Source: an uncultured archaeon (GTDB lineage: Archaea > Thermoproteota > Bathyarchaeia > Bathyarchaeales > Bathycorpusculaceae). From it: a stretch of 64,000 nt of DNA. The DNA lies in the NCBI GenBank assembly GCA_963782915.1, contig CAWALK010000014.1, positions 31,046 through 95,045 on the forward strand, read 5' to 3'. Positions 1 through 64,000 of this stretch are shown here, in pieces. The notes under the pieces were generated by a model. It was given only the letters and a program-made list of their open reading frames with translations. It was not told where the DNA came from and did no database searches. A program made the position numbers and the translations under genes. Every line of letters starts with the position of its first letter. Within the stretch, counting starts at the first letter, position 1.

Positions 1-229
1 TGCCAAGACCTCCCTATCCCCTATAAAACCGCTTTTTGCTGGCTCTTAGTAAAATTCCCCATTGATGGAACCAAGTAGTAAATAGTCGGATGCATAAGCG
101 TTCCGCTTAGTTGTTAGACGGCGATTGGCTGCCCCATGACAAGACTTTGGCGTAGACGCCTACAAAGCATCAGAGAAAGACTTGCTAACCGCGAACCTAC
201 ACAGCACTTCCGAAGAGGAGACATAGCTA

Positions 230-370
230 ATGGGGTTGACAGAGCGTGAGCAAAAGATATTGCGGTTGAATGCAGAGGGTTTAAGTGATTATCAAATTGC
301 CAAGAAGTTAAAGATAGAAACACCTAACGTTTATCGTGCACGGAAGGCGGCGCTCAGAAAACTTGATTAA
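230..370 (+). pseudogene. Small LuxR/Tfx-like HTH DNA-binding protein, probably truncated by an in-frame TAA
   Basis: Not in ORF track. Manual translation MGLTEREQKILRLNAEGLSDYQIAKKLKIETPNVYRARKAALRKLD* fits the LT.RE..IL...G.S..QIA..L pattern; the frame continues ARADLSF after the stop; GAGGAG lies upstream. Confidence 0.65.
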
Positions 371-383
371 GCAAGGGCAGATT

Positions 384-830
384 TGTCTTTTGTGGGTGGG
401 GGTTATAGGATTTACACTGCACGGCCATAGAATGCGTTGTTTTTTGGCTAGTGCTTGTTTGATTTGTGCAATTTCGGGCTACCATGATTATAGCGACATT
501 AGGTAGCATGGGGCATTATGATGGTGGTAGATGTATTGGAGTAGGGTTGAATGAACCTTGGGTACTAATTTGAAAGGCAACCTGTGATGCACAAAACACT
601 TGTGGCAGAAAGCGTGACAATTATTATATTTATTTGGTCTTTGTCGGGGACGGGATGTGTAGGATTTTTCCCATCCCACGCTTGGGTTGTGGGGGCGGTT
701 GGTTTTTTGGTTTGGGTTGATTTTGGGGTTGCGTTGGGATGGGCGGAGCACTTTTTTGTCCCATTCGCTGCATGGTGCTATGTTGGGTGGGATGGGATGA
801 GGATGGGGAGGTATGTTGTGTGTTAGTTGT
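384..830. repeat. G/T-skewed dispersed intergenic repeat, copy 1
   Basis: Shares blocks TTTACACTGCAC, GGGTTGATTTT.GGGTT and GCTATGTTGG.TGGGATGGGATGAG with 50570-50792, and TGTAGG.TTTT, TTGGGTTGTG and GCACTT.TTT with 29911-30085. Confidence 0.55.
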
Positions 831-1464
831 TTTTGGTTGTTTGTTTGTGTGCTCCAACCTGTGTGGGGCGCAGTTGCCGTAGCATAATGGTTTGGCATAT
901 TGGTGCGTCATTTGGTTGGGGTTGGCTGAGTTGATGATGAGCGGAGAAATATTCGTTGGTTGTCATCAACCAGTGTGAGGTGGTGTAATTTTTTAGTAGT
1001 TGCACTATTATGCGGAGCAGGGTTGCAGCAGCAGCTGCTAACCTGTTTTTTTCAATTATACAATAAATAATTAACAGCTAATAGAGGCTAAACCGTCGTT
1101 TCAGGTTGCTTTTTTGTCCATAGGAGAAAACCGATGGGTTATTGTTTAGAACAAGAGACAGTAAAAATTGTTCGACTCTGTTTTTATACAAAATGTACTG
1201 ATATATAGATTCAATATCTGAATCACTTTGCAACAATTGAACAATGTATTGAAAAGATAAACGATCAAAAGCACGCAATCCAAGGACCTCTTTCTCCAGT
1301 TTTATATCGTGAGGTCGAGGCGCTTTTAGAGAGAGAGAAGAGCTTTAGCATAAAAAATATTTGACTTAAGATGGAACAAGTGCTAACAAGTAAGAGAAAA
1401 TTATTTTCCCAGTTTAGAACAGCTTTTCTTTAGGGCAAAGAAAACTGCAACTTCCATGTGCCGT

Positions 1465-2110
1465 TTATGTTAGGAAGTATCCGCCGCCAAAGTAGCCTAC
1501 ATTTCTGGTCATCGCTGAAGCGGTCTGTGAACTTATGCATACTTTGCCAATCAGTGACATTAGCTGGTAGGAAGCCTTTAGCGCCAAGTTGAGGTTGTTG
1601 TTGGTTAAGAATTTGGCGTCGATGTTTAATGCAGAGCCCGCTATGTTGGCTGATATTTGTATGCCGCCGTCTTCTGTTATCCATTTTAGGGTGACGCCTT
1701 GGCTGCCCTCGGAGATGCCTAGCCATCGGAGCATTCCGAACCATTTGCCTTTAAGCTGCAGGATAAGCTGCTGTGTCATAAGGTCTGAGGGCAAAAACGT
1801 CTGTATCAGCGGCGTGGAGGGGTTTCTTTTGGGGGTATTGGAGTTTTAGTTCTGTTATTTTTGGGGTTACTTTGTAGCCTTCAGGTCCCTTTTTGATTAT
1901 GCCTTCTTCTTCTAAGCGGGCAAGGATGCGTGAGAGGGTTTCTGAGTGGAGGCCTGTTCTGCGTTTTAATCCGTCGAAGCTGAATGTGGCTAAGTCTTCT
2001 GTTTCGATTAGTGCGAGCACGTCTGCGTCGCGTTCGCTAAGGCTGTAATCGGTTGGTTGGCTTTGCCAATTAACATTCAGAACAGGTATCATTATTCTAT
2101 TCAATGGCAT
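1465..2110 (-). CDS. Winged-helix DNA-binding protein with C-terminal domain (frameshift near 1790)
   Basis: ORFs 1751-2110 (FSFDGLKRRTGLHSETLSRILARLEEEGII, wHTH) and 1465-1794 overlap and join with one indel. Confidence 0.65.
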
Positions 2111-2198
2111 AATTGTTGCTTTTGAAGCTTACCCAAATCTCTCCGTGAAATCCATGTTTAAATGCTGAATTTGCCTTTCTCGGCGTTTTTTGTATAAA

Positions 2199-2250
2199 AA
2201 TACGTTGGGCAAGGGCACAACGTTTACAGTTGAGTTGCCGCTGCCTCACG
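2199..2250 (+). pseudogene. Relic C-terminus of a histidine kinase HATPase domain
   Basis: Translates NTLGKGTTFTVELPL, matching the G.GTTF.V.LP end motif of sensor kinases (compare ESEVGKGTKFIIKL in 34962-36764); no upstream ORF. Confidence 0.45.
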
Positions 2251-2256
2251 AGTGGT

Positions 2257-2901
2257 TTAGCCTAAGCTGGTTTTTTCGCCTGTAACGATGTAGAGGACTG
2301 ATTCGCAGACGTAGACGGCGTGGTCGGCTATGCGTTCAAGGTATCGGGTGACCAAGATGCTGGATATGTCGCATTTGCAGTTGGCGTGTTCTTTGCTGGT
2401 TACTTTGCTTAGGAATTCGAGGTACATTTGGTCCACTTCCCGTTCGGTGGGGTGATGGTTTTTGCGAGGGCTATGTCATGTTTTCGCAGTGAATTAACGC
2501 TGATTTTTACCATTGACAGAACTTTTTCGCTCATTTCAGCAAGATGTTGTCTGGTCCATGGTTCACAGAGGGTTAAAGCGTTTAGTTGGTCATTAATGGA
2601 TGATATATCTAAGGCGTATCTTCCGTATCTTGCGAAGTCGTTGCCGATTTTCATGTAAGATTTTATGGCACGCAAATCTGAGGCGACGGGTTGGAATCGT
2701 GCGATTAATTCAAAGGTTTTATCCTCTACTTTTGCAGCCATGGCAGACGAGTATATCTGACATTTCTCTGACTTGGGCTTGTACGCTTTTGCCTTCTAAG
2801 TAGCCATGTATTGATAATGAGAGGGTTTCGTAGGTTAACTCGCCCATTTTCGCGAGTAAGGTTGATTGTTCTTCTAATCCACTGTCAATTATTCTGCTCA
2901 T
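2257..2901 (-). CDS. phoU: Phosphate signalling protein PhoU (frameshifted)
   Basis: [14 protein letters not shown] and a distal [22 protein letters not shown] motif; lies after pstB; split over several frames. Confidence 0.85.
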
Positions 2902-2913
2902 ACTGTTTTCCTC

Positions 2914-3700
2914 TTAGCTGAATTCTCCTGTTATATACTTCTCTGTTAAGTTCGTTTTTGGGTGATTCAAAGATGTCTTTGGTTTTGCCATACTCGATTA
3001 AGCTGCCCAAATACATGAAGGCGGTGTTTTCTGAAACTCTGGATGCCTGCTGCATGTTATGAGTTACAATTATCACTGTGTAATCCCGCTTTAACTCTAC
3101 GACTAGCCGCTCGATTTTTGCGGTGGCAATAGGATCCAAGCGCCGAGCAGGGTTCATCCATCAAGATAACCTCGGGCTGCAAAGCGATAGCGCGGGCGAT
3201 GCAGAGTCGCTGCTGTTGCCCGCCCGAGATGCTTGTTCCGGGTTTTTTGAGGTCATCTTTAACTTCTTCCCAAAGCGAAGCTTTCTCCAGGCTGCGTTTG
3301 ACGATTTCGTCAAGTTCTTGCCTTTTTTCGCTCCTGTTAATTTGAGTCCCGCTGCGACGTTGTCATAGATGGACATGGTTGGGAAAGGGTTTGGTTTCTG
3401 GAAAACCATGCCGACTCTTCGCCGTATCATAACGGGGTCAACATCTTTGCTGTAGATGTCTTCGCCGTCCAGCAGGATTCGCCCTGTCATTTTGGCGTTT
3501 GGGACAAGTTCATGCATGCGGTTTAGGCATCGGATTAGGGTGGATTTGCCGCAGCCTGAGGGTCCGATGATTGCGGTTACAGCGTTGGCTTTGAAGCCTA
3601 TGTTGATGTCTTTTAGGACCTGCTTGGCGCCAAACCAGCCGTTTAAGTTGATGGTTTGCATTTTATAGGTTAAATCTACTTTTTCTTGTGTGGTGGTCAT
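2914..3700 (-). CDS. pstB: Phosphate ABC transporter ATPase PstB (frameshifted)
   Basis: [49 protein letters not shown]; pieces 3161-3700 and 2885-3157. Confidence 0.92.
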
Positions 3701-4529
3701 TTTTTGAATCTTCCTCTGCTTGCAACTCTAACTAGATGTTTAGTGCTAACACGATTAAGATGAGAATCAACGCTGCACCCCAACCCTGGGCTTGGACGTT
3801 TGCGTATGGTTGGAGGGAATCTCGCCAGATTTCAAGAGGTAATGCAGCCATGGGTTCGGTTAAACCTTGGAAGAAGTACCGATTACCCAAGACCGTCATG
3901 ATCAGGGGTGCGGTTTCGCCTGCGACTCGGGCTATGGCGAGCAGTGTGCCTGTGACTAAGCCGCTTTTAGCTGAGGGCAATACAACGCTGAGTGTGGTTC
4001 GCCATTTGTGTGCTCCTAAGGCGAGGGAGGCTTCGCGGATGTTGTTGGGGACGAGTTTGAGTGATTCCTCTGTTGTTCGGGCAACGATGGGGATTAGGAT
4101 GAATGCTAACGCGATGGCGCCTGCAATTGCACTGTAGCTTCCGATTAATGCGATGACGATGACGCCGTATGCGGTTATGCCTATGATGATTGAGGGGAAC
4201 CCTGTTAGGGCGTTGTTTATGCTGCGCAGGATGGATCCATAGTGGTGGTCGCCGTATTCGGCCAAGTATATACCTGAGATTATGCCGACGGGGACACCGA
4301 TGAGGCTGGTTAAGCCGATTAGGATAAGTGTGCCTTGTATGGCGGGTCCTATGCCGCCGGTTGAGATAGTTCCGGTGATAAAGCCGATGCTGAGTTGCGG
4401 TGCACCACGGGAGATAACTTCCCACAGGATGCTAAGCAATGGCACAACCGCTAACACTATACATATAGCGCATATGACAAAGAAGAGGCGGTTCTTGAAT
4501 TTTCTGAAAGCGTAACTGTTTAGGTTCAC
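3697..4529 (-). CDS. pstA: Phosphate ABC transporter permease PstA
   Basis: [14 protein letters not shown] and [13 protein letters not shown]; small frameshift near the C-terminus; the corrected stop overlaps the pstB ATG. Confidence 0.92.
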
Positions 4530-5502
4530 TCTATTGCGCCTCCCTTAACCTTGAGCACCCGCGTCACCATGAAGTGCGCGCCAAAGTTTATGGCTAAGCT
4601 CATGATTAGCAAGATTAAGCCGACGCCTATGTAGGCTGAGACTTCCAGTTTACCGGTGGCTTCTAAGAATCCGTTGGCTATGAGTGAAGCCATGGTTTGC
4701 CCGGGTTGGAAAAGCGAGGTTGGCATGGCTGTTGCGCCCGGAGCGTTGCCGATGACCATTGCGACGGCCATGGTTTCGCCGACTGCTCTGCCTAACCCCA
4801 AGATTACTGCGCCAAAGATGCCTGAGCGACCATAACTTATTACCCAGTGGCGGATGACTTCCCATTTTGTTGCTCCGATGCTATATGCGCCTTCTCGGAT
4901 GCTGTTTGGCACTGCGCTTATGACTTCCCGTGAGATTGAGGCAACTGTTGGGATTATCATGATGGCTAAGATGCATCCGGCGGTGAAGATGTCTAAGCCT
5001 CGTGGGTGTACCGCTAAAAATCGGAATCCAGCCCAGGTAGGTGTTAAGAGGTATTTCGATGTAGTCCCGTATGAAGAAGCGGAAGATGAATAGTCCCCAG
5101 AGGCCATAGATGACGCTTGGAACCGCAGCTAAGAGTTCAACGAGGTAGCTTATTGGTACCCGAAGGGTTCGCGGAGCCATTTCAACTAGGAAAACTGCTA
5201 TACCTATACTCAAGGGTACCGCAATGGCGAGTGCTATTGCCTGATGTGACAAGGGTACCTAAAAGGTATGGTAGGGCACCGAAGACTTCTCTGCCTTCCA
5301 CAGGGTTCCATGCGGTTCCCACAAAAAAGTTTGCGCCAAAAGTCTCAATGACTGGGGCTGACCCGGAGGTGAGGACATAACCTGTTATGATTAAGATGAC
5401 TAATGCTGATGCTGCTATTACGGCGGCTAAGTTTTGGAAAACGAAGTCGCCGGTTACTTTAATTTTTTTAGCAAGAAACTTTGGGTTAATTATTTTGGTC
5501 AG
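4526..5502 (-). CDS. pstC: Phosphate ABC transporter permease PstC (frameshifted, probable CTG start)
   Basis: [51 protein letters not shown]; the N-terminal frame opens at CTG 5502 behind AGGTGG. Confidence 0.9.
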
Positions 5503-5513
5503 GGCTATTCCAC

Positions 5514-6628
5514 CTAAGAAGTGGGTAAAGTTTGCCCGTTGAAGGTTATTGATGCAATCGTTGTTTCATCGAGTTGTACTACGTTGGTTGGTAGTGGTGC
5601 ATATCCGAGTGCAGGTCCTAAGCTTTGTCCGTCGTGGACTACATACCAGAGGTACTGTACTAGTGCTGTGGCTTGTTGTTCGTGTTAGATTTGGGATTAC
5701 GTTGAGTTCTTTGTAGACGATGATGTAGGTGAAGCTAACGATTGGGTATGCGTTTGCGTCGGCTGTGTTTAGTAGGTTCACGTTTGTCCAGCTTGCACTG
5801 CCCGCTGGTAAATCGGTGGCTGCTTGGGCTGCTGCTGTTGTTGATGCGAGTGTTGGCAGGATATAGTTGCCTGATGGGTTTTGGACTGCTGCTACGGTCA
5901 TGCCGTTTGTTACTGCATATGCAAGTTCAACGTAGCCGATTGCGTATTGTGTGCTGTTGACTGTTGATGCTACACCTGTGTTGCCGTTTTGGCCAAGTCC
6001 GCCTGTCCAAGATACTGATTTGCCTGAGCCGATTGTGGTGTTCCATGATGTGCTTACTTTGCTTAGGTAGCTTGTGAAGATGAATGTGGTTCCTGAGCCG
6101 TCTGAGCGGTGGACTGTTGTGATGGCTTGGTTTGGAAGGGTGACGCCGGGGTTTAAGTTTTGAATTGCGGCATCGTTCCATTTTGTGATTGTTCCTTGGA
6201 AGATGTCTGCGATGACTTGTCCGCTTAGTTTTAGTCCGCTAGGATACGCCTGGTAGGTTGTATGCGATGGTTACTGCACCGATTGTTTCAGGAATGTGGA
6301 GGGTGTTTGGTGCGTTTGTGGTTTCAGAGGCGGTTAGGGGTGCATCTGAGCCTGTGAAATCAGTGTTTTTGCTCTTTAAATCCGAGATTCCGCCGCCGCT
6401 TCCGATTGCTTGATAGTTGATTTGGACGTTTGATTTTATTGTTTGGTATTGTGTTATGGTGCTGTTTAGGAATGGATATGGGAATGTTGCGCCTGAACCG
6501 TTTAGTGTTACGGTGGCTTCGGTTGTGCCTGGTTGGGAGAGATAAGAGTATGCTGCTACTGCACTTATTGCTATGACTATTGCAAGGATTGCGCCTATAA
6601 TGGTGTATTTAGTACTCATATTTTTCAC
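5514..6628 (-). CDS. pstS: Phosphate-binding protein PstS, operon copy (frameshifted)
   Basis: LNGSGATFPYP, NYQAIGSGGG, HRSDGSGTTF and AYPIVSFTYI across three frames. Confidence 0.9.
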
Positions 6629-6660
6629 TCTTGTTTTTGTTTACCATTACAAGCTCCATT

Positions 6661-6730
6661 TGTTATATAGTAAATCTCCATAAACTTTATAGTCTATATA
6701 GATATAACTAATATAATGATTGACCATAGA
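6661..6730. promoter_or_regulatory. Divergent pstS / regulator promoter with TATAG repeats
   Basis: AT-rich 88-bp intergenic; ATAG at 6667, 6689, 6698 and 6726. Confidence 0.45.
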
Positions 6731-7805
6731 AAGAGTAACTTGGAGTCAAGCGTGACAACAATAGCAACGGAAAAATTAAATGAAGAACAACGCAAACTAC
6801 AGGTCACTGGCGGATCAACATTTATTCTATCGCTTCCAAAGGATTGGGCCATCAAAAATGAGCTTAAACGAGGCAGCTCTATGCTGGTCCGGGAAGAAGA
6901 AGACGGTTCACTATCAATCACACCTTCCAGTTTTCCTCAAAAAGAAAAACAAGACGAAGCCTACATCAAAGTAACACAAAACGACAACCCCGACGCAGTA
7001 ATGCGCACAGCAATCTCAGCCTACCTAAACGGCTACAACGTCTTACACGTAAAAGCGCAGGGACAAAAATTGCTCTCCTCCAAAACACGCAACCACCTCA
7101 AAAATTTTGCCCGAAACTACCTTGTCGGCACAGAAATAGTCATCGACACCCAAACCGAATTAACCCTGCAAGTGTCTGCTTAACTATCCTGAACTTACCG
7201 TACAGAATGCGCTAAGCCGCATGTCAATCATTGCTTCATCTATGCATAAAGAAGCCATGGCTGCACTCAAAGAACTCGATTATGGCAGCGCCAAAGAAGT
7301 CATCGAAACTGACCGCGAAGTAAACCGTTTTGCACTCTACATTGTGCGGCTGTTAAAAATAGCTGTTTCTAACCAGAGAATCGTTAGAGACATCGGTATT
7401 GAATCGCAGAAGGAATGCTTAGGGTACAGGTTGATTGCAAAGTCTGTTGAGCGAACTGCAGATCACTCAACAAAAATTGCTGAAAACACTCTGTTGTTAA
7501 AGGATCCTGTAAATGCGGAAGTCTTTGAGAAGTTATTTTCACTTAGCAATTTAGCAAACTCAATGTTCGAGAGTTCCATGGAAGCTCTTTTCAAACATGA
7601 CTTTAACTTGGCAGAAAATGTCATTGAAAAGTTAAGTCAAGTTCAGCAGTTAGACAAAGAGACGGTTCTCAGCTTACCCAACGCAAAGGTTGATGAGATG
7701 GTAAATTTGAGGTTGATTATTGAGAGTATTAGGCGGATTGCGGAGTATGCCAGTGACATCTCTGAGGTTGTGCTCAACATGAACGTTGAGTCGGTTTTAA
7801 GTTAA
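6716..7805 (+). CDS. Archaeal AbrB-PhoU phosphate uptake regulator (frameshift near 7175)
   Basis: N-terminal RKLQVTGGSTFILSLPKDWA (AbrB/SpoVT) followed by PhoU repeats (ERTADH, RRIAEYASDISE). Confidence 0.88.
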
Positions 7806-7967
7806 ATCCAAAATTTTTTATTATTTTTTAAAATATTAAAAGCGATTGCTTCAACTGCATTGAGTTTCTATTGGCTCATAAAATAGCCCTAATGGATGAC
7901 AGAATTATGCGGTGCAATAAACACAGAAAGTTCTTTAAAAAAATAAAAAAGAAAAGTTTAGGGTTGT

Positions 7968-9242
7968 TTAGGTTGTGGGCAAACTTTGCCCGTTGAAGGT
8001 TATCGATTGTATTGTTGCTTCATCGATTTGCACTACGTTTGCTGGCAGTGATGCATATGATAAGCCTGGTGCTAAGCTTTGGCCGCTGTGAACCATGTAC
8101 CATAGGAACCGTACTAGTCCTGCTGCTTCTGCTTGTGTTATGTTGGGTATTGCGTTGAGTTCTTTGTAGACTATGATGTAGCTGAAGCTTACGATTGGGT
8201 AGGAGTCTGTGCCTGCTGCATTGAGGATGTTTACGCCTGTCCAACTTGCACTGCCTGCTGGTAAGCCTGCGGATGCAACTGATTGTGCAGCTGCAGTTGT
8301 TGAGGCTAATGTTGGCATTACCCATGTTCCCGCGGGGTTTTGGATTGCTGCTACTTTCATCGAGTTGGCTATTGTGTAGGCTAATTCAACGTAGCCAATG
8401 GTGTATGCGTTGCCTTCTACGATTCCGGCGACGCCTGAGTTGCCGCTAGAGGCTAATCCTGCAACTGGCCATGACACTGATTTGCCTTGTGAAACGCTTG
8501 TACTCCATGTGGAGCTTACTGCACTGAGGTATCCTGTGAAGACAAAGGTTGTTCCTGAACTTTCAGAGCGGTGGACTGGAACTATGTCTTTGTCTGGTAG
8601 AGTTGTGGTTGGGTTGAGAGCTTGGATTGCTGCGTCGTTCCATTTTGTGATTGTTCCGAGGTATATTTTTGCGATGACTTCACCTGTTAAGTGTAGGCCT
8701 GTTGGGATTCCTGGTAGGTTGTATGCCATGGTTACTGCGCCGATGGTTTCTGGGATATGTAGTGTGTTGGGTAGGTTTGCGGCTTCTGTGGCGCTTAAGG
8801 GTGCGTCTGAGCCTGCGAAGTCAACGGTTTTTTCTGTTAATGCTTTGATTCCGCCGCCGCTGCCTATGGATTGGTAGTTTACTTGTGCCCAGGTTCTGGT
8901 TGCTGTGTAGTCTGTGATCATTGCGCCGATGAGTGGGTATGGGAAGGTTGCTCCTGCTCCGTTGAGTGATGCTGGTTCGGGGGTTGGTGTTGGGCTAGGC
9001 GAGGCTGTTGGAGCCGCAGTTGGGGCTACTGTTGGCTTTGGTGTTGGGGTGTGGGTTGGGCTGGTTGTCGGTGAAGCCGTTGGGGTTGCTGTTGGGGTGA
9101 CTGTTGGTGTAACAGTCGGGGTTGGTGTTGGGTTTGTGCCTGGTTGGCCTTGGGTTGGGCTTGATAAGTATATGTAACTGAACACTGCTACGACGATTAT
9201 TACGATCGCGAGTGCGCCTATAATTTGGTATGATTTTTTCAT
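7968..9242 (-). CDS. pstS: Second phosphate-binding protein PstS with Pro/Thr-rich linker
   Basis: Intact 424-aa ORF: N-terminal TM, PT repeats, LNGAGATFPYP, NYQSIGSGGG, HRSESSGTTF. Confidence 0.93.
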   Translation of the reverse strand: MKKSYQIIGALAIVIIVVAVFSYIYLSSPTQGQPGTNPTPTPTVTPTVTPTATPTASPTTSPTHTPTPKPTVAPTAAPTASPSPTPTPEPASLNGAGATFPYPLIGAMITDYTATRTWAQVNYQSIGSGGGIKALTEKTVDFAGSDAPLSATEAANLPNTLHIPETIGAVTMAYNLPGIPTGLHLTGEVIAKIYLGTITKWNDAAIQALNPTTTLPDKDIVPVHRSESSGTTFVFTGYLSAVSSTWSTSVSQGKSVSWPVAGLASSGNSGVAGIVEGNAYTIGYVELAYTIANSMKVAAIQNPAGTWVMPTLASTTAAAQSVASAGLPAGSASWTGVNILNAAGTDSYPIVSFSYIIVYKELNAIPNITQAEAAGLVRFLWYMVHSGQSLAPGLSYASLPANVVQIDEATIQSITFNGQSLPTT

Positions 9243-9257
9243 TGTTTTTCGTTCTCC

Positions 9258-9352
9258 CTATAGCTTCCTTGTAGGGGAACGGCGTAAAATAATCGATGAG
9301 TATAGAATACAGATGCCACTATAGCTCAATATAGTGATGCATAGAATATAGC
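9258..9352. promoter_or_regulatory. pstS2 upstream region with phased ATAG repeats
   Basis: ATAG at 9302, 9321, 9331, 9341 and 9348 (three at 10-bp spacing). Confidence 0.45.
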
Positions 9353-9464
9353 GAAGTACTGTTTCAAAAGCAAATAATGACTAAAAATTTGATTTTAAAA
9401 ATATGAAAATAAAAATTGCTGGTTCTTACGCTTCCGTTTTGGCACTACTGTGCCGTCTGCTGAT

Positions 9465-9641
9465 TTAGAATGATTCAAAGAAACAAATGACTTCTGGGCT
9501 TGGATAGACGCTAACGCTTGCGCTGTCTATTAGATGGGCTGTGCCGTCTGGGCAGTAGACTTTGTCGCCCTGGTTTGCTCTTTGGAAGCGTTTGTTGCAT
9601 GATTTTAGGCTTGAGCAGCCATCACAATCTCGTGATAACAT
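9465..9641 (-). CDS. 58-aa Cys-rich putative zinc-binding mini-protein
   Basis: Manual translation MLSRDCDGCSSLKSCNKRFQRANQGDKVYCPDGTAHLIDSASVSVYPSPEVICFFESF*; GTGGAG SD-like motif upstream. Confidence 0.6.
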   Translation of the reverse strand: MLSRDCDGCSSLKSCNKRFQRANQGDKVYCPDGTAHLIDSASVSVYPSPEVICFFESF

Positions 9642-9819
9642 TTTTTTTCATCTCCACTCTTTTCAAGAATACCATAGGCCTTAGTTGCCTATAGAGTTAA
9701 TCTCAATAAAATATATAGTGATATAGAGAGCGTTCTGGCGGGAAATTCCTCGAAAGCCTTACAAGTACCGTTTCACTCAAGCTTAGATTGCACAGAGTTG
9801 CGCTTTTGGAGGCTCTTTT

Positions 9820-9981
9820 ATGTACTGTGAAATAATGGAATGCGAGGTCACGGTGGAATTGGGCAAATGCAATTTGAAGGTAGGTTCATTGCTTGGCCAA
9901 AGTTCTTGCCCCTACAAAAACAGCGTTGCCTGCCCACTCAAAATAACTGGCGAGTTACAGCCAATTAGCCAGCCCAGTTGA
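9820..9981 (+). CDS. 53-aa Cys-rich mini-protein
   Basis: MYCEIMECEVTVELGKCNLKVGSLLGQSSCPYKNSVACPLKITGELQPISQPS*; GGAGG at 9808-9812. Confidence 0.55.
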   Translation: MYCEIMECEVTVELGKCNLKVGSLLGQSSCPYKNSVACPLKITGELQPISQPS

Positions 9982-10227
9982 GCTAAAATAATTAGTAGAG
10001 GTATTTTGCCCCATAATAGAGGTAACTAGGTTCCTGCCCGACCAAAAACAGCGTGGTTCGAATACATAAACAAGCCAAAATAAGACCAAATTAAGTCGTA
10101 TTTTATCCAAATAACGCCCTACAATAGCCATCGATAATAGAAACCTAAAAACAGTGGGAATCCATAGGTAGACGAACTAAACCAAAAAATAAGTTTGCCA
10201 TCGCTCTTGAAATTGGGTTTTTTAAAA

Positions 10228-10732
10228 TTAAAGTCTTTCTTCTTTTTCGATCTCTATTAGCTTTCCTGAATCATCGCCTAGCTCTAAACACTTCATCGCA
10301 ATTTGGTCTACGAAATAATCTAATATTGCAGTAAGGTCATTCGAAGTTATTTGATTACATTCCGAATAGCCAGTTTCTCTCTCAATACGCCAATAAGCAG
10401 AGTCTTTAGCAAGTTTCAGGCCAAAACTATAGATGATTCAAAATGAAACGTATGCTTCTAAATATTTTGTGCACTTTTTCCCTTGCACAATACTAAGCTC
10501 AAGGCTTTTTAATTCCTTTTTTAAGCATTATATTCATTATGTTCATTTGCAATAAGATTTTAGCAGATTCGAGCCCGCCACCATGGTCATCTATGCCAAT
10601 ATAATGACCCTGATAATTCGCTTCAATTATGCTGTTCCAATCCCTACTTTTGGGCATTTGATAAGTACGTCTAAATGTGGAAGTTATCGTTTCTCCATCA
10701 ACTTCTAGTTCACCAGTTATCGCTTTGCTCAT
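10228..10732 (-). pseudogene. Disrupted hypothetical protein
   Basis: ORF 10499-10732 appears to continue in another frame through an in-frame TGA to ...KLIEIEKEERL* at 10228. Confidence 0.4.
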
Positions 10733-10873
10733 TTATTTCACAGGAGTTCTTCTTCTTTTGCATATTAACTTTTCCTCCAACAACAACCAAAAAACAGTTT
10801 AACCCCAACCCAAAACCCAAATGCTCAGACACAGCCACCTTACCATAGTTACTGGTAAACACTTAATAACTCC

Positions 10874-12166
10874 GTGCAATTCTTCAACTACCAAAGGAGA
10901 AAAAAACAATTGTTTCTCAACGACATCCTCCAAGTCATATATGCACCAAAAAAAGCATTCAAAAACATAATCACTAACCCAAAATATCTAGGCATAATCG
11001 TAATCCTAGTCTTATTCATGGGTCTACAATTAGGCTATGAAGCCTCCCAATTCAGTAAAGTCCACATTGAAACCACCTCGCCAGTAGCTGGTGTAATGCA
11101 GGACTATAACAACGCCACAAACTGGCAAAGCGGCCCAAACGTATCGTTAACAAATAACTTTAATGATTACTTTAACAACACGGTGTACTTGGCTGATTAT
11201 GCTCAATACTACTCATTATTTGGCAATAACAGTATGCAGATACAAGCTAACAACACAAACACCATCCTAGTAGCCCTGACAAACACATCGAACGTTGACT
11301 GCACAGCAAGCGGCTTCCAAAACCTCTCCATAACCATGAAATTAGTACAGCCACAGTCAGCACCCTCCAATGCAACTTTAACCCTCTACTCATTAGGAGA
11401 CGCTAACTACTACACCTATGACTTAACAGGCACATTATCCAGTGCAGATGCAATCAACCAATGGGGCAACCTAACCGTTCCATTGGGTCCAAACGCAACA
11501 GGTTGGACAGCATCAGGTAACCCAACATGGCAAAACATCACATCACTAACACTCCAACTAACCTACCCTAACAGCCAAGACATAACCGTCCGAGTCGGCG
11601 CATTATTCTTCCGAGGCGAATTCGTACAGCCACTCATCGCAAACGCAAGCGGATTCCTCTACACATTCCTGTTGCAATTCTCACTGCAATTCCTCGCTTC
11701 ATGGCTTATCCTAACAGGCATGATGTATGTGATGTTCAGAGCACTAAAAGGAACCGTGCCATGGAAACCAATCTTCATCGCAGCAGGCTTCGCCATGACC
11801 GTTATGGTTATCCGTGCACTAGTAAACGTCATTGCAACATTGACTCTGCCAGCACTCTACTATCCATACGACGCAGCATTAGGCGTAGTTTATGACACAT
11901 TCGGATCACTCAACTATCCAGCAGCATTAACTCTGCCAGTCGCGCAATCAGCAGCCGCCATAAGCAGCATCAGCGCCTCGATGGAAGCTTTCAAGGCAAT
12001 CCTAACGGGCATGTTCATAGTATCCTACATTTGGCTAGCAGGCTTAGCTGCTTTGATAGTCAAGGAACTACAACCAACATACACAACCATGAAGTGCCTG
12101 CTAATCGCCGCTGTAAGCGTCGGTGTCACCCTTCTGGTGCTGTTCCTCTTCATCGGCTTTGTTTAG
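10874..12166 (+). CDS. Yip1-like membrane protein with inserted extracellular beta-sandwich domain
   Basis: N-terminal VIYAPKKAFKNI motif, TM helix, N/T-rich ectodomain and multi-TM C-terminus; true start probably the TTG near 10910. Confidence 0.65.
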   Translation: MQFFNYQRRKKQLFLNDILQVIYAPKKAFKNIITNPKYLGIIVILVLFMGLQLGYEASQFSKVHIETTSPVAGVMQDYNNATNWQSGPNVSLTNNFNDYFNNTVYLADYAQYYSLFGNNSMQIQANNTNTILVALTNTSNVDCTASGFQNLSITMKLVQPQSAPSNATLTLYSLGDANYYTYDLTGTLSSADAINQWGNLTVPLGPNATGWTASGNPTWQNITSLTLQLTYPNSQDITVRVGALFFRGEFVQPLIANASGFLYTFLLQFSLQFLASWLILTGMMYVMFRALKGTVPWKPIFIAAGFAMTVMVIRALVNVIATLTLPALYYPYDAALGVVYDTFGSLNYPAALTLPVAQSAAAISSISASMEAFKAILTGMFIVSYIWLAGLAALIVKELQPTYTTMKCLLIAAVSVGVTLLVLFLFIGFV

Positions 12167-12278
12167 CCGATCCCACACTATTTCTTTTTTACTTTTTTTG
12201 TCTTTTACTGTTTAGTTAGCAAGATTTATATCGTTGAAAGAGGAAAAGCGTTAAGCGAACAGTTCGAAGTGAAGTAAA

Positions 12279-12572
12279 TTGACTGATATTAAAGACCTCA
12301 ATGATGGAATGAAGCGGGTTAGTGTTGAAGCTAAAGTCGTCGAGAAAGGCGATGCCCGTGAAGTCAAATCTAAATTCAAAGATGAAACTTATCGTATAGT
12401 TGATGCTGTTATTGCTGATGAGACCGGCAGCATAAAATTGACCCTTTGGAATGAGCAGGCTGATCAGGTTAACGTGGGCGACAACATTAAAATCGAGAAT
12501 GGTTATGTCACCAGTTTCAAGGGCGAAATTCAGCTTAACGTCGGCAAATTCGGCAAAATGACCGTTAACTAA
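12279..12572 (+). CDS. ssb: Single OB-fold single-stranded DNA-binding protein (SSB/RPA-like)
   Basis: IADETGSIKLTLWNEQ, IENGYVTSFKGEIQLNVGK. Confidence 0.88.
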   Translation: MTDIKDLNDGMKRVSVEAKVVEKGDAREVKSKFKDETYRIVDAVIADETGSIKLTLWNEQADQVNVGDNIKIENGYVTSFKGEIQLNVGKFGKMTVN

Positions 12573-13001
12573 GCCTTTTTGGCTAATACTAAATTTTTAT
12601 TTCTTTCTTCTGTCTTTTAGCCTTAGTTTATTTTAATTTGTTTGTTGTCCATGCGCAACGACCCTTCCGTCCCTTATCCAAATCAAAAGTGCTGTTCTGC
12701 TTGCGGAATCTCCACAACCAACCTACAACGTGCCCAACAATCCTGATCCAAAACACAAACTTCTGCACAAGCCGCTGGTTGTTGTTGAAATAAGAGGGGT
12801 CCACGGCAACAAGCAATAATGAAAAACTAATTGCCAATAATTCCTGAACTGCTCTTTTACCAAAGCGGGTCTTGCACGCCAACAAAGCCTACATCCAATT
12901 TCTGCTGTCCATCAGAAACGCCTGAATTTGCGTTGTTTGGTGCAAAAACTTTTTAATCCAAATACTTCGGTCAATTTGTTGTTTATCGGAAGTAGATTAG
13001 A

Positions 13002-14959
13002 GTGCAATTCGAACTTGTAGCGCCATACAAAATCTCGCCTGGACAGGAAGCCGCAGTTGAGCAGCTAACCAAAAATTTCGAGGCGAAAGAGAAGCAGACG
13101 CTGTTGGGTATTACTGGCAGCGGCAAAACGTTTGTCATGGCAAACGTGATCAACAAGCTTCAGAAGCCCACGTTGATTCTGGCTCATAACAAAACCTTGG
13201 CGGCACAGCTTTATGGCGAGTTAAAGGAATTGTTTCCGCATAATCGAGTTGAATTCTTCATAAGCTTTTACGATTATTACCAACCCGAATCCTATTTGCC
13301 CGCACAGGACATGTACATCGAAAAGGACTCCTCAGTTAACGATGAAATAGAAAAAATGCGAATGCACGCCGTCTCAAGCATCGTTAGCCGCACCGACACA
13401 ATCATTGTTGCTTCTATCAGTTGCATCTACAGCTTAGGCAACCCCGACGACTTCCGCACCATGGCAATGAAACTCCAAGTCGGCGAACAAATGAACCGCC
13501 AAAAACTCATCGCCTCATTGGTGGATATGCAGTATGAACGCAACGACATGGTACTGGAACCTGGCAGGTTCCGAGTAAGAGGCGACACAGTCGACATAGT
13601 GCCCTCCTACGAAAACGACATCTTAAGAATCGAACTCACAGGCAACACTATAAGCAAAATAAAAGAAGTCCACACCATAACGGGCAACGTCAAAAACAGC
13701 CTCGACACACTCACCCTCTACCCGGCACGCCAATACGTTGTCCCCGAAGAGAAACACGCCCTCGCCCTCGAACACATCCAACAGGAACTCGAGGCACAAT
13801 TGCCCAATCTTCCACCGCTTGAAGCACAGCGGCTAAAACAACGCACAAACTACGACTTAGAAATGATCCGGGAAGTCGGTTTCTGTGCGGGCATGGAGAA
13901 CTACAGCCGCCACTTCGACGGACGCAAACCCGGCATGCCACCTTTCACGTTGATAGATTATTTCCCCAAAGATTACTTACTCATTATCGACGAAAGCCAC
14001 CAAACAATCCCCCAATCCCGTGGCATGTACAACGGCGACTACGCACGCAAAAAGAACCTCGTTGATTTCGGTTTCCGCTTCCAAGCGCATTGGATAATCG
14101 TCCATTGCAGTTTGATGAGTTCGAGGGCAAAATGGGCAGAGTCCTCTTTGTCTCAGCAACCCCTGCTGAATATGAACTGGCAAAGAGCGGTCCACCAGTC
14201 GAATTAATCACAAGACCAACAGGGCTTTTGGACCCTGAGGTGGAGATGCATCCGATTGAGGGGCAGATGCAGCATTTGATGGCTGAGGCTAAGAAGACGA
14301 TTGAACGGGGCGACCGCGTGCTAGTAACGACTTTGACGAAGCGTATGGCTGAAGACTTAGCCGATTACCTCGTCAAAGAAGGCTTCCGAGTACGCTACAT
14401 GCACAGCGAAATCGAAAGCTTAGACCGCATAGAACTCATACGGCAACTCCGAGTGGGCGATTACGACATCCTAGTGGGCATTAACCTGCTCAGGGAAGGC
14501 TTAGACATCCCCGAAGTCGCCTCCATATTCATCTTAGACGCAGACAAAGAAGGCTTCCTACGAGACGAACGCAGCCTCATCCAAACCATCGGACGAGCAG
14601 CACGCAACGTCAACGGCAAAGTCTACCTATACGCCGACGTGCAAACCAAATCAATCCAACGCGCCATGGAAATCACCTATTACCGCCGAAACCTCCAGAA
14701 ACGCTTCAACGAGAAATATGGCATCACACCAACAACCATCATCAAGTCAGTCTCAACCAAAGAGAGCACTATCAAGGGCACAAAGCACTTAGCGAAATCC
14801 GATATTCAACGCCAAATGATCGAGTTAGACGCAAAAATGAGGGAAGCCGCCGAAAAACTGGAGTTCGAAAAAGCCATCCAACTGCGTGATGCGATTGCTG
14901 AGCTGCAGAAGTCATTGGCTCATAAGCTGGAAAATGAAGCGGTTAAACCCGAAATTTAG
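13002..14959 (+). CDS. uvrB: Excinuclease ABC subunit B (frameshift near 14080)
   Basis: GITGSGKT, HNKTLAAQLY, SFYDYYQPE, DESH, GINLLREGLD, QTIGRAARN and a C-terminal UVR domain. Confidence 0.96.
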
Positions 14960-15040
14960 GGGTTTGATGCAATAAGGTTCTAATCTCGGAGCTTAGGAGA
15001 AGCTAGAATCTGCCGAAAAACGGAGAGGGGAAACAAGAGT

Positions 15041-17941
15041 ATGCGTGATAATATTTCGATTAAGGGTGCAAGGCAACATAACCTGAAAAATATTGATTTG
15101 GAGTTGCCGCGTAACAAGTTGATAGTGATTACTGGGCTCTCTGGCTCAGGAAAATCTACTTTAGCGTTTGATACTATCTACGCTGAAGGGCAACGGCGCT
15201 ATGTGGAGAGTCTTTCTGCGTATGCTCGCCAATTTTTGGGTTTAATGGATAAACCCGACGTTGACTCCATCGAAGGCTTATCACCCGCCATATCGATTGA
15301 GCAGAAGAGCACAAGCAAAAACCCCCGCTCCACCGTCGGCACAGTCACAGAAATCTACGATTACCTCAGATTACTATTCGCCCGCATCGGCACCCACCAC
15401 TGCCCAAAATGCGGCAGCAGCATCCACCCCCAAAGCCCCGAAAACATCACCAGCCTCATCATGTCAGACAAAGGCAAAACGCTGGTCTTCCTCGCCCCAA
15501 TCATCCGAGGCATGAAAGGCACACACGAACAAATATTTGACGACCTCAAAAAAGAAGGCTACACCAAAATCCGGGTAGACCAAAAAATCTACGAAACCGA
15601 CCAAATCAAAGAAGAACTCAAACTCGTCCGTTACGAGAAGCACTGGATTGAAGCAGTCATAGACACAGTCGCCATCTCAGATGAGGAACGCTCCCGAATC
15701 GCCGAAGCAGTCGAAGGCGCACTCAAAACAGGCAAAGGCACCATGATAGTAATCGACGCCGCCGACTCAGACGCAGACAAAAAGAAGGAACTCGAACGAT
15801 TCGAAGGCGAAACAATGTACAGCACCTTTGGCGCATGCCCAAACCACCCCGAAATCGTCTTCGAAAGCCTCGAACCCCGCATGTTCAGCTTCAACTCACC
15901 ATTCGGCGCTTGCCCAACCTGCCACGGCTTAGGCGAAATCACCGAAGTCACCGCAGACAAAGTCATTCCCAACAGAAACCTATCCATAATGGATGGGGCA
16001 TTGGCAGTATACAAAGGCACAATGGACCTCAGCTGGAGAGTACAGCAACTTGCCACTGTAGGCAAAAAACATGGTTTTGACGTGTTTACTCCAATCAAAG
16101 ACTTTACTGAAGAGCAAGTTCAGGTGCTTCTTTTCGGCGACCATGAACCCATCAGCGGCAACTGGTCGAATGGCGCTAACATGTGGATGCGTGACGGCTG
16201 GGAAGGCGTCATCCCCCAGACTATGCGTTTGTATCGTCAGACTGAGAGTGAATGGCGCAAAGAAGACATAGAGAAATTCATGACGGCACGCCCCTGTAAC
16301 AGTTGCCATGGCAAAAAACTCCAGCCAGTTGTGTTGGCGGTGCAAATTTTGGATAAAAGTATCATCGACGCAACCGACCTCTCTATCGAGGAAGCAGTGG
16401 ATTTCTTCAAAGACCTACCACCCAAACTCAACGAGAAGGAGCTCTCGATTGCTAAGCAGGTGCTAAAAGAAGTTAACGAACGATTGGGTTTCCTTAAAAA
16501 CGTGGGTTTAGGTTACCTCTCACTTTCACGCGCAGCTAAAACACTCTCTGGCGGAGAAGCACAACGTATCCGCTTGGCAACGCAGATTGGCAGCAACCTT
16601 ATGGGCGTCCTCTACATCCTCGACGAACCCAGCATCGGCTTACACCAACGCGACAACGCCAAACTCATCGCCACCCTGGCACGCCTCCGCGACTTAGGCA
16701 ACACCCTAATCGTAGTAGAACACGACGAAGACACAATGCGCCATGCCGACTACATCGTTGACATGGGACCCGGCGCAGGAGTCCACGGCGGCCACATCGT
16801 CGCAGAAGGCTCACCCCAAGAAGTAATGGCTAACACACGCAGCTTAACCGGCAAATACCTCTCGGGCGAACTCAAAATTGAAGTGCCCACGGAACGCCGC
16901 AAACCAGTCGGCTACATCACAGTCAAAGGCGCTAAAGAGAACAACCTCAAACAACTCAGCTTACAACTGCCACTGGGCGTCCTATGCGGAGTCACAGGCG
17001 TTTCAGGTTCAGGCAAAAGCACCCTGATGAACCTAACAGTCATTCCTGCGCTACGCCAAATGTTCGGCGAACAAGTTGACAAAATCGGCAAACACGACAG
17101 CCTCGAAGTACCAGAAGTCGTACGCAACGTAATCGTAATCGACCAAGACCCAATCGGCAGAACACCCCGAAGCAACCCCGCCACCTACACCAAACTCTTC
17201 GACGAAATCCGCAAAATCTTCGCCTCAACCAAAGAAGCCAAAGCACGCGGCTACAAAGAAGGCCGCTTCAGCTTCAACGTTAAAGGCGGCAGATGCGAAA
17301 CCTGCCAAGGCGACGGAGTACTGCGTATCGAAATGAACTTCCTGCCAGACGTCTATGTGCAATGCAGTGAATGCAAGGGCAAACGCTACAACAAAGAAAC
17401 CCTCTCAGTGCAGTACAAGGGCAAGAACATCGCTGAAGTCCTCGACATGACCGTTGAGGAGGCAGCAAAGTTCTTTGAGAATACTCCACGGGTCGCACGC
17501 AAACTGGAAACCCTGCTGGATGTCGGTTTAGGTTACATTAAACTGGGACAGAGCTCCACGCAACTATCAGGCGGAGAAAGCCAACGCATCAAAATCACCC
17601 GTGAACTCAGCAAACACAAAACAGGACACGTCGTCTACATGCTCGACGAACCCACCACCGGGTTACATTTCGACGACACCAAACGCTTAATCCGAGTCCT
17701 AAATCGCCTCGTCGACAACGGCAACACAGTCTACATCATCGAACACAACCTCGACGTCATCAAAAGCTGCGATTACCTCGTTGATTTGGGTCCGGAAGGC
17801 GGAGCAGCAGGCGGCGAACTCCTCGCACAAGGCACACCAGAAGACGTCTCGAAGGAACAACGCAGCTACACGGGGCACTTTTTGGAAAAGATACTTAACC
17901 ACAAACCCCAAGAAGCATTAGCAGTGAAGCAGCCTGCATGA
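15041..17941 (+). CDS. uvrA: Excinuclease ABC subunit A
   Basis: [29 protein letters not shown], second ABC cassette and zinc fingers; intact 966 aa. Confidence 0.98.
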
Positions 17942-19590
17942 TTCAAATAAATGGTCCCGAAGACTTCAAAACCAGCGATATCCCAACTGACCCCGGCGTC
18001 TACCTTTACCGCGACGAAGCAGGTCAAATCATCTATGTGGGCAAAGCTAAAAACCTGCGCAGCCGCGTTAAAAGCTATTTTTTAACCAATGACCACCCCG
18101 CTAAAACTCGGCAGCTTGTCATGCATATTCGAAGCATCGATTGGATAGTTGTTAACACCGAAGTCGAAGCCCTCCTGCTAGAGAACAAGCTCATCAAGCA
18201 GCATACCCCCAAGTATAATATTGACTTAAAAGACGCCAAAAGCTATGCCTACATTTCACTCACGAGGGAGCCTTTTCCGAGGGTTCTGACTAGCCGCAAA
18301 GTCTCACGAAAACTCGAATCGTTTGGACCCTACACTGAAGGCTTCACACGCCAAGACCTCCAACGTGCAGTCGTGCGGATATTCAAGCTGCGGACATGTA
18401 AAACCATGCATAAACGCGCCTGCCTAAACTACCACATCCACACATGCACCGCCCCCTGCGTTGGCAGGGTCACAGCCGAACAATATGAAAACCAAGTCAA
18501 ACAAGCCCGCTCCTTCCTAAACGGCAACTACGAGGGAACAATCCAGCAACTCAACACTCAAATGCAAGAAGCCTCAGCCAACCAAAAATTCGAAGAAGCC
18601 CTTGACCTACGCAACCAAATAGCCTCCATTAGGCTCCTCACTGAACATCAAATAGTCGATAACGAACGCCGCTTTGACCAAGACGTGATGGTTTTTAGGC
18701 GGGTGGGCGAGAAGATGCTGGCTTTGCAGATGGGTGTACGCAAAGGCGTGCTTTTAGGCAAAAAAGAGTTCAGTGTTGACTTGCAACCCATGATTGAACA
18801 GGAATTCCTCAAAGCATTCTACAGCACTAACCAGATTCCCCGAGAAATCCTCCTCAACCAGCCCTGCTGGGTGGAACCCGAAGAAAAGAAGGCGCTTGAA
18901 GAGTTCCTCTCAACAAAGAGGCTTGCGCCAGTATCATTAACTATCCCCAGAAAAGCGGATAAATTGGCGTTGATTCGCTTAGCAGAGAAGAATCTTGAAT
19001 CGACTCTGGAATTTGATAGCGCACTCATGGACTTGCAGTTTAACCTCAACCTGCCAGCGTTGCCCCGTGTAATCGAGTGCTTCGACATATCCAACTTGGG
19101 CACAGAGCACGTCGTTTCAGGCATGGTAGCCTTTAAGGATGCGAAGCCCGATAAGAAGAATTACCGCAAATTCAAAATCAAATCATTCGTGGGTCAAGAT
19201 GACTTTGCCGCAGTCAACGAAGTAGTAAGTCGCCGCTACAAACGCCAAATAGAAGAGAAGAACCCGCTGCCAGACCTTGTCGTAATTGACGGCGGACCCG
19301 GACAGGTACACGCTGCACAAACGGCATTGCAGTCGCTGGGGCTAAAGTTGCCCCTGATTGGACTAGCGAAGGAACGCGAAGAAATCTATCTCCCAAACGA
19401 CCCCGCACCGAAGGTTTTCGAGAAGAACAGCCGCATGATACTTCTTCTCCGAAAAATCCGAGATGCCACCCACGAATTCTCATTAGGATACAACCGCAAA
19501 CGCCGACAAATACAGCTCCGCGAAGAATTCAAACCCGCAAAAAAGGGCTCTAAACGAGCAGATGTTCCAGCAGAATCCGCAAGCCAATAA
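17938..19590 (+). CDS. uvrC: Excinuclease ABC subunit C lacking the C-terminal HhH domain
   Basis: GIY-YIG (PGVYLY..IIYVGKAKNL), Cys cluster, UVR, IECFDIS, DLVVIDGG.GQ. Confidence 0.95.
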   Translation: MIQINGPEDFKTSDIPTDPGVYLYRDEAGQIIYVGKAKNLRSRVKSYFLTNDHPAKTRQLVMHIRSIDWIVVNTEVEALLLENKLIKQHTPKYNIDLKDAKSYAYISLTREPFPRVLTSRKVSRKLESFGPYTEGFTRQDLQRAVVRIFKLRTCKTMHKRACLNYHIHTCTAPCVGRVTAEQYENQVKQARSFLNGNYEGTIQQLNTQMQEASANQKFEEALDLRNQIASIRLLTEHQIVDNERRFDQDVMVFRRVGEKMLALQMGVRKGVLLGKKEFSVDLQPMIEQEFLKAFYSTNQIPREILLNQPCWVEPEEKKALEEFLSTKRLAPVSLTIPRKADKLALIRLAEKNLESTLEFDSALMDLQFNLNLPALPRVIECFDISNLGTEHVVSGMVAFKDAKPDKKNYRKFKIKSFVGQDDFAAVNEVVSRRYKRQIEEKNPLPDLVVIDGGPGQVHAAQTALQSLGLKLPLIGLAKEREEIYLPNDPAPKVFEKNSRMILLLRKIRDATHEFSLGYNRKRRQIQLREEFKPAKKGSKRADVPAESASQ

Positions 19591-20110
19591 TAACCAAGAC
19601 AACGCCGCCGACGATTTCTATTTTATGACCGAAACGCTTGCCCAGTCCGCAGCCGAAGTAGAAGCCGACAAACGAGAGTACAAACGTAACAGCCCCAATC
19701 ACGATTAATGGCTCCAGAATTGAAATTTGCAGAAAAGCAAAACTGAACCCCACCATTAACGCATCGATGCTTGTAGCTATTGCCAGAATCAGCAGGGTAT
19801 GCAGCTTAAGGTCGGTAGAGCAATCTTGTTTCTCGTCTTTTTTTGTGCCGTCATAGATCATTTTGGCGCCGATAAACGCTAACAACGCAAACGCCACCCA
19901 GTGGTCTATATCTGCTATGACGCCTTGAAGGGTTAGTCCCGCTGCCCAACCAATCGCAGGCATCAGCATCTGGAATCCGCCGAAAAACACGGCGGTCAAC
20001 AAGGCGGACTTGCGCCGATTGCTGTTGATGGTCATGCCGTTTGCTATCGAAACCGCGAAAGCATCCATAGCTAAACCGACAGCGATCAAGACGATGGTTA
20101 GGGCGTCCAC
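19550..20110 (-). CDS. mntP: Manganese efflux pump MntP
   Basis: GLAMDAFAVS and AIATSIDAL motifs, six TM segments. Confidence 0.92.
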   Translation of the reverse strand: MDALTIVLIAVGLAMDAFAVSIANGMTINSNRRKSALLTAVFFGGFQMLMPAIGWAAGLTLQGVIADIDHWVAFALLAFIGAKMIYDGTKKDEKQDCSTDLKLHTLLILAIATSIDALMVGFSFAFLQISILEPLIVIGAVTFVLSFVGFYFGCGLGKRFGHKIEIVGGVVLVIIGLRILLEHLLV

Positions 20111-20170
20111 TGTTTCACCGTAAATGCTCTCTTTGCTGTTTCTTCGGTAATATAGGCTTTTTCAAAGGAA

Positions 20171-20581
20171 CTAGAGGAATTTCCTCAAAGCCTCTTCCAG
20201 TTCACTAAAACTTTTAATTATCGTATCTGAATGGAAAACTATCCATGGGCTCAAGCAGGGCAATGGCGAGACAACAATGACTTTTTTGCCTTTGCGTTTG
20301 GCATAGAACATCTCCATACAAGCCCCCGCCGACAAAATAGGCAAATACACTACCATGATGTCGCATCGGTCGGCGTCGTCGAGGTCCCGCTGCACAAAAT
20401 CAAACGTCGGCACCTTATCCCACCAGCACTCTTCTGTGCCATTGAAGATAACACGTTCCCGTTTCCATGGGTCAATGATGTCGAAGCCCAGTTTTGTGGC
20501 GACTCCAGTGATTGTAATGCGGTAGTCCTGCTGTTTTTCCATGCCTATGATGGGGCCTGAGATGAATACTTGCTTCTTCAT
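20171..20581 (-). CDS. Nucleoside 2-deoxyribosyltransferase-like protein
   Basis: VFISGPI, IIDP, RDLDDADRCD, SAGACME..YA; probable start MKKQ. Confidence 0.7.
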   Translation of the reverse strand: MKKQVFISGPIIGMEKQQDYRITITGVATKLGFDIIDPWKRERVIFNGTEECWWDKVPTFDFVQRDLDDADRCDIMVVYLPILSAGACMEMFYAKRKGKKVIVVSPLPCLSPWIVFHSDTIIKSFSELEEALRKFL

Positions 20582-20780
20582 GCCTTTTACCTTGGAAGCA
20601 TGAAATCGTTTAAGCCTAATATGCATTGCCAAACCTGAACGGATGCTATGCGCATGGTTCAATGCACAAAAATCGCTTTCATGACTGGAGTATTAATCTG
20701 ATATATATCGATTTTAGAAATGTCCCTTATTAATTGAATCTGCCATCGCAATATACAATTAACGATTAATTAAGGGATAT

Positions 20781-22015
20781 TTGATGGCAAACAAAAAAAT
20801 TGTTATACTAATTGCAGTATCTACCCTACTTTTGAGTATGTTTGCTTCATTCAACCAAGCTAACGCAGCAACAGCCATATTCACAATAAGCGCATCCAGC
20901 GGCCACGTCGGCGATGTAATAGCTGTTTCAGGAACTGGCTTCTCAAATAATAAAGTGTTAACGATTGAAACATTCCAGTATCAAACCACAACTAACAACA
21001 AAGGTGGATTTAGCGGGGAAGTCACCATACCTGGCGATGGCGTGTTAGCGGCAGGAACATACGATGTTGTGGCAAAGGATTCAAAAGGCAATGAAGCCCA
21101 CGCTTCCTTCACGATGCGCCCCTCTCTGACAATCACACCGACCACAGTACCTGCCGGTACAGTTGCTCATCTACACGGCGATTGTTTAGTTCCCGGCGGA
21201 AAACAATACGGCATGGACATAATCATAGATGACAAACTCTTACAGACTACCGACAAATTTCCAATGGGCGTACTTGACATCGACATAACCATCCCAGCCT
21301 CAACACCCATCGGCGAACACACAATAACCGCTGCTCCCTGGGAAGGCGAATCAGCATCAGCAACCTTTAGAGTCGACAAAGTGGCACATCCTTCACCATA
21401 ACAGACGTTTCCAACGAAGACAACCATGTCGAAGGCTATGTCGGGGATAAACTAGTATTCAGCGGCACCGGATTCCTCCCCGAAAAAGAGGTTCAGGTCC
21501 GATATGCAAGTGCCATCTTAGCTACTGCAAAAGTTGACAAGGAGGGCTGCTTTAGTGTTGAATTCCAGGTTCCACAAATGGCAGGTGGCCGCTACGACTT
21601 CTACGCAACCGATGACACCAACACCGTACACACACCATTTACCGTTTTGCCCTCAATCGTTTTTTCCCCCACCATGGCGGCTTCAGGAGCAACAGTATGC
21701 GTTGAAGGCAACGGTTTCTCACCCTTCCCAGCAGAAGACGGACTCACCGCAACCTTCGACGGCGAAAAAATAGAAATCAATCACATAAGCAGCAAAACCG
21801 AAGGTCACTTTGTGGCATACTTCATGGTTCCTGACGCGTTGCCGGGACCTTACTTTGTTAGGGTAACCTGCGTTGCCGATCCAACGGTAAGTGCCCAGGG
21901 AACATTTAACGTTTCATCTTTGGTTGTGACACCTGAAAACCCGTTTGGAGCCTTAATAGCGATTTTTGCCTGCTTAGGCGCCATTATAGTCTATAGAAAA
22001 CACAAAAAAGCGTAA
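20781..22015 (+). CDS. Secreted Ig-like (IPT/TIG repeat) surface protein with PE(F)-CTERM-like anchor (frameshift near 21385)
   Basis: Signal peptide, repeated G.VGD.I..SGTGF units; the frame after the indel reads TSFTITDVS...MAGG into ORF 21578-22015, ending VTPENPFG-TM-KKA. Confidence 0.72.
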
Positions 22016-22068
22016 TCAATTAGCTACCCAAAAGCTGTGGGTCAATTTTATAAATATCCACCCCTGTC

Positions 22069-22917
22069 TTGCAAGTAGTGAACTCAATGATAGATATGGT
22101 TACGCTGCTCTTAATTTCAATCCTTGTGGGTCTGTTGGGTTCACTCACTGGTTTAGGCGGCGCATCCATCCTAATCCCCATCATGGTCCTCTTAGGCGTC
22201 CCAATCAAAGAAGCAGTCGCATGCGGGATGGTAGCCATAATCGCCACGTCGAGCGGTTCAGCAGCCTCCTTTGTCAAACAAAAAATAACCAACCTCCGCC
22301 TCGCCATGTACCTTGAAATGTTCACAATCATCGGAGCCATCGTAGGCGCCACAATCACAGTAATAATCGCTCCAGTGTTTCTCTACTTTTTGTTTGCAGC
22401 GTTCCTATTAACCTCGTTTATCAACATCCGAAGCTCCCTAAAAGAAGAGTATACGCCTTCTGTCACTCAGGATAAACTCTCTAGATGGCTGGGGCTTGAA
22501 GGAAGCTACTTTGACAAAGCAAAAAACAAACTAATAACTTACAAGGCAACAAACGCTTTCCTAGGCGGCTTAGGCATGCTTGTAGCGGGATTAGCTGCGG
22601 GAATGCTCGGCATAGGTGCAGGCGCCTTCAAAGTCATAGTGCACGAAAAAGTGTTGAAGGTTCCCGCTAAAGTTTCCAGCGCCACCAGCAACTTGGTTAT
22701 TGGTATGACTGCTTTGGCGGGTGTTAGTGTTTATCTTTTTTCGGGTTTGTTGAATTTGACTCTGATGGCACCGATGGCTATTGGTGTAACCGTTGGCGCA
22801 GTTGTTGGTGGGCGATTGTTGAACAGAATCCATGATAGGCACCTAAAAATCCTCTTCTTCGCCATAGTAATTTTCCTGATTATCCAGATGCTCTACAAAG
22901 GAGTGACCGCACTATGA
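22069..22917 (+). CDS. TauE/SafE family sulfite exporter
   Basis: GSLTGLGGA, IATSSGSA, GMLGIGAG.FKV, SATSN..IG.TA. Confidence 0.9.
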   Translation: MQVVNSMIDMVTLLLISILVGLLGSLTGLGGASILIPIMVLLGVPIKEAVACGMVAIIATSSGSAASFVKQKITNLRLAMYLEMFTIIGAIVGATITVIIAPVFLYFLFAAFLLTSFINIRSSLKEEYTPSVTQDKLSRWLGLEGSYFDKAKNKLITYKATNAFLGGLGMLVAGLAAGMLGIGAGAFKVIVHEKVLKVPAKVSSATSNLVIGMTALAGVSVYLFSGLLNLTLMAPMAIGVTVGAVVGGRLLNRIHDRHLKILFFAIVIFLIIQMLYKGVTAL

Positions 22918-23306
22918 CCGCAGATGGAATAGATAAGCGCGAACCAAAGCTTGAATCCATCATAAGCTATCTGCTGATAATCGGCGTCATAACCAGCGTC
23001 ATCCTCGAAATCATTGGGTTAATCCTCTACTTTGGAGCTTACGGGAACCTGCAGGTTTCTCAAGCGCCAAACGTCTACATTAATGGCGAAAACTTTTTCG
23101 CATTCATAGTCGAGCGTCTTCAGAATCTCTTTGTATCAGAGAACGCTGTGCTGTTTCTGACGTTGGGCATAATTATTCTGATTTTAACCCCTTATGCACG
23201 AGCGATTGCTTCACTGGTATTCTTTGCTTGGGAAGGAAACCGCAAGTATGTACTCATTACATTGTTTGTTCTTGTGGTGTTGACGTTGAGTTTGGCGCTT
23301 CATTGA
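22914..23306 (+). CDS. DUF1634 family membrane protein
   Basis: LLIIGVITS...LGIIILILTPYAR; usual TauE partner; ATGA overlap. Confidence 0.8.
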   Translation: MTADGIDKREPKLESIISYLLIIGVITSVILEIIGLILYFGAYGNLQVSQAPNVYINGENFFAFIVERLQNLFVSENAVLFLTLGIIILILTPYARAIASLVFFAWEGNRKYVLITLFVLVVLTLSLALH

Positions 23307-23464
23307 TCACTCTAATGACTCTGAAATGTGATTATATTCAATTTTAGGCGCTTTTTTGGTTCGCAATTTTAAAAACGCAGGCTGTTTATGACATAAATTG
23401 AAACAAACCTTATAAGTTAGCGGTTGCATACTACGTTTTCCCCTGAAGGCTAAAAGAGAGAAAG

Positions 23465-24217
23465 GTGTCTAAAATGCACAACAAGAGGATATTAGTTACA
23501 TTAATTCTCACTAGCGTTATCCTAATTTCAGTTTATACGGCTTCACCAGTAAAAGCCGCTCCAACTTTTACAATAACTGATGGGGATAACCATGGAAATC
23601 ATGATTTCGGTTATGTCGGCGATCGGTTAACTTTCAGCGGAAAAGGATTTGAGGGCAAAGCTGTTTCAATAGTCTATGACGGCATGGAGTGGGTAAATAC
23701 AAAAATCGACGAATCAGGAAATTTCAAAGTTGATTGGGTGATTATCGAAATGGCAGGCGGCAAATGTGATCCAATCGTTGTTTTAGTGGATGGCAAAGAT
23801 GCCGCCAAATCAGTCTTTGCAATATTCCCTTCTATCAGCCTAAATCCGGAAACCGGTCCAAAAGGCATAGAAGTTACAGTAATAGGCAACGGTTATTCAG
23901 CGTTTCCAGTTAAAGACGGTCTTATAGCTACTTTCGAAGGTAAAGAATTAAAGTTAGATGACCTAGAACAGGGCCATTCAGAAGGAAACTTTAGGGCAAA
24001 ATTTACTGTTCCTGACCTTAAACCTCAAACATACACCGTTACAATCTACGGAAAGGCAGACCCAACCATTATTGCATCCGAAGAATTTACAATTACATCG
24101 ATATCTGTCTTACCTGAATATCCTTTCGGCGGATTAATGGCGCTGTTCACCTGTTTCGCAATGTTTGTGCTATTCATTAAACGCAAAAATCTACCTAAGA
24201 TACAACTTCGGTTATGA
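23465..24217 (+). CDS. Secreted Ig-like surface protein with PEF-CTERM-like anchor; paralog of 20781-22015
   Basis: Shared GYVGD.L.FSG.GF, MAGG, GNG.S.FP..DGL.ATF.G and ADPT motifs; ends VLPEYPFG-TM-basic. Confidence 0.72.
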   Translation: MSKMHNKRILVTLILTSVILISVYTASPVKAAPTFTITDGDNHGNHDFGYVGDRLTFSGKGFEGKAVSIVYDGMEWVNTKIDESGNFKVDWVIIEMAGGKCDPIVVLVDGKDAAKSVFAIFPSISLNPETGPKGIEVTVIGNGYSAFPVKDGLIATFEGKELKLDDLEQGHSEGNFRAKFTVPDLKPQTYTVTIYGKADPTIIASEEFTITSISVLPEYPFGGLMALFTCFAMFVLFIKRKNLPKIQLRL

Positions 24218-24280
24218 GAGATTCGGCAGGTAACACAGCTAAGAACTCTCTAGCTTGAAGCAAAAAGATTGCTATGAGCG

Positions 24281-24970
24281 GTGCATAGAATGAATCAATC
24301 GGTCAAAAGCTTGGGCTTCTGGTCAGCAGTCATCGCAGCTTTGCTTGTTATTCTCATCGACGTGGGTATGATTGCCTCAAATATACTCTACCCCATTACT
24401 ACAATCACTAACATAGATGCGTATGCAGCCTCCTTTAGCAGCATGCAGATGCTACCGTTTGTTCCTTCACTGGTGCTTGCGCCAGTTTTTGTCATATTCA
24501 TGCTATCAATCTACCACACTGCATCCGAGGACAAGAAAATCTGGGGGCAACTAGGTCTCGCTTTCGGAGTAGTCTGCTCCGCTATCTTGAGCCTTCATTA
24601 CTACATTCAACTCACAGTAGTGCAGCAGGGACTTTTAAACAACCAGCTCGTGGGTCTCTGGCAGTTTGTAACGCCAAACCCGTACTCCTTTTTCTGGACC
24701 TTTGCCGCCTTAGGCTATGGCTTCATGGGATTTGCCCTGTTGTGTGTGGCACCCCTTTTTGCAGAAAAAATAGATCGACCCATAAAATGGCTCTTTATAG
24801 CAAACGGAATCATAGGCATCGCCTTCTTGGTTGGCAATGCACTAGGGCTTTTCATCGTCAACATCCTTGCCAGTTTTGTTTGGGGTGTTCTGTTTCCAAT
24901 CGCCGCCCTGTTGTTGGCTAAGAAATTTAGAAGCCAAAAACTTGAAAACAACAACCTTCCTCTAAGTTAA
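24281..24970 (+). CDS. Multi-pass membrane protein
   Basis: 229 aa, about six TM segments, HYYIQLTVV and LGYGFMG. Confidence 0.7.
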   Translation: MHRMNQSVKSLGFWSAVIAALLVILIDVGMIASNILYPITTITNIDAYAASFSSMQMLPFVPSLVLAPVFVIFMLSIYHTASEDKKIWGQLGLAFGVVCSAILSLHYYIQLTVVQQGLLNNQLVGLWQFVTPNPYSFFWTFAALGYGFMGFALLCVAPLFAEKIDRPIKWLFIANGIIGIAFLVGNALGLFIVNILASFVWGVLFPIAALLLAKKFRSQKLENNNLPLS

Positions 24971-24985
24971 CACGGAGCATATGGT

Positions 24986-25405
24986 ATGGCGTTGAGTGCT
25001 TTTAGTGACAAAACAAAACCGCCACAAGACACCGAATTAGCAGCAACACTCGGAGGCAGCTTTAATGTCTGGACCCAGCTAATTAACGACTTATCAAACC
25101 GTTTTACGCCCCTAACTGTCGAATGGGGGTTTTCTAGCCCCAAAACAGGCTGGGGATTGAGGCTAAAGCAGCCAAAACGAACCGTTCTGTATATGACTCC
25201 TTGCAAGGGCTACTTTTTGGTTTCGTTTGCTTTAGGCGAGAAGGCAGTTCAAGCAGCACATGAGTGCGGTTTGCCAGCGCAGGTTTTAGCGGTGATTGAT
25301 GGTGCAAAGCGGTATGCTGAAGGTAGAGGTGTACGATTGGAAATTAAAAGTGCAGACGACTTGGCGTGGGTTCTAAAAATTGCGGATGCCAAGATGAAAA
25401 ATTAG
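24986..25405 (+). CDS. DUF3788 family protein
   Basis: EWGF..PKTGW..RLK..KRT..Y, LGEKA, YAEGRG..LE. Confidence 0.8.
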   Translation: MALSAFSDKTKPPQDTELAATLGGSFNVWTQLINDLSNRFTPLTVEWGFSSPKTGWGLRLKQPKRTVLYMTPCKGYFLVSFALGEKAVQAAHECGLPAQVLAVIDGAKRYAEGRGVRLEIKSADDLAWVLKIADAKMKN

Positions 25406-25445
25406 CGGTGGCAAAGTTTAACCGTTATAGTCACCACTTTTATGA

Positions 25446-26339
25446 ATGCTTAAGGGTTTGATGGAAATGCTTCGAAGTACAGTTATCGAAAAAGTGAATG
25501 CTTACGACAAAGTTGGAGTAGCACGAGCAGACGCCAACAAAGCACTTACATACCTCAAAGAGCTCAGAGCAAAGTATGCATTCACTGAAAACCTCCGAGA
25601 AATCGAGTGGCTAGACGCCGATAAACTCTTCAAAGTAAACCCTGATGAAACAGGCCAATTCTTCCATCTCATAGAAGGCTACCTTAAGCCGCTACGTTAC
25701 TCAACCCCCAACAGCTCAAACGTTTACCGCAACGCACGGTTGCAACTCAAGGAATTCAAAAACATGCTGCGCATCGCAGTCGATGACCGCAAATCCTTGG
25801 CAGAAAAAGTTGATGCACCATGGGAAAGAATAGGCGGCATTGCACCAGACAAGCAACTCGCAAAAGAAATCATATTCTGCTTCAACTATGAAAACGGAAT
25901 GGTCCTGCCAATCTTTAGCAACCAACACCTGCGCCACTTCGTTAACCGTGTCGTTGAAGGGGCAAGTGGACAAACAAAATATTTATCGCTTGGTCAAGAA
26001 TACGAACACTTTACCACTGAATTGATAAAAGCAAAGAATAGTTTGCCCATAACTAAAACTTGGGATACAACTTATTTTGCGCTTTTCCTGTACCAAAATT
26101 ATCCGCCGCCAGACAGTGAACCCATCGGAGTCAACGCGTCACCCAGCAGAACAGTTGGGCATGAGGTGTCTAATGAGCAGTTGGAGCTTCAGGGCTTTAT
26201 GAGGTTGCTTGGTGAGTTGCAGAAGCAGGGTAAAATAGATGGGGAACAATTCAGGGAGAACCGTAGTTTGTGGAATCAGCAACCCAGCGAACGTGAGGGG
26301 CTAACTCAACGCCTGAAAAGGCTGCTTAACCCCGAATAA
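25446..26339 (+). CDS. Hypothetical protein
   Basis: Intact 297-aa ORF co-oriented with neighbours; no family recognised. Confidence 0.7.
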   Translation: MLKGLMEMLRSTVIEKVNAYDKVGVARADANKALTYLKELRAKYAFTENLREIEWLDADKLFKVNPDETGQFFHLIEGYLKPLRYSTPNSSNVYRNARLQLKEFKNMLRIAVDDRKSLAEKVDAPWERIGGIAPDKQLAKEIIFCFNYENGMVLPIFSNQHLRHFVNRVVEGASGQTKYLSLGQEYEHFTTELIKAKNSLPITKTWDTTYFALFLYQNYPPPDSEPIGVNASPSRTVGHEVSNEQLELQGFMRLLGELQKQGKIDGEQFRENRSLWNQQPSEREGLTQRLKRLLNPE

Positions 26340-26362
26340 GGCTTCCCCCTTTCGCTATTGCG

Positions 26363-27859
26363 TTAGGTTTGGGTGGTAGCCTCAAACTTTTTGTTATCTG
26401 ATTTGCAGATGTCTCGGATGAGGTTGCGTCCCATCAAACAAACCGTGTTTAATCCGATAGTGCCGCCTGCCCACTGCCCAACCATATAGAAATTCTCTAA
26501 TCCAGGCAGGGTTTTGCTTACGCCGTTCTTGGTAACTTCTTTTTGGAGCTCTTTTGGTGCACCCCATGCTTGACATCCTCGGAATGCCCCTGTCCAGTGC
26601 TGTACGGATATTGGTGTTACAACATCGGTGGCTTCAAGGTTCGTTTTGAATCCGGCGAATCGTTTCTCTAACTGTTCAGCGATTACATCTGCAACCCTCT
26701 GTTTTTCAGCACGGTATTGCTCTGGTTTGAGTGCTTTCCAATAATCATACTTTGAGTCAAGGACGACTTTGACTACCGTTTTGCCTTTCGGCGCTATTGT
26801 TGGGTCAAAATTAAAAACCTCAATATCCAACCTGTCCCTTGCAACATCTTCGATGGTTATGGGTTGGTCTAGGAAACGCACAATCGCATGCGGCTCGTTT
26901 GGGAGCTCCATGTTGATGCCGTACCATACTTCGAGGCCAAACGCTTGAGTTTTCCAATACGACTTGTAGTAGGCATCGATTTTTTGGTTTACATATTTTC
27001 CGTCTAGCATTTCAAAGATAGTGCTGTAACCGTCCGCCGCAGAAACCACTAAGTCAGCAAAATGTTCGGTACCATCTTCCAATTGGATGCCGACAGCTTT
27101 GTTGTCTTTTACGATTATCTTTTTCACTTTAGCCTTGTAGGTAACTTCGCCGCCCAACTCCAAATATCGCTTCTCGATGTTTTCCGATATTGCACTGGAG
27201 CCGCCTATAGGCCACCCTGCATCACCTTTGTCTTGCACTGACAAGAAAATAAGAGGGACCAGCGTTGGCGCTTCAGCGATATCGTATTGGATAGTTGGTA
27301 ATGCCTTGCGTAGAAAAGGGTCGCTGAATTGTTCAGCGTAATCTTTGATGGTTATTTTACCAAATTTCATTAATGCCCCCATGAGCGGTAGCATTTTGAG
27401 TTTAGTTAATGCCCCACCCGTCATGGCTTCCATTAAGTCTTTTCCACCGAATTTTTTGGCAGCGCCTACAAATTCTTCGATGAGTTTGCTGTCGGCTGGG
27501 GCGAGCTGCTTTAGGTGTGCCTCGAGTTTGTTTAGATCGGTATAGAGCCTGAGGACTTTTCCATCTACATCTTCAACTTGCACAAATTCTTCGAAATGAT
27601 ATGCTTGGGTGTTTCTGAGTGCGCCGAGTTCCTTCCAAATCTGAGTGTAAATGTTTTTTATGGTGGGGTTGGTGGTGACGCCGAAGACATTATGGACAGC
27701 GTAATCAAAGATGTAGCCTTTACGCTTCCAGGAAACGCAAATGCCGCCGGGTTTTTGCTGCATTTCATAGATCTTGGTTTGGTAACCGTTCATTTGGGCA
27801 TAGCAGCCTGTGGCTAAACCAGCAAGACCAGCTCCGATAACAATGATTGATTTGGGCAT
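26363..27859 (-). CDS. Phytoene desaturase-like FAD-dependent oxidoreductase
   Basis: IIVIGAGLAGL, PGG.C.SW.RKGY.FD, TLPGLENFYMVGQW; probable start MPKS at 27859. Confidence 0.85.
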   Translation of the reverse strand: MPKSIIVIGAGLAGLATGCYAQMNGYQTKIYEMQQKPGGICVSWKRKGYIFDYAVHNVFGVTTNPTIKNIYTQIWKELGALRNTQAYHFEEFVQVEDVDGKVLRLYTDLNKLEAHLKQLAPADSKLIEEFVGAAKKFGGKDLMEAMTGGALTKLKMLPLMGALMKFGKITIKDYAEQFSDPFLRKALPTIQYDIAEAPTLVPLIFLSVQDKGDAGWPIGGSSAISENIEKRYLELGGEVTYKAKVKKIIVKDNKAVGIQLEDGTEHFADLVVSAADGYSTIFEMLDGKYVNQKIDAYYKSYWKTQAFGLEVWYGINMELPNEPHAIVRFLDQPITIEDVARDRLDIEVFNFDPTIAPKGKTVVKVVLDSKYDYWKALKPEQYRAEKQRVADVIAEQLEKRFAGFKTNLEATDVVTPISVQHWTGAFRGCQAWGAPKELQKEVTKNGVSKTLPGLENFYMVGQWAGGTIGLNTVCLMGRNLIRDICKSDNKKFEATTQT

Positions 27860-28034
27860 CTGAGTATGGCTCCAAGTGCTGTTTGGCTTAAGAATTATTA
27901 TATCTTTTGCGTACGTGAAGTAGTGGCAACAGCGAAGCACTCACAATTCTTTAAGAATAGATCCGCGAGTGTTCATATGAATCAGAAATTATCCTAATTG
28001 CTTGCCCATATCAAGTATTTGTGAGGTGTCATTT

Positions 28035-28178
28035 GTGAAAGTTTTGCAAGAATGTATCCAATTTGAAGAGCCACCTACTCCGTACCCTCCACAGCCAAAC
28101 CCAGAACCCGAACCTGAACCTAATCCGGAACCGGAGCCGCAACCGTCTAAGCCTCAACCGGAACAAACCAGACTCTAA
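28035..28178 (+). CDS. 47-aa Pro/Glu-repeat peptide
   Basis: GAGGTG SD, GTG start, MKVLQECIQFEEPPTPYPPQPNPEPEPEPNPEPEPQPSKPQPEQTRL*; varied synonymous codons in the repeat. Confidence 0.55.
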   Translation: MKVLQECIQFEEPPTPYPPQPNPEPEPEPNPEPEPQPSKPQPEQTRL

Positions 28179-28226
28179 GCGGAATTTCTTTTCAGCCAAT
28201 CTGCAGTAGAGGTTCGTTATTGAGCT

Positions 28227-28910
28227 GTGAATGCTAAGATAGTTGAGAATTCAGCGTACAGAGATCGAATATCCGTTTTTAGGGACAGGTTTGAAGCTGG
28301 CAAGATCTTAGCTAAAGAGCTCAAGGAGTATGCCGGTAATAAAGAAACGATTGTTTTGGCGGTTCCTGCCGGCGGAGTCCCAGTGGGTTGCATGATTGCA
28401 CAAAAACTCGCTGCTCCAATGGATATAATAATTGTCAGAAAGGTCCAGATTCCCTGGAGCCCCGAAGCAGGTTTTGGCGCAGTAGCATGGGATGGCAAAT
28501 TCATCTTAAACGAAGAGTTGGTTAAACAGTTACACCTAACACCTCAAGAAGTGGAGACTGCTCTTTTAGCGGCGAAGAAAAATGTTGAGGAGCGACTTAG
28601 AAAGTTCAGAGGAGACAAACCCTTGCCCCACTTAGCTGATAAAATTGTTGTTTTAGTTGATGACGGGTTAGCTTCCGGTTTTACCATGCTCGTAGCAGTT
28701 AATTCAGTGAAGGAGAAAGCCCCCAAGAAAATAGTCGTCGCTGTACCGACGGCTTCATTGGGCGCTATAGAGTTGCTTGTGCATGAAGTGGATGAGATTG
28801 TGTGCCCTAACATAAGAACCGGAGAGTCATTCGCCGTTGCGGAAGCTTATGAGAACTGGTATGACTTGAGCGATGAAGAGGTTTTAGAGTTGATCGCAGA
28901 AAAACAGTAA
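28227..28910 (+). CDS. Type I phosphoribosyltransferase family protein
   Basis: FRDRFEAG, AVPAGGVPV, PRPP-binding VVLVDDGLASG.TM. Confidence 0.9.
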   Translation: MNAKIVENSAYRDRISVFRDRFEAGKILAKELKEYAGNKETIVLAVPAGGVPVGCMIAQKLAAPMDIIIVRKVQIPWSPEAGFGAVAWDGKFILNEELVKQLHLTPQEVETALLAAKKNVEERLRKFRGDKPLPHLADKIVVLVDDGLASGFTMLVAVNSVKEKAPKKIVVAVPTASLGAIELLVHEVDEIVCPNIRTGESFAVAEAYENWYDLSDEEVLELIAEKQ

Positions 28911-28914
28911 GCTG

Positions 28915-29457
28915 CTATGGCTTTTTATTCGCCTCTTTGGCGCTCAAAAGCTTTATTGTTGCTTTACAAAACTCGGGCAAATCGTCAGGCGAGCGAGAAG
29001 TAACGAGGTTGCCGTCAACTACTGCTGCTTCATCAACAACTTTTGCACCTGCATTCCTCAAATCCGTTCTAACTGAGGGCCAACTTGTAGCGGTTTTCCC
29101 TCTGACAATGTCTGCTTCTATGAGCATTTGAGGTCCATGGCAAATGGCAGCGATTACTTTGCCTTTGCTATTTGCTTGCTTTACTATTGTTACTAAGTTT
29201 GGATGGATGCGCATGCGATCAGGTGCTTGACCGCCGGGAATAATCACCGCATCATAATCGTCTACATTAATTTCGTCGGGTGAGAACTCTGAGAAAAAGG
29301 GGCCGCCACGTTTGCCTATGTACTCAGTTTTAGCTTTTGGAGCGACGATGTCCATTTTATAGCCCTCTTCTTGAAAACGGTAGTAAGGATAAATGAACTC
29401 TGAGTCTTCTACGCCTTTTTCTAACATGATGAGGATTTTCTTCATAAGGGTCACCAT
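28915..29457 (-). CDS. pfpI: PfpI/DJ-1 family protein
   Basis: EDSE..YP, IPGG.APD, AAICHGPQ, LVTSRSPDDL. Confidence 0.9.
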   Translation of the reverse strand: MVTLMKKILIMLEKGVEDSEFIYPYYRFQEEGYKMDIVAPKAKTEYIGKRGGPFFSEFSPDEINVDDYDAVIIPGGQAPDRMRIHPNLVTIVKQANSKGKVIAAICHGPQMLIEADIVRGKTATSWPSVRTDLRNAGAKVVDEAAVVDGNLVTSRSPDDLPEFCKATIKLLSAKEANKKP

Positions 29458-29910
29458 TACTCACAGTAATTGCTGAAAATTATGATATAAGAGATTGTTG
29501 GAGCGAACAGTGATACAACACTATAACCTGCGTTTTTGGATGTGATTTTAAAAAAACGCGATGGATAGAGAAATGGTGCTCCACTGAGGATGCCTAAAAC
29601 AGGAAATAGGTCTCTTGGCCTTTGTGTCTTTGATTGTATTTCTGAATAATTTGAGCACCAAATTCCTGGCTACAGGCAGATGCTTTACGGCAGGAATAAC
29701 AGGATTGTGGTAGCAGAAGCGTCAGGGAGCCTTCTGATAAATAGTACCCGATTGTAAGCTTGCAGTTTTGTGATTCTACATTTGCAATACCAAATACGCC
29801 GTCCTGTGGTCTATAGTTGCTGACGAACTCCAAACTTTAACACCTATACTCTTAATTGCCCATTAACGGGCTGTTGACGCATAAAAAATCGCGTGACTGC
29901 CCCTATACAG

Positions 29911-30085
29911 CAACATTATTCTTTTGTTTTGTGTGGTTGTGGGTGGTGTAGGTTTTTACAAGTTTGGGTTGTGTTTTGGGTTGCTTTTTTGGTTTAGGGC
30001 TTTTTTTGTTGGTTGTTTGGTTGTGGGAGGCACTTATTTTTTGCCACAAGTATGTTGGTTTGGTTGTGTGTAGTTGTGGGTGTAT
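29911..30085. repeat. G/T-skewed dispersed intergenic repeat, copy 2
   Basis: Blocks collinear with 619-760 and 50628-50700. Confidence 0.5.
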
Positions 30086-30248
30086 GTTGAATTCACTTAT
30101 TTCCTGTATGCCCATTGAGAAGGTACCTGAAATAATCCTTGGGTCTCTTGGCAAATCCCAAATTTAATTCGCTACCTCCTTCCGTTAACTAAAAGAAAAA
30201 AACGGTCTTTTTATTCTATGTTATCTACCTGTAAATGGTGGAGATTGA

Positions 30249-30701
30249 ATGGTTAAACTCAAAATCGGAGATAAAGCACCCGACTTCACCCTCAAATCAA
30301 GTACCGGCGAGACTGTTACTTTGTCAGGGTTTTATGGAAAAAAGAATGTGGTGCTTTTCTTCTATCCCCGAGATGAAGGACCAACCTGCGTCAAAGAAGC
30401 AGAAGCTTTCAGAGACAGCTATGATGGCTTCAGAGAAAAAGATGCAGAAGTTATCGGCATAAGCGGTCAAAGTGTGGAGTCACACAAGAGCTTTGTTGCT
30501 CATCGTAACTTGCCCTATATTCTATTGAGCGACGCTGACGGAAGTGTTCGGAAATTGTATGGCGTTGCATCTACCTTGGGGGTTCCCGGAAGGGTAACTT
30601 TTGTTATCGACAAAAAAGGTACCGTGGTGCATATTTTTGTTTCGCAGCTTCAATTCACCAAACATGCCAAGGAAGCGTTGGGTGCATTAAAAAATTGTTG
30701 A
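30249..30701 (+). CDS. bcp: Peroxiredoxin, BCP/PrxQ type (single Cys in the active-site motif)
   Basis: [33 protein letters not shown]. Confidence 0.88.
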
Positions 30702-30712
30702 TTTTTACGGGA

Positions 30713-31207
30713 TTATGGGGCAGCGGGTGCATCAACGTTTGTGGGTTTCGCCGATTTTTTTGTTCGCCAAGTTAAGCCACTGTAGATTGTAATCGCCAAA
30801 AGGACCGCAAAAACCGCTGCTTTGATAACCGTGAAATCTATGACTGCAGAGTAGAGCGCGAACGCCGCCGGAAATGCCCCAATGAACAGAGTGAAGAATA
30901 TGGCTGTGGGTAGTTTGTAGCTGTATTTGTAGTCTTTGAAGATGCGTCTGCCAAAGTACAATGCCGCTAACCGTCCCATGCCGTGCGTGCATTTTATGCA
31001 GTTGTAGCATGGACGCAGGCATCCGATGAAGTGCAGTACGCCATAAATTGCGATTAGCGCCACTATGAAAAATGCGATACCCACTGTTATGTCATATAGT
31101 AGAAAAGCGACTGTGTCAAGAACAATCCAGAGGAAAAGGGCAAGGTTACCGAATATAACCAAGTTTTCGGGGAAGAAAATTGGTCGACCGTTTTTTGGTT
31201 CTGCCAT
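30713..31207 (-). CDS. Four-TM membrane protein with Cys cluster
   Basis: CLRPCYNCIKCTHG between TM2 and TM3. Confidence 0.7.
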   Translation of the reverse strand: MAEPKNGRPIFFPENLVIFGNLALFLWIVLDTVAFLLYDITVGIAFFIVALIAIYGVLHFIGCLRPCYNCIKCTHGMGRLAALYFGRRIFKDYKYSYKLPTAIFFTLFIGAFPAAFALYSAVIDFTVIKAAVFAVLLAITIYSGLTWRTKKSAKPTNVDAPAAP

Positions 31208-31313
31208 GCCAGCCTATTGCAGCGGATGGCATATAAGGTTTACAACACTTGTGTCATTAGGCAGTGTGCATTAATACTTCATTAATTTTGGAATACCCCT
31301 TGAGGAGTTAGCA

Positions 31314-31898
31314 ATGGAACATCACATTGACCGTGTCAAATTCTTAATGTCCGAAGAAAGAAAGCAACAGCATAATCCGGAAACGATTCTAAATGAGGCA
31401 GGGGTAACGAAAGGAATGGTGATAGCAGACTTGGGTTCGGGACCCGGCTTCTTCACTATACCATTGGCTCAGATGACGGGAGAAAAAGGCCTCGTATATG
31501 CAGTCGATAGCAACCAGACAATGCTAGATGGCTTAAAAGAAAACATTACCAAGTCAGAAGTGAACCCAAATATCATAAAAATGGTAAATAATGATGTCTG
31601 CCATACCGGAATTCCCAATGAATCCGTCGACCTTGTTTTTTTCGCTAACGTTCTTCACGAGGTAGAAGATAGGAAAGCTTTCTTCCAAGAGGTTAAGCGT
31701 ATATCCAAACCAACAGCCTACATCGTTGATGTAGACTTCAAGAAAATACAAACAGAAAATGGACCGCCATTAAAAATGCGCCTCTCCGAAGCAGAGGCTT
31801 CCGGTGTTCTTGTAGAGAATGGTTTTTCGGTTATAAAACAAATTGATGTGGGCCCTTATCATTATGAGTTAGTTTGTAAGCCAACTGTTCGCTCCTAA
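31314..31898 (+). CDS. Class I SAM-dependent methyltransferase
   Basis: IADLGSGPGFFT, VYAVD, SVDLVFFANVLHE. Confidence 0.9.
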   Translation: MEHHIDRVKFLMSEERKQQHNPETILNEAGVTKGMVIADLGSGPGFFTIPLAQMTGEKGLVYAVDSNQTMLDGLKENITKSEVNPNIIKMVNNDVCHTGIPNESVDLVFFANVLHEVEDRKAFFQEVKRISKPTAYIVDVDFKKIQTENGPPLKMRLSEAEASGVLVENGFSVIKQIDVGPYHYELVCKPTVRS

Positions 31899-31942
31899 AA
31901 TCAACAAAGATTAACGATCAGCGGCTCCTCAGTTTCGGTCGG

Positions 31943-31979
31943 TGGAAGTAGTCGGCGCTATACCCCTACGACTACTATA
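31943..31979 (-). repeat. Solo GTAG-type palindrome (TAGTCG stem)
   Basis: GGAAGTAGTCG-gcgctataccccta-CGACTACTA, near-identical to 54251-54289. Confidence 0.75.
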
Positions 31980-32164
31980 ACTGCGGATTATCGCTTGTTT
32001 GATGCATTTTAGCATAAATTTGTGTGCATTCGATTCTGCTCGCGACAGAAATATTTTCGAGAAAGCCATTTTTCGGAAACTCTTTTAAGGCTATAACTTC
32101 AATCAAAACCCTCACTGAAGAAGGAAAAAATCAGTGTTTTTGAAAAATAAGGTGAAAAATAGAA

Positions 32165-34770
32165 ATGCAATATACTTTTAAAACCAAAATAATCGCTATA
32201 ATTATAATCGCGCTTTTAACAAGCTCAATCGGAACAATGGCATTAGCAAATGCACACACACCAGCATGGAACATCCCAACATATGCCTATGTTAGCGTTG
32301 CACCAAACCCCGCAGGACTAGGTCAACTCAGTCACCATAGGCATGTGGGTCCAAATACCGCCGCCAACCGCTGCTGGAACAAACGGAGACAGATGGCACG
32401 GTTTCAAAGTTACAATCACAGACCCAGATGGCCAAAACAAAACCTTAGGGCCATTCACATCCGACGCAACAGGAGGAACATGGACATCTTTCACACCTGA
32501 CAAACTGGGCAACTACTCGTTTGTTGTTACCTACCCAGGAGAAACAATGAAAGGCGAAAACAGAGCCGACCCAAGAAACGTATACATCGGCGACTACTTC
32601 ATGCCATCCACCAGCCCAGTAGCATACTTAACAGTACAGCAGGATCCAATCCCATTACTTCCAACCGCTCCACTACCAACAAGCTACTGGACAAGACCAA
32701 TACAAGCAGGAAACTACCCATGGTACCAACTTAGCGGCAACTGGCTAGGACTCGGCGCTCACTCATTCGCAGCAACAGGAAGATACAACGCCACAGGAAA
32801 CTACAACCCATACTCCAACGCGCCACTCGCAGCCCACATCATGTGGACAAAACCAGTCGCCTTCGGAGGTTTAATGGGCGGAGAATACGGCGGCAACGAC
32901 ATGAGCAACTTCTACTCAACCAGCCAGTATGAACCAAAATGGGCACCAATCATCATAAACGGCGTAATGTACTACACTAATTTCCCAGGAAGCTCCTCTA
33001 ACCCAACAGGCTGGACAGCACTCAACTTGAGAACCGGGGAAACCATTTGGACAACCAATACCACCGACATACTCAAATGCGGACAAATCCTTGACATGGT
33101 AAATCCCAACCAGTACGGTGGTATAGCGTACTTGTGGTCAGTACCATCAACCCAAGGCGGATTCGGCGCTCTACAAAACACCTACAAGATGTATGACGCA
33201 ATGACAGGCCAATACATCCTTAGTATCGTAAACGGCACCACAATGAACTTAGTTTCAGATTCAGGCGGAAACCTAATCGGTTACTATGTTAACTCAAGCA
33301 CAGCAAACCAATACAAGGCACCGACACTAAACTGTTGGAACTCAACACAAGCAATCTTCTACCCCAACAGCCAATACATAAAAGGTGTTACCTCAGACAG
33401 TTGGAATTGGAGACCAGCGCAAAACAGCACCATTGACTTCGGCCGTGGAATCATGTGGTCTAAACCAATAGCCACTAACTTGTCAACTGGCGCTTTCCCG
33501 GAAAACTCATCTCTATCCATTAACAGAGTCGACTCTGGTGTAGTACTCATGAACGCTGCAGGAGCGGCATACTTTAACGTTGGCTGGCAAGTTGACGCAG
33601 GATACAGCGCAGACACAGGCGAACAATTATGGATAGCCAATAGAACACTAACGCCATTCACAAGAGACCAAGTCACCAAATCCGGCTATGGTATGTACTT
33701 CTACATAGAAGCAGCCACAGGCAAACTGAGAGCCTACAGTCTTAACACAGGCCAATTGCTATGGGGACCAATTCAACTATCAGGCGACAACGGAAACACA
33801 CCTAACTCATACAACAGTATCGGCGGTTACCAAACTGAAATCGCAAACGGCGTACTATACATCATGGGCTTCGGAGGCGACATCTGGGCAATCAACGCAA
33901 GCACTGGCCAACAAGTCTGGTACACAAACACCAACAAACTTGTTGGAGAAGCTGGCTCAGACACACCATACGGTGTATGGCCACTATGGGTTTTCAGCGG
34001 AGGATCCATCGCAGGCGGAGTATACTTCCTCAACGTAGGACACGAATATAGCCCACCGCTCTTCCGAGGTGCAAAACAGCTTGCAATCAACATCACCGAC
34101 GGCTCACTGGTATGGGAAATAGCAGGCTTTGACGTAACAAACGCAGCCACCATAGTAGACGGTTACGCAACAGTGCTAAACGCCTATGACAATCAACTAT
34201 ACACCTACGGCAAAGGACCAAGCAAATTGACAGTTAATGCACCAAGCGTAGGAATCACAACAGCTACTCCAGTAACAATCAGCGGTACAATCACAGACAT
34301 AGCGGCAGGCACCAAACAGGAACAAACAAGCAGCCAACTTCCCCAACGGCGTTCCCGTAGTTTCTGACGCTAGCATGAGCCGATGGATGGAATACGTCTA
34401 CATGCAACAACCAATGCCAACCAACACAACCGGTGTACCAATTACTCTAAGTGTCCTTGACGCCAACGGAAACTATAGACAAATCGGCATGACCACCAGC
34501 GACGGCAGTGGAATGTTCACTTTCTCATGGACACCCGACGTTGTCGGCGCATATACAGTAGTCGCAAGCTTTGCAGGCTCAGAATCGTACTATCCATCAT
34601 CAGCCGAAACATCATTCCATGCGGCCCAAGCAGTATCAACAACAACCGCACCAGCTGAAAATCAACAATCAGTTGCCGACATATACTTCATTCCAGCAAT
34701 AATAGGCCTTTTTGTAGCTATAGTAATTGTTGGTCTAGCGATCATCTTAGTGCTCAGAAAACGTTCATAG
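32165..34770 (+). CDS. Large PQQ-like beta-propeller surface protein (frameshifts near 32330 and 34325)
   Basis: Signal peptide, LGPFTSDATGG, LPTSYWTRPI, propeller W-repeats, MSRWMEYVYMQQP, TGVPITLSVLDANGN, TM plus RKRS. Confidence 0.85.
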
Positions 34771-34961
34771 GTCAATCAAAAAATAAAATTCCATCTTTTT
34801 CTTTTTTTGTTCATGCATATCCAGGGGTCTTTTCCTGTTTTACGTTGCTCATGTTTGGATTAACCCCTCTGGCGCTTAACTAAAATCTTGACAGAATAGT
34901 TATAATTATTTTACAGAAGTTTTAAAAAGAATTATCGACTATTCAATAATAGACTACTTGT

Positions 34962-36764
34962 ATGCAATTAAAAAATGCAATAGGCGGATCAAAGGTATTA
35001 TCCGATAAGCTAATTGTAGATATTCTTGAAAGTATTACTGATTGTTTTTTTGCGCTAGATGAGCAATGGATTATTTTATTTGCAAATACAAAAGTTACCG
35101 AACTTTTTCAAGTTACCCTCCAGGATGTTTTGGGAAAAAATTTTTGGGAAAAATTTCCTCTCTATAAAGGAACTATTGTTGAAGAGAATTTCAAGAAAGC
35201 GGTAAATGACAATAAGTCCCAGCAGTTTGAAATACAAGGCATTTACACGAGTGATTATTACGAAGCCAAAGTTTTCCCTACAAAACAAGGTATCTCTGTT
35301 TTGTTTAGTATTATCACTAATCAAAAAGAAACAGAGAAAGCGATAGAAAAGAAACAGCAAGAGCTAAACTTAATTCTTGATTGCTCTCCGACCATTATTT
35401 TCTATAAAGATAAACAGGGCAGATTTCTTTTAGTTAACGAAGCATTTGCTAAAGCCCTTAAAGTTCCTAAGGAAAGCCTGTTGGGCAAAACCGTTTTCGA
35501 TATATATCCAAAAGAAGTTGCGCAGGCAATGACCAATGACGACATGGAAGTTATGCAATCAAGAACTCCAAAGATCGGTATAATTGAGCCTTATAAGTTG
35601 AACAATGAAACTAGATGGATAAGAACTGATAAAATTCCAACCGTTAATAGTAATGGCTCAATTGATGGTCTTATTGGATTTTCTGAGGAAATCACTGAGC
35701 GCAAAAAAGCTGAAGACGCATTACAGCGCAATAATACAAGGGTTAACGAGATCCTTGAGAGTATTTCCGATGATTTTATGGTCCTTGATTTTAACTGGAA
35801 TTATGTTTATGCTAATAGGCAAGCGTCTAAATTGGTTGGTTTTGGGCCACTGGAAATTGTTGGAAAAAACTATTGGGAGTTGTTTCCTCAGAATAAAGGT
35901 ACAGAGATTGAATTTAATCTACGTCAGACCATGGAAAAGAGAGAGATTAGGCGGTTTGAAATTCATGGTCAATATTCGAAAAGAGATAAGATCATAACCG
36001 CCTATCCTTCAGTTGAGGGCATTGCTCTAATAGCAACAGATATAACAGAGCGCAAAAGCTTGGAGAGACAGTTGCACGAAAAAGAACGTTTGGCTGCTAT
36101 TGGCCAGACTGCTGGTATGGTAGGGCATGATCTGCGTAATCCCTTGCAGACAGTAGTTGGTGAGCTCTATATTGCAGAGAGTGAAGTAAATTCGATGCCT
36201 AAGAGTCAACAGCAGGCTTGTTTGAAAGAGAGTCTTGATAGTATTTCAGAGCAAGTCTGCTATATGGACAAAATTGTTAGTGATCTACAGACGTTCGTGA
36301 AACCAGTGGATGCTATTAAACAAATTGTTGGCATTAGAGAATTAACAATTTCTACTTTAGCACAAATAGACATTCCGAAAAATATCCGGTTAAGCTTGGA
36401 TATGACAGATGAAATAAAAGTAGAAACAGACCCTCAATTACTGAAGAGAGTCTTGATCAATTTGATTACTAACTCCATACAAGCCATGCCGTTAGGTGGA
36501 GAATTAACAATTCAATCATACGACAGTGAAAACGATTCTATTCATATTATAGTTAAAGATACCGGCGGAGGAATACCGGAAGAAATTAAGTCGAAAATCT
36601 TTACACCGCTGTTTACGACAAAATCCAAGGGCCAAGGATTTGGGTTGGCCGTATGTAAAAGAGTCATTGAGGCCCAAGGTGGGAACATTACTTTTGAAAG
36701 CGAAGTTGGAAAAGGCACTAAATTCATAATAAAATTAACATCCTCAAGGCGTGCGCTCGAATAA
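34962..36764 (+). CDS. Cytoplasmic triple-PAS sensor histidine kinase
   Basis: Three PAS repeats, GHDLRNPL, NLITNSIQA, DTGGGI, FTTKSKGQGFGL. Confidence 0.93.
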   Translation: MQLKNAIGGSKVLSDKLIVDILESITDCFFALDEQWIILFANTKVTELFQVTLQDVLGKNFWEKFPLYKGTIVEENFKKAVNDNKSQQFEIQGIYTSDYYEAKVFPTKQGISVLFSIITNQKETEKAIEKKQQELNLILDCSPTIIFYKDKQGRFLLVNEAFAKALKVPKESLLGKTVFDIYPKEVAQAMTNDDMEVMQSRTPKIGIIEPYKLNNETRWIRTDKIPTVNSNGSIDGLIGFSEEITERKKAEDALQRNNTRVNEILESISDDFMVLDFNWNYVYANRQASKLVGFGPLEIVGKNYWELFPQNKGTEIEFNLRQTMEKREIRRFEIHGQYSKRDKIITAYPSVEGIALIATDITERKSLERQLHEKERLAAIGQTAGMVGHDLRNPLQTVVGELYIAESEVNSMPKSQQQACLKESLDSISEQVCYMDKIVSDLQTFVKPVDAIKQIVGIRELTISTLAQIDIPKNIRLSLDMTDEIKVETDPQLLKRVLINLITNSIQAMPLGGELTIQSYDSENDSIHIIVKDTGGGIPEEIKSKIFTPLFTTKSKGQGFGLAVCKRVIEAQGGNITFESEVGKGTKFIIKLTSSRRALE

Positions 36765-36895
36765 ACTCTGAAATAAAAAGCAGCCTTAGCCGAAATGGAT
36801 AATTTTTTAGTTCAGTAATTTTGCTTAATGGTTAATGGCCAGAACATGATATTGAAAGAGTCTGCAGCCATTGTAATTGACTGCGCTTAAGGTTG

Positions 36896-36963
36896 TCTGA
36901 GGTAGCTTGGTGAAAAGAAGAGACTCCTATGAGGTTGAGCGTTCGCTCCCCCGCTTCCTCAGA
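36896..36963. other. Branched hairpin in convergent intergenic region (terminator or ncRNA candidate)
   Basis: TCTGAGG.AGC ... GCT.CCTCAGA closing stem, with internal GAGC-GTTC-GCTC and CTC-CTAT-GAG hairpins. Confidence 0.35.
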
Positions 36964-36996
36964 GTTGTGTTAAGGTGACTTGAGGTTGGTTATTTA

Positions 36997-37591
36997 TTAT
37001 GGTTTGCTGAGATTCTGTTGGTTGGGCGGTTTTGTGGCTGTCTTTTTGTCATTTTTGAAGAATTTATCGAGCACCAGATTCAAGTGATCAAGGTAGTCTT
37101 CTTCTGGTCCAACGTAACTTTGAACCACAAGCAAAGCTCTTTTGTTGATTTCAGTTTCTGACACCTTTCCTCATTTCAGTTTCTGATATCTTCCTTTTTG
37201 TAATGCAGGCTTCTATGTCTTGAATGTCCCTTGCGTTTAGTCGCCCAATTTTGGTTACGATTATGTCGACTGGTTGGAGAGCCCTCAGGGAAATATGGCT
37301 GAATTCCTTGATTTCTATGCTTTTCTGTAGGTAATCTTTGGGTAGCGTTTGGCAAAAAACGCATCCGTCAGTCCATCGGTCAACTTTATAGCCGGGCGGA
37401 TTGCTTTTAAGGGCTTGCTCAAATTCCAGTCTGTCGCAACCTGGAATCGTGAAGTCAATGTCAATGGTTGATTGTTTGAGGTCAAGCAGAGTCATGGCTG
37501 TTCCGCCTGCAGCAACCAGAGTGATCTTCTTTGGCAGGTCCTCGTTTAGTACGCTTAGAAAGTCGAAGAGGGCACTTTTGTCACAGGGCAT
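36997..37591 (-). pseudogene. DUF6036-like nucleotidyltransferase, frame broken by a 25-bp tandem duplication
   Basis: AGGTAMTLL.LK.ST.DIDF and DI..TKIGR...RDI.DI; the C-terminus continues in another frame to TAA at 36997. Confidence 0.75.
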
Positions 37592-38633
37592 TGTAGAGTT
37601 CCAGCTTTTGTAGTATACTTTCTTTATCTGCAGGAAGTTCTTGGGGGTTTATCGCTTTTAAGATTTTAAGCGTATTCTCAACTTCTGATTTAGGATTAGT
37701 TTGCCCCAAAACTTTAAGGATTCCCAAAAGTCTGGGTGATACTTCGTACTTTTGGCTGAGAAATGATAGCAGGTTACTGTTAAAATTGTTCTTAGCAAGA
37801 ATAACCGCCACTGCATCAAGTCCTCGTGCTTCTTCTCGCATAAGCAAAGAGGTTACGATGTATTCGATACAGAATTTTTTGCCCTCGACGATGCTGGCGC
37901 CAAACTCGCGGTATCCAAACCTGTTTAGGTTAAAGTTTAGGTCCAACTCGGATATGTTTAACGGTTTAGTTTCTGTTTGCAATGTTTTGATTTGGTTTTT
38001 TTGGGCTGTTTCTTTGATTTGGCTCCAGAAGCCTTGAGGATTGTAGAGGGTTATCTGTTGACTTAGAGCTTCTCTAAGCGGATTGATTTCATCTGATGTT
38101 AATAGATTAAAAAAATCTTTTTTGTCTAAAATTAGGTTGTTTATTTTTAGGTTATGTTTTCTTTGGAGGTTTAGTGTGGTTTTTTGGAGTTCTATTGTTT
38201 CGTTGGGGTAATCAGGAGTTTCATTGAGCAGAGAGAGTAATTCTATTCTGTTGAGTTTAGTGTTCTTTAGCAGGTTGATTGTACTGATCGATCTTATGCA
38301 GCACCTGTCACTTAGGGATTTATCCATTTCAGTTAAAAAGGGGAATAGGCTGGTTTTTTTGTTTAGGAATTCTATTTTCTTTTCTATTTCCATTTCCGAT
38401 AAAGTGTCAATTAATAGGTAGTTTTCAAAATTCAGGTTAACGTTTGAAGACCGCCCAATTGGTTCCAAATTGAGCAAGCCATTGTCTTTTAGATTCTGTA
38501 ATTTTTCGTAAATGTTTGCGTAATAGGCAGACCCATAACGGTCTTTCATTCGGTTAGTTAATTGGTTAATGGATAAAGAATCGCCTATACTGGATGAAAT
38601 CGTATCTAAGATTCGAATTGTGGTTTTATCCAT
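37581..38633 (-). CDS. wHTH plus degenerate nucleotidyltransferase-like regulator (putative antitoxin)
   Basis: N-terminal SINQL...YYANIYEKLQNL..GLL wHTH; overlaps the downstream NTase start. Confidence 0.65.
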   Translation of the reverse strand: MDKTTIRILDTISSSIGDSLSINQLTNRMKDRYGSAYYANIYEKLQNLKDNGLLNLEPIGRSSNVNLNFENYLLIDTLSEMEIEKKIEFLNKKTSLFPFLTEMDKSLSDRCCIRSISTINLLKNTKLNRIELLSLLNETPDYPNETIELQKTTLNLQRKHNLKINNLILDKKDFFNLLTSDEINPLREALSQQITLYNPQGFWSQIKETAQKNQIKTLQTETKPLNISELDLNFNLNRFGYREFGASIVEGKKFCIEYIVTSLLMREEARGLDAVAVILAKNNFNSNLLSFLSQKYEVSPRLLGILKVLGQTNPKSEVENTLKILKAINPQELPADKESILQKLELYNAL

Positions 38634-38653
38634 GGCTCTTTACCACCGATTGT

Positions 38654-38693
38654 TATAGTAAAATTACTATATAATTATAGTAAAATCGCTATA
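38654..38693. promoter_or_regulatory. Tandem palindromic operator
   Basis: TATAGTAAAATTACTATA (38654-38671) and TATAGTAAAATCGCTATA (38676-38693) just upstream of the wHTH gene. Confidence 0.6.
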
Positions 38694-38744
38694 ATAAAAA
38701 GATGTTGGATACGAACCCTTGCTAATAGAAACCTTAGCGTAAGT

Positions 38745-38772
38745 TACTTAGATACATAATATTATGTACTTA
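38745..38772 (+). repeat. 28-bp exact inverted copy of the promoter/start of the 57372-57989 gene
   Basis: TACTTAGATACATAATATTATGTACTTA is the reverse complement of 57981-58008 and contains the palindrome TACATAATATTATGTA. Confidence 0.8.
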
Positions 38773-38996
38773 AGGTCACCATGCGAGGGCAAGAAGTAAA
38801 ATGCTTAGACTTAGTCGGTGGTAAAGCCTGCCTAGGCATCCATAATGTTTCTTTTGTTATTTGTTACCCCTGGTAAAGGGGTTTGGTTGCAACAACAATC
38901 TAAATTCTTCTTAGCGTGAACTGTGGAGCGTTAGAATATTTGAAGGGCAATTACGGGTATGGCAAACTCAGAGCAAAACAACGTTCACAATGCAAC

Positions 38997-39536
38997 TTAG
39001 TTTTCGTTCTCTACTTCGATGGCTACTTCATTTCTTCTCAAAAAACTTGGCGTGAACGGTGGATTATATAGCATAGTAAAAATACTTCCTTTAGTTTTCA
39101 TTTTTGCGTTAGCCAATTCTTCCAGCAGTTCTTTAATTTTTTCTTTAATGTGAGTTTCAGACCAGCTTCCTGAGAAACGCAAAACAGCCAAAACCCTTGA
39201 AGGTACCTCTTCTATTTTGACACGGCTATCTAAAGGCGATGGTGTAGTTTCAAGACTAAGTTCTGAAGGCATAACAAAAGCCATGTAACCCTCATTTGAG
39301 AAATCTGACAGAACTGGCGCTGTCATCTTTATTTTTTGGGAGACTTCTTGTGTAACAACAGGCGCTGTCATTTTCACTTTTTCGTTTTGCCTATTACCTC
39401 CAGAGATAAAACTGAAAAGTAGACCGAAACTATCAGCCTCATAGTTGCTTACTTTTGCTAAAATGAATTTAGAATAGCGTCGAATTTCAACTTTGTCAAG
39501 TTTACGAATTACTTCATACCTGAGTGTTTCTACCAT
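38997..39536 (-). CDS. SOUL family heme-binding protein
   Basis: EIRRY, F..L..FI.G.N, KMTAPV, YNPPFT..FLRRNEV. Confidence 0.9.
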   Translation of the reverse strand: MVETLRYEVIRKLDKVEIRRYSKFILAKVSNYEADSFGLLFSFISGGNRQNEKVKMTAPVVTQEVSQKIKMTAPVLSDFSNEGYMAFVMPSELSLETTPSPLDSRVKIEEVPSRVLAVLRFSGSWSETHIKEKIKELLEELANAKMKTKGSIFTMLYNPPFTPSFLRRNEVAIEVENEN

Positions 39537-39641
39537 AGGTTTTATGGAGTAAGATTCGATGATTTAACTTTTTTTAATAGCCTTGTTTTAGTATGAGGCT
39601 AAGAGCTTTACTTACTTTTTATATAACACATATCCTGAAGT

Positions 39642-40502
39642 ATGTATATGCAGATGGCCGGCAAAGTTTGCGTGGTAACTGGTAGCAATTCAGGTATAGG
39701 CAAAGAGACCGCTCTTGCGTTACTGGGGATGGGTGCAACTGTAGTAATGGTTGTGCGAAGCCAGGAGAAAGGGCAGAAAGCATTAGATGAAATAGTTTCT
39801 AAAACCGGTAACCATTCTGTTAGTTTAATGATTTGCGATATGTCCTCGATGGCTTCTATACGAAGATTTGCTGCCGATCTAAAAAATAGATTTAGCAATT
39901 TAGATGTTCTAATAAATAACGCAGGGGCTGAATTTGTTAAGAGGCAAGTGACCGCTGAAGGTTTTGAACAGACCTTTGCCGTTGATTATTTAGCTCCTTT
40001 TCTTTTGACCTGCGAACTCTTGGACTTGTTTAAAGCCAGTGCGCCTTCAAGAATTATTAATGTTAGCTCCGGTCTTGCGAAGAATGGCAAAATCGATTTC
40101 GATGACTTGCAGAACGAGAAGAATTACAAGGGTATGCAGGCATACTCAAATGCTAAGCTGATGCTTATGATGTTTAGTTATGAGCTATCAAGACGGTTGC
40201 AGGGGACTGGAGTTACCGTAAATGTTTTGATGCCTGGTTTTGTTGCCACTAATTTGGGTAAGAATAGCGGAAGCCTTAGTTCTGCTATAATGTTTACCAT
40301 GGTTCGTCCAATGCAAATTAGTGCTAAGAAGGGTGCAGAAACATCGGTATATTTGGCGTCAGCTGATGAAGTTAAGGATGTGTCCGGAAAATGCTTCGCT
40401 AAAAAGAAAGAAGTTGAAACTTGCCCAGTGTCGTATGACCAAGAAGCACAAAAGCGTCTGTGGAATGAAACTGTCAAACTTCTCTCTTTAAAAGAATGGT
40501 GA
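39642..40502 (+). CDS. Short-chain dehydrogenase/reductase (retinol-DH-like)
   Basis: TGSNSGIG, NNAG, YSNAK. Confidence 0.92.
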   Translation: MYMQMAGKVCVVTGSNSGIGKETALALLGMGATVVMVVRSQEKGQKALDEIVSKTGNHSVSLMICDMSSMASIRRFAADLKNRFSNLDVLINNAGAEFVKRQVTAEGFEQTFAVDYLAPFLLTCELLDLFKASAPSRIINVSSGLAKNGKIDFDDLQNEKNYKGMQAYSNAKLMLMMFSYELSRRLQGTGVTVNVLMPGFVATNLGKNSGSLSSAIMFTMVRPMQISAKKGAETSVYLASADEVKDVSGKCFAKKKEVETCPVSYDQEAQKRLWNETVKLLSLKEW

Positions 40503-40532
40503 AATGTAGATAGTAGCGGAGGAATTGTCGAA

Positions 40533-41273
40533 GTGCGTCGACGTTTCAAAGTACTCATTGTCGTTTTAATTGCTGTGTTGATTGTTACTTCTGGTTTTGT
40601 TATTTGGGCTGAAACGCCTCCGACTCCAATGCAACAAGCTTATGACGCAATAAAGTCCGATACAAACGTTAATGTCATACAAGGGCGCTGGTTAGTGTTT
40701 GAGCCTACTGCAGTTAACTACACGACTGGTTTTATTTTCTACCCAGGTGGCAGAATAGACAGTCTATCCTATGCGCCTTATGCACATGCAATAGCCGCTC
40801 AGGGATATTTGGTAATCATTGTTCCTATGCCTCTTAATTTGGCCGTCTTTGGTGTCAACTCAGCCAATGACGTAATTGTTGCTTACCCGAATGTCACTGA
40901 GTGGGCAATTGGCGGTCACTCTTTAGGTGGCAGCATGGCGGCACAGTACATCCATGACAACCCCAACAAAGCTGAGGGTCTAGCCCTGTGGGCGTCCTAT
41001 CCTCCTTCAGGAGTAGATCTATCCGAGTTCAACATTACTGCAGTGACTGTTCATGGTACAAACGATGGCCTCGTCAGCAGTAAGCAAATTGATGATTCTC
41101 TAAAGCAGCTACCGCCAGTAACTGTTAGAGTAGAGATCAATGGTGGTAATCATGCACAGTTTGGATGGTACGGTTCGCAATCCGGCGATAACTCAGCCAC
41201 AATTAGCAGGGAAGAACAGCAGAGTATCACAGTAAATGCTACTGTACAGATGCTTACAGAATTAGGAACTTGA
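40533..41273 (+). CDS. Membrane-anchored alpha/beta hydrolase
   Basis: FYPGG, GHSLGG, GTNDG, GGNHAQFG.YG.Q.GD. Confidence 0.9.
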   Translation: MRRRFKVLIVVLIAVLIVTSGFVIWAETPPTPMQQAYDAIKSDTNVNVIQGRWLVFEPTAVNYTTGFIFYPGGRIDSLSYAPYAHAIAAQGYLVIIVPMPLNLAVFGVNSANDVIVAYPNVTEWAIGGHSLGGSMAAQYIHDNPNKAEGLALWASYPPSGVDLSEFNITAVTVHGTNDGLVSSKQIDDSLKQLPPVTVRVEINGGNHAQFGWYGSQSGDNSATISREEQQSITVNATVQMLTELGT

Positions 41274-41422
41274 TAGTTATTTCACAACTATGCGTTTCAA
41301 GTTGGCTTGCCACCGGTGGACACGCGCTTTGTGGATTTTGTCAGGGATTGTCCTTTAGAGGACATATTTAGCGTGCGCGCTACCGTAAAGAATTATAAAT
41401 ATTCAAATCTAATAGCAACCAG

Positions 41423-41860
41423 ATGGACGACAAAGAAGTGGCTAAAGATCACACAACAATGACTAAAGAAGAGGTTTACAAAGACTACGGCGTGTTCAGC
41501 AGTGTCAAAAGTAAGTCAAAAACCAAGACGCGAAGACCACCTAAACAACTAAAGCAGTGTTCCAAATGCGGCAGAGTAGGCGATGCAATGACTAAGCATT
41601 CACTCACAGGTGAGCATAAGCCGCCTTTCATATGGCTGTGCAGGCGACCGTGCCATGACGAAGTGCACAAGTTCGGCCTAAAAATGACAAAAGAACAAAA
41701 AGCAGCACTAAAACACCAGCCACAATGCAGCATACAATTCCCCACAGAAACTAACATTTCCAATCCTTACTCCAAACTGATTGTGCCTGAATCGCTGGAG
41801 GGGGAAAAATTCAAACAGTCTTTCAAGCGAATAAATTCTGAAAATAAAGAATCAGAATAA
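41423..41860 (+). CDS. Zn-binding HNH-like hypothetical protein
   Basis: CSKC...TKH...LCRRPCHDEVH. Confidence 0.5.
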   Translation: MDDKEVAKDHTTMTKEEVYKDYGVFSSVKSKSKTKTRRPPKQLKQCSKCGRVGDAMTKHSLTGEHKPPFIWLCRRPCHDEVHKFGLKMTKEQKAALKHQPQCSIQFPTETNISNPYSKLIVPESLEGEKFKQSFKRINSENKESE

Positions 41861-41907
41861 AAAAGCTGAAAAACAAATTAATAGCTTACTTGAGGTTGAA
41901 GTAAGCG

Positions 41908-42198
41908 TTACCCGAATTTTGCGAGCACTTCTCGTCCTAAATCGGTTATTTCGACGGCGTAGAACTCGTAGGGCTCGATTCTTTTTGGGGTTTCAAGTAT
42001 GTCGATGAGCTTTGATTTTGACAGGTGCCTTACTGCGTCGTTTAGGCCTTCAGGCATCAAACCTGTCTTCCTGTGTAAGAGGTCCACTTTCACCAACAGA
42101 CCTTTCTCAAACTGAGATAAGTCTACAAGAACCTGTTTGGCCGACTGGTCAAGCAAATCGAAATCATCTTGTTCAAAATCTTCAACCATAAAAAACAC
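41908..42198 (-). CDS. Small winged-helix-like protein
   Basis: LNDAVRHL...KLID...VEITDLGREVL wing motif. Confidence 0.5.
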   Translation of the reverse strand: MFFMVEDFEQDDFDLLDQSAKQVLVDLSQFEKGLLVKVDLLHRKTGLMPEGLNDAVRHLSKSKLIDILETPKRIEPYEFYAVEITDLGREVLAKFG

Positions 42199-42484
42199 CT
42201 ACCTCTAACTAAAGCAGTCTTCAAATAAAAACCATTTGAAATGTTAGTAATTCCTGCGTTAATTACACTAATGGTGAATTCAGAGGTTTTGGCTAAATTT
42301 AGCAATTCAATTCCAATTCCGTGCGATATTCTAAGACAGCTCGATTTTTTATATTTAACCAATTTCTGATTTAACATTTGGTGATCTTGTTTTTACTAAT
42401 TTTTTATGATATAAACCGTAACAATGCAAGGTTTTAAAAATAAAACCAACCAATAAGTAGATTATCGTTTATAGGAGAATAAAA

Positions 42485-45133
42485 ATGAAATTTAAGAAAA
42501 CAATATCAATTTTGATCTTAGTAGCATTCGTAGTTTCAATAATTCCTACAATACATATACAGCCAGCAGAAGCAGCGGCAACAATGAAAACCTATCCAAT
42601 CGTCGACGCAATTCCTAACCCAATCTGGTTAGGTAGATCAACACTGCTCAAAATGGGTATCTCAGAGGCGGCGCCATCAGCATCTTATGGATGGTCAGGA
42701 ATCACTATGACCGTCGTAAAACCGGACGGAACAACTCAGACTCTTGGTCCATTCACAACTGACTCAACCGGTGCAACCTACACAGAATATACTCCCGACC
42801 AAGTAGGAAACTACACAATCACAACAAACTTCCCAAACAACACATATCCAATAACAACCACACCCTCTGGAAGAACACAACCTATCCAAGCAGGCACTAT
42901 ACTTCTAGCAAGCACCATATCAATGACATTAGTAGTAACTGAACAAGGGACTCAAACATTCTATCCAGGTCATGCTTTACCAACTGAGTACTGGAGTCGC
43001 CCAATCGACCCACAACTCAGAGAATGGTATAGCATTTCAGGTAACTGGGTAGAACGACCATTCAACTCGTTTGTTACTTACCAAGAGGACTCTCCTGAGA
43101 CTCCACACATCCTATGGGCTACCCCATATGAGCAAGGAGGCATATCAGGCGGCTTATACGATGGCGAAAACAATGTAGTTGCAGATATGTACGGAGGAGA
43201 TGCATATGAAGGCAGATTCGCAAATTCAGTTGTTATCAACGGAGTACTATACTACAACACACAAGGCGCAGGAACCTATGCGCAAGTTGCCATACCCGGA
43301 ATACAAGCAATCGATCTCCACACAGGTGAGAAACTTTGGTTCCTAAACAACACATTACTCTCATTTGGTCAGACGATGTTCTTCCCAAGCTACAACGTTA
43401 ACGGTGTATGGAATTACCTATGGTCAGTAACTGGCAGCAACTACACGGCATACAGCACAAATGATGGCTCATTCAAGTTCATGTTCTACAATGTACCTTC
43501 AGGCACAAGAGTCTGGGGTCCAAACGGGGAAATCCTCATCTACCAAATTGATTACGCTCGCGGCTGGATGGCACTATGGAACTCAACACAAGCAGGAATG
43601 CAAAACGCCGTTATCGGACAACCAAGTTATGGCAGCTGGGACTTCGGTACCTTAGGAATGGATGCAAACGGTAAAGGCTCACGCGACGCAGGCGGCCCAA
43701 CAAACCCAACTAACGCAATAGGTCAGCAGATAAATTCGGCTTTCCCTGCGGAAAGATGCCTAAACGGTGCACTTGACAAATGCTATACATGGAACGTAAC
43801 CATTCCCAAAGGCTTAAGCGCAAACTATCTTAGAGTTTACCAAGGCGACAGAGTCGTCGGTATGGTCTACAACCAAACCATGGTACGCATGTGGGGTCTG
43901 CCAATTAACAGCATAACTACAACACGCAACGCAACAGTAAACACACAAACAGTCTCAACAATATTTGACAAGACATGGGCAGCTCCATCTGAATGGCTTG
44001 CAGGATCAAACATACTATACTACACTGGCGCATCAAACTATGTCACAGACGATACCTATGGCAACGGTGTCATGGCAGTATTTAGCAAAGAACTCAGAAT
44101 CCACTATGGCTTTAGCCTTGTTGACGGATCATACCTATGGGCAACTGAACCTGAAAACTATCTTGACCTATACGGTTCGGGCGCTGGTGAGCACACATGG
44201 TATTTTGCGTACGGTAAACTCTACTCAGTTGGTCTCGCAGGTATTATGTATGCTTTCAACCTCCAAACTGGCCAAACTGACTGGACCTACACACTAAAAG
44301 ATCCTTATGGTGAGCCAGTTACCGGTGAGAACTGGTGGGGCTGGATCGACATAATCGCTAACGGCAAGATCTACATTGGCACTCTCGAGCACTCTGCAAA
44401 CAGCCCAATGCCAAGAGGTGGACCATACGCTTGTGTAAACGCAACCGACGGATCTGAAATCTTCCGTGTTAACGGTTTGATGCGTGAAACTCGTTGGGGC
44501 GGTAACCCAGTTATGGGTGACAGCATCATCGCAGGCTACGATACATATGACCTACAGATCTATGCAATGGGTAAAGGCGCAAGCAAAACTACTGTGTCAG
44601 CTCCCAACCTTGGCGCTGCACCAGGACAAAGCGTACTCATAGCAGGCAAAGTAACCGACACTTCCCCCGGCACAACCGACTCACGCATTGCACTACGGTT
44701 CCCCAACGGTGTAGCAGCAGTCTCTGACGACAGCCAAAGCCAATGGATGCTCTATGTCTACAAGCAATTCGAGATGCCAACTAACGCAACCGGTGTCCCA
44801 GTTACGATCTCAGTGGTTGATGCAAACGGTAACTTCCGTGAAATCGGAACGACCACAAGCGACTCCTCAGGCAGCTACAGCTTAAGTTGGATGCCAGACA
44901 TTGCAGGTAAATACACAGTCATCGCAAGCTTCGCAGGCTCTAAAGCATACTATGGATCATATGACCAAACGTTCTTCGTCGTTGATGAAGCAGCAGCAAC
45001 CGTTATTCCACAGCCAACGCAAGCATCTAACATGGCAGACTTATACCTACTACCAGGCATCATCGGTATAATCATTGCAATCGCAGTAGTCGGCGTAGTA
45101 CTTTCTCTGCTCATCACAAAGAAGCGACCATAA
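42485..45133 (+). CDS. Large PQQ-like beta-propeller surface protein, paralog of 32165-34770
   Basis: Intact 882 aa; LGPFTTDSTG, LPTEYWSRPI, FPNGVAAVSD, TGVPVTISVVDANGN, TM plus KKRP. Confidence 0.88.
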   Translation: MKFKKTISILILVAFVVSIIPTIHIQPAEAAATMKTYPIVDAIPNPIWLGRSTLLKMGISEAAPSASYGWSGITMTVVKPDGTTQTLGPFTTDSTGATYTEYTPDQVGNYTITTNFPNNTYPITTTPSGRTQPIQAGTILLASTISMTLVVTEQGTQTFYPGHALPTEYWSRPIDPQLREWYSISGNWVERPFNSFVTYQEDSPETPHILWATPYEQGGISGGLYDGENNVVADMYGGDAYEGRFANSVVINGVLYYNTQGAGTYAQVAIPGIQAIDLHTGEKLWFLNNTLLSFGQTMFFPSYNVNGVWNYLWSVTGSNYTAYSTNDGSFKFMFYNVPSGTRVWGPNGEILIYQIDYARGWMALWNSTQAGMQNAVIGQPSYGSWDFGTLGMDANGKGSRDAGGPTNPTNAIGQQINSAFPAERCLNGALDKCYTWNVTIPKGLSANYLRVYQGDRVVGMVYNQTMVRMWGLPINSITTTRNATVNTQTVSTIFDKTWAAPSEWLAGSNILYYTGASNYVTDDTYGNGVMAVFSKELRIHYGFSLVDGSYLWATEPENYLDLYGSGAGEHTWYFAYGKLYSVGLAGIMYAFNLQTGQTDWTYTLKDPYGEPVTGENWWGWIDIIANGKIYIGTLEHSANSPMPRGGPYACVNATDGSEIFRVNGLMRETRWGGNPVMGDSIIAGYDTYDLQIYAMGKGASKTTVSAPNLGAAPGQSVLIAGKVTDTSPGTTDSRIALRFPNGVAAVSDDSQSQWMLYVYKQFEMPTNATGVPVTISVVDANGNFREIGTTTSDSSGSYSLSWMPDIAGKYTVIASFAGSKAYYGSYDQTFFVVDEAAATVIPQPTQASNMADLYLLPGIIGIIIAIAVVGVVLSLLITKKRP

Positions 45134-45150
45134 AAAGCAACAAACAAAAA

Positions 45151-45180
45151 CAACTTTTCCTTTTTTTTGTTTCTTCTTTT
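45151..45180 (+). terminator. Oligo-T terminator
   Basis: CTTTTCCTTTTTTTTGTTTCTTCTTTT right after the stop; a similar tract lies at 34795-34810. Confidence 0.55.
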
Positions 45181-45321
45181 AAGTTCTAAATTGAGGAACA
45201 GGACCGATCGAGTACAACAGTAGGGGCAAAATATTTGGAATTATATGACCGTAGGCTTGTAAATAGTTAACTCAAATGTCTTTTTAGAGCACGTTATCTT
45301 GGTAGATTATTTATACGCCAA

Positions 45322-47043
45322 ATGCTTTCTTTAATATATAGGGATAATTCGAAAATGTTAAACCGCCGTTCTTCTAAGGTCTTGGCGTTCCCAATTGTGC
45401 TATTGCTTGGTTTATGCTTTCTGTTTTCTGCTCTGCCAGTACGGAGCTATGGAACCAATGGGAGCGGCACAAGCTTCTATGGAGGAGACGTAGGGGATGA
45501 TTGGGGGTACAGTATTGTCTTAACAAGGGATGTTGGGTTAGCTATGGCTGGATCCACCGAGTCCTATGGGGCAGGTGGCAGCGACATGTGGCTCATACGA
45601 ACTGTCCTAAGAACGGGAACTCATAGTACAGGCGCTACAATAGCGTATCAGGGTTACGCTTGGAACAAAACCTATGGCGGTGCAGCAGATGAAGCGGCAA
45701 AGCAGGTTATTCAGACCAGTGATGGAGGGTTTGCGTTGGCTGGCTATACGAACTCTTCAGGCGCTGGCGGATTGGATATGTTTCTTGTTAAAACCGACAT
45801 TGATGGGGAAATGGTTTGGAATGCCACCTTCGGTGGATCCCTCGATGATGTAGCTAACTCTATACTTCAGACTAGTGATGGAGGGTACCTCTTAGCTGGG
45901 TACACTCACGTTTTAGAGGATCAGCAGGCGACTTGGGTTGTGAAGACTGACTCGGTTGGTGTGATGGAGTGGAATCAAACCTATCTTGGCACTAGTGCTA
46001 ATTCGGTGATTTTGGGTAGGGATGGGTCGGTTGTGTTGGCGGTGGATTGTCCGGGTGGCTTTGGATTAGTTAAACTGAGCCTCTCCGGTGAGTTGTTATG
46101 GAATCAAACATATCCTGCGGTTTGGGCTTTTGCTTCGGCTCGATCTGTTGTTGAATCGAGTGCGGGTGGGTATATGCTTGTTGGCGCTATCGAAGACAGC
46201 GACGCCGGCGTCAAAGCTGGTTGGCTTGTTAGAACCGACAGCTCAGGCAACCCCCTATGGAATACAATCGTTGATGATGTTAGAATTTACTCGGTTATTG
46301 AGATGTCAAATGGCGACTTTGCAATGTGTGGCGATTATGCATCAGTTGTCATCGTTGATAAATTTGGTATTATTCAGTATAATCGGCCAAATGATGGGTT
46401 GTCAGATGATATGCGCCCCAAAGTGTTCACGGCAGCCTATAGTATTATAGAGGCTAGTCCGCTGCATTTTGTTATGGCTGGTGGGCAGCATAGTTATGGT
46501 CAAATGGCTTTGGGATACAATGCTTTGCTTATGACCTACAATTTGGTTTCTGACACTACTCCACCTACGATTAAGCTGTTGTTACCTGAAAATGGTCAAA
46601 CCTACCCTCCAGACGAGGTTCCCCTGACTTTCTATGCTGACAGTTCGACTGTTCGGCTTTGGTACAGCATCGATGATCAAGGCAACTACACCATAACTGG
46701 CAACATGACGCTACCCATACTCGCAGAAGGCACGCACAAAATCACCGTATACGGCCAAGACCAAAACTACAACACTGCAGGCACAGAACCAGCTACGTTT
46801 CTAACTCAAACAATCTACATCGCTGTGGCAGCATCAGACGTTTCACCTCCAACAACACAACCAACGCAGACACCTGCCGACCTTGGCAGGGCAGATACTG
46901 TAACTGATCAGAATTGGATAGTTTACTTGGTAGTTGTTGTTGGGGTAGTAATTATTGCCTTGGTGGGTCTTGGTTGGTACCTTAGAAAAGACATACCAAG
47001 CTCTGCAGACATAAAAGCGCAAGCTCAACAGAACATAAGATAG
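45322..47043 (+). CDS. Secreted beta-propeller repeat protein with Ig-like domain and C-terminal TM anchor
   Basis: Repeated WN.TYGG..D..A..V.QTSDGG..LAG..D.WLVKTD units; DTTPPTI..L.PEN.TY. Confidence 0.8.
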   Translation: MLSLIYRDNSKMLNRRSSKVLAFPIVLLLGLCFLFSALPVRSYGTNGSGTSFYGGDVGDDWGYSIVLTRDVGLAMAGSTESYGAGGSDMWLIRTVLRTGTHSTGATIAYQGYAWNKTYGGAADEAAKQVIQTSDGGFALAGYTNSSGAGGLDMFLVKTDIDGEMVWNATFGGSLDDVANSILQTSDGGYLLAGYTHVLEDQQATWVVKTDSVGVMEWNQTYLGTSANSVILGRDGSVVLAVDCPGGFGLVKLSLSGELLWNQTYPAVWAFASARSVVESSAGGYMLVGAIEDSDAGVKAGWLVRTDSSGNPLWNTIVDDVRIYSVIEMSNGDFAMCGDYASVVIVDKFGIIQYNRPNDGLSDDMRPKVFTAAYSIIEASPLHFVMAGGQHSYGQMALGYNALLMTYNLVSDTTPPTIKLLLPENGQTYPPDEVPLTFYADSSTVRLWYSIDDQGNYTITGNMTLPILAEGTHKITVYGQDQNYNTAGTEPATFLTQTIYIAVAASDVSPPTTQPTQTPADLGRADTVTDQNWIVYLVVVVGVVIIALVGLGWYLRKDIPSSADIKAQAQQNIR

Positions 47044-47200
47044 AAAGCAACTTCTTGCCACAAAATGACCATTCAATCCTAAACGCCATGTTTTTTCTGT
47101 TTTCCAAGACCTTGTCTTGGTTAGTTTACATTGTTTGGGCAGTTGGCAGTTCACTTAGGCTTAAATTCCCCGAAAAGTATGGTTCCAACAGTGAACCCTA

Positions 47201-48163
47201 ATGTCAGAGATCGAATCCAAAGAAGTCGAGTGGAAAGTAAACGATATTTCTATGCATGGTACAATAACTCGTCCAAAAAGCTGTGATGCTTGCTCGGCGG
47301 TAGTCTTTGTTGCCGGTAGTGGTCCAACCGACCGCGATTGGTGCTCTCCGCTGTTGCCGGGAAAAAATGGCAGCGGAAAGTTTTTGGCTGAATATCTGGC
47401 AAGTCAAGGATTTCTAACATTACGCTATGACAAAATTGCCTCTGGACCGTATGCTCAAGAAAACGTTTCCAAGATGATAGGCAAAATCAGCATGCAAAGC
47501 CATTTAGACGAATTATTAGGCGCCGTTAACACTCTTGAAAGTGTAGATCGCCTTTTTGTACTTACAAACAGTGAAGGAGCAATCCACGCTCTAAACTACC
47601 AATTGCAGGCTAAGACAAAATTTGAGGGCATGGTGCTGACGGGGGCGCCGGGACGATCTATCGGTCAAGTAGCCCGAACTCAAATCATAAATCAACTCGC
47701 ACCCTTGCCTAACAAGGATACAATCATAGACCAATATGATGCTGCTATAGCTTCTTTTGTTAACGGCAAACAGGTAGTGCCTGATTCCGCTCTTCCTGAA
47801 GGCATTAAGCAGCTGCTGTTTTCGCTGGCTACTCCTGCTAACTTGCCTTTTGCTAGGGAGTTATGGGCCTATGACCCCTCAGAAGTTATCGCAAAAATTA
47901 AAGAGCCAATACTTGTCGTAATCGGCAAAAAAGATATTCAAGTTGATTGGCGAGTCGACGGCAAAGCCTTAGAATGTGCTGTAGCTGGAGAAGACACAGT
48001 TTCCTTCGTCTATCCTGAAAACGCTGATCATGTGTTGAAATTTGAAGAAACGCCATACGAAAAACTGGGCGCTGAGGCTGCTCTCCGATATAACGTTTCA
48101 GATCGGAAGCTCGACCGAGAAGCCGCAACTGCAATCTTTAATTGGCTTATCAAGCGAGCCTAA
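47201..48163 (+). CDS. Alpha/beta hydrolase
   Basis: GSGPTDRD, LRYDK, NSEGA nucleophile elbow, GKKDIQV, ADHVLK. Confidence 0.85.
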   Translation: MSEIESKEVEWKVNDISMHGTITRPKSCDACSAVVFVAGSGPTDRDWCSPLLPGKNGSGKFLAEYLASQGFLTLRYDKIASGPYAQENVSKMIGKISMQSHLDELLGAVNTLESVDRLFVLTNSEGAIHALNYQLQAKTKFEGMVLTGAPGRSIGQVARTQIINQLAPLPNKDTIIDQYDAAIASFVNGKQVVPDSALPEGIKQLLFSLATPANLPFARELWAYDPSEVIAKIKEPILVVIGKKDIQVDWRVDGKALECAVAGEDTVSFVYPENADHVLKFEETPYEKLGAEAALRYNVSDRKLDREAATAIFNWLIKRA

Positions 48164-48285
48164 GTCTTCAACAGATCGATGGGCACAGCTAATGATTAAT
48201 TATTTATTTTTTATGTTGAGCCTTGCCTGGTATACTACAAGGTTGTTAGCTAATAGAGCGGGGTTTTAGGTGGTGCCCATTGGGA

Positions 48286-49689
48286 TTATTTGGTCTTTTT
48301 CTTGCTTGCTTTTCTAATGGTTACAAATACTGCAATCGAAATTAGAATGCTTGCTCCAAGGAAATAGTAGCCTATTGAATTTTGGCTAAAAACCGATGAA
48401 GGGCTTGGTGTTGGTGTTTGAAGTTGCCATGCGGATTCGTTACCTGCTGGATTCTGTGATGGTATAGTCTGTGCATCTGGAATCAGTCCAGTATCGTTCC
48501 AATAAAGAATATTTTCATAGCCTATTTGCTCAACGGTCTGGCCTGCTCTTGGGTAGATGATGTCTAGTTTGGGTCCAAACATTTGCAGTAGGGTAGCGAT
48601 AGTCATTCTAATGTTGGTTGTAAAATTCCTTGATCCTTCAGCGATGTTAAAATCTGCGTTCCATAACCCCCAGATCGTATCGTTTGGACTACGGAACCCT
48701 TCGCCAAAGCTGTCTGGAAGAACATACACTGATCTGGCGGCTGTGGGAGTTGGCGTTCTTGGGTTTGTTTGTGTGTATTGCCAAAACTGTTTCATGGCGT
48801 CAAAATGGTCTTGCTGAAGAACGTTCTCTGTCCAGTTTTTGTTGCTGTCGAATACTATGATGTATTTTGCGCCGTTCTGATATGCGGCTACCATATCTTG
48901 GTAGAGCCCAGGGCCTGACTCCATGTAGGGTGGTTGCTGGTACGCCCAGGTGATCATGATACCCCAGTCTTTATCCATGGCTGTTGCTGCTCCCCTGACA
49001 AGAGCAGTGTTTAGTTGGCGACTGTAGTCTTCCCAGCCGCTTTTCCAGCCGTACTCTGCAAATATGGTGTCGTAGCCGGCTTGATAATCAAACCAGTATA
49101 AACCGTAATCTGAAGTAAATAATTGTAGGTTTGTTTGGTCCTTTAAGTTTATGCCTATTGAGTAGGGTCCGCTGCGTAGGTACCAGTTTATGGTGTTGAC
49201 GTATCTGTTGGCTGCGTCACTGAAGTTTTTTGCATAGTAAAATGCTGGGTAGTTTGCTTGATCTAGCTGTTTTCCTCCAGGTTCATCATAGAAATAGATC
49301 CCCAAAAATTTTGTGCCAAAATTAGCCGTTGCATTTCTGAGCCATGATGCTGAAGGATAACCCGGATCATCAGAGTAAACTATGAAACTCAAACCTTTTT
49401 CAAAGACATATTCGCTTATGTAACTAAGCCTAGTTTCATTGTAGATCGGTCGACTATGGTTTCCTTGGACTACTGGTCCATAGCAGCCGATTACAAACAA
49501 ATTAGTGTAAGAGCTGACTGTGTCAATGATCCTTAGCGTCTCATCTAAGTTTTCGAAGGCAACATCAACTCCGAAGTAGAGGGGTGTAGACGTCTCCGTA
49601 GTGTTGGCTGTTGTTAGTGGTGCAAAGTTTAAGGTGAAACTGCAAATTAGCGTAAAAATTAGCAGAATTGTTAGTTCTTTTAATTTCAT
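48286..49689 (-). CDS. Membrane-anchored putative glycoside-hydrolase-like (TIM-barrel) protein
   Basis: Signal peptide, FLGIYFYDEPGG, LFTSDY.LYWFDY, C-terminal TM; paralog of 52833-54152. Confidence 0.6.
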   Translation of the reverse strand: MKLKELTILLIFTLICSFTLNFAPLTTANTTETSTPLYFGVDVAFENLDETLRIIDTVSSYTNLFVIGCYGPVVQGNHSRPIYNETRLSYISEYVFEKGLSFIVYSDDPGYPSASWLRNATANFGTKFLGIYFYDEPGGKQLDQANYPAFYYAKNFSDAANRYVNTINWYLRSGPYSIGINLKDQTNLQLFTSDYGLYWFDYQAGYDTIFAEYGWKSGWEDYSRQLNTALVRGAATAMDKDWGIMITWAYQQPPYMESGPGLYQDMVAAYQNGAKYIIVFDSNKNWTENVLQQDHFDAMKQFWQYTQTNPRTPTPTAARSVYVLPDSFGEGFRSPNDTIWGLWNADFNIAEGSRNFTTNIRMTIATLLQMFGPKLDIIYPRAGQTVEQIGYENILYWNDTGLIPDAQTIPSQNPAGNESAWQLQTPTPSPSSVFSQNSIGYYFLGASILISIAVFVTIRKASKKKTK

Positions 49690-49919
49690 TGTTATTTATT
49701 GATTTGTTGTTGATGGCTAATAAGATTTTTCAGAAGTCGGGGAGCTGCTGGTTTAACCTCGTTATTCCTGTTTTAATACTGTTATGGGGACTTTTGCAAT
49801 GGTAAATCAATCGAGGCATACCTAACTATTGGTGCTGTAGTAGTTCTCTTGTAGTCACATCTTTTTTTATTTCATTCAACGGCCTATGTGATTAAAATAA
49901 GGTTTAAGAGGCAAAAAGT

Positions 49920-50519
49920 TTGAGAAAAAAGTACTTGTTTTTAGGATTAGCTTTAATTTTAGTTATAATAATTCCCTTGGCTGCCGCAACGATAACCCAA
50001 ACCCAAACCATACACGTAAGCGGAAATGCGAATTATCCGCATAACACCCCTCCATCTTCCCTTACGCCAACGCCCACGCAAGCACCGGCTGCTTCCGTAG
50101 CTTCGCCGAATGTGGCGTTCTCTTTATTTTTTGCAAATGGCACAGCCTATCCTTCCTCAGTGACAGGAGTTATTGCCGGCGTGAACACAGTTGTAGTGGA
50201 TCCTCTCAGTGGACATAACGGCGGATGGACACCCACCTGTGTGGTAGTAAAGAATGATGGCAATGTTCCGATAACGATCAATGCCGCCTTGGCAAACAAG
50301 AATATACCCGAAAACATGGATTTAACACTTAATTCCGGTTACTATGGAACAGTCTCCGGAGGGTACGGCGCAGATAAAGCAACAAGCCAACAACCAATCC
50401 AACCCGGACAAGTCTACTACATGTCCCTAATAGCGTTCCTAACACCTAAAAGCAACTATACGCCAGACCAGCCATTTAGTTATAGTTATGATGTAGTAAT
50501 AACTGCATCACAAGCTTAA
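49920..50519 (+). CDS. Secreted hypothetical protein
   Basis: Signal peptide, P/T linker, VKNDGNVPITI beta-sandwich-like motif. Confidence 0.65.
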   Translation: MRKKYLFLGLALILVIIIPLAAATITQTQTIHVSGNANYPHNTPPSSLTPTPTQAPAASVASPNVAFSLFFANGTAYPSSVTGVIAGVNTVVVDPLSGHNGGWTPTCVVVKNDGNVPITINAALANKNIPENMDLTLNSGYYGTVSGGYGADKATSQQPIQPGQVYYMSLIAFLTPKSNYTPDQPFSYSYDVVITASQA

Positions 50520-50569
50520 ACGCTACGGCGACTGCTGTGAGACCAGTAAAACATCTTCCATTTTGATTT

Positions 50570-50792
50570 TTTGCTCTTTGTGTGGGTATGGCGGTTTAAA
50601 GTTTACACTGCACTGGGGGTTTGGAATGGGTTGATTTTTGGGTTTAGGCTTTTTTCTGGTTCTGTTAGAGTGTGGGATACTTAATTTGCTCCACACACGA
50701 TAAGTGGCTCTATGTTGGTGGAGTGTGGGTGTAGGTGTGGGCGAATGTATCCCTTGTTGAGCTATGTTGGTTGGGATGGGATGAGAGTGGGA
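50570..50792. repeat. G/T-skewed dispersed intergenic repeat, copy 3
   Basis: GCTATGTTGGTTGGGATGGGATGAG (50761-50785) versus GCTATGTTGGGTGGGATGGGATGAG (777-801); TTTACACTGCAC also shared. Confidence 0.6.
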
Positions 50793-51042
50793 TTATACAT
50801 AGAATAATTATCGGTACTTCAAGGATACACCAATAAGCGGCGTGTGAGGACAAGCATTGGCTTCTCCACTATGATATTTTCTCGCTATCGCGCTTTTGCT
50901 GCAAACTATTCCTTAAGCTCTAAACCGATGCTCGAGTTTGATCAAGCGAATTGTAGATTTTCGAACCATAAATCGGCGTTTTTCGGTTTAAGAATTCGAA
51001 ACTTTTAAATTTGCATATAATACTTTAGTTTGGTGAGTACAA

Positions 51043-51660
51043 TTGCAGGAATTAAACCCAGATAAAACTGCAGGGGAACATCAGACTCTTAGACTCTCCT
51101 ATAAATCGGGGCATAATATAACAAAACAGCTTTTCGGCTACGGTCCTTGGTTAGAGAAAAAAGGAGAAAAACTTTACAAACGAAAAGCAACAATGGGTAT
51201 TCTTCAAGGGACAGGTGCGTACCAGTGTGGTCGTGCATGCATTGTTATTCCAGAAAATAAGCTTGATGATGTATCTAGGGTTATTACAAGATCTGGTGGA
51301 AAGATAACATCGATTAGACATAATATTTTACGAAAAGAAGAATTTGAAAGAGACACTATAAAGATGTACTGTAACAACCTGAAGGTTCTTGGAAACATAT
51401 TAAAAACTGCTTCGAATGCGAGCGATGTCAAGGAATTTAAGGATAGCTTAGATAGTTCAATAAGATTGGCAGGGAAATTCGAAGCCTATATTCGTGAATT
51501 ATCTGAATATGCAGAAGACAAGCCTGAGATTTCTTTTTTCCAGCAGATTTTCAAAGGCTTACAATCAATCTCGGAAACGGACCTTGAGGCTGCGAAAATA
51601 CAAGCAGAATTTCTTGAAAAAGAACTTGAAAATACTTGTCGGTCAATAACTAAAGCTTAA
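51043..51660 (+). CDS. Hypothetical protein
   Basis: 205-aa ORF behind GAAACTTTTAAA and a GGTGA SD. Confidence 0.65.
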   Translation: MQELNPDKTAGEHQTLRLSYKSGHNITKQLFGYGPWLEKKGEKLYKRKATMGILQGTGAYQCGRACIVIPENKLDDVSRVITRSGGKITSIRHNILRKEEFERDTIKMYCNNLKVLGNILKTASNASDVKEFKDSLDSSIRLAGKFEAYIRELSEYAEDKPEISFFQQIFKGLQSISETDLEAAKIQAEFLEKELENTCRSITKA

Positions 51661-52297
51661 GGAAAATAGAGTGCTTTCCCCAGTGCCAATTCTTTATATC
51701 AAGTGTTGGTCCACCCGTTTGTTCTAGAGATGGCGGTTGATTTGCTTGCCAGCCAGAATTGTCTGCCTTGCGGTAACAAGCATCAATCCATTTATTTCTA
51801 GTAGCATCGAGATTATCATTTGATTGAACTAAAGTTACGTCATGTCGGTTTGCGACTTTTACAATGGGCGTATGACCAACTGGGTGGAAATACAGTTTAA
51901 CGGTATTGCCAATTAATGGCGTCGATGAAACTAACCCATCATGAACCCGTGTATCAACTCTTTGGAGAGTATTATCTTTATAGACTAAGGTTGCTGGTTC
52001 CCAATCGGCATGATCTCCAGGGATAATGTCATAAGACCAGAAGTACCAATAAGTAAGGTATTGGACATCATTTTGGAGTCTTAATTCAACTACTGCTCTC
52101 TCAGGTGTGCTCCCACAGATTATTGGGCTTGGGTTTTCAACAATACCCATATCGGCAATTTTGCTTAACAAGCTTTCAAGTTTCAGCAGCTCATTCTGTG
52201 CTTCTCTTGATGGCACTTTTGGGGTTTTATGCGAAAGTTGCAGTAATTGCTCATAGAGTCTATCCCCCAGTGACATTTTTTGCTCCTGAGTAAACAT
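51650..52297 (-). CDS. Hypothetical protein with Vps62/NPP1-like H.DWE motif
   Basis: YLTYWYFWSYD..GDHADWEP.TLVY, and a later HPVGH. Confidence 0.5.
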   Translation of the reverse strand: MFTQEQKMSLGDRLYEQLLQLSHKTPKVPSREAQNELLKLESLLSKIADMGIVENPSPIICGSTPERAVVELRLQNDVQYLTYWYFWSYDIIPGDHADWEPATLVYKDNTLQRVDTRVHDGLVSSTPLIGNTVKLYFHPVGHTPIVKVANRHDVTLVQSNDNLDATRNKWIDACYRKADNSGWQANQPPSLEQTGGPTLDIKNWHWGKHSIFLKL

Positions 52298-52507
52298 ATT
52301 AGCGGTATCTAAGCATCGGTTGTATATGGAACGCTGGCATAAATTGCTTTTTGAAAAAAGGAGTTAGCTGCCGACCTGCCATCTTCTTATTTTAAAACTT
52401 TGTGCAAAGTGTGCGGCATTGTTCCTGTCCAAACTAAAGCTGAATATAGGCTAAACAGTTATCAAGATGCGACAAAGACTTGTTGATTGCAAGATTTTAG
52501 TGCTCTA

Positions 52508-52740
52508 AGCAACCTATTAACGGGTAGGAGAAGTGCAAATTTTTCAACCGTCTTCTTTCAATACCTTGGCCTAAGATAGACCAACAAGGGCCGCTTCTTT
52601 GGTTTTGGTTTAGGGTAGTAGTCTAGCAAATTTCGCAGACCACTACTTCTAACTTGGCAGTTTGTCGATTTCTTCTTTGTGTGCTACAACTTGCAGGCAG
52701 TATTTTGATTGTAGTTATAGCTTAGTTGATGATGACTGGT
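52508..52740. repeat. REP/BIME-like palindrome cluster 1
   Basis: GGTAGGAGAAG-N-TCTTCTTTCAA (52523-52561) and GGTAGTAGTC-N-GACCACTACTTCTAA (52614-52652); linkers homologous to 58245-58370. Confidence 0.75.
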
Positions 52741-52832
52741 ATTTTTTTGCGGTCGCTTTCTCGATGGCGAAATGTAAAACTATTCGATCACCCAGACAAG
52801 TTTAAAATATCTTTATTCCAATAAGATGGTTA

Positions 52833-54152
52833 ATGCAATCTCGATTGTGTGGTTTATTATTACTACTTATACTGATTGGCTCTGTGCTTTCAAGTGTTCT
52901 TCCGTTTATTGGTGTTCAGGCTGAGAGTATACCTGATGTTTTTGTCGGAGTCGACATAGCATACGGTGGCGTCGACGAGGTTAAACAGCTAGCTGATGAG
53001 GTTGGTTCATACACTAATCTTTTTGTACTCGGTTGCACCGCTGTAACCCAAAACCGGCTCAAGCTTGAAGAAGCTTGCCAATATCTTTTTGAAAAGGGCT
53101 TGTTTTTTATCGTCTATCAGGAGTACCCTGTGGATTATAGTTGGCTTAATGTGGCTAAATCGGAGTGGCTTGAGATCGCTAAGACCCGTTGGGGGAGCCA
53201 TTTTTTGGGTTTTTATTATACAGATGAGATTGGAGGGCGGCAGTTAGATCGTGCTTCTGGTTGGATGACTGTTAAAGAAGCTGATAACTACCCTGATGCA
53301 AATAGTCAGTTTAACTCTGGGGCAGGTTCTGCTGTAAGCTGGTTTAGAGATGGTTATTCTGGCGGTAATAATGTTTCTTTGTTTACCTCGGATTATGCGC
53401 TTTATTGGTTTGATTATCAGGCAGGTTACGATGTGGTTTTAGCTCAGTTTGGCTGGAACTATAGTCGGCAAATAAATATTGGTCTTTGCAGAGGTGCCGC
53501 AACCGTGTTAGGCAAAGAATGGGGGGCAATGATAACTTGGACTTACAAGCAACCGCCATACATAGAGTCGGGTGCAGAGCTTTACAATGATCTTTTGTTA
53601 GCATATGACAGTGGAGCAAAGTACATTGTGGTTTTTAATTCAAACAAAGAATATACAGAGAATATTCTTGAAGAGGAACATTTGGATGCTCTAAAGCAAT
53701 TTTGGCTATATTCTCAGCTGAACTCGAGAAAAACAAGTTCGGTTAATGAGCGAACCGCATATGTGCTTCCTAAAGATTATGCGTATGGTTTTCGTGGTCC
53801 AGGTGACAGTATTTGGGGGTTATGGGGAGCAGACAACTTGTCGAATCCAATTAGCATAGATTTAAGCGGTGCCCTTCAAGAATTCGATTCTAAGCTTGAC
53901 ATAATCTATGAAGATGCAGGTGGACTCGGAGGCAAACAGGAGTATAAATCATATATTTATTGGAACAACTCAAGACTCATCTCTTCGATACCTTCAGTAT
54001 CCGCTACAAATTCATTTAATGACAACGAGTCATTTAGGTCTCAAGAGATTCCACTGTATAGTTTTTTGCAAATCAATCTTATGGTCGTTTTGGTAATTAT
54101 TGCTGTGGCTTTGGCAATCTTGGGTTTTATTCTCATTCGTAAAAAAATATAG
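52833..54152 (+). CDS. Membrane-anchored putative glycoside-hydrolase-like protein, paralog of 48286-49689
   Basis: FLGFYYTDEIGGRQLD, LFTSDYALYWFDYQAGYD, WGAMITWTY.QPPY.ESG, GAKYIVVF. Confidence 0.6.
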   Translation: MQSRLCGLLLLLILIGSVLSSVLPFIGVQAESIPDVFVGVDIAYGGVDEVKQLADEVGSYTNLFVLGCTAVTQNRLKLEEACQYLFEKGLFFIVYQEYPVDYSWLNVAKSEWLEIAKTRWGSHFLGFYYTDEIGGRQLDRASGWMTVKEADNYPDANSQFNSGAGSAVSWFRDGYSGGNNVSLFTSDYALYWFDYQAGYDVVLAQFGWNYSRQINIGLCRGAATVLGKEWGAMITWTYKQPPYIESGAELYNDLLLAYDSGAKYIVVFNSNKEYTENILEEEHLDALKQFWLYSQLNSRKTSSVNERTAYVLPKDYAYGFRGPGDSIWGLWGADNLSNPISIDLSGALQEFDSKLDIIYEDAGGLGGKQEYKSYIYWNNSRLISSIPSVSATNSFNDNESFRSQEIPLYSFLQINLMVVLVIIAVALAILGFILIRKKI

Positions 54153-54250
54153 GCAATGAAGAACTCGAGAAACCATAGACGTGGTTGACAAACAATTATA
54201 CCTTAGCATTTTTCGGGAGAACGGACTGAGCGATGGCAAGGAGCGAATGC

Positions 54251-54535
54251 TTAGAAGTAGTCGACGCTACACCCCCTACGACTACTACCAACAAAACAAG
54301 ACCAAACGATTTCAGTAGTAGAAAAAAGTGCAAATTAACCAAAATTCTTCCTTCAATTGATTCACCACTTAAAAGAACAACAACGGACTGCATTGCATTG
54401 TTGTTCTACCGACCAAATCACAAGCAACCAATTAACAGGTAGATGAAGCTGTCTTCGGCAACCTCTTCTACCAATGAATACAGCCGACAACTGAAAGAAC
54501 AACAAACAAAATTATTCAACAGTTGCTGTTCTACC
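54251..54535. repeat. REP/BIME-like palindrome cluster 2: five units in alternating orientation
   Basis: Units at 54251-54289, 54317-54356, 54369-54410, 54438-54474 and 54491-54535. Confidence 0.8.
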
Positions 54536-54571
54536 AGACAAATATTCAGTGGACAAAATTAGTATACCTTA

Positions 54572-54636
54572 TCTAGAATGGTTTAGGATACGTGCCTGGG
54601 GCTTACGCCCGATCCGGGTTCAAACCCAGCGCCCCA
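54572..54636 (+). pseudogene. Decayed tRNA-Pro(GGG) lacking the 5' acceptor strand
   Basis: TCTAG..TGG..TAGGAT D-arm, CGTGC-CTGGGGC-TTACG anticodon arm, CCGGGTTCAAA-CCCAG T-arm, 3' GCCCCA. Confidence 0.65.
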
Positions 54637-54836
54637 CAATCCACGGTCTCGATTAGGTATATTATTTGTTGCCATCCTCCATGTCCTGCAAACTAAAAAC
54701 AATCCTTAAGGTTTTGTTGTCCCCTGCAGAAAAAGCGTATTCTATATAAGGCGCCATTTTCAGAGGAAAGATAGGTAAAGCTCGAGAATCGGGCTAAAGT
54801 TTTAAAACTTCTTTATCTTGCTATCGAGGTTAAACC

Positions 54837-55265
54837 GTGATATCGGACATTTCTAACAAAGTAGGAAAAGCTTCCAGAAGCATCATTCTGCTCGCCATAT
54901 TGATGATTTTGAACGTCGTAATAATTATCCTTTTAACTCCAATCGGCTTTGAGACCCGCCCGCAATCCGCCTTAGAGCCCTTAGGCTACATAGCGATTAC
55001 CAGCATTTTTATCGGTCTAGCACTGGATCTGGCGTCAATCGTGCTTCTCGTCAAAAGAGTTAGAGTTAGATTAGCTTCAGGACTATCGATCGTCAGCTCA
55101 ATCATGTTCTTCCTGATCATTTTCGTAGATCGAACTGGATCCTTCTTTTCGGTGCCGATCCCAGAAGCAATCATTACCCTCGAATACCTCTTCATTGCTG
55201 TGCTAATCCCAACTCTTATTCTAGCATCGAAAGTCTACGTAGACAGTAAGCCGGCTTCAAGCTGA
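54837..55265 (+). CDS. Four-TM membrane protein
   Basis: LLTPIGFETRP and DRTG.FFS motifs; hydrophobic segments. Confidence 0.65.
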   Translation: MISDISNKVGKASRSIILLAILMILNVVIIILLTPIGFETRPQSALEPLGYIAITSIFIGLALDLASIVLLVKRVRVRLASGLSIVSSIMFFLIIFVDRTGSFFSVPIPEAIITLEYLFIAVLIPTLILASKVYVDSKPASS

Positions 55266-55534
55266 TTTCTGTCGACTTTATGGTGCTGGCGCAACCATTT
55301 CTCTGGATTGAGGCATCTTACTTCAAATCTTCTTGGGGTTGTACGGCAAAACATAGGTCTCAACTTGGAAACCATAACGCAAGAATGCAAAAACCAATCC
55401 CAACAAACAGGCGTATACTGAAGATGCGCTCGCCCAAAACCTACAAGAATAGGCGCGAAAAAGCTCCATAGATACATTGTTATAGAAGTTGACGATGCAT
55501 CGCCACCTATGACGACTACTGCCAGCAAAACAGG

Positions 55535-55687
55535 ACACGCCAACTCATCGAGAACTGCGAATGCAAAGACGACTGCCCCTCATGCATATACTCACTAAAA
55601 TGCGGAAACAAAAACCACCTACTAGACAAAAAAGCCGCAAGCATTATCCTGAAGCAGCTCTTAAAAGGCTCGTTAAACAAGAGATAA
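55535..55687 (+). pseudogene. C-terminal DUF1998 (Zn-binding) fragment of an Hrq1/SftH/YprA-type helicase
   Basis: Manual translation [43 protein letters not shown]; no helicase core upstream. Confidence 0.75.
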
Positions 55688-55816
55688 TTTTATCACAAAA
55701 TCGACAAATGCACTTTCTAAAGACGACGCCGCTCTTGTAATATCTAATAAAAAATTCGAAGTAATATGAAATATTAGCGCTAAGCGGCTCAAAACCATTA
55801 TGTATGATTTTATGGC

Positions 55817-55853
55817 GAAAACCCTTTAAGTAGTCACTACCTTTCAGTAGTGA
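55817..55853 (+). promoter_or_regulatory. BRE/TATA followed by palindromic operator
   Basis: GAAAACCCTTTAAG, then TCACTAC-CTTTCA-GTAGTGA ending 9 bp before the GTG start. Confidence 0.5.
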
Positions 55854-55862
55854 ATTGCGGTA

Positions 55863-56492
55863 GTGTACAAATTGACTTTGACCATAAAAAAGGAAGAAGA
55901 ACGCACCGTCTCCAAAGGCGGCAACGCCTCGTTACTCTATCTGCCAAAAGAATACTTTACACCGGGCGAAAAAATAAACTCACAACTTGAAATAGACCCA
56001 GACGGCAACCTCAAAATGGTCCTAACCAAGCGGCTCTTCCATTTTACATGCGATAGCATAAAGAAACTATTTGGAAACAACGCTACCGTCGAATATGATA
56101 AAACAATCGCAGACACCAGAATTTTTAGCGCTACACAAGGAAACATAACGCTAAATTGCACCAAATCAATGAGGGATTTAGAACCAACATATGTTACCGT
56201 TACAAAGCGGTATGAGCAAGTAAAGTCACCTCAAGAATATGGTAAGCTTGCCGAGTCTATGAGTGGATTGTCGAAAAGTAACTTTGATGTTTACTTGGAG
56301 CCTGAGGGTGATTTAGAGTCGTTAAATATCTACAAAAACCCGCAGAAATACAAGCTGAAAGATCAATCGGAAGCAATAGACGCATTGAATGCGACCGATC
56401 GAAAAATTGGTTTTTCGCTTGTTATACGATTTAACAGCAAAAATAACACTGAAGAGCAAATTAGATCGGCAATAAAGCAGCTCAAATCCTAA
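55863..56492 (+). CDS. AbrB/MazE-like N-terminal domain protein
   Basis: ERTVSKGGNASLLYLPKEYF swapped-hairpin pattern plus a 150-aa C-terminal domain. Confidence 0.55.
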   Translation: MYKLTLTIKKEEERTVSKGGNASLLYLPKEYFTPGEKINSQLEIDPDGNLKMVLTKRLFHFTCDSIKKLFGNNATVEYDKTIADTRIFSATQGNITLNCTKSMRDLEPTYVTVTKRYEQVKSPQEYGKLAESMSGLSKSNFDVYLEPEGDLESLNIYKNPQKYKLKDQSEAIDALNATDRKIGFSLVIRFNSKNNTEEQIRSAIKQLKS

Positions 56493-57058
56493 AAGCCCAG
56501 TTTCTCTTTGATGAGCAAAGCAAGGCTTTTTATTACTTCGTCAGCTTTGGGGGTTCTATTCAATCCTATCAATGTTGCCCTGATAGGGGCTTTGTTAATT
56601 ATCTTGCCTTCGCCGTTTAACTTTGAAACAGCTATACAGATTACAGGCAGCTGTAGTTCCATAAAGAGTCGTTGCCAGTTCTTTATTTCGTCTATGCAGT
56701 CTTCACGGCATAAGATAATGGCGTAGTTTGCTTTTTCAGCAATAGTTTTAGATTCAGATGTAATCTTGCCTGGCGCGTCACCGATGACGATTGCATGTCT
56801 TGTAGATGCTTCCTCAAATAAGGCAGCGGCCGTTTTTGCAAGCTCCGGTGTCCAATCCTTTTTAGTGCCTTGTCGCTGTTCCCAACCTTTCGTGCCTCTT
56901 ATGAATTCAAGGGTTGGGCTAGCTAAATCTCGGTCCTCGGCGTATGCGTCGACTCCAAGCGAGCGCAATGCCATCGCCAAACTCTCGGTAAGGGTACTTT
57001 TTCCTGAATTAGGTGGACCACCGATGATGATTCGTACGGGCAAAGTTACCAACATCAA
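56489..57058 (-). CDS. P-loop NTPase resembling the ATPase domain found with Csx3/Crn3
   Basis: IGGPPNSGKST, K..WTPE, IVIGDAPGK, AIIL, W..LF..L.LP.I..S.L.G...P...L.GLNR. Confidence 0.6.
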   Translation of the reverse strand: MMLVTLPVRIIIGGPPNSGKSTLTESLAMALRSLGVDAYAEDRDLASPTLEFIRGTKGWEQRQGTKKDWTPELAKTAAALFEEASTRHAIVIGDAPGKITSESKTIAEKANYAIILCREDCIDEIKNWQRLFMELQLPVICIAVSKLNGEGKIINKAPIRATLIGLNRTPKADEVIKSLALLIKEKLGF

Positions 57059-57104
57059 CCGATTGGTGCATTGACGATAAAAGATTTGTCAGAATATCGC
57101 TAAA

Positions 57105-57269
57105 TTATGATCTGTAGCAGCCTTTGTGGTATAGTTTTCCGTACGTTTCAGGCGGAACTCGGTACTTGAAATTCTTAGACAGAACCTGACCACCCGTTGG
57201 ATAAGTACCGACTATAACAAACTCTTCCCCATCCTCAACCTTACGCTTACAAACTTCACAAACACCCAT
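57105..57269 (-). CDS. Small zinc-finger protein
   Basis: MGVCEVC...YHKGC; GGTGGT SD. Confidence 0.55.
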   Translation of the reverse strand: MGVCEVCKRKVEDGEEFVIVGTYPTGGQVLSKNFKYRVPPETYGKLYHKGCYRS

Positions 57270-57288
57270 ACAACCACCAATGGAAACT

Positions 57289-57375
57289 CTATACAATTGA
57301 AGCATAAATAATGCCGTCTGTGAGGTATGTTTTTACATTTCTTGTTGCCTGGTCTATGCGGGCTTTTTCTATCAT
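57289..57375 (-). pseudogene. Truncated N-terminus of a probable HEPN-domain partner gene
   Basis: ATGA-coupled to the upstream MNT gene; MIEKARIDQATRNVKTYLTDGIIYASIV*. Confidence 0.5.
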
Positions 57376-57989
57376 AGCATTTCCTCCAGTATCTTTAGCA
57401 GCGTCTCGGCGCCGTAGGGGACGATTCTGTTATCTATTGCTTCCCAAGCAACATTAGGCTTTTTCTGTTTAAGCAACTCCATAAATTCGCTGTTTGTTAA
57501 TATGGTCTCGTGGATTCCTATTGGGCTAACATGCTGGATGGAACCTACGGATGCTTCTGCTTCTTTTTCAAAGCTCCGTTCGGGAATGATTATGAGTATG
57601 TCTAAGTCAGATTTTGCTGATGCTGTTTCTTTTACGTTTGATCCGAACAGTATGATTGTAAAAAATGGTGAGGTGATTTTGGAGATTAAATCGTTGATGA
57701 GGAGTTCTATGTCTTTGTTTTTCTGGAAGAATCGGCTGGCTCTTATGCCTTCTATGTAGGCGAGGAGTGCGGTGTTGCCTTTGAGGTTGAGTCTGCAGTA
57801 TGTTACGGGAGGTTTTTTTTCTGCGCTTATGTATTTCTGGTCTGATAGGCGCATGGTCATAGTGTAGGTTATTTTGTAGTCTTTTCCGATTCCTTCTGAT
57901 ATTTGTCGTACAGTGAAGCTTTCCCTGATTTTTGAACTGAGGAATGAGAGGATTTCGATTGAAGTCTTGCTTAAGGGTTCTAAGTACAT
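57372..57989 (-). CDS. wHTH-minimal nucleotidyltransferase (MNT) antitoxin-like protein
   Basis: FTVRQIS..IGKDY wHTH; IILFGS......SDLDILII Pol-beta motif. Confidence 0.8.
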   Translation of the reverse strand: MYLEPLSKTSIEILSFLSSKIRESFTVRQISEGIGKDYKITYTMTMRLSDQKYISAEKKPPVTYCRLNLKGNTALLAYIEGIRASRFFQKNKDIELLINDLISKITSPFFTIILFGSNVKETASAKSDLDILIIIPERSFEKEAEASVGSIQHVSPIGIHETILTNSEFMELLKQKKPNVAWEAIDNRIVPYGAETLLKILEEML

Positions 57990-58101
57990 AATATTATGTA
58001 TCTAAGTACATAACTATTAAGCCTTACGCAAACCTATTGCCCGACACGTAATTCGGCACGCCCACTTTCCTACCACCTAAAAAGACAAAAACTCCTAACT
58101 A

Positions 58102-58782
58102 AGTAGAAGAAGCGCAAATTTTTCAACCTTCTTCTTTCAATATCTTGATCTTCAGAAACCCCTACAAGTTCATCTATAGCCGAAAACTGTCGTCTTTTTA
58201 GTTAGAAGTAGTAGAACAAAGAAAAATTGTTTGTACTTACTTCTAGATAGACCAACAGGGCGGCTTCTTCATTTCTGTTTTGGGTAGTAGTCGCTTAGCA
58301 AATTTCACAGACGACTACTTCCAACGTAATTTGACTTTGTGTGTAGTATGATTTAGTTGATAATGACCGGACAAAATTTCTCTGGTTATCATCAACCCAG
58401 TGGGGATAAGCATGGATTTCTTTAGCGGAGAGTAAAGTGCATTACCGATAGGCTGGCACCCTATAAAGTCGGTTCAGTAGGTAACTCAATAACAAACCCT
58501 AGAAGAAACAAAAACTGTATGTTGCACAGGGAATTTTTTCTTCTTTCGACTCAAGCTGATTCTGTGCAAGCCATCAATTAACGGGTAGAATAAGTGTCCG
58601 TGCGCAACCTTTTTTCGAGCTCAAAACGAGCATATGAAAAATAACTATTTAGAGTAAAGTATTTTCAAAAATTGGTTATTTTGATTTTCCTTACTTGCTG
58701 CATGGTTGTTATACTAACAAGTCATAAACATCCATTTAGGCAATAGAAGAAGTGCGTATTTTTCAACTTTTTTTTCTTTCAA
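58102..58782. repeat. REP/BIME-like palindrome cluster 3
   Basis: Units at 58102-58140, 58202-58246, 58283-58324, 58500-58549, about 58584-58617 (degenerate) and 58743-58782. Confidence 0.75.
58442..58482 (+). repeat. Bulged-hairpin direct repeat, copy 1
   Basis: TTACCGATAGGCTGGCACCCTATAAAGTCGGTTCAGTAGGTA; second copy at 60540. Confidence 0.75.
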
Positions 58783-59000
58783 TACTTTGAATTCTATTAG
58801 AATAGCCGCTGCTTAATTGTCCATCTTCCAGAGGCGTATTGGCGAAATTACCGCAATGATAATCCATCATTCAATCCCGATTTTAAGTGAATTTAATTAG
58901 GTTCAAATATTGCCGCCATCATTGTTTAGACGGATTTTGGAAGGCTTTTTTTAAAACAACTAGTATGTAAGCAAATTCCAATAATGAATGGCGGCGAAAC

Positions 59001-60416
59001 GTGATGGTTCAAGCTGTTTCAAACCAGGTTCTAAGTCGGCAAAGTCGATATCAAAAAGGTAAAGCTCTACGTGATCAAGTACCGTGGGATAACCATAGTC
59101 ATTGGGAACCCGCTAAAAACCGTCCTGACCCCCTAAGGCTTCTGCTTGAGCGAGACCAAGGACGCCTCCAGCGCCTACTGCCCATAAAGTACGGTCGCAT
59201 GTCAGCATCAACTTTCGCGTTTCTACGCGGTTCGGCAGCAATCATGGCAGCCGATCTTGCCACTACGCCTAACAGTGGAATTGAAACAATGCTTTGTGGG
59301 GATGCGCACCTGAACAATTTTGGCATTTTTGCTACACCTGAACGTAAACTGGTCTTTGACATGAATGACTTTGACGAATGTTATCCGGGTCCTTGGGAAT
59401 GGGATCTCAAACGGTTAGCTGCCAGTGCAGTCGTTGCCGGTCGAGAAAAAGGGTTCACTGAAACTGATAATTGGAAAATTGCCCAGGTTGTCGCTAAAAC
59501 TTATCGTGAGACGATGCATGCGTTTACCGAGATGTCAACTTTGGATGTTTGGTATTTTCATGTGGATGAAAATCAATTGCTGAAAGCTTTTGAATTCTCA
59601 AAGAAAGCATCCAAAGTTGCCAATAAAGCAGTCAAAAAGGCGCGCGGTCGAACACAAGAGCTAACTCTTGAAAAACTCACTGAATTAATTTATGGGCAAC
59701 GTCAATTTATCAATAATCCGCCGTTGTTAATTCGTTTAAACGAGATACTTTCTACTGATATTTTGCCTGAGGAAGAAAAAGTAAGGATTACAGAAAAGAA
59801 TCTTGAGAAGGCATGGTTTGATTACTTGAACAGTTTGGCCGAGGATCGCCGTGACTTGCTTTCCCGTTTCCGTATTGTGGATGGCGCTTTACGGGTTGTT
59901 GGTGTTGGCAGCGTTGGAACTCGCTGTGCCATCATGCTATTGCAAGGTGGGGGAGATAACGACATGCTTATACTTCAGCAGAAAGAGGCTGGGCCATCTG
60001 TACTGGAGAGGTATTTGCCTCATAGAGAATTTGCTAGTCAAGCGCAGCGTGTGGTAATAGGTCAGCGGTTGATGCAGGCTGCAAGTGATATTTTCTTGGG
60101 TTGGAGTCACGGTTTGGGTTCTGAGCTTCAGTATTATTGGCGTCAGCTAAAAGATATGAAAGGATCTATTGATGTCTCGTTTTTGGATTTAAAAGGATTT
60201 ATGATTTATCTTGAAACTTGTAGTTGTTGTTTAGCAAGAGCTCATGCACGAGCAGGTGACGCAGCAAAGATTTCAGGGTATTTAGATCAGGGTTCGCCAT
60301 TTGATAGTGCGATAGCAGGATTTGCTGTGGCTTATGCAGACCAGGCTGAGTTGGACCATCAAGCTTTGGTTGATGCTATTGATTCAGGTCGCGTTGAAGC
60401 CCAAACAGGCGTCTAA
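59001..60416 (+). CDS. DUF2252 family kinase-like protein
   Basis: YGRMSAS.FAFLRGSA, CGDAHL.NFG, FD.NDFDE, RVVGVGSVG.RC, YWRQLKDMKGS. Confidence 0.92.
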   Translation: MMVQAVSNQVLSRQSRYQKGKALRDQVPWDNHSHWEPAKNRPDPLRLLLERDQGRLQRLLPIKYGRMSASTFAFLRGSAAIMAADLATTPNSGIETMLCGDAHLNNFGIFATPERKLVFDMNDFDECYPGPWEWDLKRLAASAVVAGREKGFTETDNWKIAQVVAKTYRETMHAFTEMSTLDVWYFHVDENQLLKAFEFSKKASKVANKAVKKARGRTQELTLEKLTELIYGQRQFINNPPLLIRLNEILSTDILPEEEKVRITEKNLEKAWFDYLNSLAEDRRDLLSRFRIVDGALRVVGVGSVGTRCAIMLLQGGGDNDMLILQQKEAGPSVLERYLPHREFASQAQRVVIGQRLMQAASDIFLGWSHGLGSELQYYWRQLKDMKGSIDVSFLDLKGFMIYLETCSCCLARAHARAGDAAKISGYLDQGSPFDSAIAGFAVAYADQAELDHQALVDAIDSGRVEAQTGV

Positions 60417-60539
60417 CAATTGTTATAGCATACGACCCGTCACATATGATTATTAAACGGGTTTCTAAAAATATTTGAGCAAGAATAACAGCTCCCCCAA
60501 AATCTTGCTCGTTGCCCTTCTAACGTTAGCAGTCGAGCT

Positions 60540-60582
60540 TTACCGATAGGCTGACTCCCTAGAAAGTCGGTTCAGTCGGGTA
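60540..60582 (+). repeat. Bulged-hairpin direct repeat, copy 2
   Basis: TTACCGATAGGCTGACTCCCTAGAAAGTCGGTTCAGTCGGGTA. Confidence 0.75.
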
Positions 60583-60623
60583 CCACGTGCACTAAAGACA
60601 GTAGATATACGCAAATCGTATAA

Positions 60624-60785
60624 ACTGAACCTAAATATTACAGCGTATGTCAAATAGACGACGGCACGTTAATAGTGCCCGATCCAATTGCAGGCAAAAT
60701 CGAGTTGCCAAATAGGCTTGTTAAGATAATCGAAGAGCCTACAACTTTAAAAGAAATCATTGAAGGGATAAAAATTGCCAGTTAA
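60624..60785 (+). pseudogene. Internally deleted HD-phosphohydrolase-like gene relic
   Basis: ...IVPDPIAGKIELP..LVKIIEEP matches the DP..G.I.L....II..P N-terminus of SAMHD1/YwfO-like proteins, then stops while overlapping the next gene's start. Confidence 0.5.
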
Positions 60786-61206
60786 CCGCGATATTCCGTT
60801 ACTCATTGCAGTTTTTGGTTTACACCAAAACAAAACCATAGCTGGTAGAACACGTATCCAAAAAGAAATTTGCTTGCTGAAATACAAATCACAATTGCCA
60901 TTCACATTTGAGTATAAGTCATATTTCTATGGACCATACTCAGAAGAACTATCCGATACAATTAACACACTAGTCGGCGTAAAATTATTAGAAGAAACAG
61001 TAACTTCTGTTGGCTATAACTCCTACAGATATGACTATTCCTTAACAAAACAAGGCGAAGAACTGTTTACAAAGGTAAACCAAGAAGCCGGCGATTTAAT
61101 AAGCAAACTTCGAGCCGAGATAAACACATTTGAGGCAATGTCAACTCCAGAGTTAGTTGCAACAGCCAAGATGGCTAGTGGATTAAATTCTATCTGTAGT
61201 CATTAG
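60775..61206 (+). CDS. YwgA/DUF4065 (Panacea)-like wHTH antitoxin-type protein
   Basis: GRTRIQK...L, F.Y..YFYGPYSEEL, YSLT..G. Confidence 0.75.
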   Translation: MPVNRDIPLLIAVFGLHQNKTIAGRTRIQKEICLLKYKSQLPFTFEYKSYFYGPYSEELSDTINTLVGVKLLEETVTSVGYNSYRYDYSLTKQGEELFTKVNQEAGDLISKLRAEINTFEAMSTPELVATAKMASGLNSICSH

Positions 61207-61227
61207 CTGTCTCAGCCGTCTTAATTG

Positions 61228-61328
61228 GAAGAAGAAGTGGAAATTTTTCAACCTTCTTATTCTTTTAAGATAGGGTTCAGTTGAAAGAACAACAACAAAC
61301 CAATTTTTGCAACTGTTGTTGTTCTACC
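61228..61328. repeat. REP/BIME-like palindrome cluster 4: inverted pair
   Basis: GAAGAAGAAG-N-CTTCTTATTCTTTTAA, 12-bp linker, TTGAAAGAACAACAACA-N-TGTTGTTGTTCTACC. Confidence 0.75.
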
Positions 61329-61425
61329 AGTCGTTTATCATCTCTGTATAGCTTCGTAGCGTCAGTCCGTTATTTTTATCGACTCTGGGAAAACAGAGCA
61401 AAACTTAAGTGCAAATCGCTTAAAA

Positions 61426-62260
61426 ATGAGACAAGAGGTTAATGCTTTGCTAAGTGAGCTTGCGACAAATAATCAGACTATAGCCAGTAAATCAATCCTT
61501 AGGAAGCTTGGCTTTCGATTAGGACCAAGCGGCGTACATATCGGTCGAACAATAATGCTTGAGGAACTACAAACGCTATTTTCATGTGTTCCATCTCCAG
61601 ACGCTCAGAAAGAGGATTATATCAAGGCAATCATAGAGAATAATTGTTTGGGAAAGCGCTCGCAAAAGAATCGGGAGCTTTCGGCAAGGCATTTAATGAC
61701 ACTTTATTCACTCGACCCATCAGTTGCTACTTTTCAAGCCCTAAGGTATTTCTGGACACGAGATATCGGTAGCCAACCTCTACTAGCGTTGCTTAGCGCA
61801 TATTCACGAGATGGCTTGCTTCGAATGAGTGCTCCATATGTTTTGTCACTTAAGGAAGGTGAAGTTCTTGATCGAGTGGCTTTCAAAGAGTTTCTTGATA
61901 AGAAAGCATCCGGTCGCCTTAGCGAGTTCTGCCTGGATGGATTGGTTAGAAATGTTTGTGGAACTTTGATTCGGTCTGGTCATCTGCAGAGAACTGGAAA
62001 GGTTCGTTCAAGGGCTGTAGCAACTGAGGGTTCTGTAGCATACGCCCTTTTTCTTGGTTACTTGCTTGGGAAGCCGTGGAAAGGCATTATTTTCAACTGA
62101 GTTCATGCACTTGCTAGATTCTCCAGTGGAGGATTGTATTGAATTAGCGGAGAATGCATCATGTCGGGGATGGCTTTCTTTTAAGCGTTTAGAAGATGTA
62201 ATGGAAGCTCAATTTCCGAATTTGCTGACGAAAGAGCAGATGGCCCTGATCATTCAATAA
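61426..62260 (+). CDS. BrxA-like protein, copy 1 (frameshift near 62070)
   Basis: GFR...G.H..RT.ML.EL, AI...NCLGKRS, RHL..LY.LD, YALFLGYL; paralog of the gene directly upstream of brxB. Confidence 0.65.
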
Positions 62261-62341
62261 GGATAACGAACCTTTGATCGCCAAGCAGAAGAAAAAGCGC
62301 TTTAATTTATATCCTTCTTATGCTAACAATGGCTTGGTGAA

Positions 62342-62599
62342 TTGCCATTGAAGTGTCCAAGATGTGGCTCTGAATTACCTAATAAGCCCTCCAAAGAATG
62401 GTCTTTTAGAAAAGGCTACTATCAAGTTAAGGCGTATCCATGCTCCAACTGCAAGAAAACTACTTTTATGTATTACCATGAGGGCAAACTTGGCTTTACC
62501 ATACCCAAAATCTACAGTCTAAATTATTATCCGATAAATTACCGGTTTAGCACTCAAAATGATGATTATACCTTTGCTTTTATTGACAACAGGAGCTAA
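62342..62599 (+). CDS. Small zinc-ribbon protein
   Basis: CPRCG...KEW...Y.C..C; GGTGA SD. Confidence 0.6.
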   Translation: MPLKCPRCGSELPNKPSKEWSFRKGYYQVKAYPCSNCKKTTFMYYHEGKLGFTIPKIYSLNYYPINYRFSTQNDDYTFAFIDNRS

Positions 62600-62667
62600 A
62601 ATGCATTAATTTGAACCACAGACTTTCGGAAGACAATCTTGCAATAAGTAAATGTCTTATAGTTTGA

Positions 62668-63519
62668 CAGCTAATTTACACTCCATACGAGGGACTTAAA
62701 GTCAGACCTGTAGATGACCAATCGGAGAGATCAGAGGCATTCAAAGACCTGAGCAACTTTGGCTTCCGTTTCAGCTATGGTAGTGCGCATACCGCTCGAA
62801 CTATGATGCTTAAAGATTTACAACTTTTGTTAGAATATGTTCATAACGCTAATTGCCCAAAGGATTGCTACCTAAAAGCGATTATTGAAGATAATTGTTT
62901 AAAAAAACGTTCACAAAGAACACGTGTACTATCAAGTAGGCATCTTGTTTATTTGTACTCTCTCGAACCTGTATGTACGATTTTCAGAGCCTTAAGGTAT
63001 TTTTGGGCAAGGGATTCAAAGGGTCATCCACTTTTGGCGTTGCTATGTTCCTACTCTCGTGACAGTCTTCTTCGTGTAAGTGCTCCCTTTATCTTAGAGA
63101 AGGCTGAAGGAATGAACGTCAGTCGGCAATCATTCGAAGAATATATTGAAGAAAGAGAGCCTGGTCGTTTTAGTAGAGCTACTTTAAAGTCATTGGCTCA
63201 AAATTTAAACGCAACCTGGACTGATTCGCAACATTTAATAGGTAAAGCTTAGAAGACAAGAATTAAGGCAGTTGCAACAGCTGGACCTGTTTCTTATGCT
63301 CTCTTTCTGGGATATCTTTGTGGTGCTAGAGGAGAAGCGTTATTTTCAACTGAGTTCACAAAGATGTTGGATTGCTCCTCTGTTCGTTGTGTTGAGTTAG
63401 CAGAAGAGGCGAGTCGACGGGGTTGGATTACAGTTAAGCGCATAGGAGCAGTGATTGAAGTCCAATTCCCAAATCTTCTTAATGCTCAGGAAAGAGAGTG
63501 GATTCGTGAACAAAACTAA
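62668..63519 (+). pseudogene. BrxA-like protein, copy 2, with in-frame TAG at 63250-63252
   Basis: Frame is open from 62668 (FGFRFSYGSAHTARTMMLKDL). After the TAG it continues KTRIKAVATAGPVSYALFLGYL...FPNLL to TAA at 63519, collinear with copy 1. Confidence 0.7.
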
Positions 63520-64000
63520 AAGACTAACCCAATCCTATGGGCGATTTATCGCTGTGCCTTGGCAGGATGCTGCAGCTGCTCAGCGCGTCATCTTCTGCAT
63601 ATACAATGAAGAAGGATGAGCTTCAACTCAGAGCAAAGATTGACGAATTTGAGATAGTTACAAGGCAAGCAGGGCATGATTGGGCATTATTCGATCTAAC
63701 AGACTCATTTGCCAACTGGCTGGACAGCCAACGCTATAAAAAAAGCTACTTCAAGAAACCAAGCCTCATCTCCACTTTGCTTCCCCAATACCCTAGTTTA
63801 TATCAAAAAAGCATTCGAGACTTTCATTCAGGACAAGAACGCTACCGAAAACACCGTTGTAGCTCTAAAGGGAGTTGGTTCGCTTTTCGGTTTCTTGAAA
63901 GTTAAAGAAGTTGTCGACATACTGGCACCATTGGTGAAAGGAAGATTACTTGTGTTCTTTCCAGGTACTTATGATAATAACAATTACCGATTACTGGAGC
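63506..64000 (+). CDS. brxB: BREX protein BrxB (DUF1788), frameshifted, runs off the window
   Basis: GTG at 63506; IAVPW....QRVIF..Y, ELQLRA.IDEFE..T..AGH.W, GVGSLFGF, GRLLVFFPG.Y.NNNYRLL. Confidence 0.82.

Follow-up and report, generated by a model that had tools for sequence, protein, structure and literature searches.

Short GTAG-footed palindromes lie dispersed between the genes of this Bathyarchaeia genome (G000) and of its relatives, and we regard them, with a probability of about 0.6, as a clade-specific family of REP/BIME-like extragenic palindromes of one Bathyarchaeia genus, probably non-autonomous and putatively mobile DNA, whose mobiliser would, in the copy-rich genomes, not be a Y1 enzyme. 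The initial annotation of the window (the whole 64,000-nt stretch of contig C14 that was analysed) had described intergenic palindromes with three stem types as REP/BIME-like, and the covariance model R1, the positions of ORFs and the matches in relatives all agree with a dispersed, extragenic family that has several arm classes and BIME-like alternating arrays. All 13 of the coordinates it listed hold a unit, as judged by the sequence and by R1, and two to three more units were found. R1 was built from four units; this small gapless seed was adopted because MAFFT set the B class out of register. With filters off, the model recovered all 13 listed units and, additionally, those at 58199(-) and 58500(+).

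The units follow one grammar, GGTAG, an arm, a loop of 10-22 nt, the complementary arm and CTTYYAA, and are 39-52 nt long. The three self-complementary arm types proposed at the outset were seen, namely (AAG)n (class A), (AAC)n (class B) and GTAGTCG (class C), but the loops proved more variable than the 14-18 nt originally given for most of them. A 3-nt period is common to all three arm types, and in each class the repeat number differs between copies. The foot is in fact paired, with GGTAG bound to CTTYY on both sides of a T.T mismatch; AA follows, and the A and G of the GTAG tag are both paired with the 3' foot. When units are counted by the palindromic core alone, the T.T mismatch is present in 34 of 42 C-class units, but in only 7 of 20 B-class units. 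The feet, thought to be fixed, are exact GTAG in 10 of the 15 window units, whereas the remaining five carry ATAG, GAAG or CTAG; a GTAG-type foot is also kept in the units of relatives. The loops are AT-rich and contain T runs, and the motif GCAAATTT is common to the loops of classes A and C. The strict pattern GGTAG-N25-45-CTTYYAA occurs six times in the window against 0.75 expected, and none of 100 shuffles reached six. Rfam 15 at gathering scores gave no match in the window.

The window units are concentrated in a defence island, where they occupy five long stretches between genes. An A-class unit at 52520..52564 (+), GGTAG GAGAAG ... TCTTCT TTCAA, has a partly decayed stem (R1 50.5 bits; fold no better than shuffles) and is followed by a C-class unit, GGTAGTAGTCT ... 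ACTACTTCTAA, at 52611..52655 (+), with 47.3 bits and a fold of -5.3 kcal/mol that 4 of 200 shuffles equalled. Five units then alternate in orientation: a C-class unit with a GGGGGTGTAGCG-type loop at 54248..54292 (-), which scores 43 bits and is 87% identical over 77 nt to C20:357096-357172; a decayed A-class unit at 54314..54359 (+), with 12.2 bits, E 1.4 and a fold no better than shuffles; a B-class unit, GGTAG AACAACA ... GTTGTTGTT CTTTTAA, at 54366..54413 (-), with 16.8 bits and a fold of -9.0 kcal/mol equalled by 0 of 200 shuffles; an A-class variant at 54435..54477 (+) whose foot is paired throughout (GGTAGA..TCTACC), with 13.1 bits and -5.2 kcal/mol; and a B-class unit at 54488..54538 (-), with 10.8 bits and nine pairs in the structural scan. 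The best-preserved A-class copy lies at 58099..58143 (+; 51.6 bits, -4.4 kcal/mol), followed by a C-like unit absent from the first list at 58199..58247 (-; 13.7 bits, -7.0 kcal/mol, 3 of 200 shuffles as good) and by a C-class unit at 58280..58327 (+; 40.6 bits, -7.3 kcal/mol), which, its upstream flank included, is an 83% identical repeat of 52574-52653 (BLAST). Further on are an A-like unit with a 22-nt loop, likewise absent from that list, at 58500..58545 (+; ten pairs in the structural scan, 10.4 bits), the degenerate 5' half of a unit at about 58580, and an A-class unit with a decayed 3' arm at 58739..58785 (+; 25.6 bits, fold no better than shuffles). At 61224..61331, bounded by GGAAG...CTACC, an A unit (61224-61271, +; 34.7 bits) and a B unit (61278-61331, -; 18.0 bits) form a tail-to-tail doublet. 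An outlying C-class unit at 31946..31977 (-), detected by BLAST, the structural scan and R1, is 91% identical to the core of 54254-54287.

Folded as DNA, 12 of the 15 window units form the expected stem, and for six of the 15 no more than 4 of 200 shuffles fold equally well, while the folds of three decayed A-class units (52523, 58743 and 54317) are no better than those of shuffles. The single-stranded hairpins are weak, ranging from -0.1 to -10.7 kcal/mol across the window units. A larger alignment still covaries at the level of classes: in 34 curated rows, hand-chosen by the analyst and fitted to the model, both partners change in five of eight inner pairs (A-T/T-A 26/7, G-C/C-G 24/8, A-T/T-A 27/7, A-T/C-G 24/5 and G-C/C-G 18/7). 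The suggestion that both arms change together holds between classes, but not within a class, where the differences are mostly decay and not compensation; the units at 52523 and 58102, for example, differ by two changes at non-partner positions. Since a few arm replacements, such as one arm copied from the other, can give three classes, selection on structure follows from this pattern less strongly than had been supposed.

All 15 window units and 12 of the 14 found elsewhere in the genome lie outside ORFs of at least 100 aa (27/29), which make up 79% of the genome. Each spacer holds two to six units, and seven of nine neighbouring window pairs alternate in orientation, as in the order 54248(-), 54314(+), 54366(-), 54435(+), 54488(-) and then 61224(+)/61278(-); alternating mixed-class arrays are also present in relatives. 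Most often the repeats recur as the A+B doublet of about 105 nt. The stretch 61224..61331 has many matches at 76-95% in G010, G001, G012 and G023, and 16 of 18 fetched matches from relatives contain the A(+)B(-) doublet. Single units, such doublets and mosaics of about 370 nt turn up again in several species, at sites that are unrelated to one another; G023 and G010, for instance, share a 372-nt B/A/C/B block with 89% identity whose flanks are unrelated. Both in the window and in hot spots of relatives, units enclose accessory genes, either one gene or a small group; at the DNA level, the five nearest relatives have no match to the hot-spot genes. Beside the largest array lies a 3' fragment of tRNA-Pro(GGG) (54572..54640, +), 85% identical over 72 nt to C23:176644-176713, which ARAGORN called as tRNA-Pro(GGG); no tRNA was called by ARAGORN in the window. 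The fragment appears to be a remnant of an integration site.

R1 matched this 3.28 Mb genome 20 times at E<=10, with roughly half of the matches lying outside the window, and BLAST and structural scans added copies on C9, C12, C20, C22, C23 and C24. Altogether the genome holds about 30 copies, about 14 of them outside the window and on at least eight other contigs. The structural scan (TAG..CTT foot, at least eight pairs) cannot count members alone because its background is high, with 73 matches here and 40 and 54 in a pair of simulated genomes, and an nhmmer search with a MAFFT alignment of 12 units, which undercounts the family, returned almost only the window's own copies. At E<=0.1, 14 of 24 congeneric genomes match R1, with 1-44 matches each among at most 150 scored candidates per genome (G023 44, G001 39, G010 34, G007 21, G012 16, G002 15). 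Copies number tens per genome and not hundreds; the R1 counts leave out the B class, sometimes include one palindrome on both strands, and come from a model that was trained on this genome and favours near relatives. Outside the genus, two of 16 genomes match, weakly. The copy-rich genomes all belong to one 12-row clade of the MetRS tree (support 93/86), while the other clade has 0-2 copies, a distribution that fits plain vertical descent. A search of 185,579 species genomes with the exact C-class pattern yielded 22 stretches, and the titles of 18 of these stretches name Bathyarchaeia or Bathyarchaeota. About half of this genome's copies do fall within one 9-kb stretch, and 52524-52653 and 58103-58325 are copies of one segment of about 130 nt (BLAST), as if the family were a decayed local duplication, or chance palindromes, confined to the window. 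The copies on other contigs, in the 14 congeners and in the 18 Bathyarchaeia stretches refute this explanation, to which we give practically no credence.

A comparison of filled and empty sites at two loci across 13-28 relatives gave no clean pair, as the sequence next to the sites is different as well. The unit that G000 has upstream of metG is missing from 28 relatives, but the adjoining gene differs too; downstream of the gene for a 321-aa protein in G023, 12 orthologous loci are without units and their flanks differ as well. In near-duplicate contigs of the assembly, whole spacers and not single units differ. Contigs from four DNA runs of low share, which were short and of low depth, revealed one 3-nt gap in the arm at 61303 and one joint, probably from another locus. 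No target-site duplication was visible at 16 doublet ends.

The initial annotation had inferred that a Y1 HUH enzyme encoded elsewhere acts on the units in trans; this would make them part of a true REP/RAYT system, with a single-copy transposase of another locus of the genome cutting and copying them. The GTAG foot, the hairpin with an internal mismatch, the several classes and the BIME-like arrays are indeed hallmarks of RAYT substrates as given in the available text of PMC3733652, and G002 has 10 Y1 matches besides its 15 unit matches, with one Y1 gene about 3 kb from a unit on its contig C9. However, the Y1_Tnp profile PF01797, which matched in E. coli and five other control genomes, had no match in G000 (93.5% complete) or in the five carriers G001, G010, G012, G007 and G022, of which four are copy-rich (all six genomes 91-98% complete), and the one copy in G023 is interrupted by two TAG stops. 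Conversely, G016 has seven Y1 matches but one unit match. Ten Y1 loci elsewhere in the genus lack flanking units (no R1 match better than E 0.16 within 1.5 kb), and the Y1 genes are multi-copy and encode about 144 aa, like ordinary IS200 transposases. For Archaea, the part of PMC6006769 at hand reports Y1 proteins of the IS200 subclass only. We therefore consider a RAYT acting on these units very unlikely. Other candidates fared similarly: neither Y1_Tnp nor OrfB_IS605 (0/25), IS110 (9/25; none in G000, G010 or G012) or Y2_Tnp (2/25) tracks copy number among 24-60 congeners, no gene family recurs across independent loci among 310 ORFs beside units in 38 stretches, no parent IS whose terminal inverted repeats would mark the units as MITEs was found, and no transposase gene lies between units.

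Readings that involve no mobilising transposase have to be weighed too. The units could be hairpins with a function in RNA or in cis-regulation (small RNAs, signals for termination or processing, stabilisers of 3' UTRs) that selection maintains and duplication has spread. This would suit the G.T pairs of the foot, which favour one strand (19 of the 34 mismatched C-class feet are GG/CT), the T runs in the loops, the position of 6 of the 12 best loci of relatives between convergent genes, and the start of some units 5-20 nt past a stop codon (61226 after 61206; L046:5903 after 5898). Against it, orientation alternates in arrays independent of the upstream gene, the first unit after the gene at 52833-54152 is antisense to that gene, 4 of the 12 loci of relatives lie in divergent, promoter-side regions, and many copies are decayed, which makes an RNA function rather unlikely. 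A terminator was rejected, as the T run sits within the loop and not 3' of the stem, and so was a promoter with the loop as BRE/TATA, as the distances to start codons are not fixed (310, 258 and 198 nt). The reverse complement of the 3' foot resembles what we take to be the 8-nt tag of archaeal CRISPR repeats; a CRISPR origin was rejected, as the units are not evenly spaced direct repeats. The units could also act as duplex DNA, as binding sites of a dimeric protein or as recombination sites of a site-specific recombinase, on either side of cassettes in flexible DNA. The bracketing of accessory genes, those of the hot spots having no match in near relatives, speaks for such sites, and the combination of a conserved foot with variable arms is reminiscent of integron attC sites. 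Yet the alternating orientation and the several units per spacer are unlike attC arrays, the foot halves are unlike R''/R' boxes, Phage_integrase matches lie on C11, C23 and C18 but not on the window's contig, and the one-strand asymmetry (T.T, G.T) would be meaningless for a symmetric duplex site; we find such sites unlikely. Finally, the arms could have grown by slippage and the palindromes by template switching, with spread by ordinary recombination and segmental duplication. The 3-nt period and varying repeat number in all arm classes, a (TAC)n microsatellite adjoining a C-like unit (L013), and the 3 nt missing at 61303 point this way, but an enzyme-free origin accounts neither for one conserved foot across three arm classes nor for the shared GCAAATTT motif, nor for doublets and mosaics 80-95% identical at unrelated sites in different species, and is highly improbable.

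In the preferred reading, that of a clade-specific, probably mobile repeat family, the units would be non-autonomous DNA that is spread or shuffled as folded single strands. Recognition would be by the foot and the hairpin shape and not by arm sequence, and arm length may drift via 3-nt slippage. The putative mobiliser would not be a Y1 (RAYT/IS200) transposase in the genomes with the most copies, and the units may mark flexible DNA and probably promote recombination there. A possible, if tentative, extension is that the family is an archaeal counterpart of REPs, BIMEs and REPINs that multiplies without a Y1/RAYT protein, via a so far unrecognised Bathyarchaeia enzyme that reads the GTAG-type foot and the hairpin shape.

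Like the REPs and BIMEs of E. coli (Y, Z1, Z2; TnpA-REP/RAYT), the units are short, imperfect, extragenic palindromes with a GTAG foot, whose classes alternate in orientation within mosaic clusters. They differ in being archaeal, in tens and not hundreds of copies, with AT-rich stems of 3-nt period, large loops, a partly paired foot and, in most carriers, no Y1/RAYT gene found. Their numbers are modest, at 10-44 R1 matches in carriers. As in the REPINs of Pseudomonas, which have a single-copy RAYT, inverted units form doublets with a short linker (here A+B, GGTAG...CTACC) and are clade-restricted with seemingly vertical inheritance; in contrast to REPINs, no RAYT was found with the units. Moreover, unlike a REPIN, the A+B doublet is not one long hairpin because the (AAG)n and (AAC)n arms are not complementary, and inverted repetition is limited to its inner feet and its 5-nt ends (GGTAG/CTACC). 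According to the accessible part of the RAREFAN preprint, archaeal genomes have neither REPINs nor RAYTs. In the available text of Di Nocera et al. 2013 (PMC3733652), GTAG-tagged REPs have stems of 5-13 bp and loops of 2-20 nt, are often clustered and number from fewer than 100 to thousands of copies. The units here share with that super-family the stem and loop sizes, the frequent occurrence in clusters and as dimers, and sub-families whose stem changes are complementary, but the tag described there is unpaired, whereas here it is partly paired. GTAG repeats are given in that text for bacterial phyla only, though its supplementary species lists might include archaea, and the CGTC super-family treated there likewise has no dedicated transposase in view. 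The subterminal hairpins of IS200/IS605 and their miniature derivatives have in common with the units an irregular stem, single-strand recognition and no target duplication; here, in contrast, transposases are neither found between units nor track them, and the Y1 loci are unit-free. With attC sites the units share a structure conserved above sequence and a position between accessory genes, but no integrase lies nearby. RepRanger (PMC12306157) reports REPs in archaeal genomes; in its accessible text, where Bathyarchaeia are not mentioned, these are any intergenic non-terminator palindromes, thousands per genome, and not a homologous foot-tagged family.

In the sources as available, the REP/REPIN-RAYT literature is bacterial only, while the family described here is homologous, foot-tagged and multi-class and comes from related soil archaea of an uncultured genus. 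If it does multiply by an enzyme without a RAYT, foot-tagged palindromic repeats would have arisen or spread beyond Bacteria, and a RAYT would be no prerequisite for them. What multiplies such repeats without a RAYT then becomes a testable question, the same as for the bacterial CGTC families. Another is whether the repeats, which here occupy the spacers of a defence island, give the flexible genome structure or make it less stable. Additionally, the family offers a compact means of tracing one Bathyarchaeia clade in metagenomes from soil.

The palindromic units described in the initial annotation (GGTAG, an arm, a 10–22 nt loop, the complementary arm and CTTYYAA; arm class A, (AAG)n; class B, (AAC)n; class C, GTAGTCG) were present in the window where it had placed them. 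They were seen on direct reading of the sequence, and R1, a covariance model seeded with four gapless units and 10 pairs, recovered 13/13 when run without filters, together with two more at 58199 (−) and 58500 (+). The 64 kb of the window contained the strict pattern GGTAG-N25-45-CTTYYAA 6 times, where 0.75 occurrences would be expected; 0/100 dinucleotide-preserving shuffles reached this number. The observation of palindromic units is confirmed. Folded as single-stranded DNA, 12/15 window units formed the expected stem (−0.1 to −10.7 kcal/mol), and for 6/15 at most 4 of 200 shuffles folded as well. The A-class units 52523, 58743 and 54317 folded no better than shuffles, indicating that they are decayed. 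As GGTAG pairs with CTTYY (G-C, A-T, a T.T mismatch, then G-C or G.T, with AA after), the two feet of a unit are not independent. When units were picked across all sequence examined by their palindromic core alone, with the feet ignored, the T.T mismatch was found in 34/42 C-class and 7/20 B-class units. Arm sequences repeat every 3 nt in all three classes ((AAG)n, (AAC)n and GTA-GTA-GTC-type), and the loop motif GCAAATTT is common to A- and C-class units in the source genome (G000) and in other species.

The BIME-like grammar proposed for the units held as well: orientation alternated in 7/9 neighbouring pairs in the window, and doublets and longer multi-unit blocks (mosaics) recurred in relatives. 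The stretch 61224-61331 is a tail-to-tail A(+)/B(−) doublet with the ends GGAAG...CTACC, which had many 76–95% matches in the congeneric genomes G010, G001, G012 and G023; the same A/B doublet, with a linker of 10–17 nt, was present in 16/18 retrieved matching stretches. A 372-nt B/A/C/B mosaic of G023 was 89% identical to a site in G010 and 79% identical to a further site, although the flanks were unrelated; its end units varied in their loops, and its interior was conserved. Units of one sub-family have 12–15 nt of flank in common. Thus, the units share alternating classes with BIMEs and, loosely, the doublet as a common form with REPINs.

Several other repeats were seen in the genome. A ~210-bp repeat rich in GGGATGGG/CCCATCCC hairpins has at least 7 copies with 82–93% identity (including window 629-834; C24:81006-81218; C9:12361-12569; C22:78833-79044; C15:125188-125402; C20:200-390) and often adjoins palindromic units (C9, C24, C23). 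A separate repeated hairpin, GTTGATAATGACC...GGTTATCATCAAC (window 58336-58402 and 911-975; C22:78699-78747), comes after the C-class unit 58283 and, with the hairpin itself decayed, after the C-class unit 52614. Two unit-bearing spacers contain a 43-nt direct repeat (window 58439-58481 and 60537-60579, 88% identity) with an ACCGA...TCGGT inverted repeat inside it. A ~120-nt stretch reading as a Cys-rich C-terminal protein fragment (CxC...CPxC...C; window 55547-55665, and 2060-2180 of L013, a stretch of contig C23) lies in a spacer here, recurs in G010, G001, G023 and G012 with ~76–83% identity, and is probably a gene relic. A ~250-bp repeat (C20:358620-358870) has at least 12 copies with 79–88% identity on C15, C17, C19, C20 and C22.

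The window takes up the terminal part of contig C14 in G000 (3.28 Mb in 25 contigs). Of the 20 R1 matches at E ≤ 10 in this genome, about half lay within C14:83.5-92.4 kb and about half on other contigs, namely C19 (3), C23, C20, C24, C2, C5 and C22. BLAST and motif-seeded scans gave further copies on C9, C12, C20, C22, C23 and C24, the total being ~30. The family is dispersed beyond the window, and it is hardly conceivable that the units are a local artefact. ORFs of at least 100 aa make up 79% of the genome, and 15/15 window units and 12/14 others lie outside them. Among congeneric genomes, 14/24 matched R1 at E ≤ 0.1. The matches numbered at least 44 in G023, 39 in G001, 34 in G010, 21 in G007, 16 in G012, 15 in G002 and 10 in G004, counted among at most 150 scored candidates per genome with the B class left out and one palindrome sometimes entered twice, once per strand. 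In other families of the same order, 2/16 genomes matched, weakly. In a 26-row MetRS tree (G002, G004 and G021, with broken or partial matches, were omitted, and G011 and G044 had no MetRS match), the genomes with at least 13 R1 matches (G000, G001, G007, G010, G012 and G023) grouped in a single clade of 12 rows (support 93/86), where G022 (3 matches) is placed as well; the other clade had 0–2 matches. The exact C-class pattern, sought in one genome each for 185,579 species, was found in 22 stretches, of which 18 were titled Bathyarchaeia or Bathyarchaeota MAGs and the remaining 4 were bacterial, at about chance level. The family is therefore specific to Bathyarchaeia, the taxon to which it had been assigned.

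The five unit-bearing spacers lie within a defence island. Between 56489 and 63905 its genes encode, on the − strand, a Csx3-AAA-like ATPase (56489-57058) and an MNT-like nucleotidyltransferase (57372-57989), followed by a DarG-C-terminus-like protein (60775-61206), two BrxA proteins (frames 61426-62100 and 62803-63252, with their 3' parts repeated at 62073 and 63331) and BrxB (63537-63905, at the contig end); a DUF2252 protein also belongs to the island. Its BREX system runs off the end of C14. The five nearest relatives gave no DNA match to the island genes, and in relatives, too, units flank accessory genes. The largest unit array adjoins a 3' fragment of tRNA-Pro(GGG) (54572-54640, ~69/79 nt) that shares 85% identity with an intact copy, C23:176634-176712; the intact gene adjoins a stop-interrupted integrase-like frame (C23:176160-176408). 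The fragment looks like what remains of an integration site on the island edge. Two paralogous genes of the window have no Pfam match (48286-49689, −, 467 aa; 52833-54152, +, 439 aa); the second encodes a protein with a hydrophobic C-terminus and, unlike its paralogue, lies between unit-bearing spacers.

The joint change of both arms had been taken to suggest selection on structure. We reduced 66 R1 matches to 47 (one per locus) and, by removing 13 without family arms, to 34 hand-picked rows fitted to the R1 model. In these 34 rows, 5/8 inner pairs vary on both sides yet stay paired (26/7, 24/8, 27/7, 24/5 and 18/7). The covariation is between arm classes, and differences within a class are mostly decay (52523 vs 58102; 52614 vs 58283). 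Since copying one arm from the other can alter both arms of a palindrome in one step, the evidence for selection on structure is weaker than it appears. It seems rather unlikely that the units are functional RNA hairpins, and quite unlikely that they are sites of duplex binding or recombination. The arms show signs of 3-nt slippage. Their repeat number differs from copy to copy; the 3' arm of one C-like unit runs straight into ~20 repeats of a (TAC)n microsatellite (L013:1500-1575; G000 C23:76500-76575); and 3 nt are missing from an arm in one low-depth contig. That slippage and template switching produced the units without any enzyme is very improbable.

The comparison of empty and filled sites, suggested in the initial annotation for strains, gave no clean case among relatives. 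The metG promoter region has a unit in G000 and none in 28 relatives, and the neighbouring gene also differs; one G023 locus shows the same pattern, the relatives being without units and differing in their surroundings too; and in near-duplicate contigs of the G000 assembly unit differences again come with differing neighbouring DNA. Near-duplicate segments of this assembly are 94–96% identical (C14:19979-30777 vs C20:416019-426815; window 2268-12219 vs C20:441740-451695), several of the small contigs are copies of portions of larger ones, and the spacers between near-duplicate blocks differ by whole repeat-bearing inserts; either the bin mixes two strains or the genome contains large duplications. 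No target duplication was visible at doublet ends, which is compatible with single-strand mechanisms but does not prove them.

The Y1 HUH enzyme (TnpA-REP/RAYT) thought to act on the units in trans did not emerge. The Y1_Tnp profile (PF01797), which did hit E. coli and five further control genomes, had no match in G000, which is 93.5% complete, or in the unit carriers G001, G010, G012, G007 and G022, and the sole match of G023 was a copy with two stop codons. In the genus, 22/61 genomes have Y1 matches; G016 has 7 but one unit match with R1, and within 1.5 kb of ten Y1 loci R1 gave nothing better than E 0.16. The RAYT part of the proposal therefore fails in these searches, and a true RAYT system is very unlikely. 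No substitute mobiliser was found among the other profiles searched, OrfB_IS605 (0/25 genomes), IS110 (9/25, absent from G000, G010 and G012) and Y2_Tnp (2/25), none of which tracks the repeats, or among genes adjoining units, which showed no recurrent family. An IS110-family transposase gene lies ~200 nt from a B-class unit in G007:C99 (L129:333-378 and 587-1021), and a fragment of another lies between two units in G023:C1 (L052, about 14372-14602); certain bacterial IS elements are described as targeting REPs (PMC1525189).

In the sections of PMC3733652 devoted to them, GTAG-tagged REPs are listed for bacterial phyla only, with 5–13 bp stems, 2–20 nt loops, frequent clusters and dimers, and families of under 100 to thousands of copies; the same sections describe CGTC REPs without a dedicated transposase. 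The accessible text of PMC6006769 gives only the IS200 subclass for Y1 proteins in Archaea, and that of the RAREFAN preprint describes archaeal genomes as devoid of REPINs and RAYTs. The 'REPs' of archaea in the relevant passage of PMC12306157 follow a loose definition, under which every intergenic palindrome counts unless it is a predicted terminator. Our literature search on intergenic palindromic or miniature inverted repeats of Bathyarchaeia/Bathyarchaeota found nothing relevant. Taken together, we favour, with a probability of about 0.6, the reading that the units are a clade-specific REP/BIME-like family of Bathyarchaeia without a RAYT. They would probably be non-autonomous DNA, either mobile or recombinogenic, whose foot and hairpin shape would be read by a mobiliser other than RAYT.
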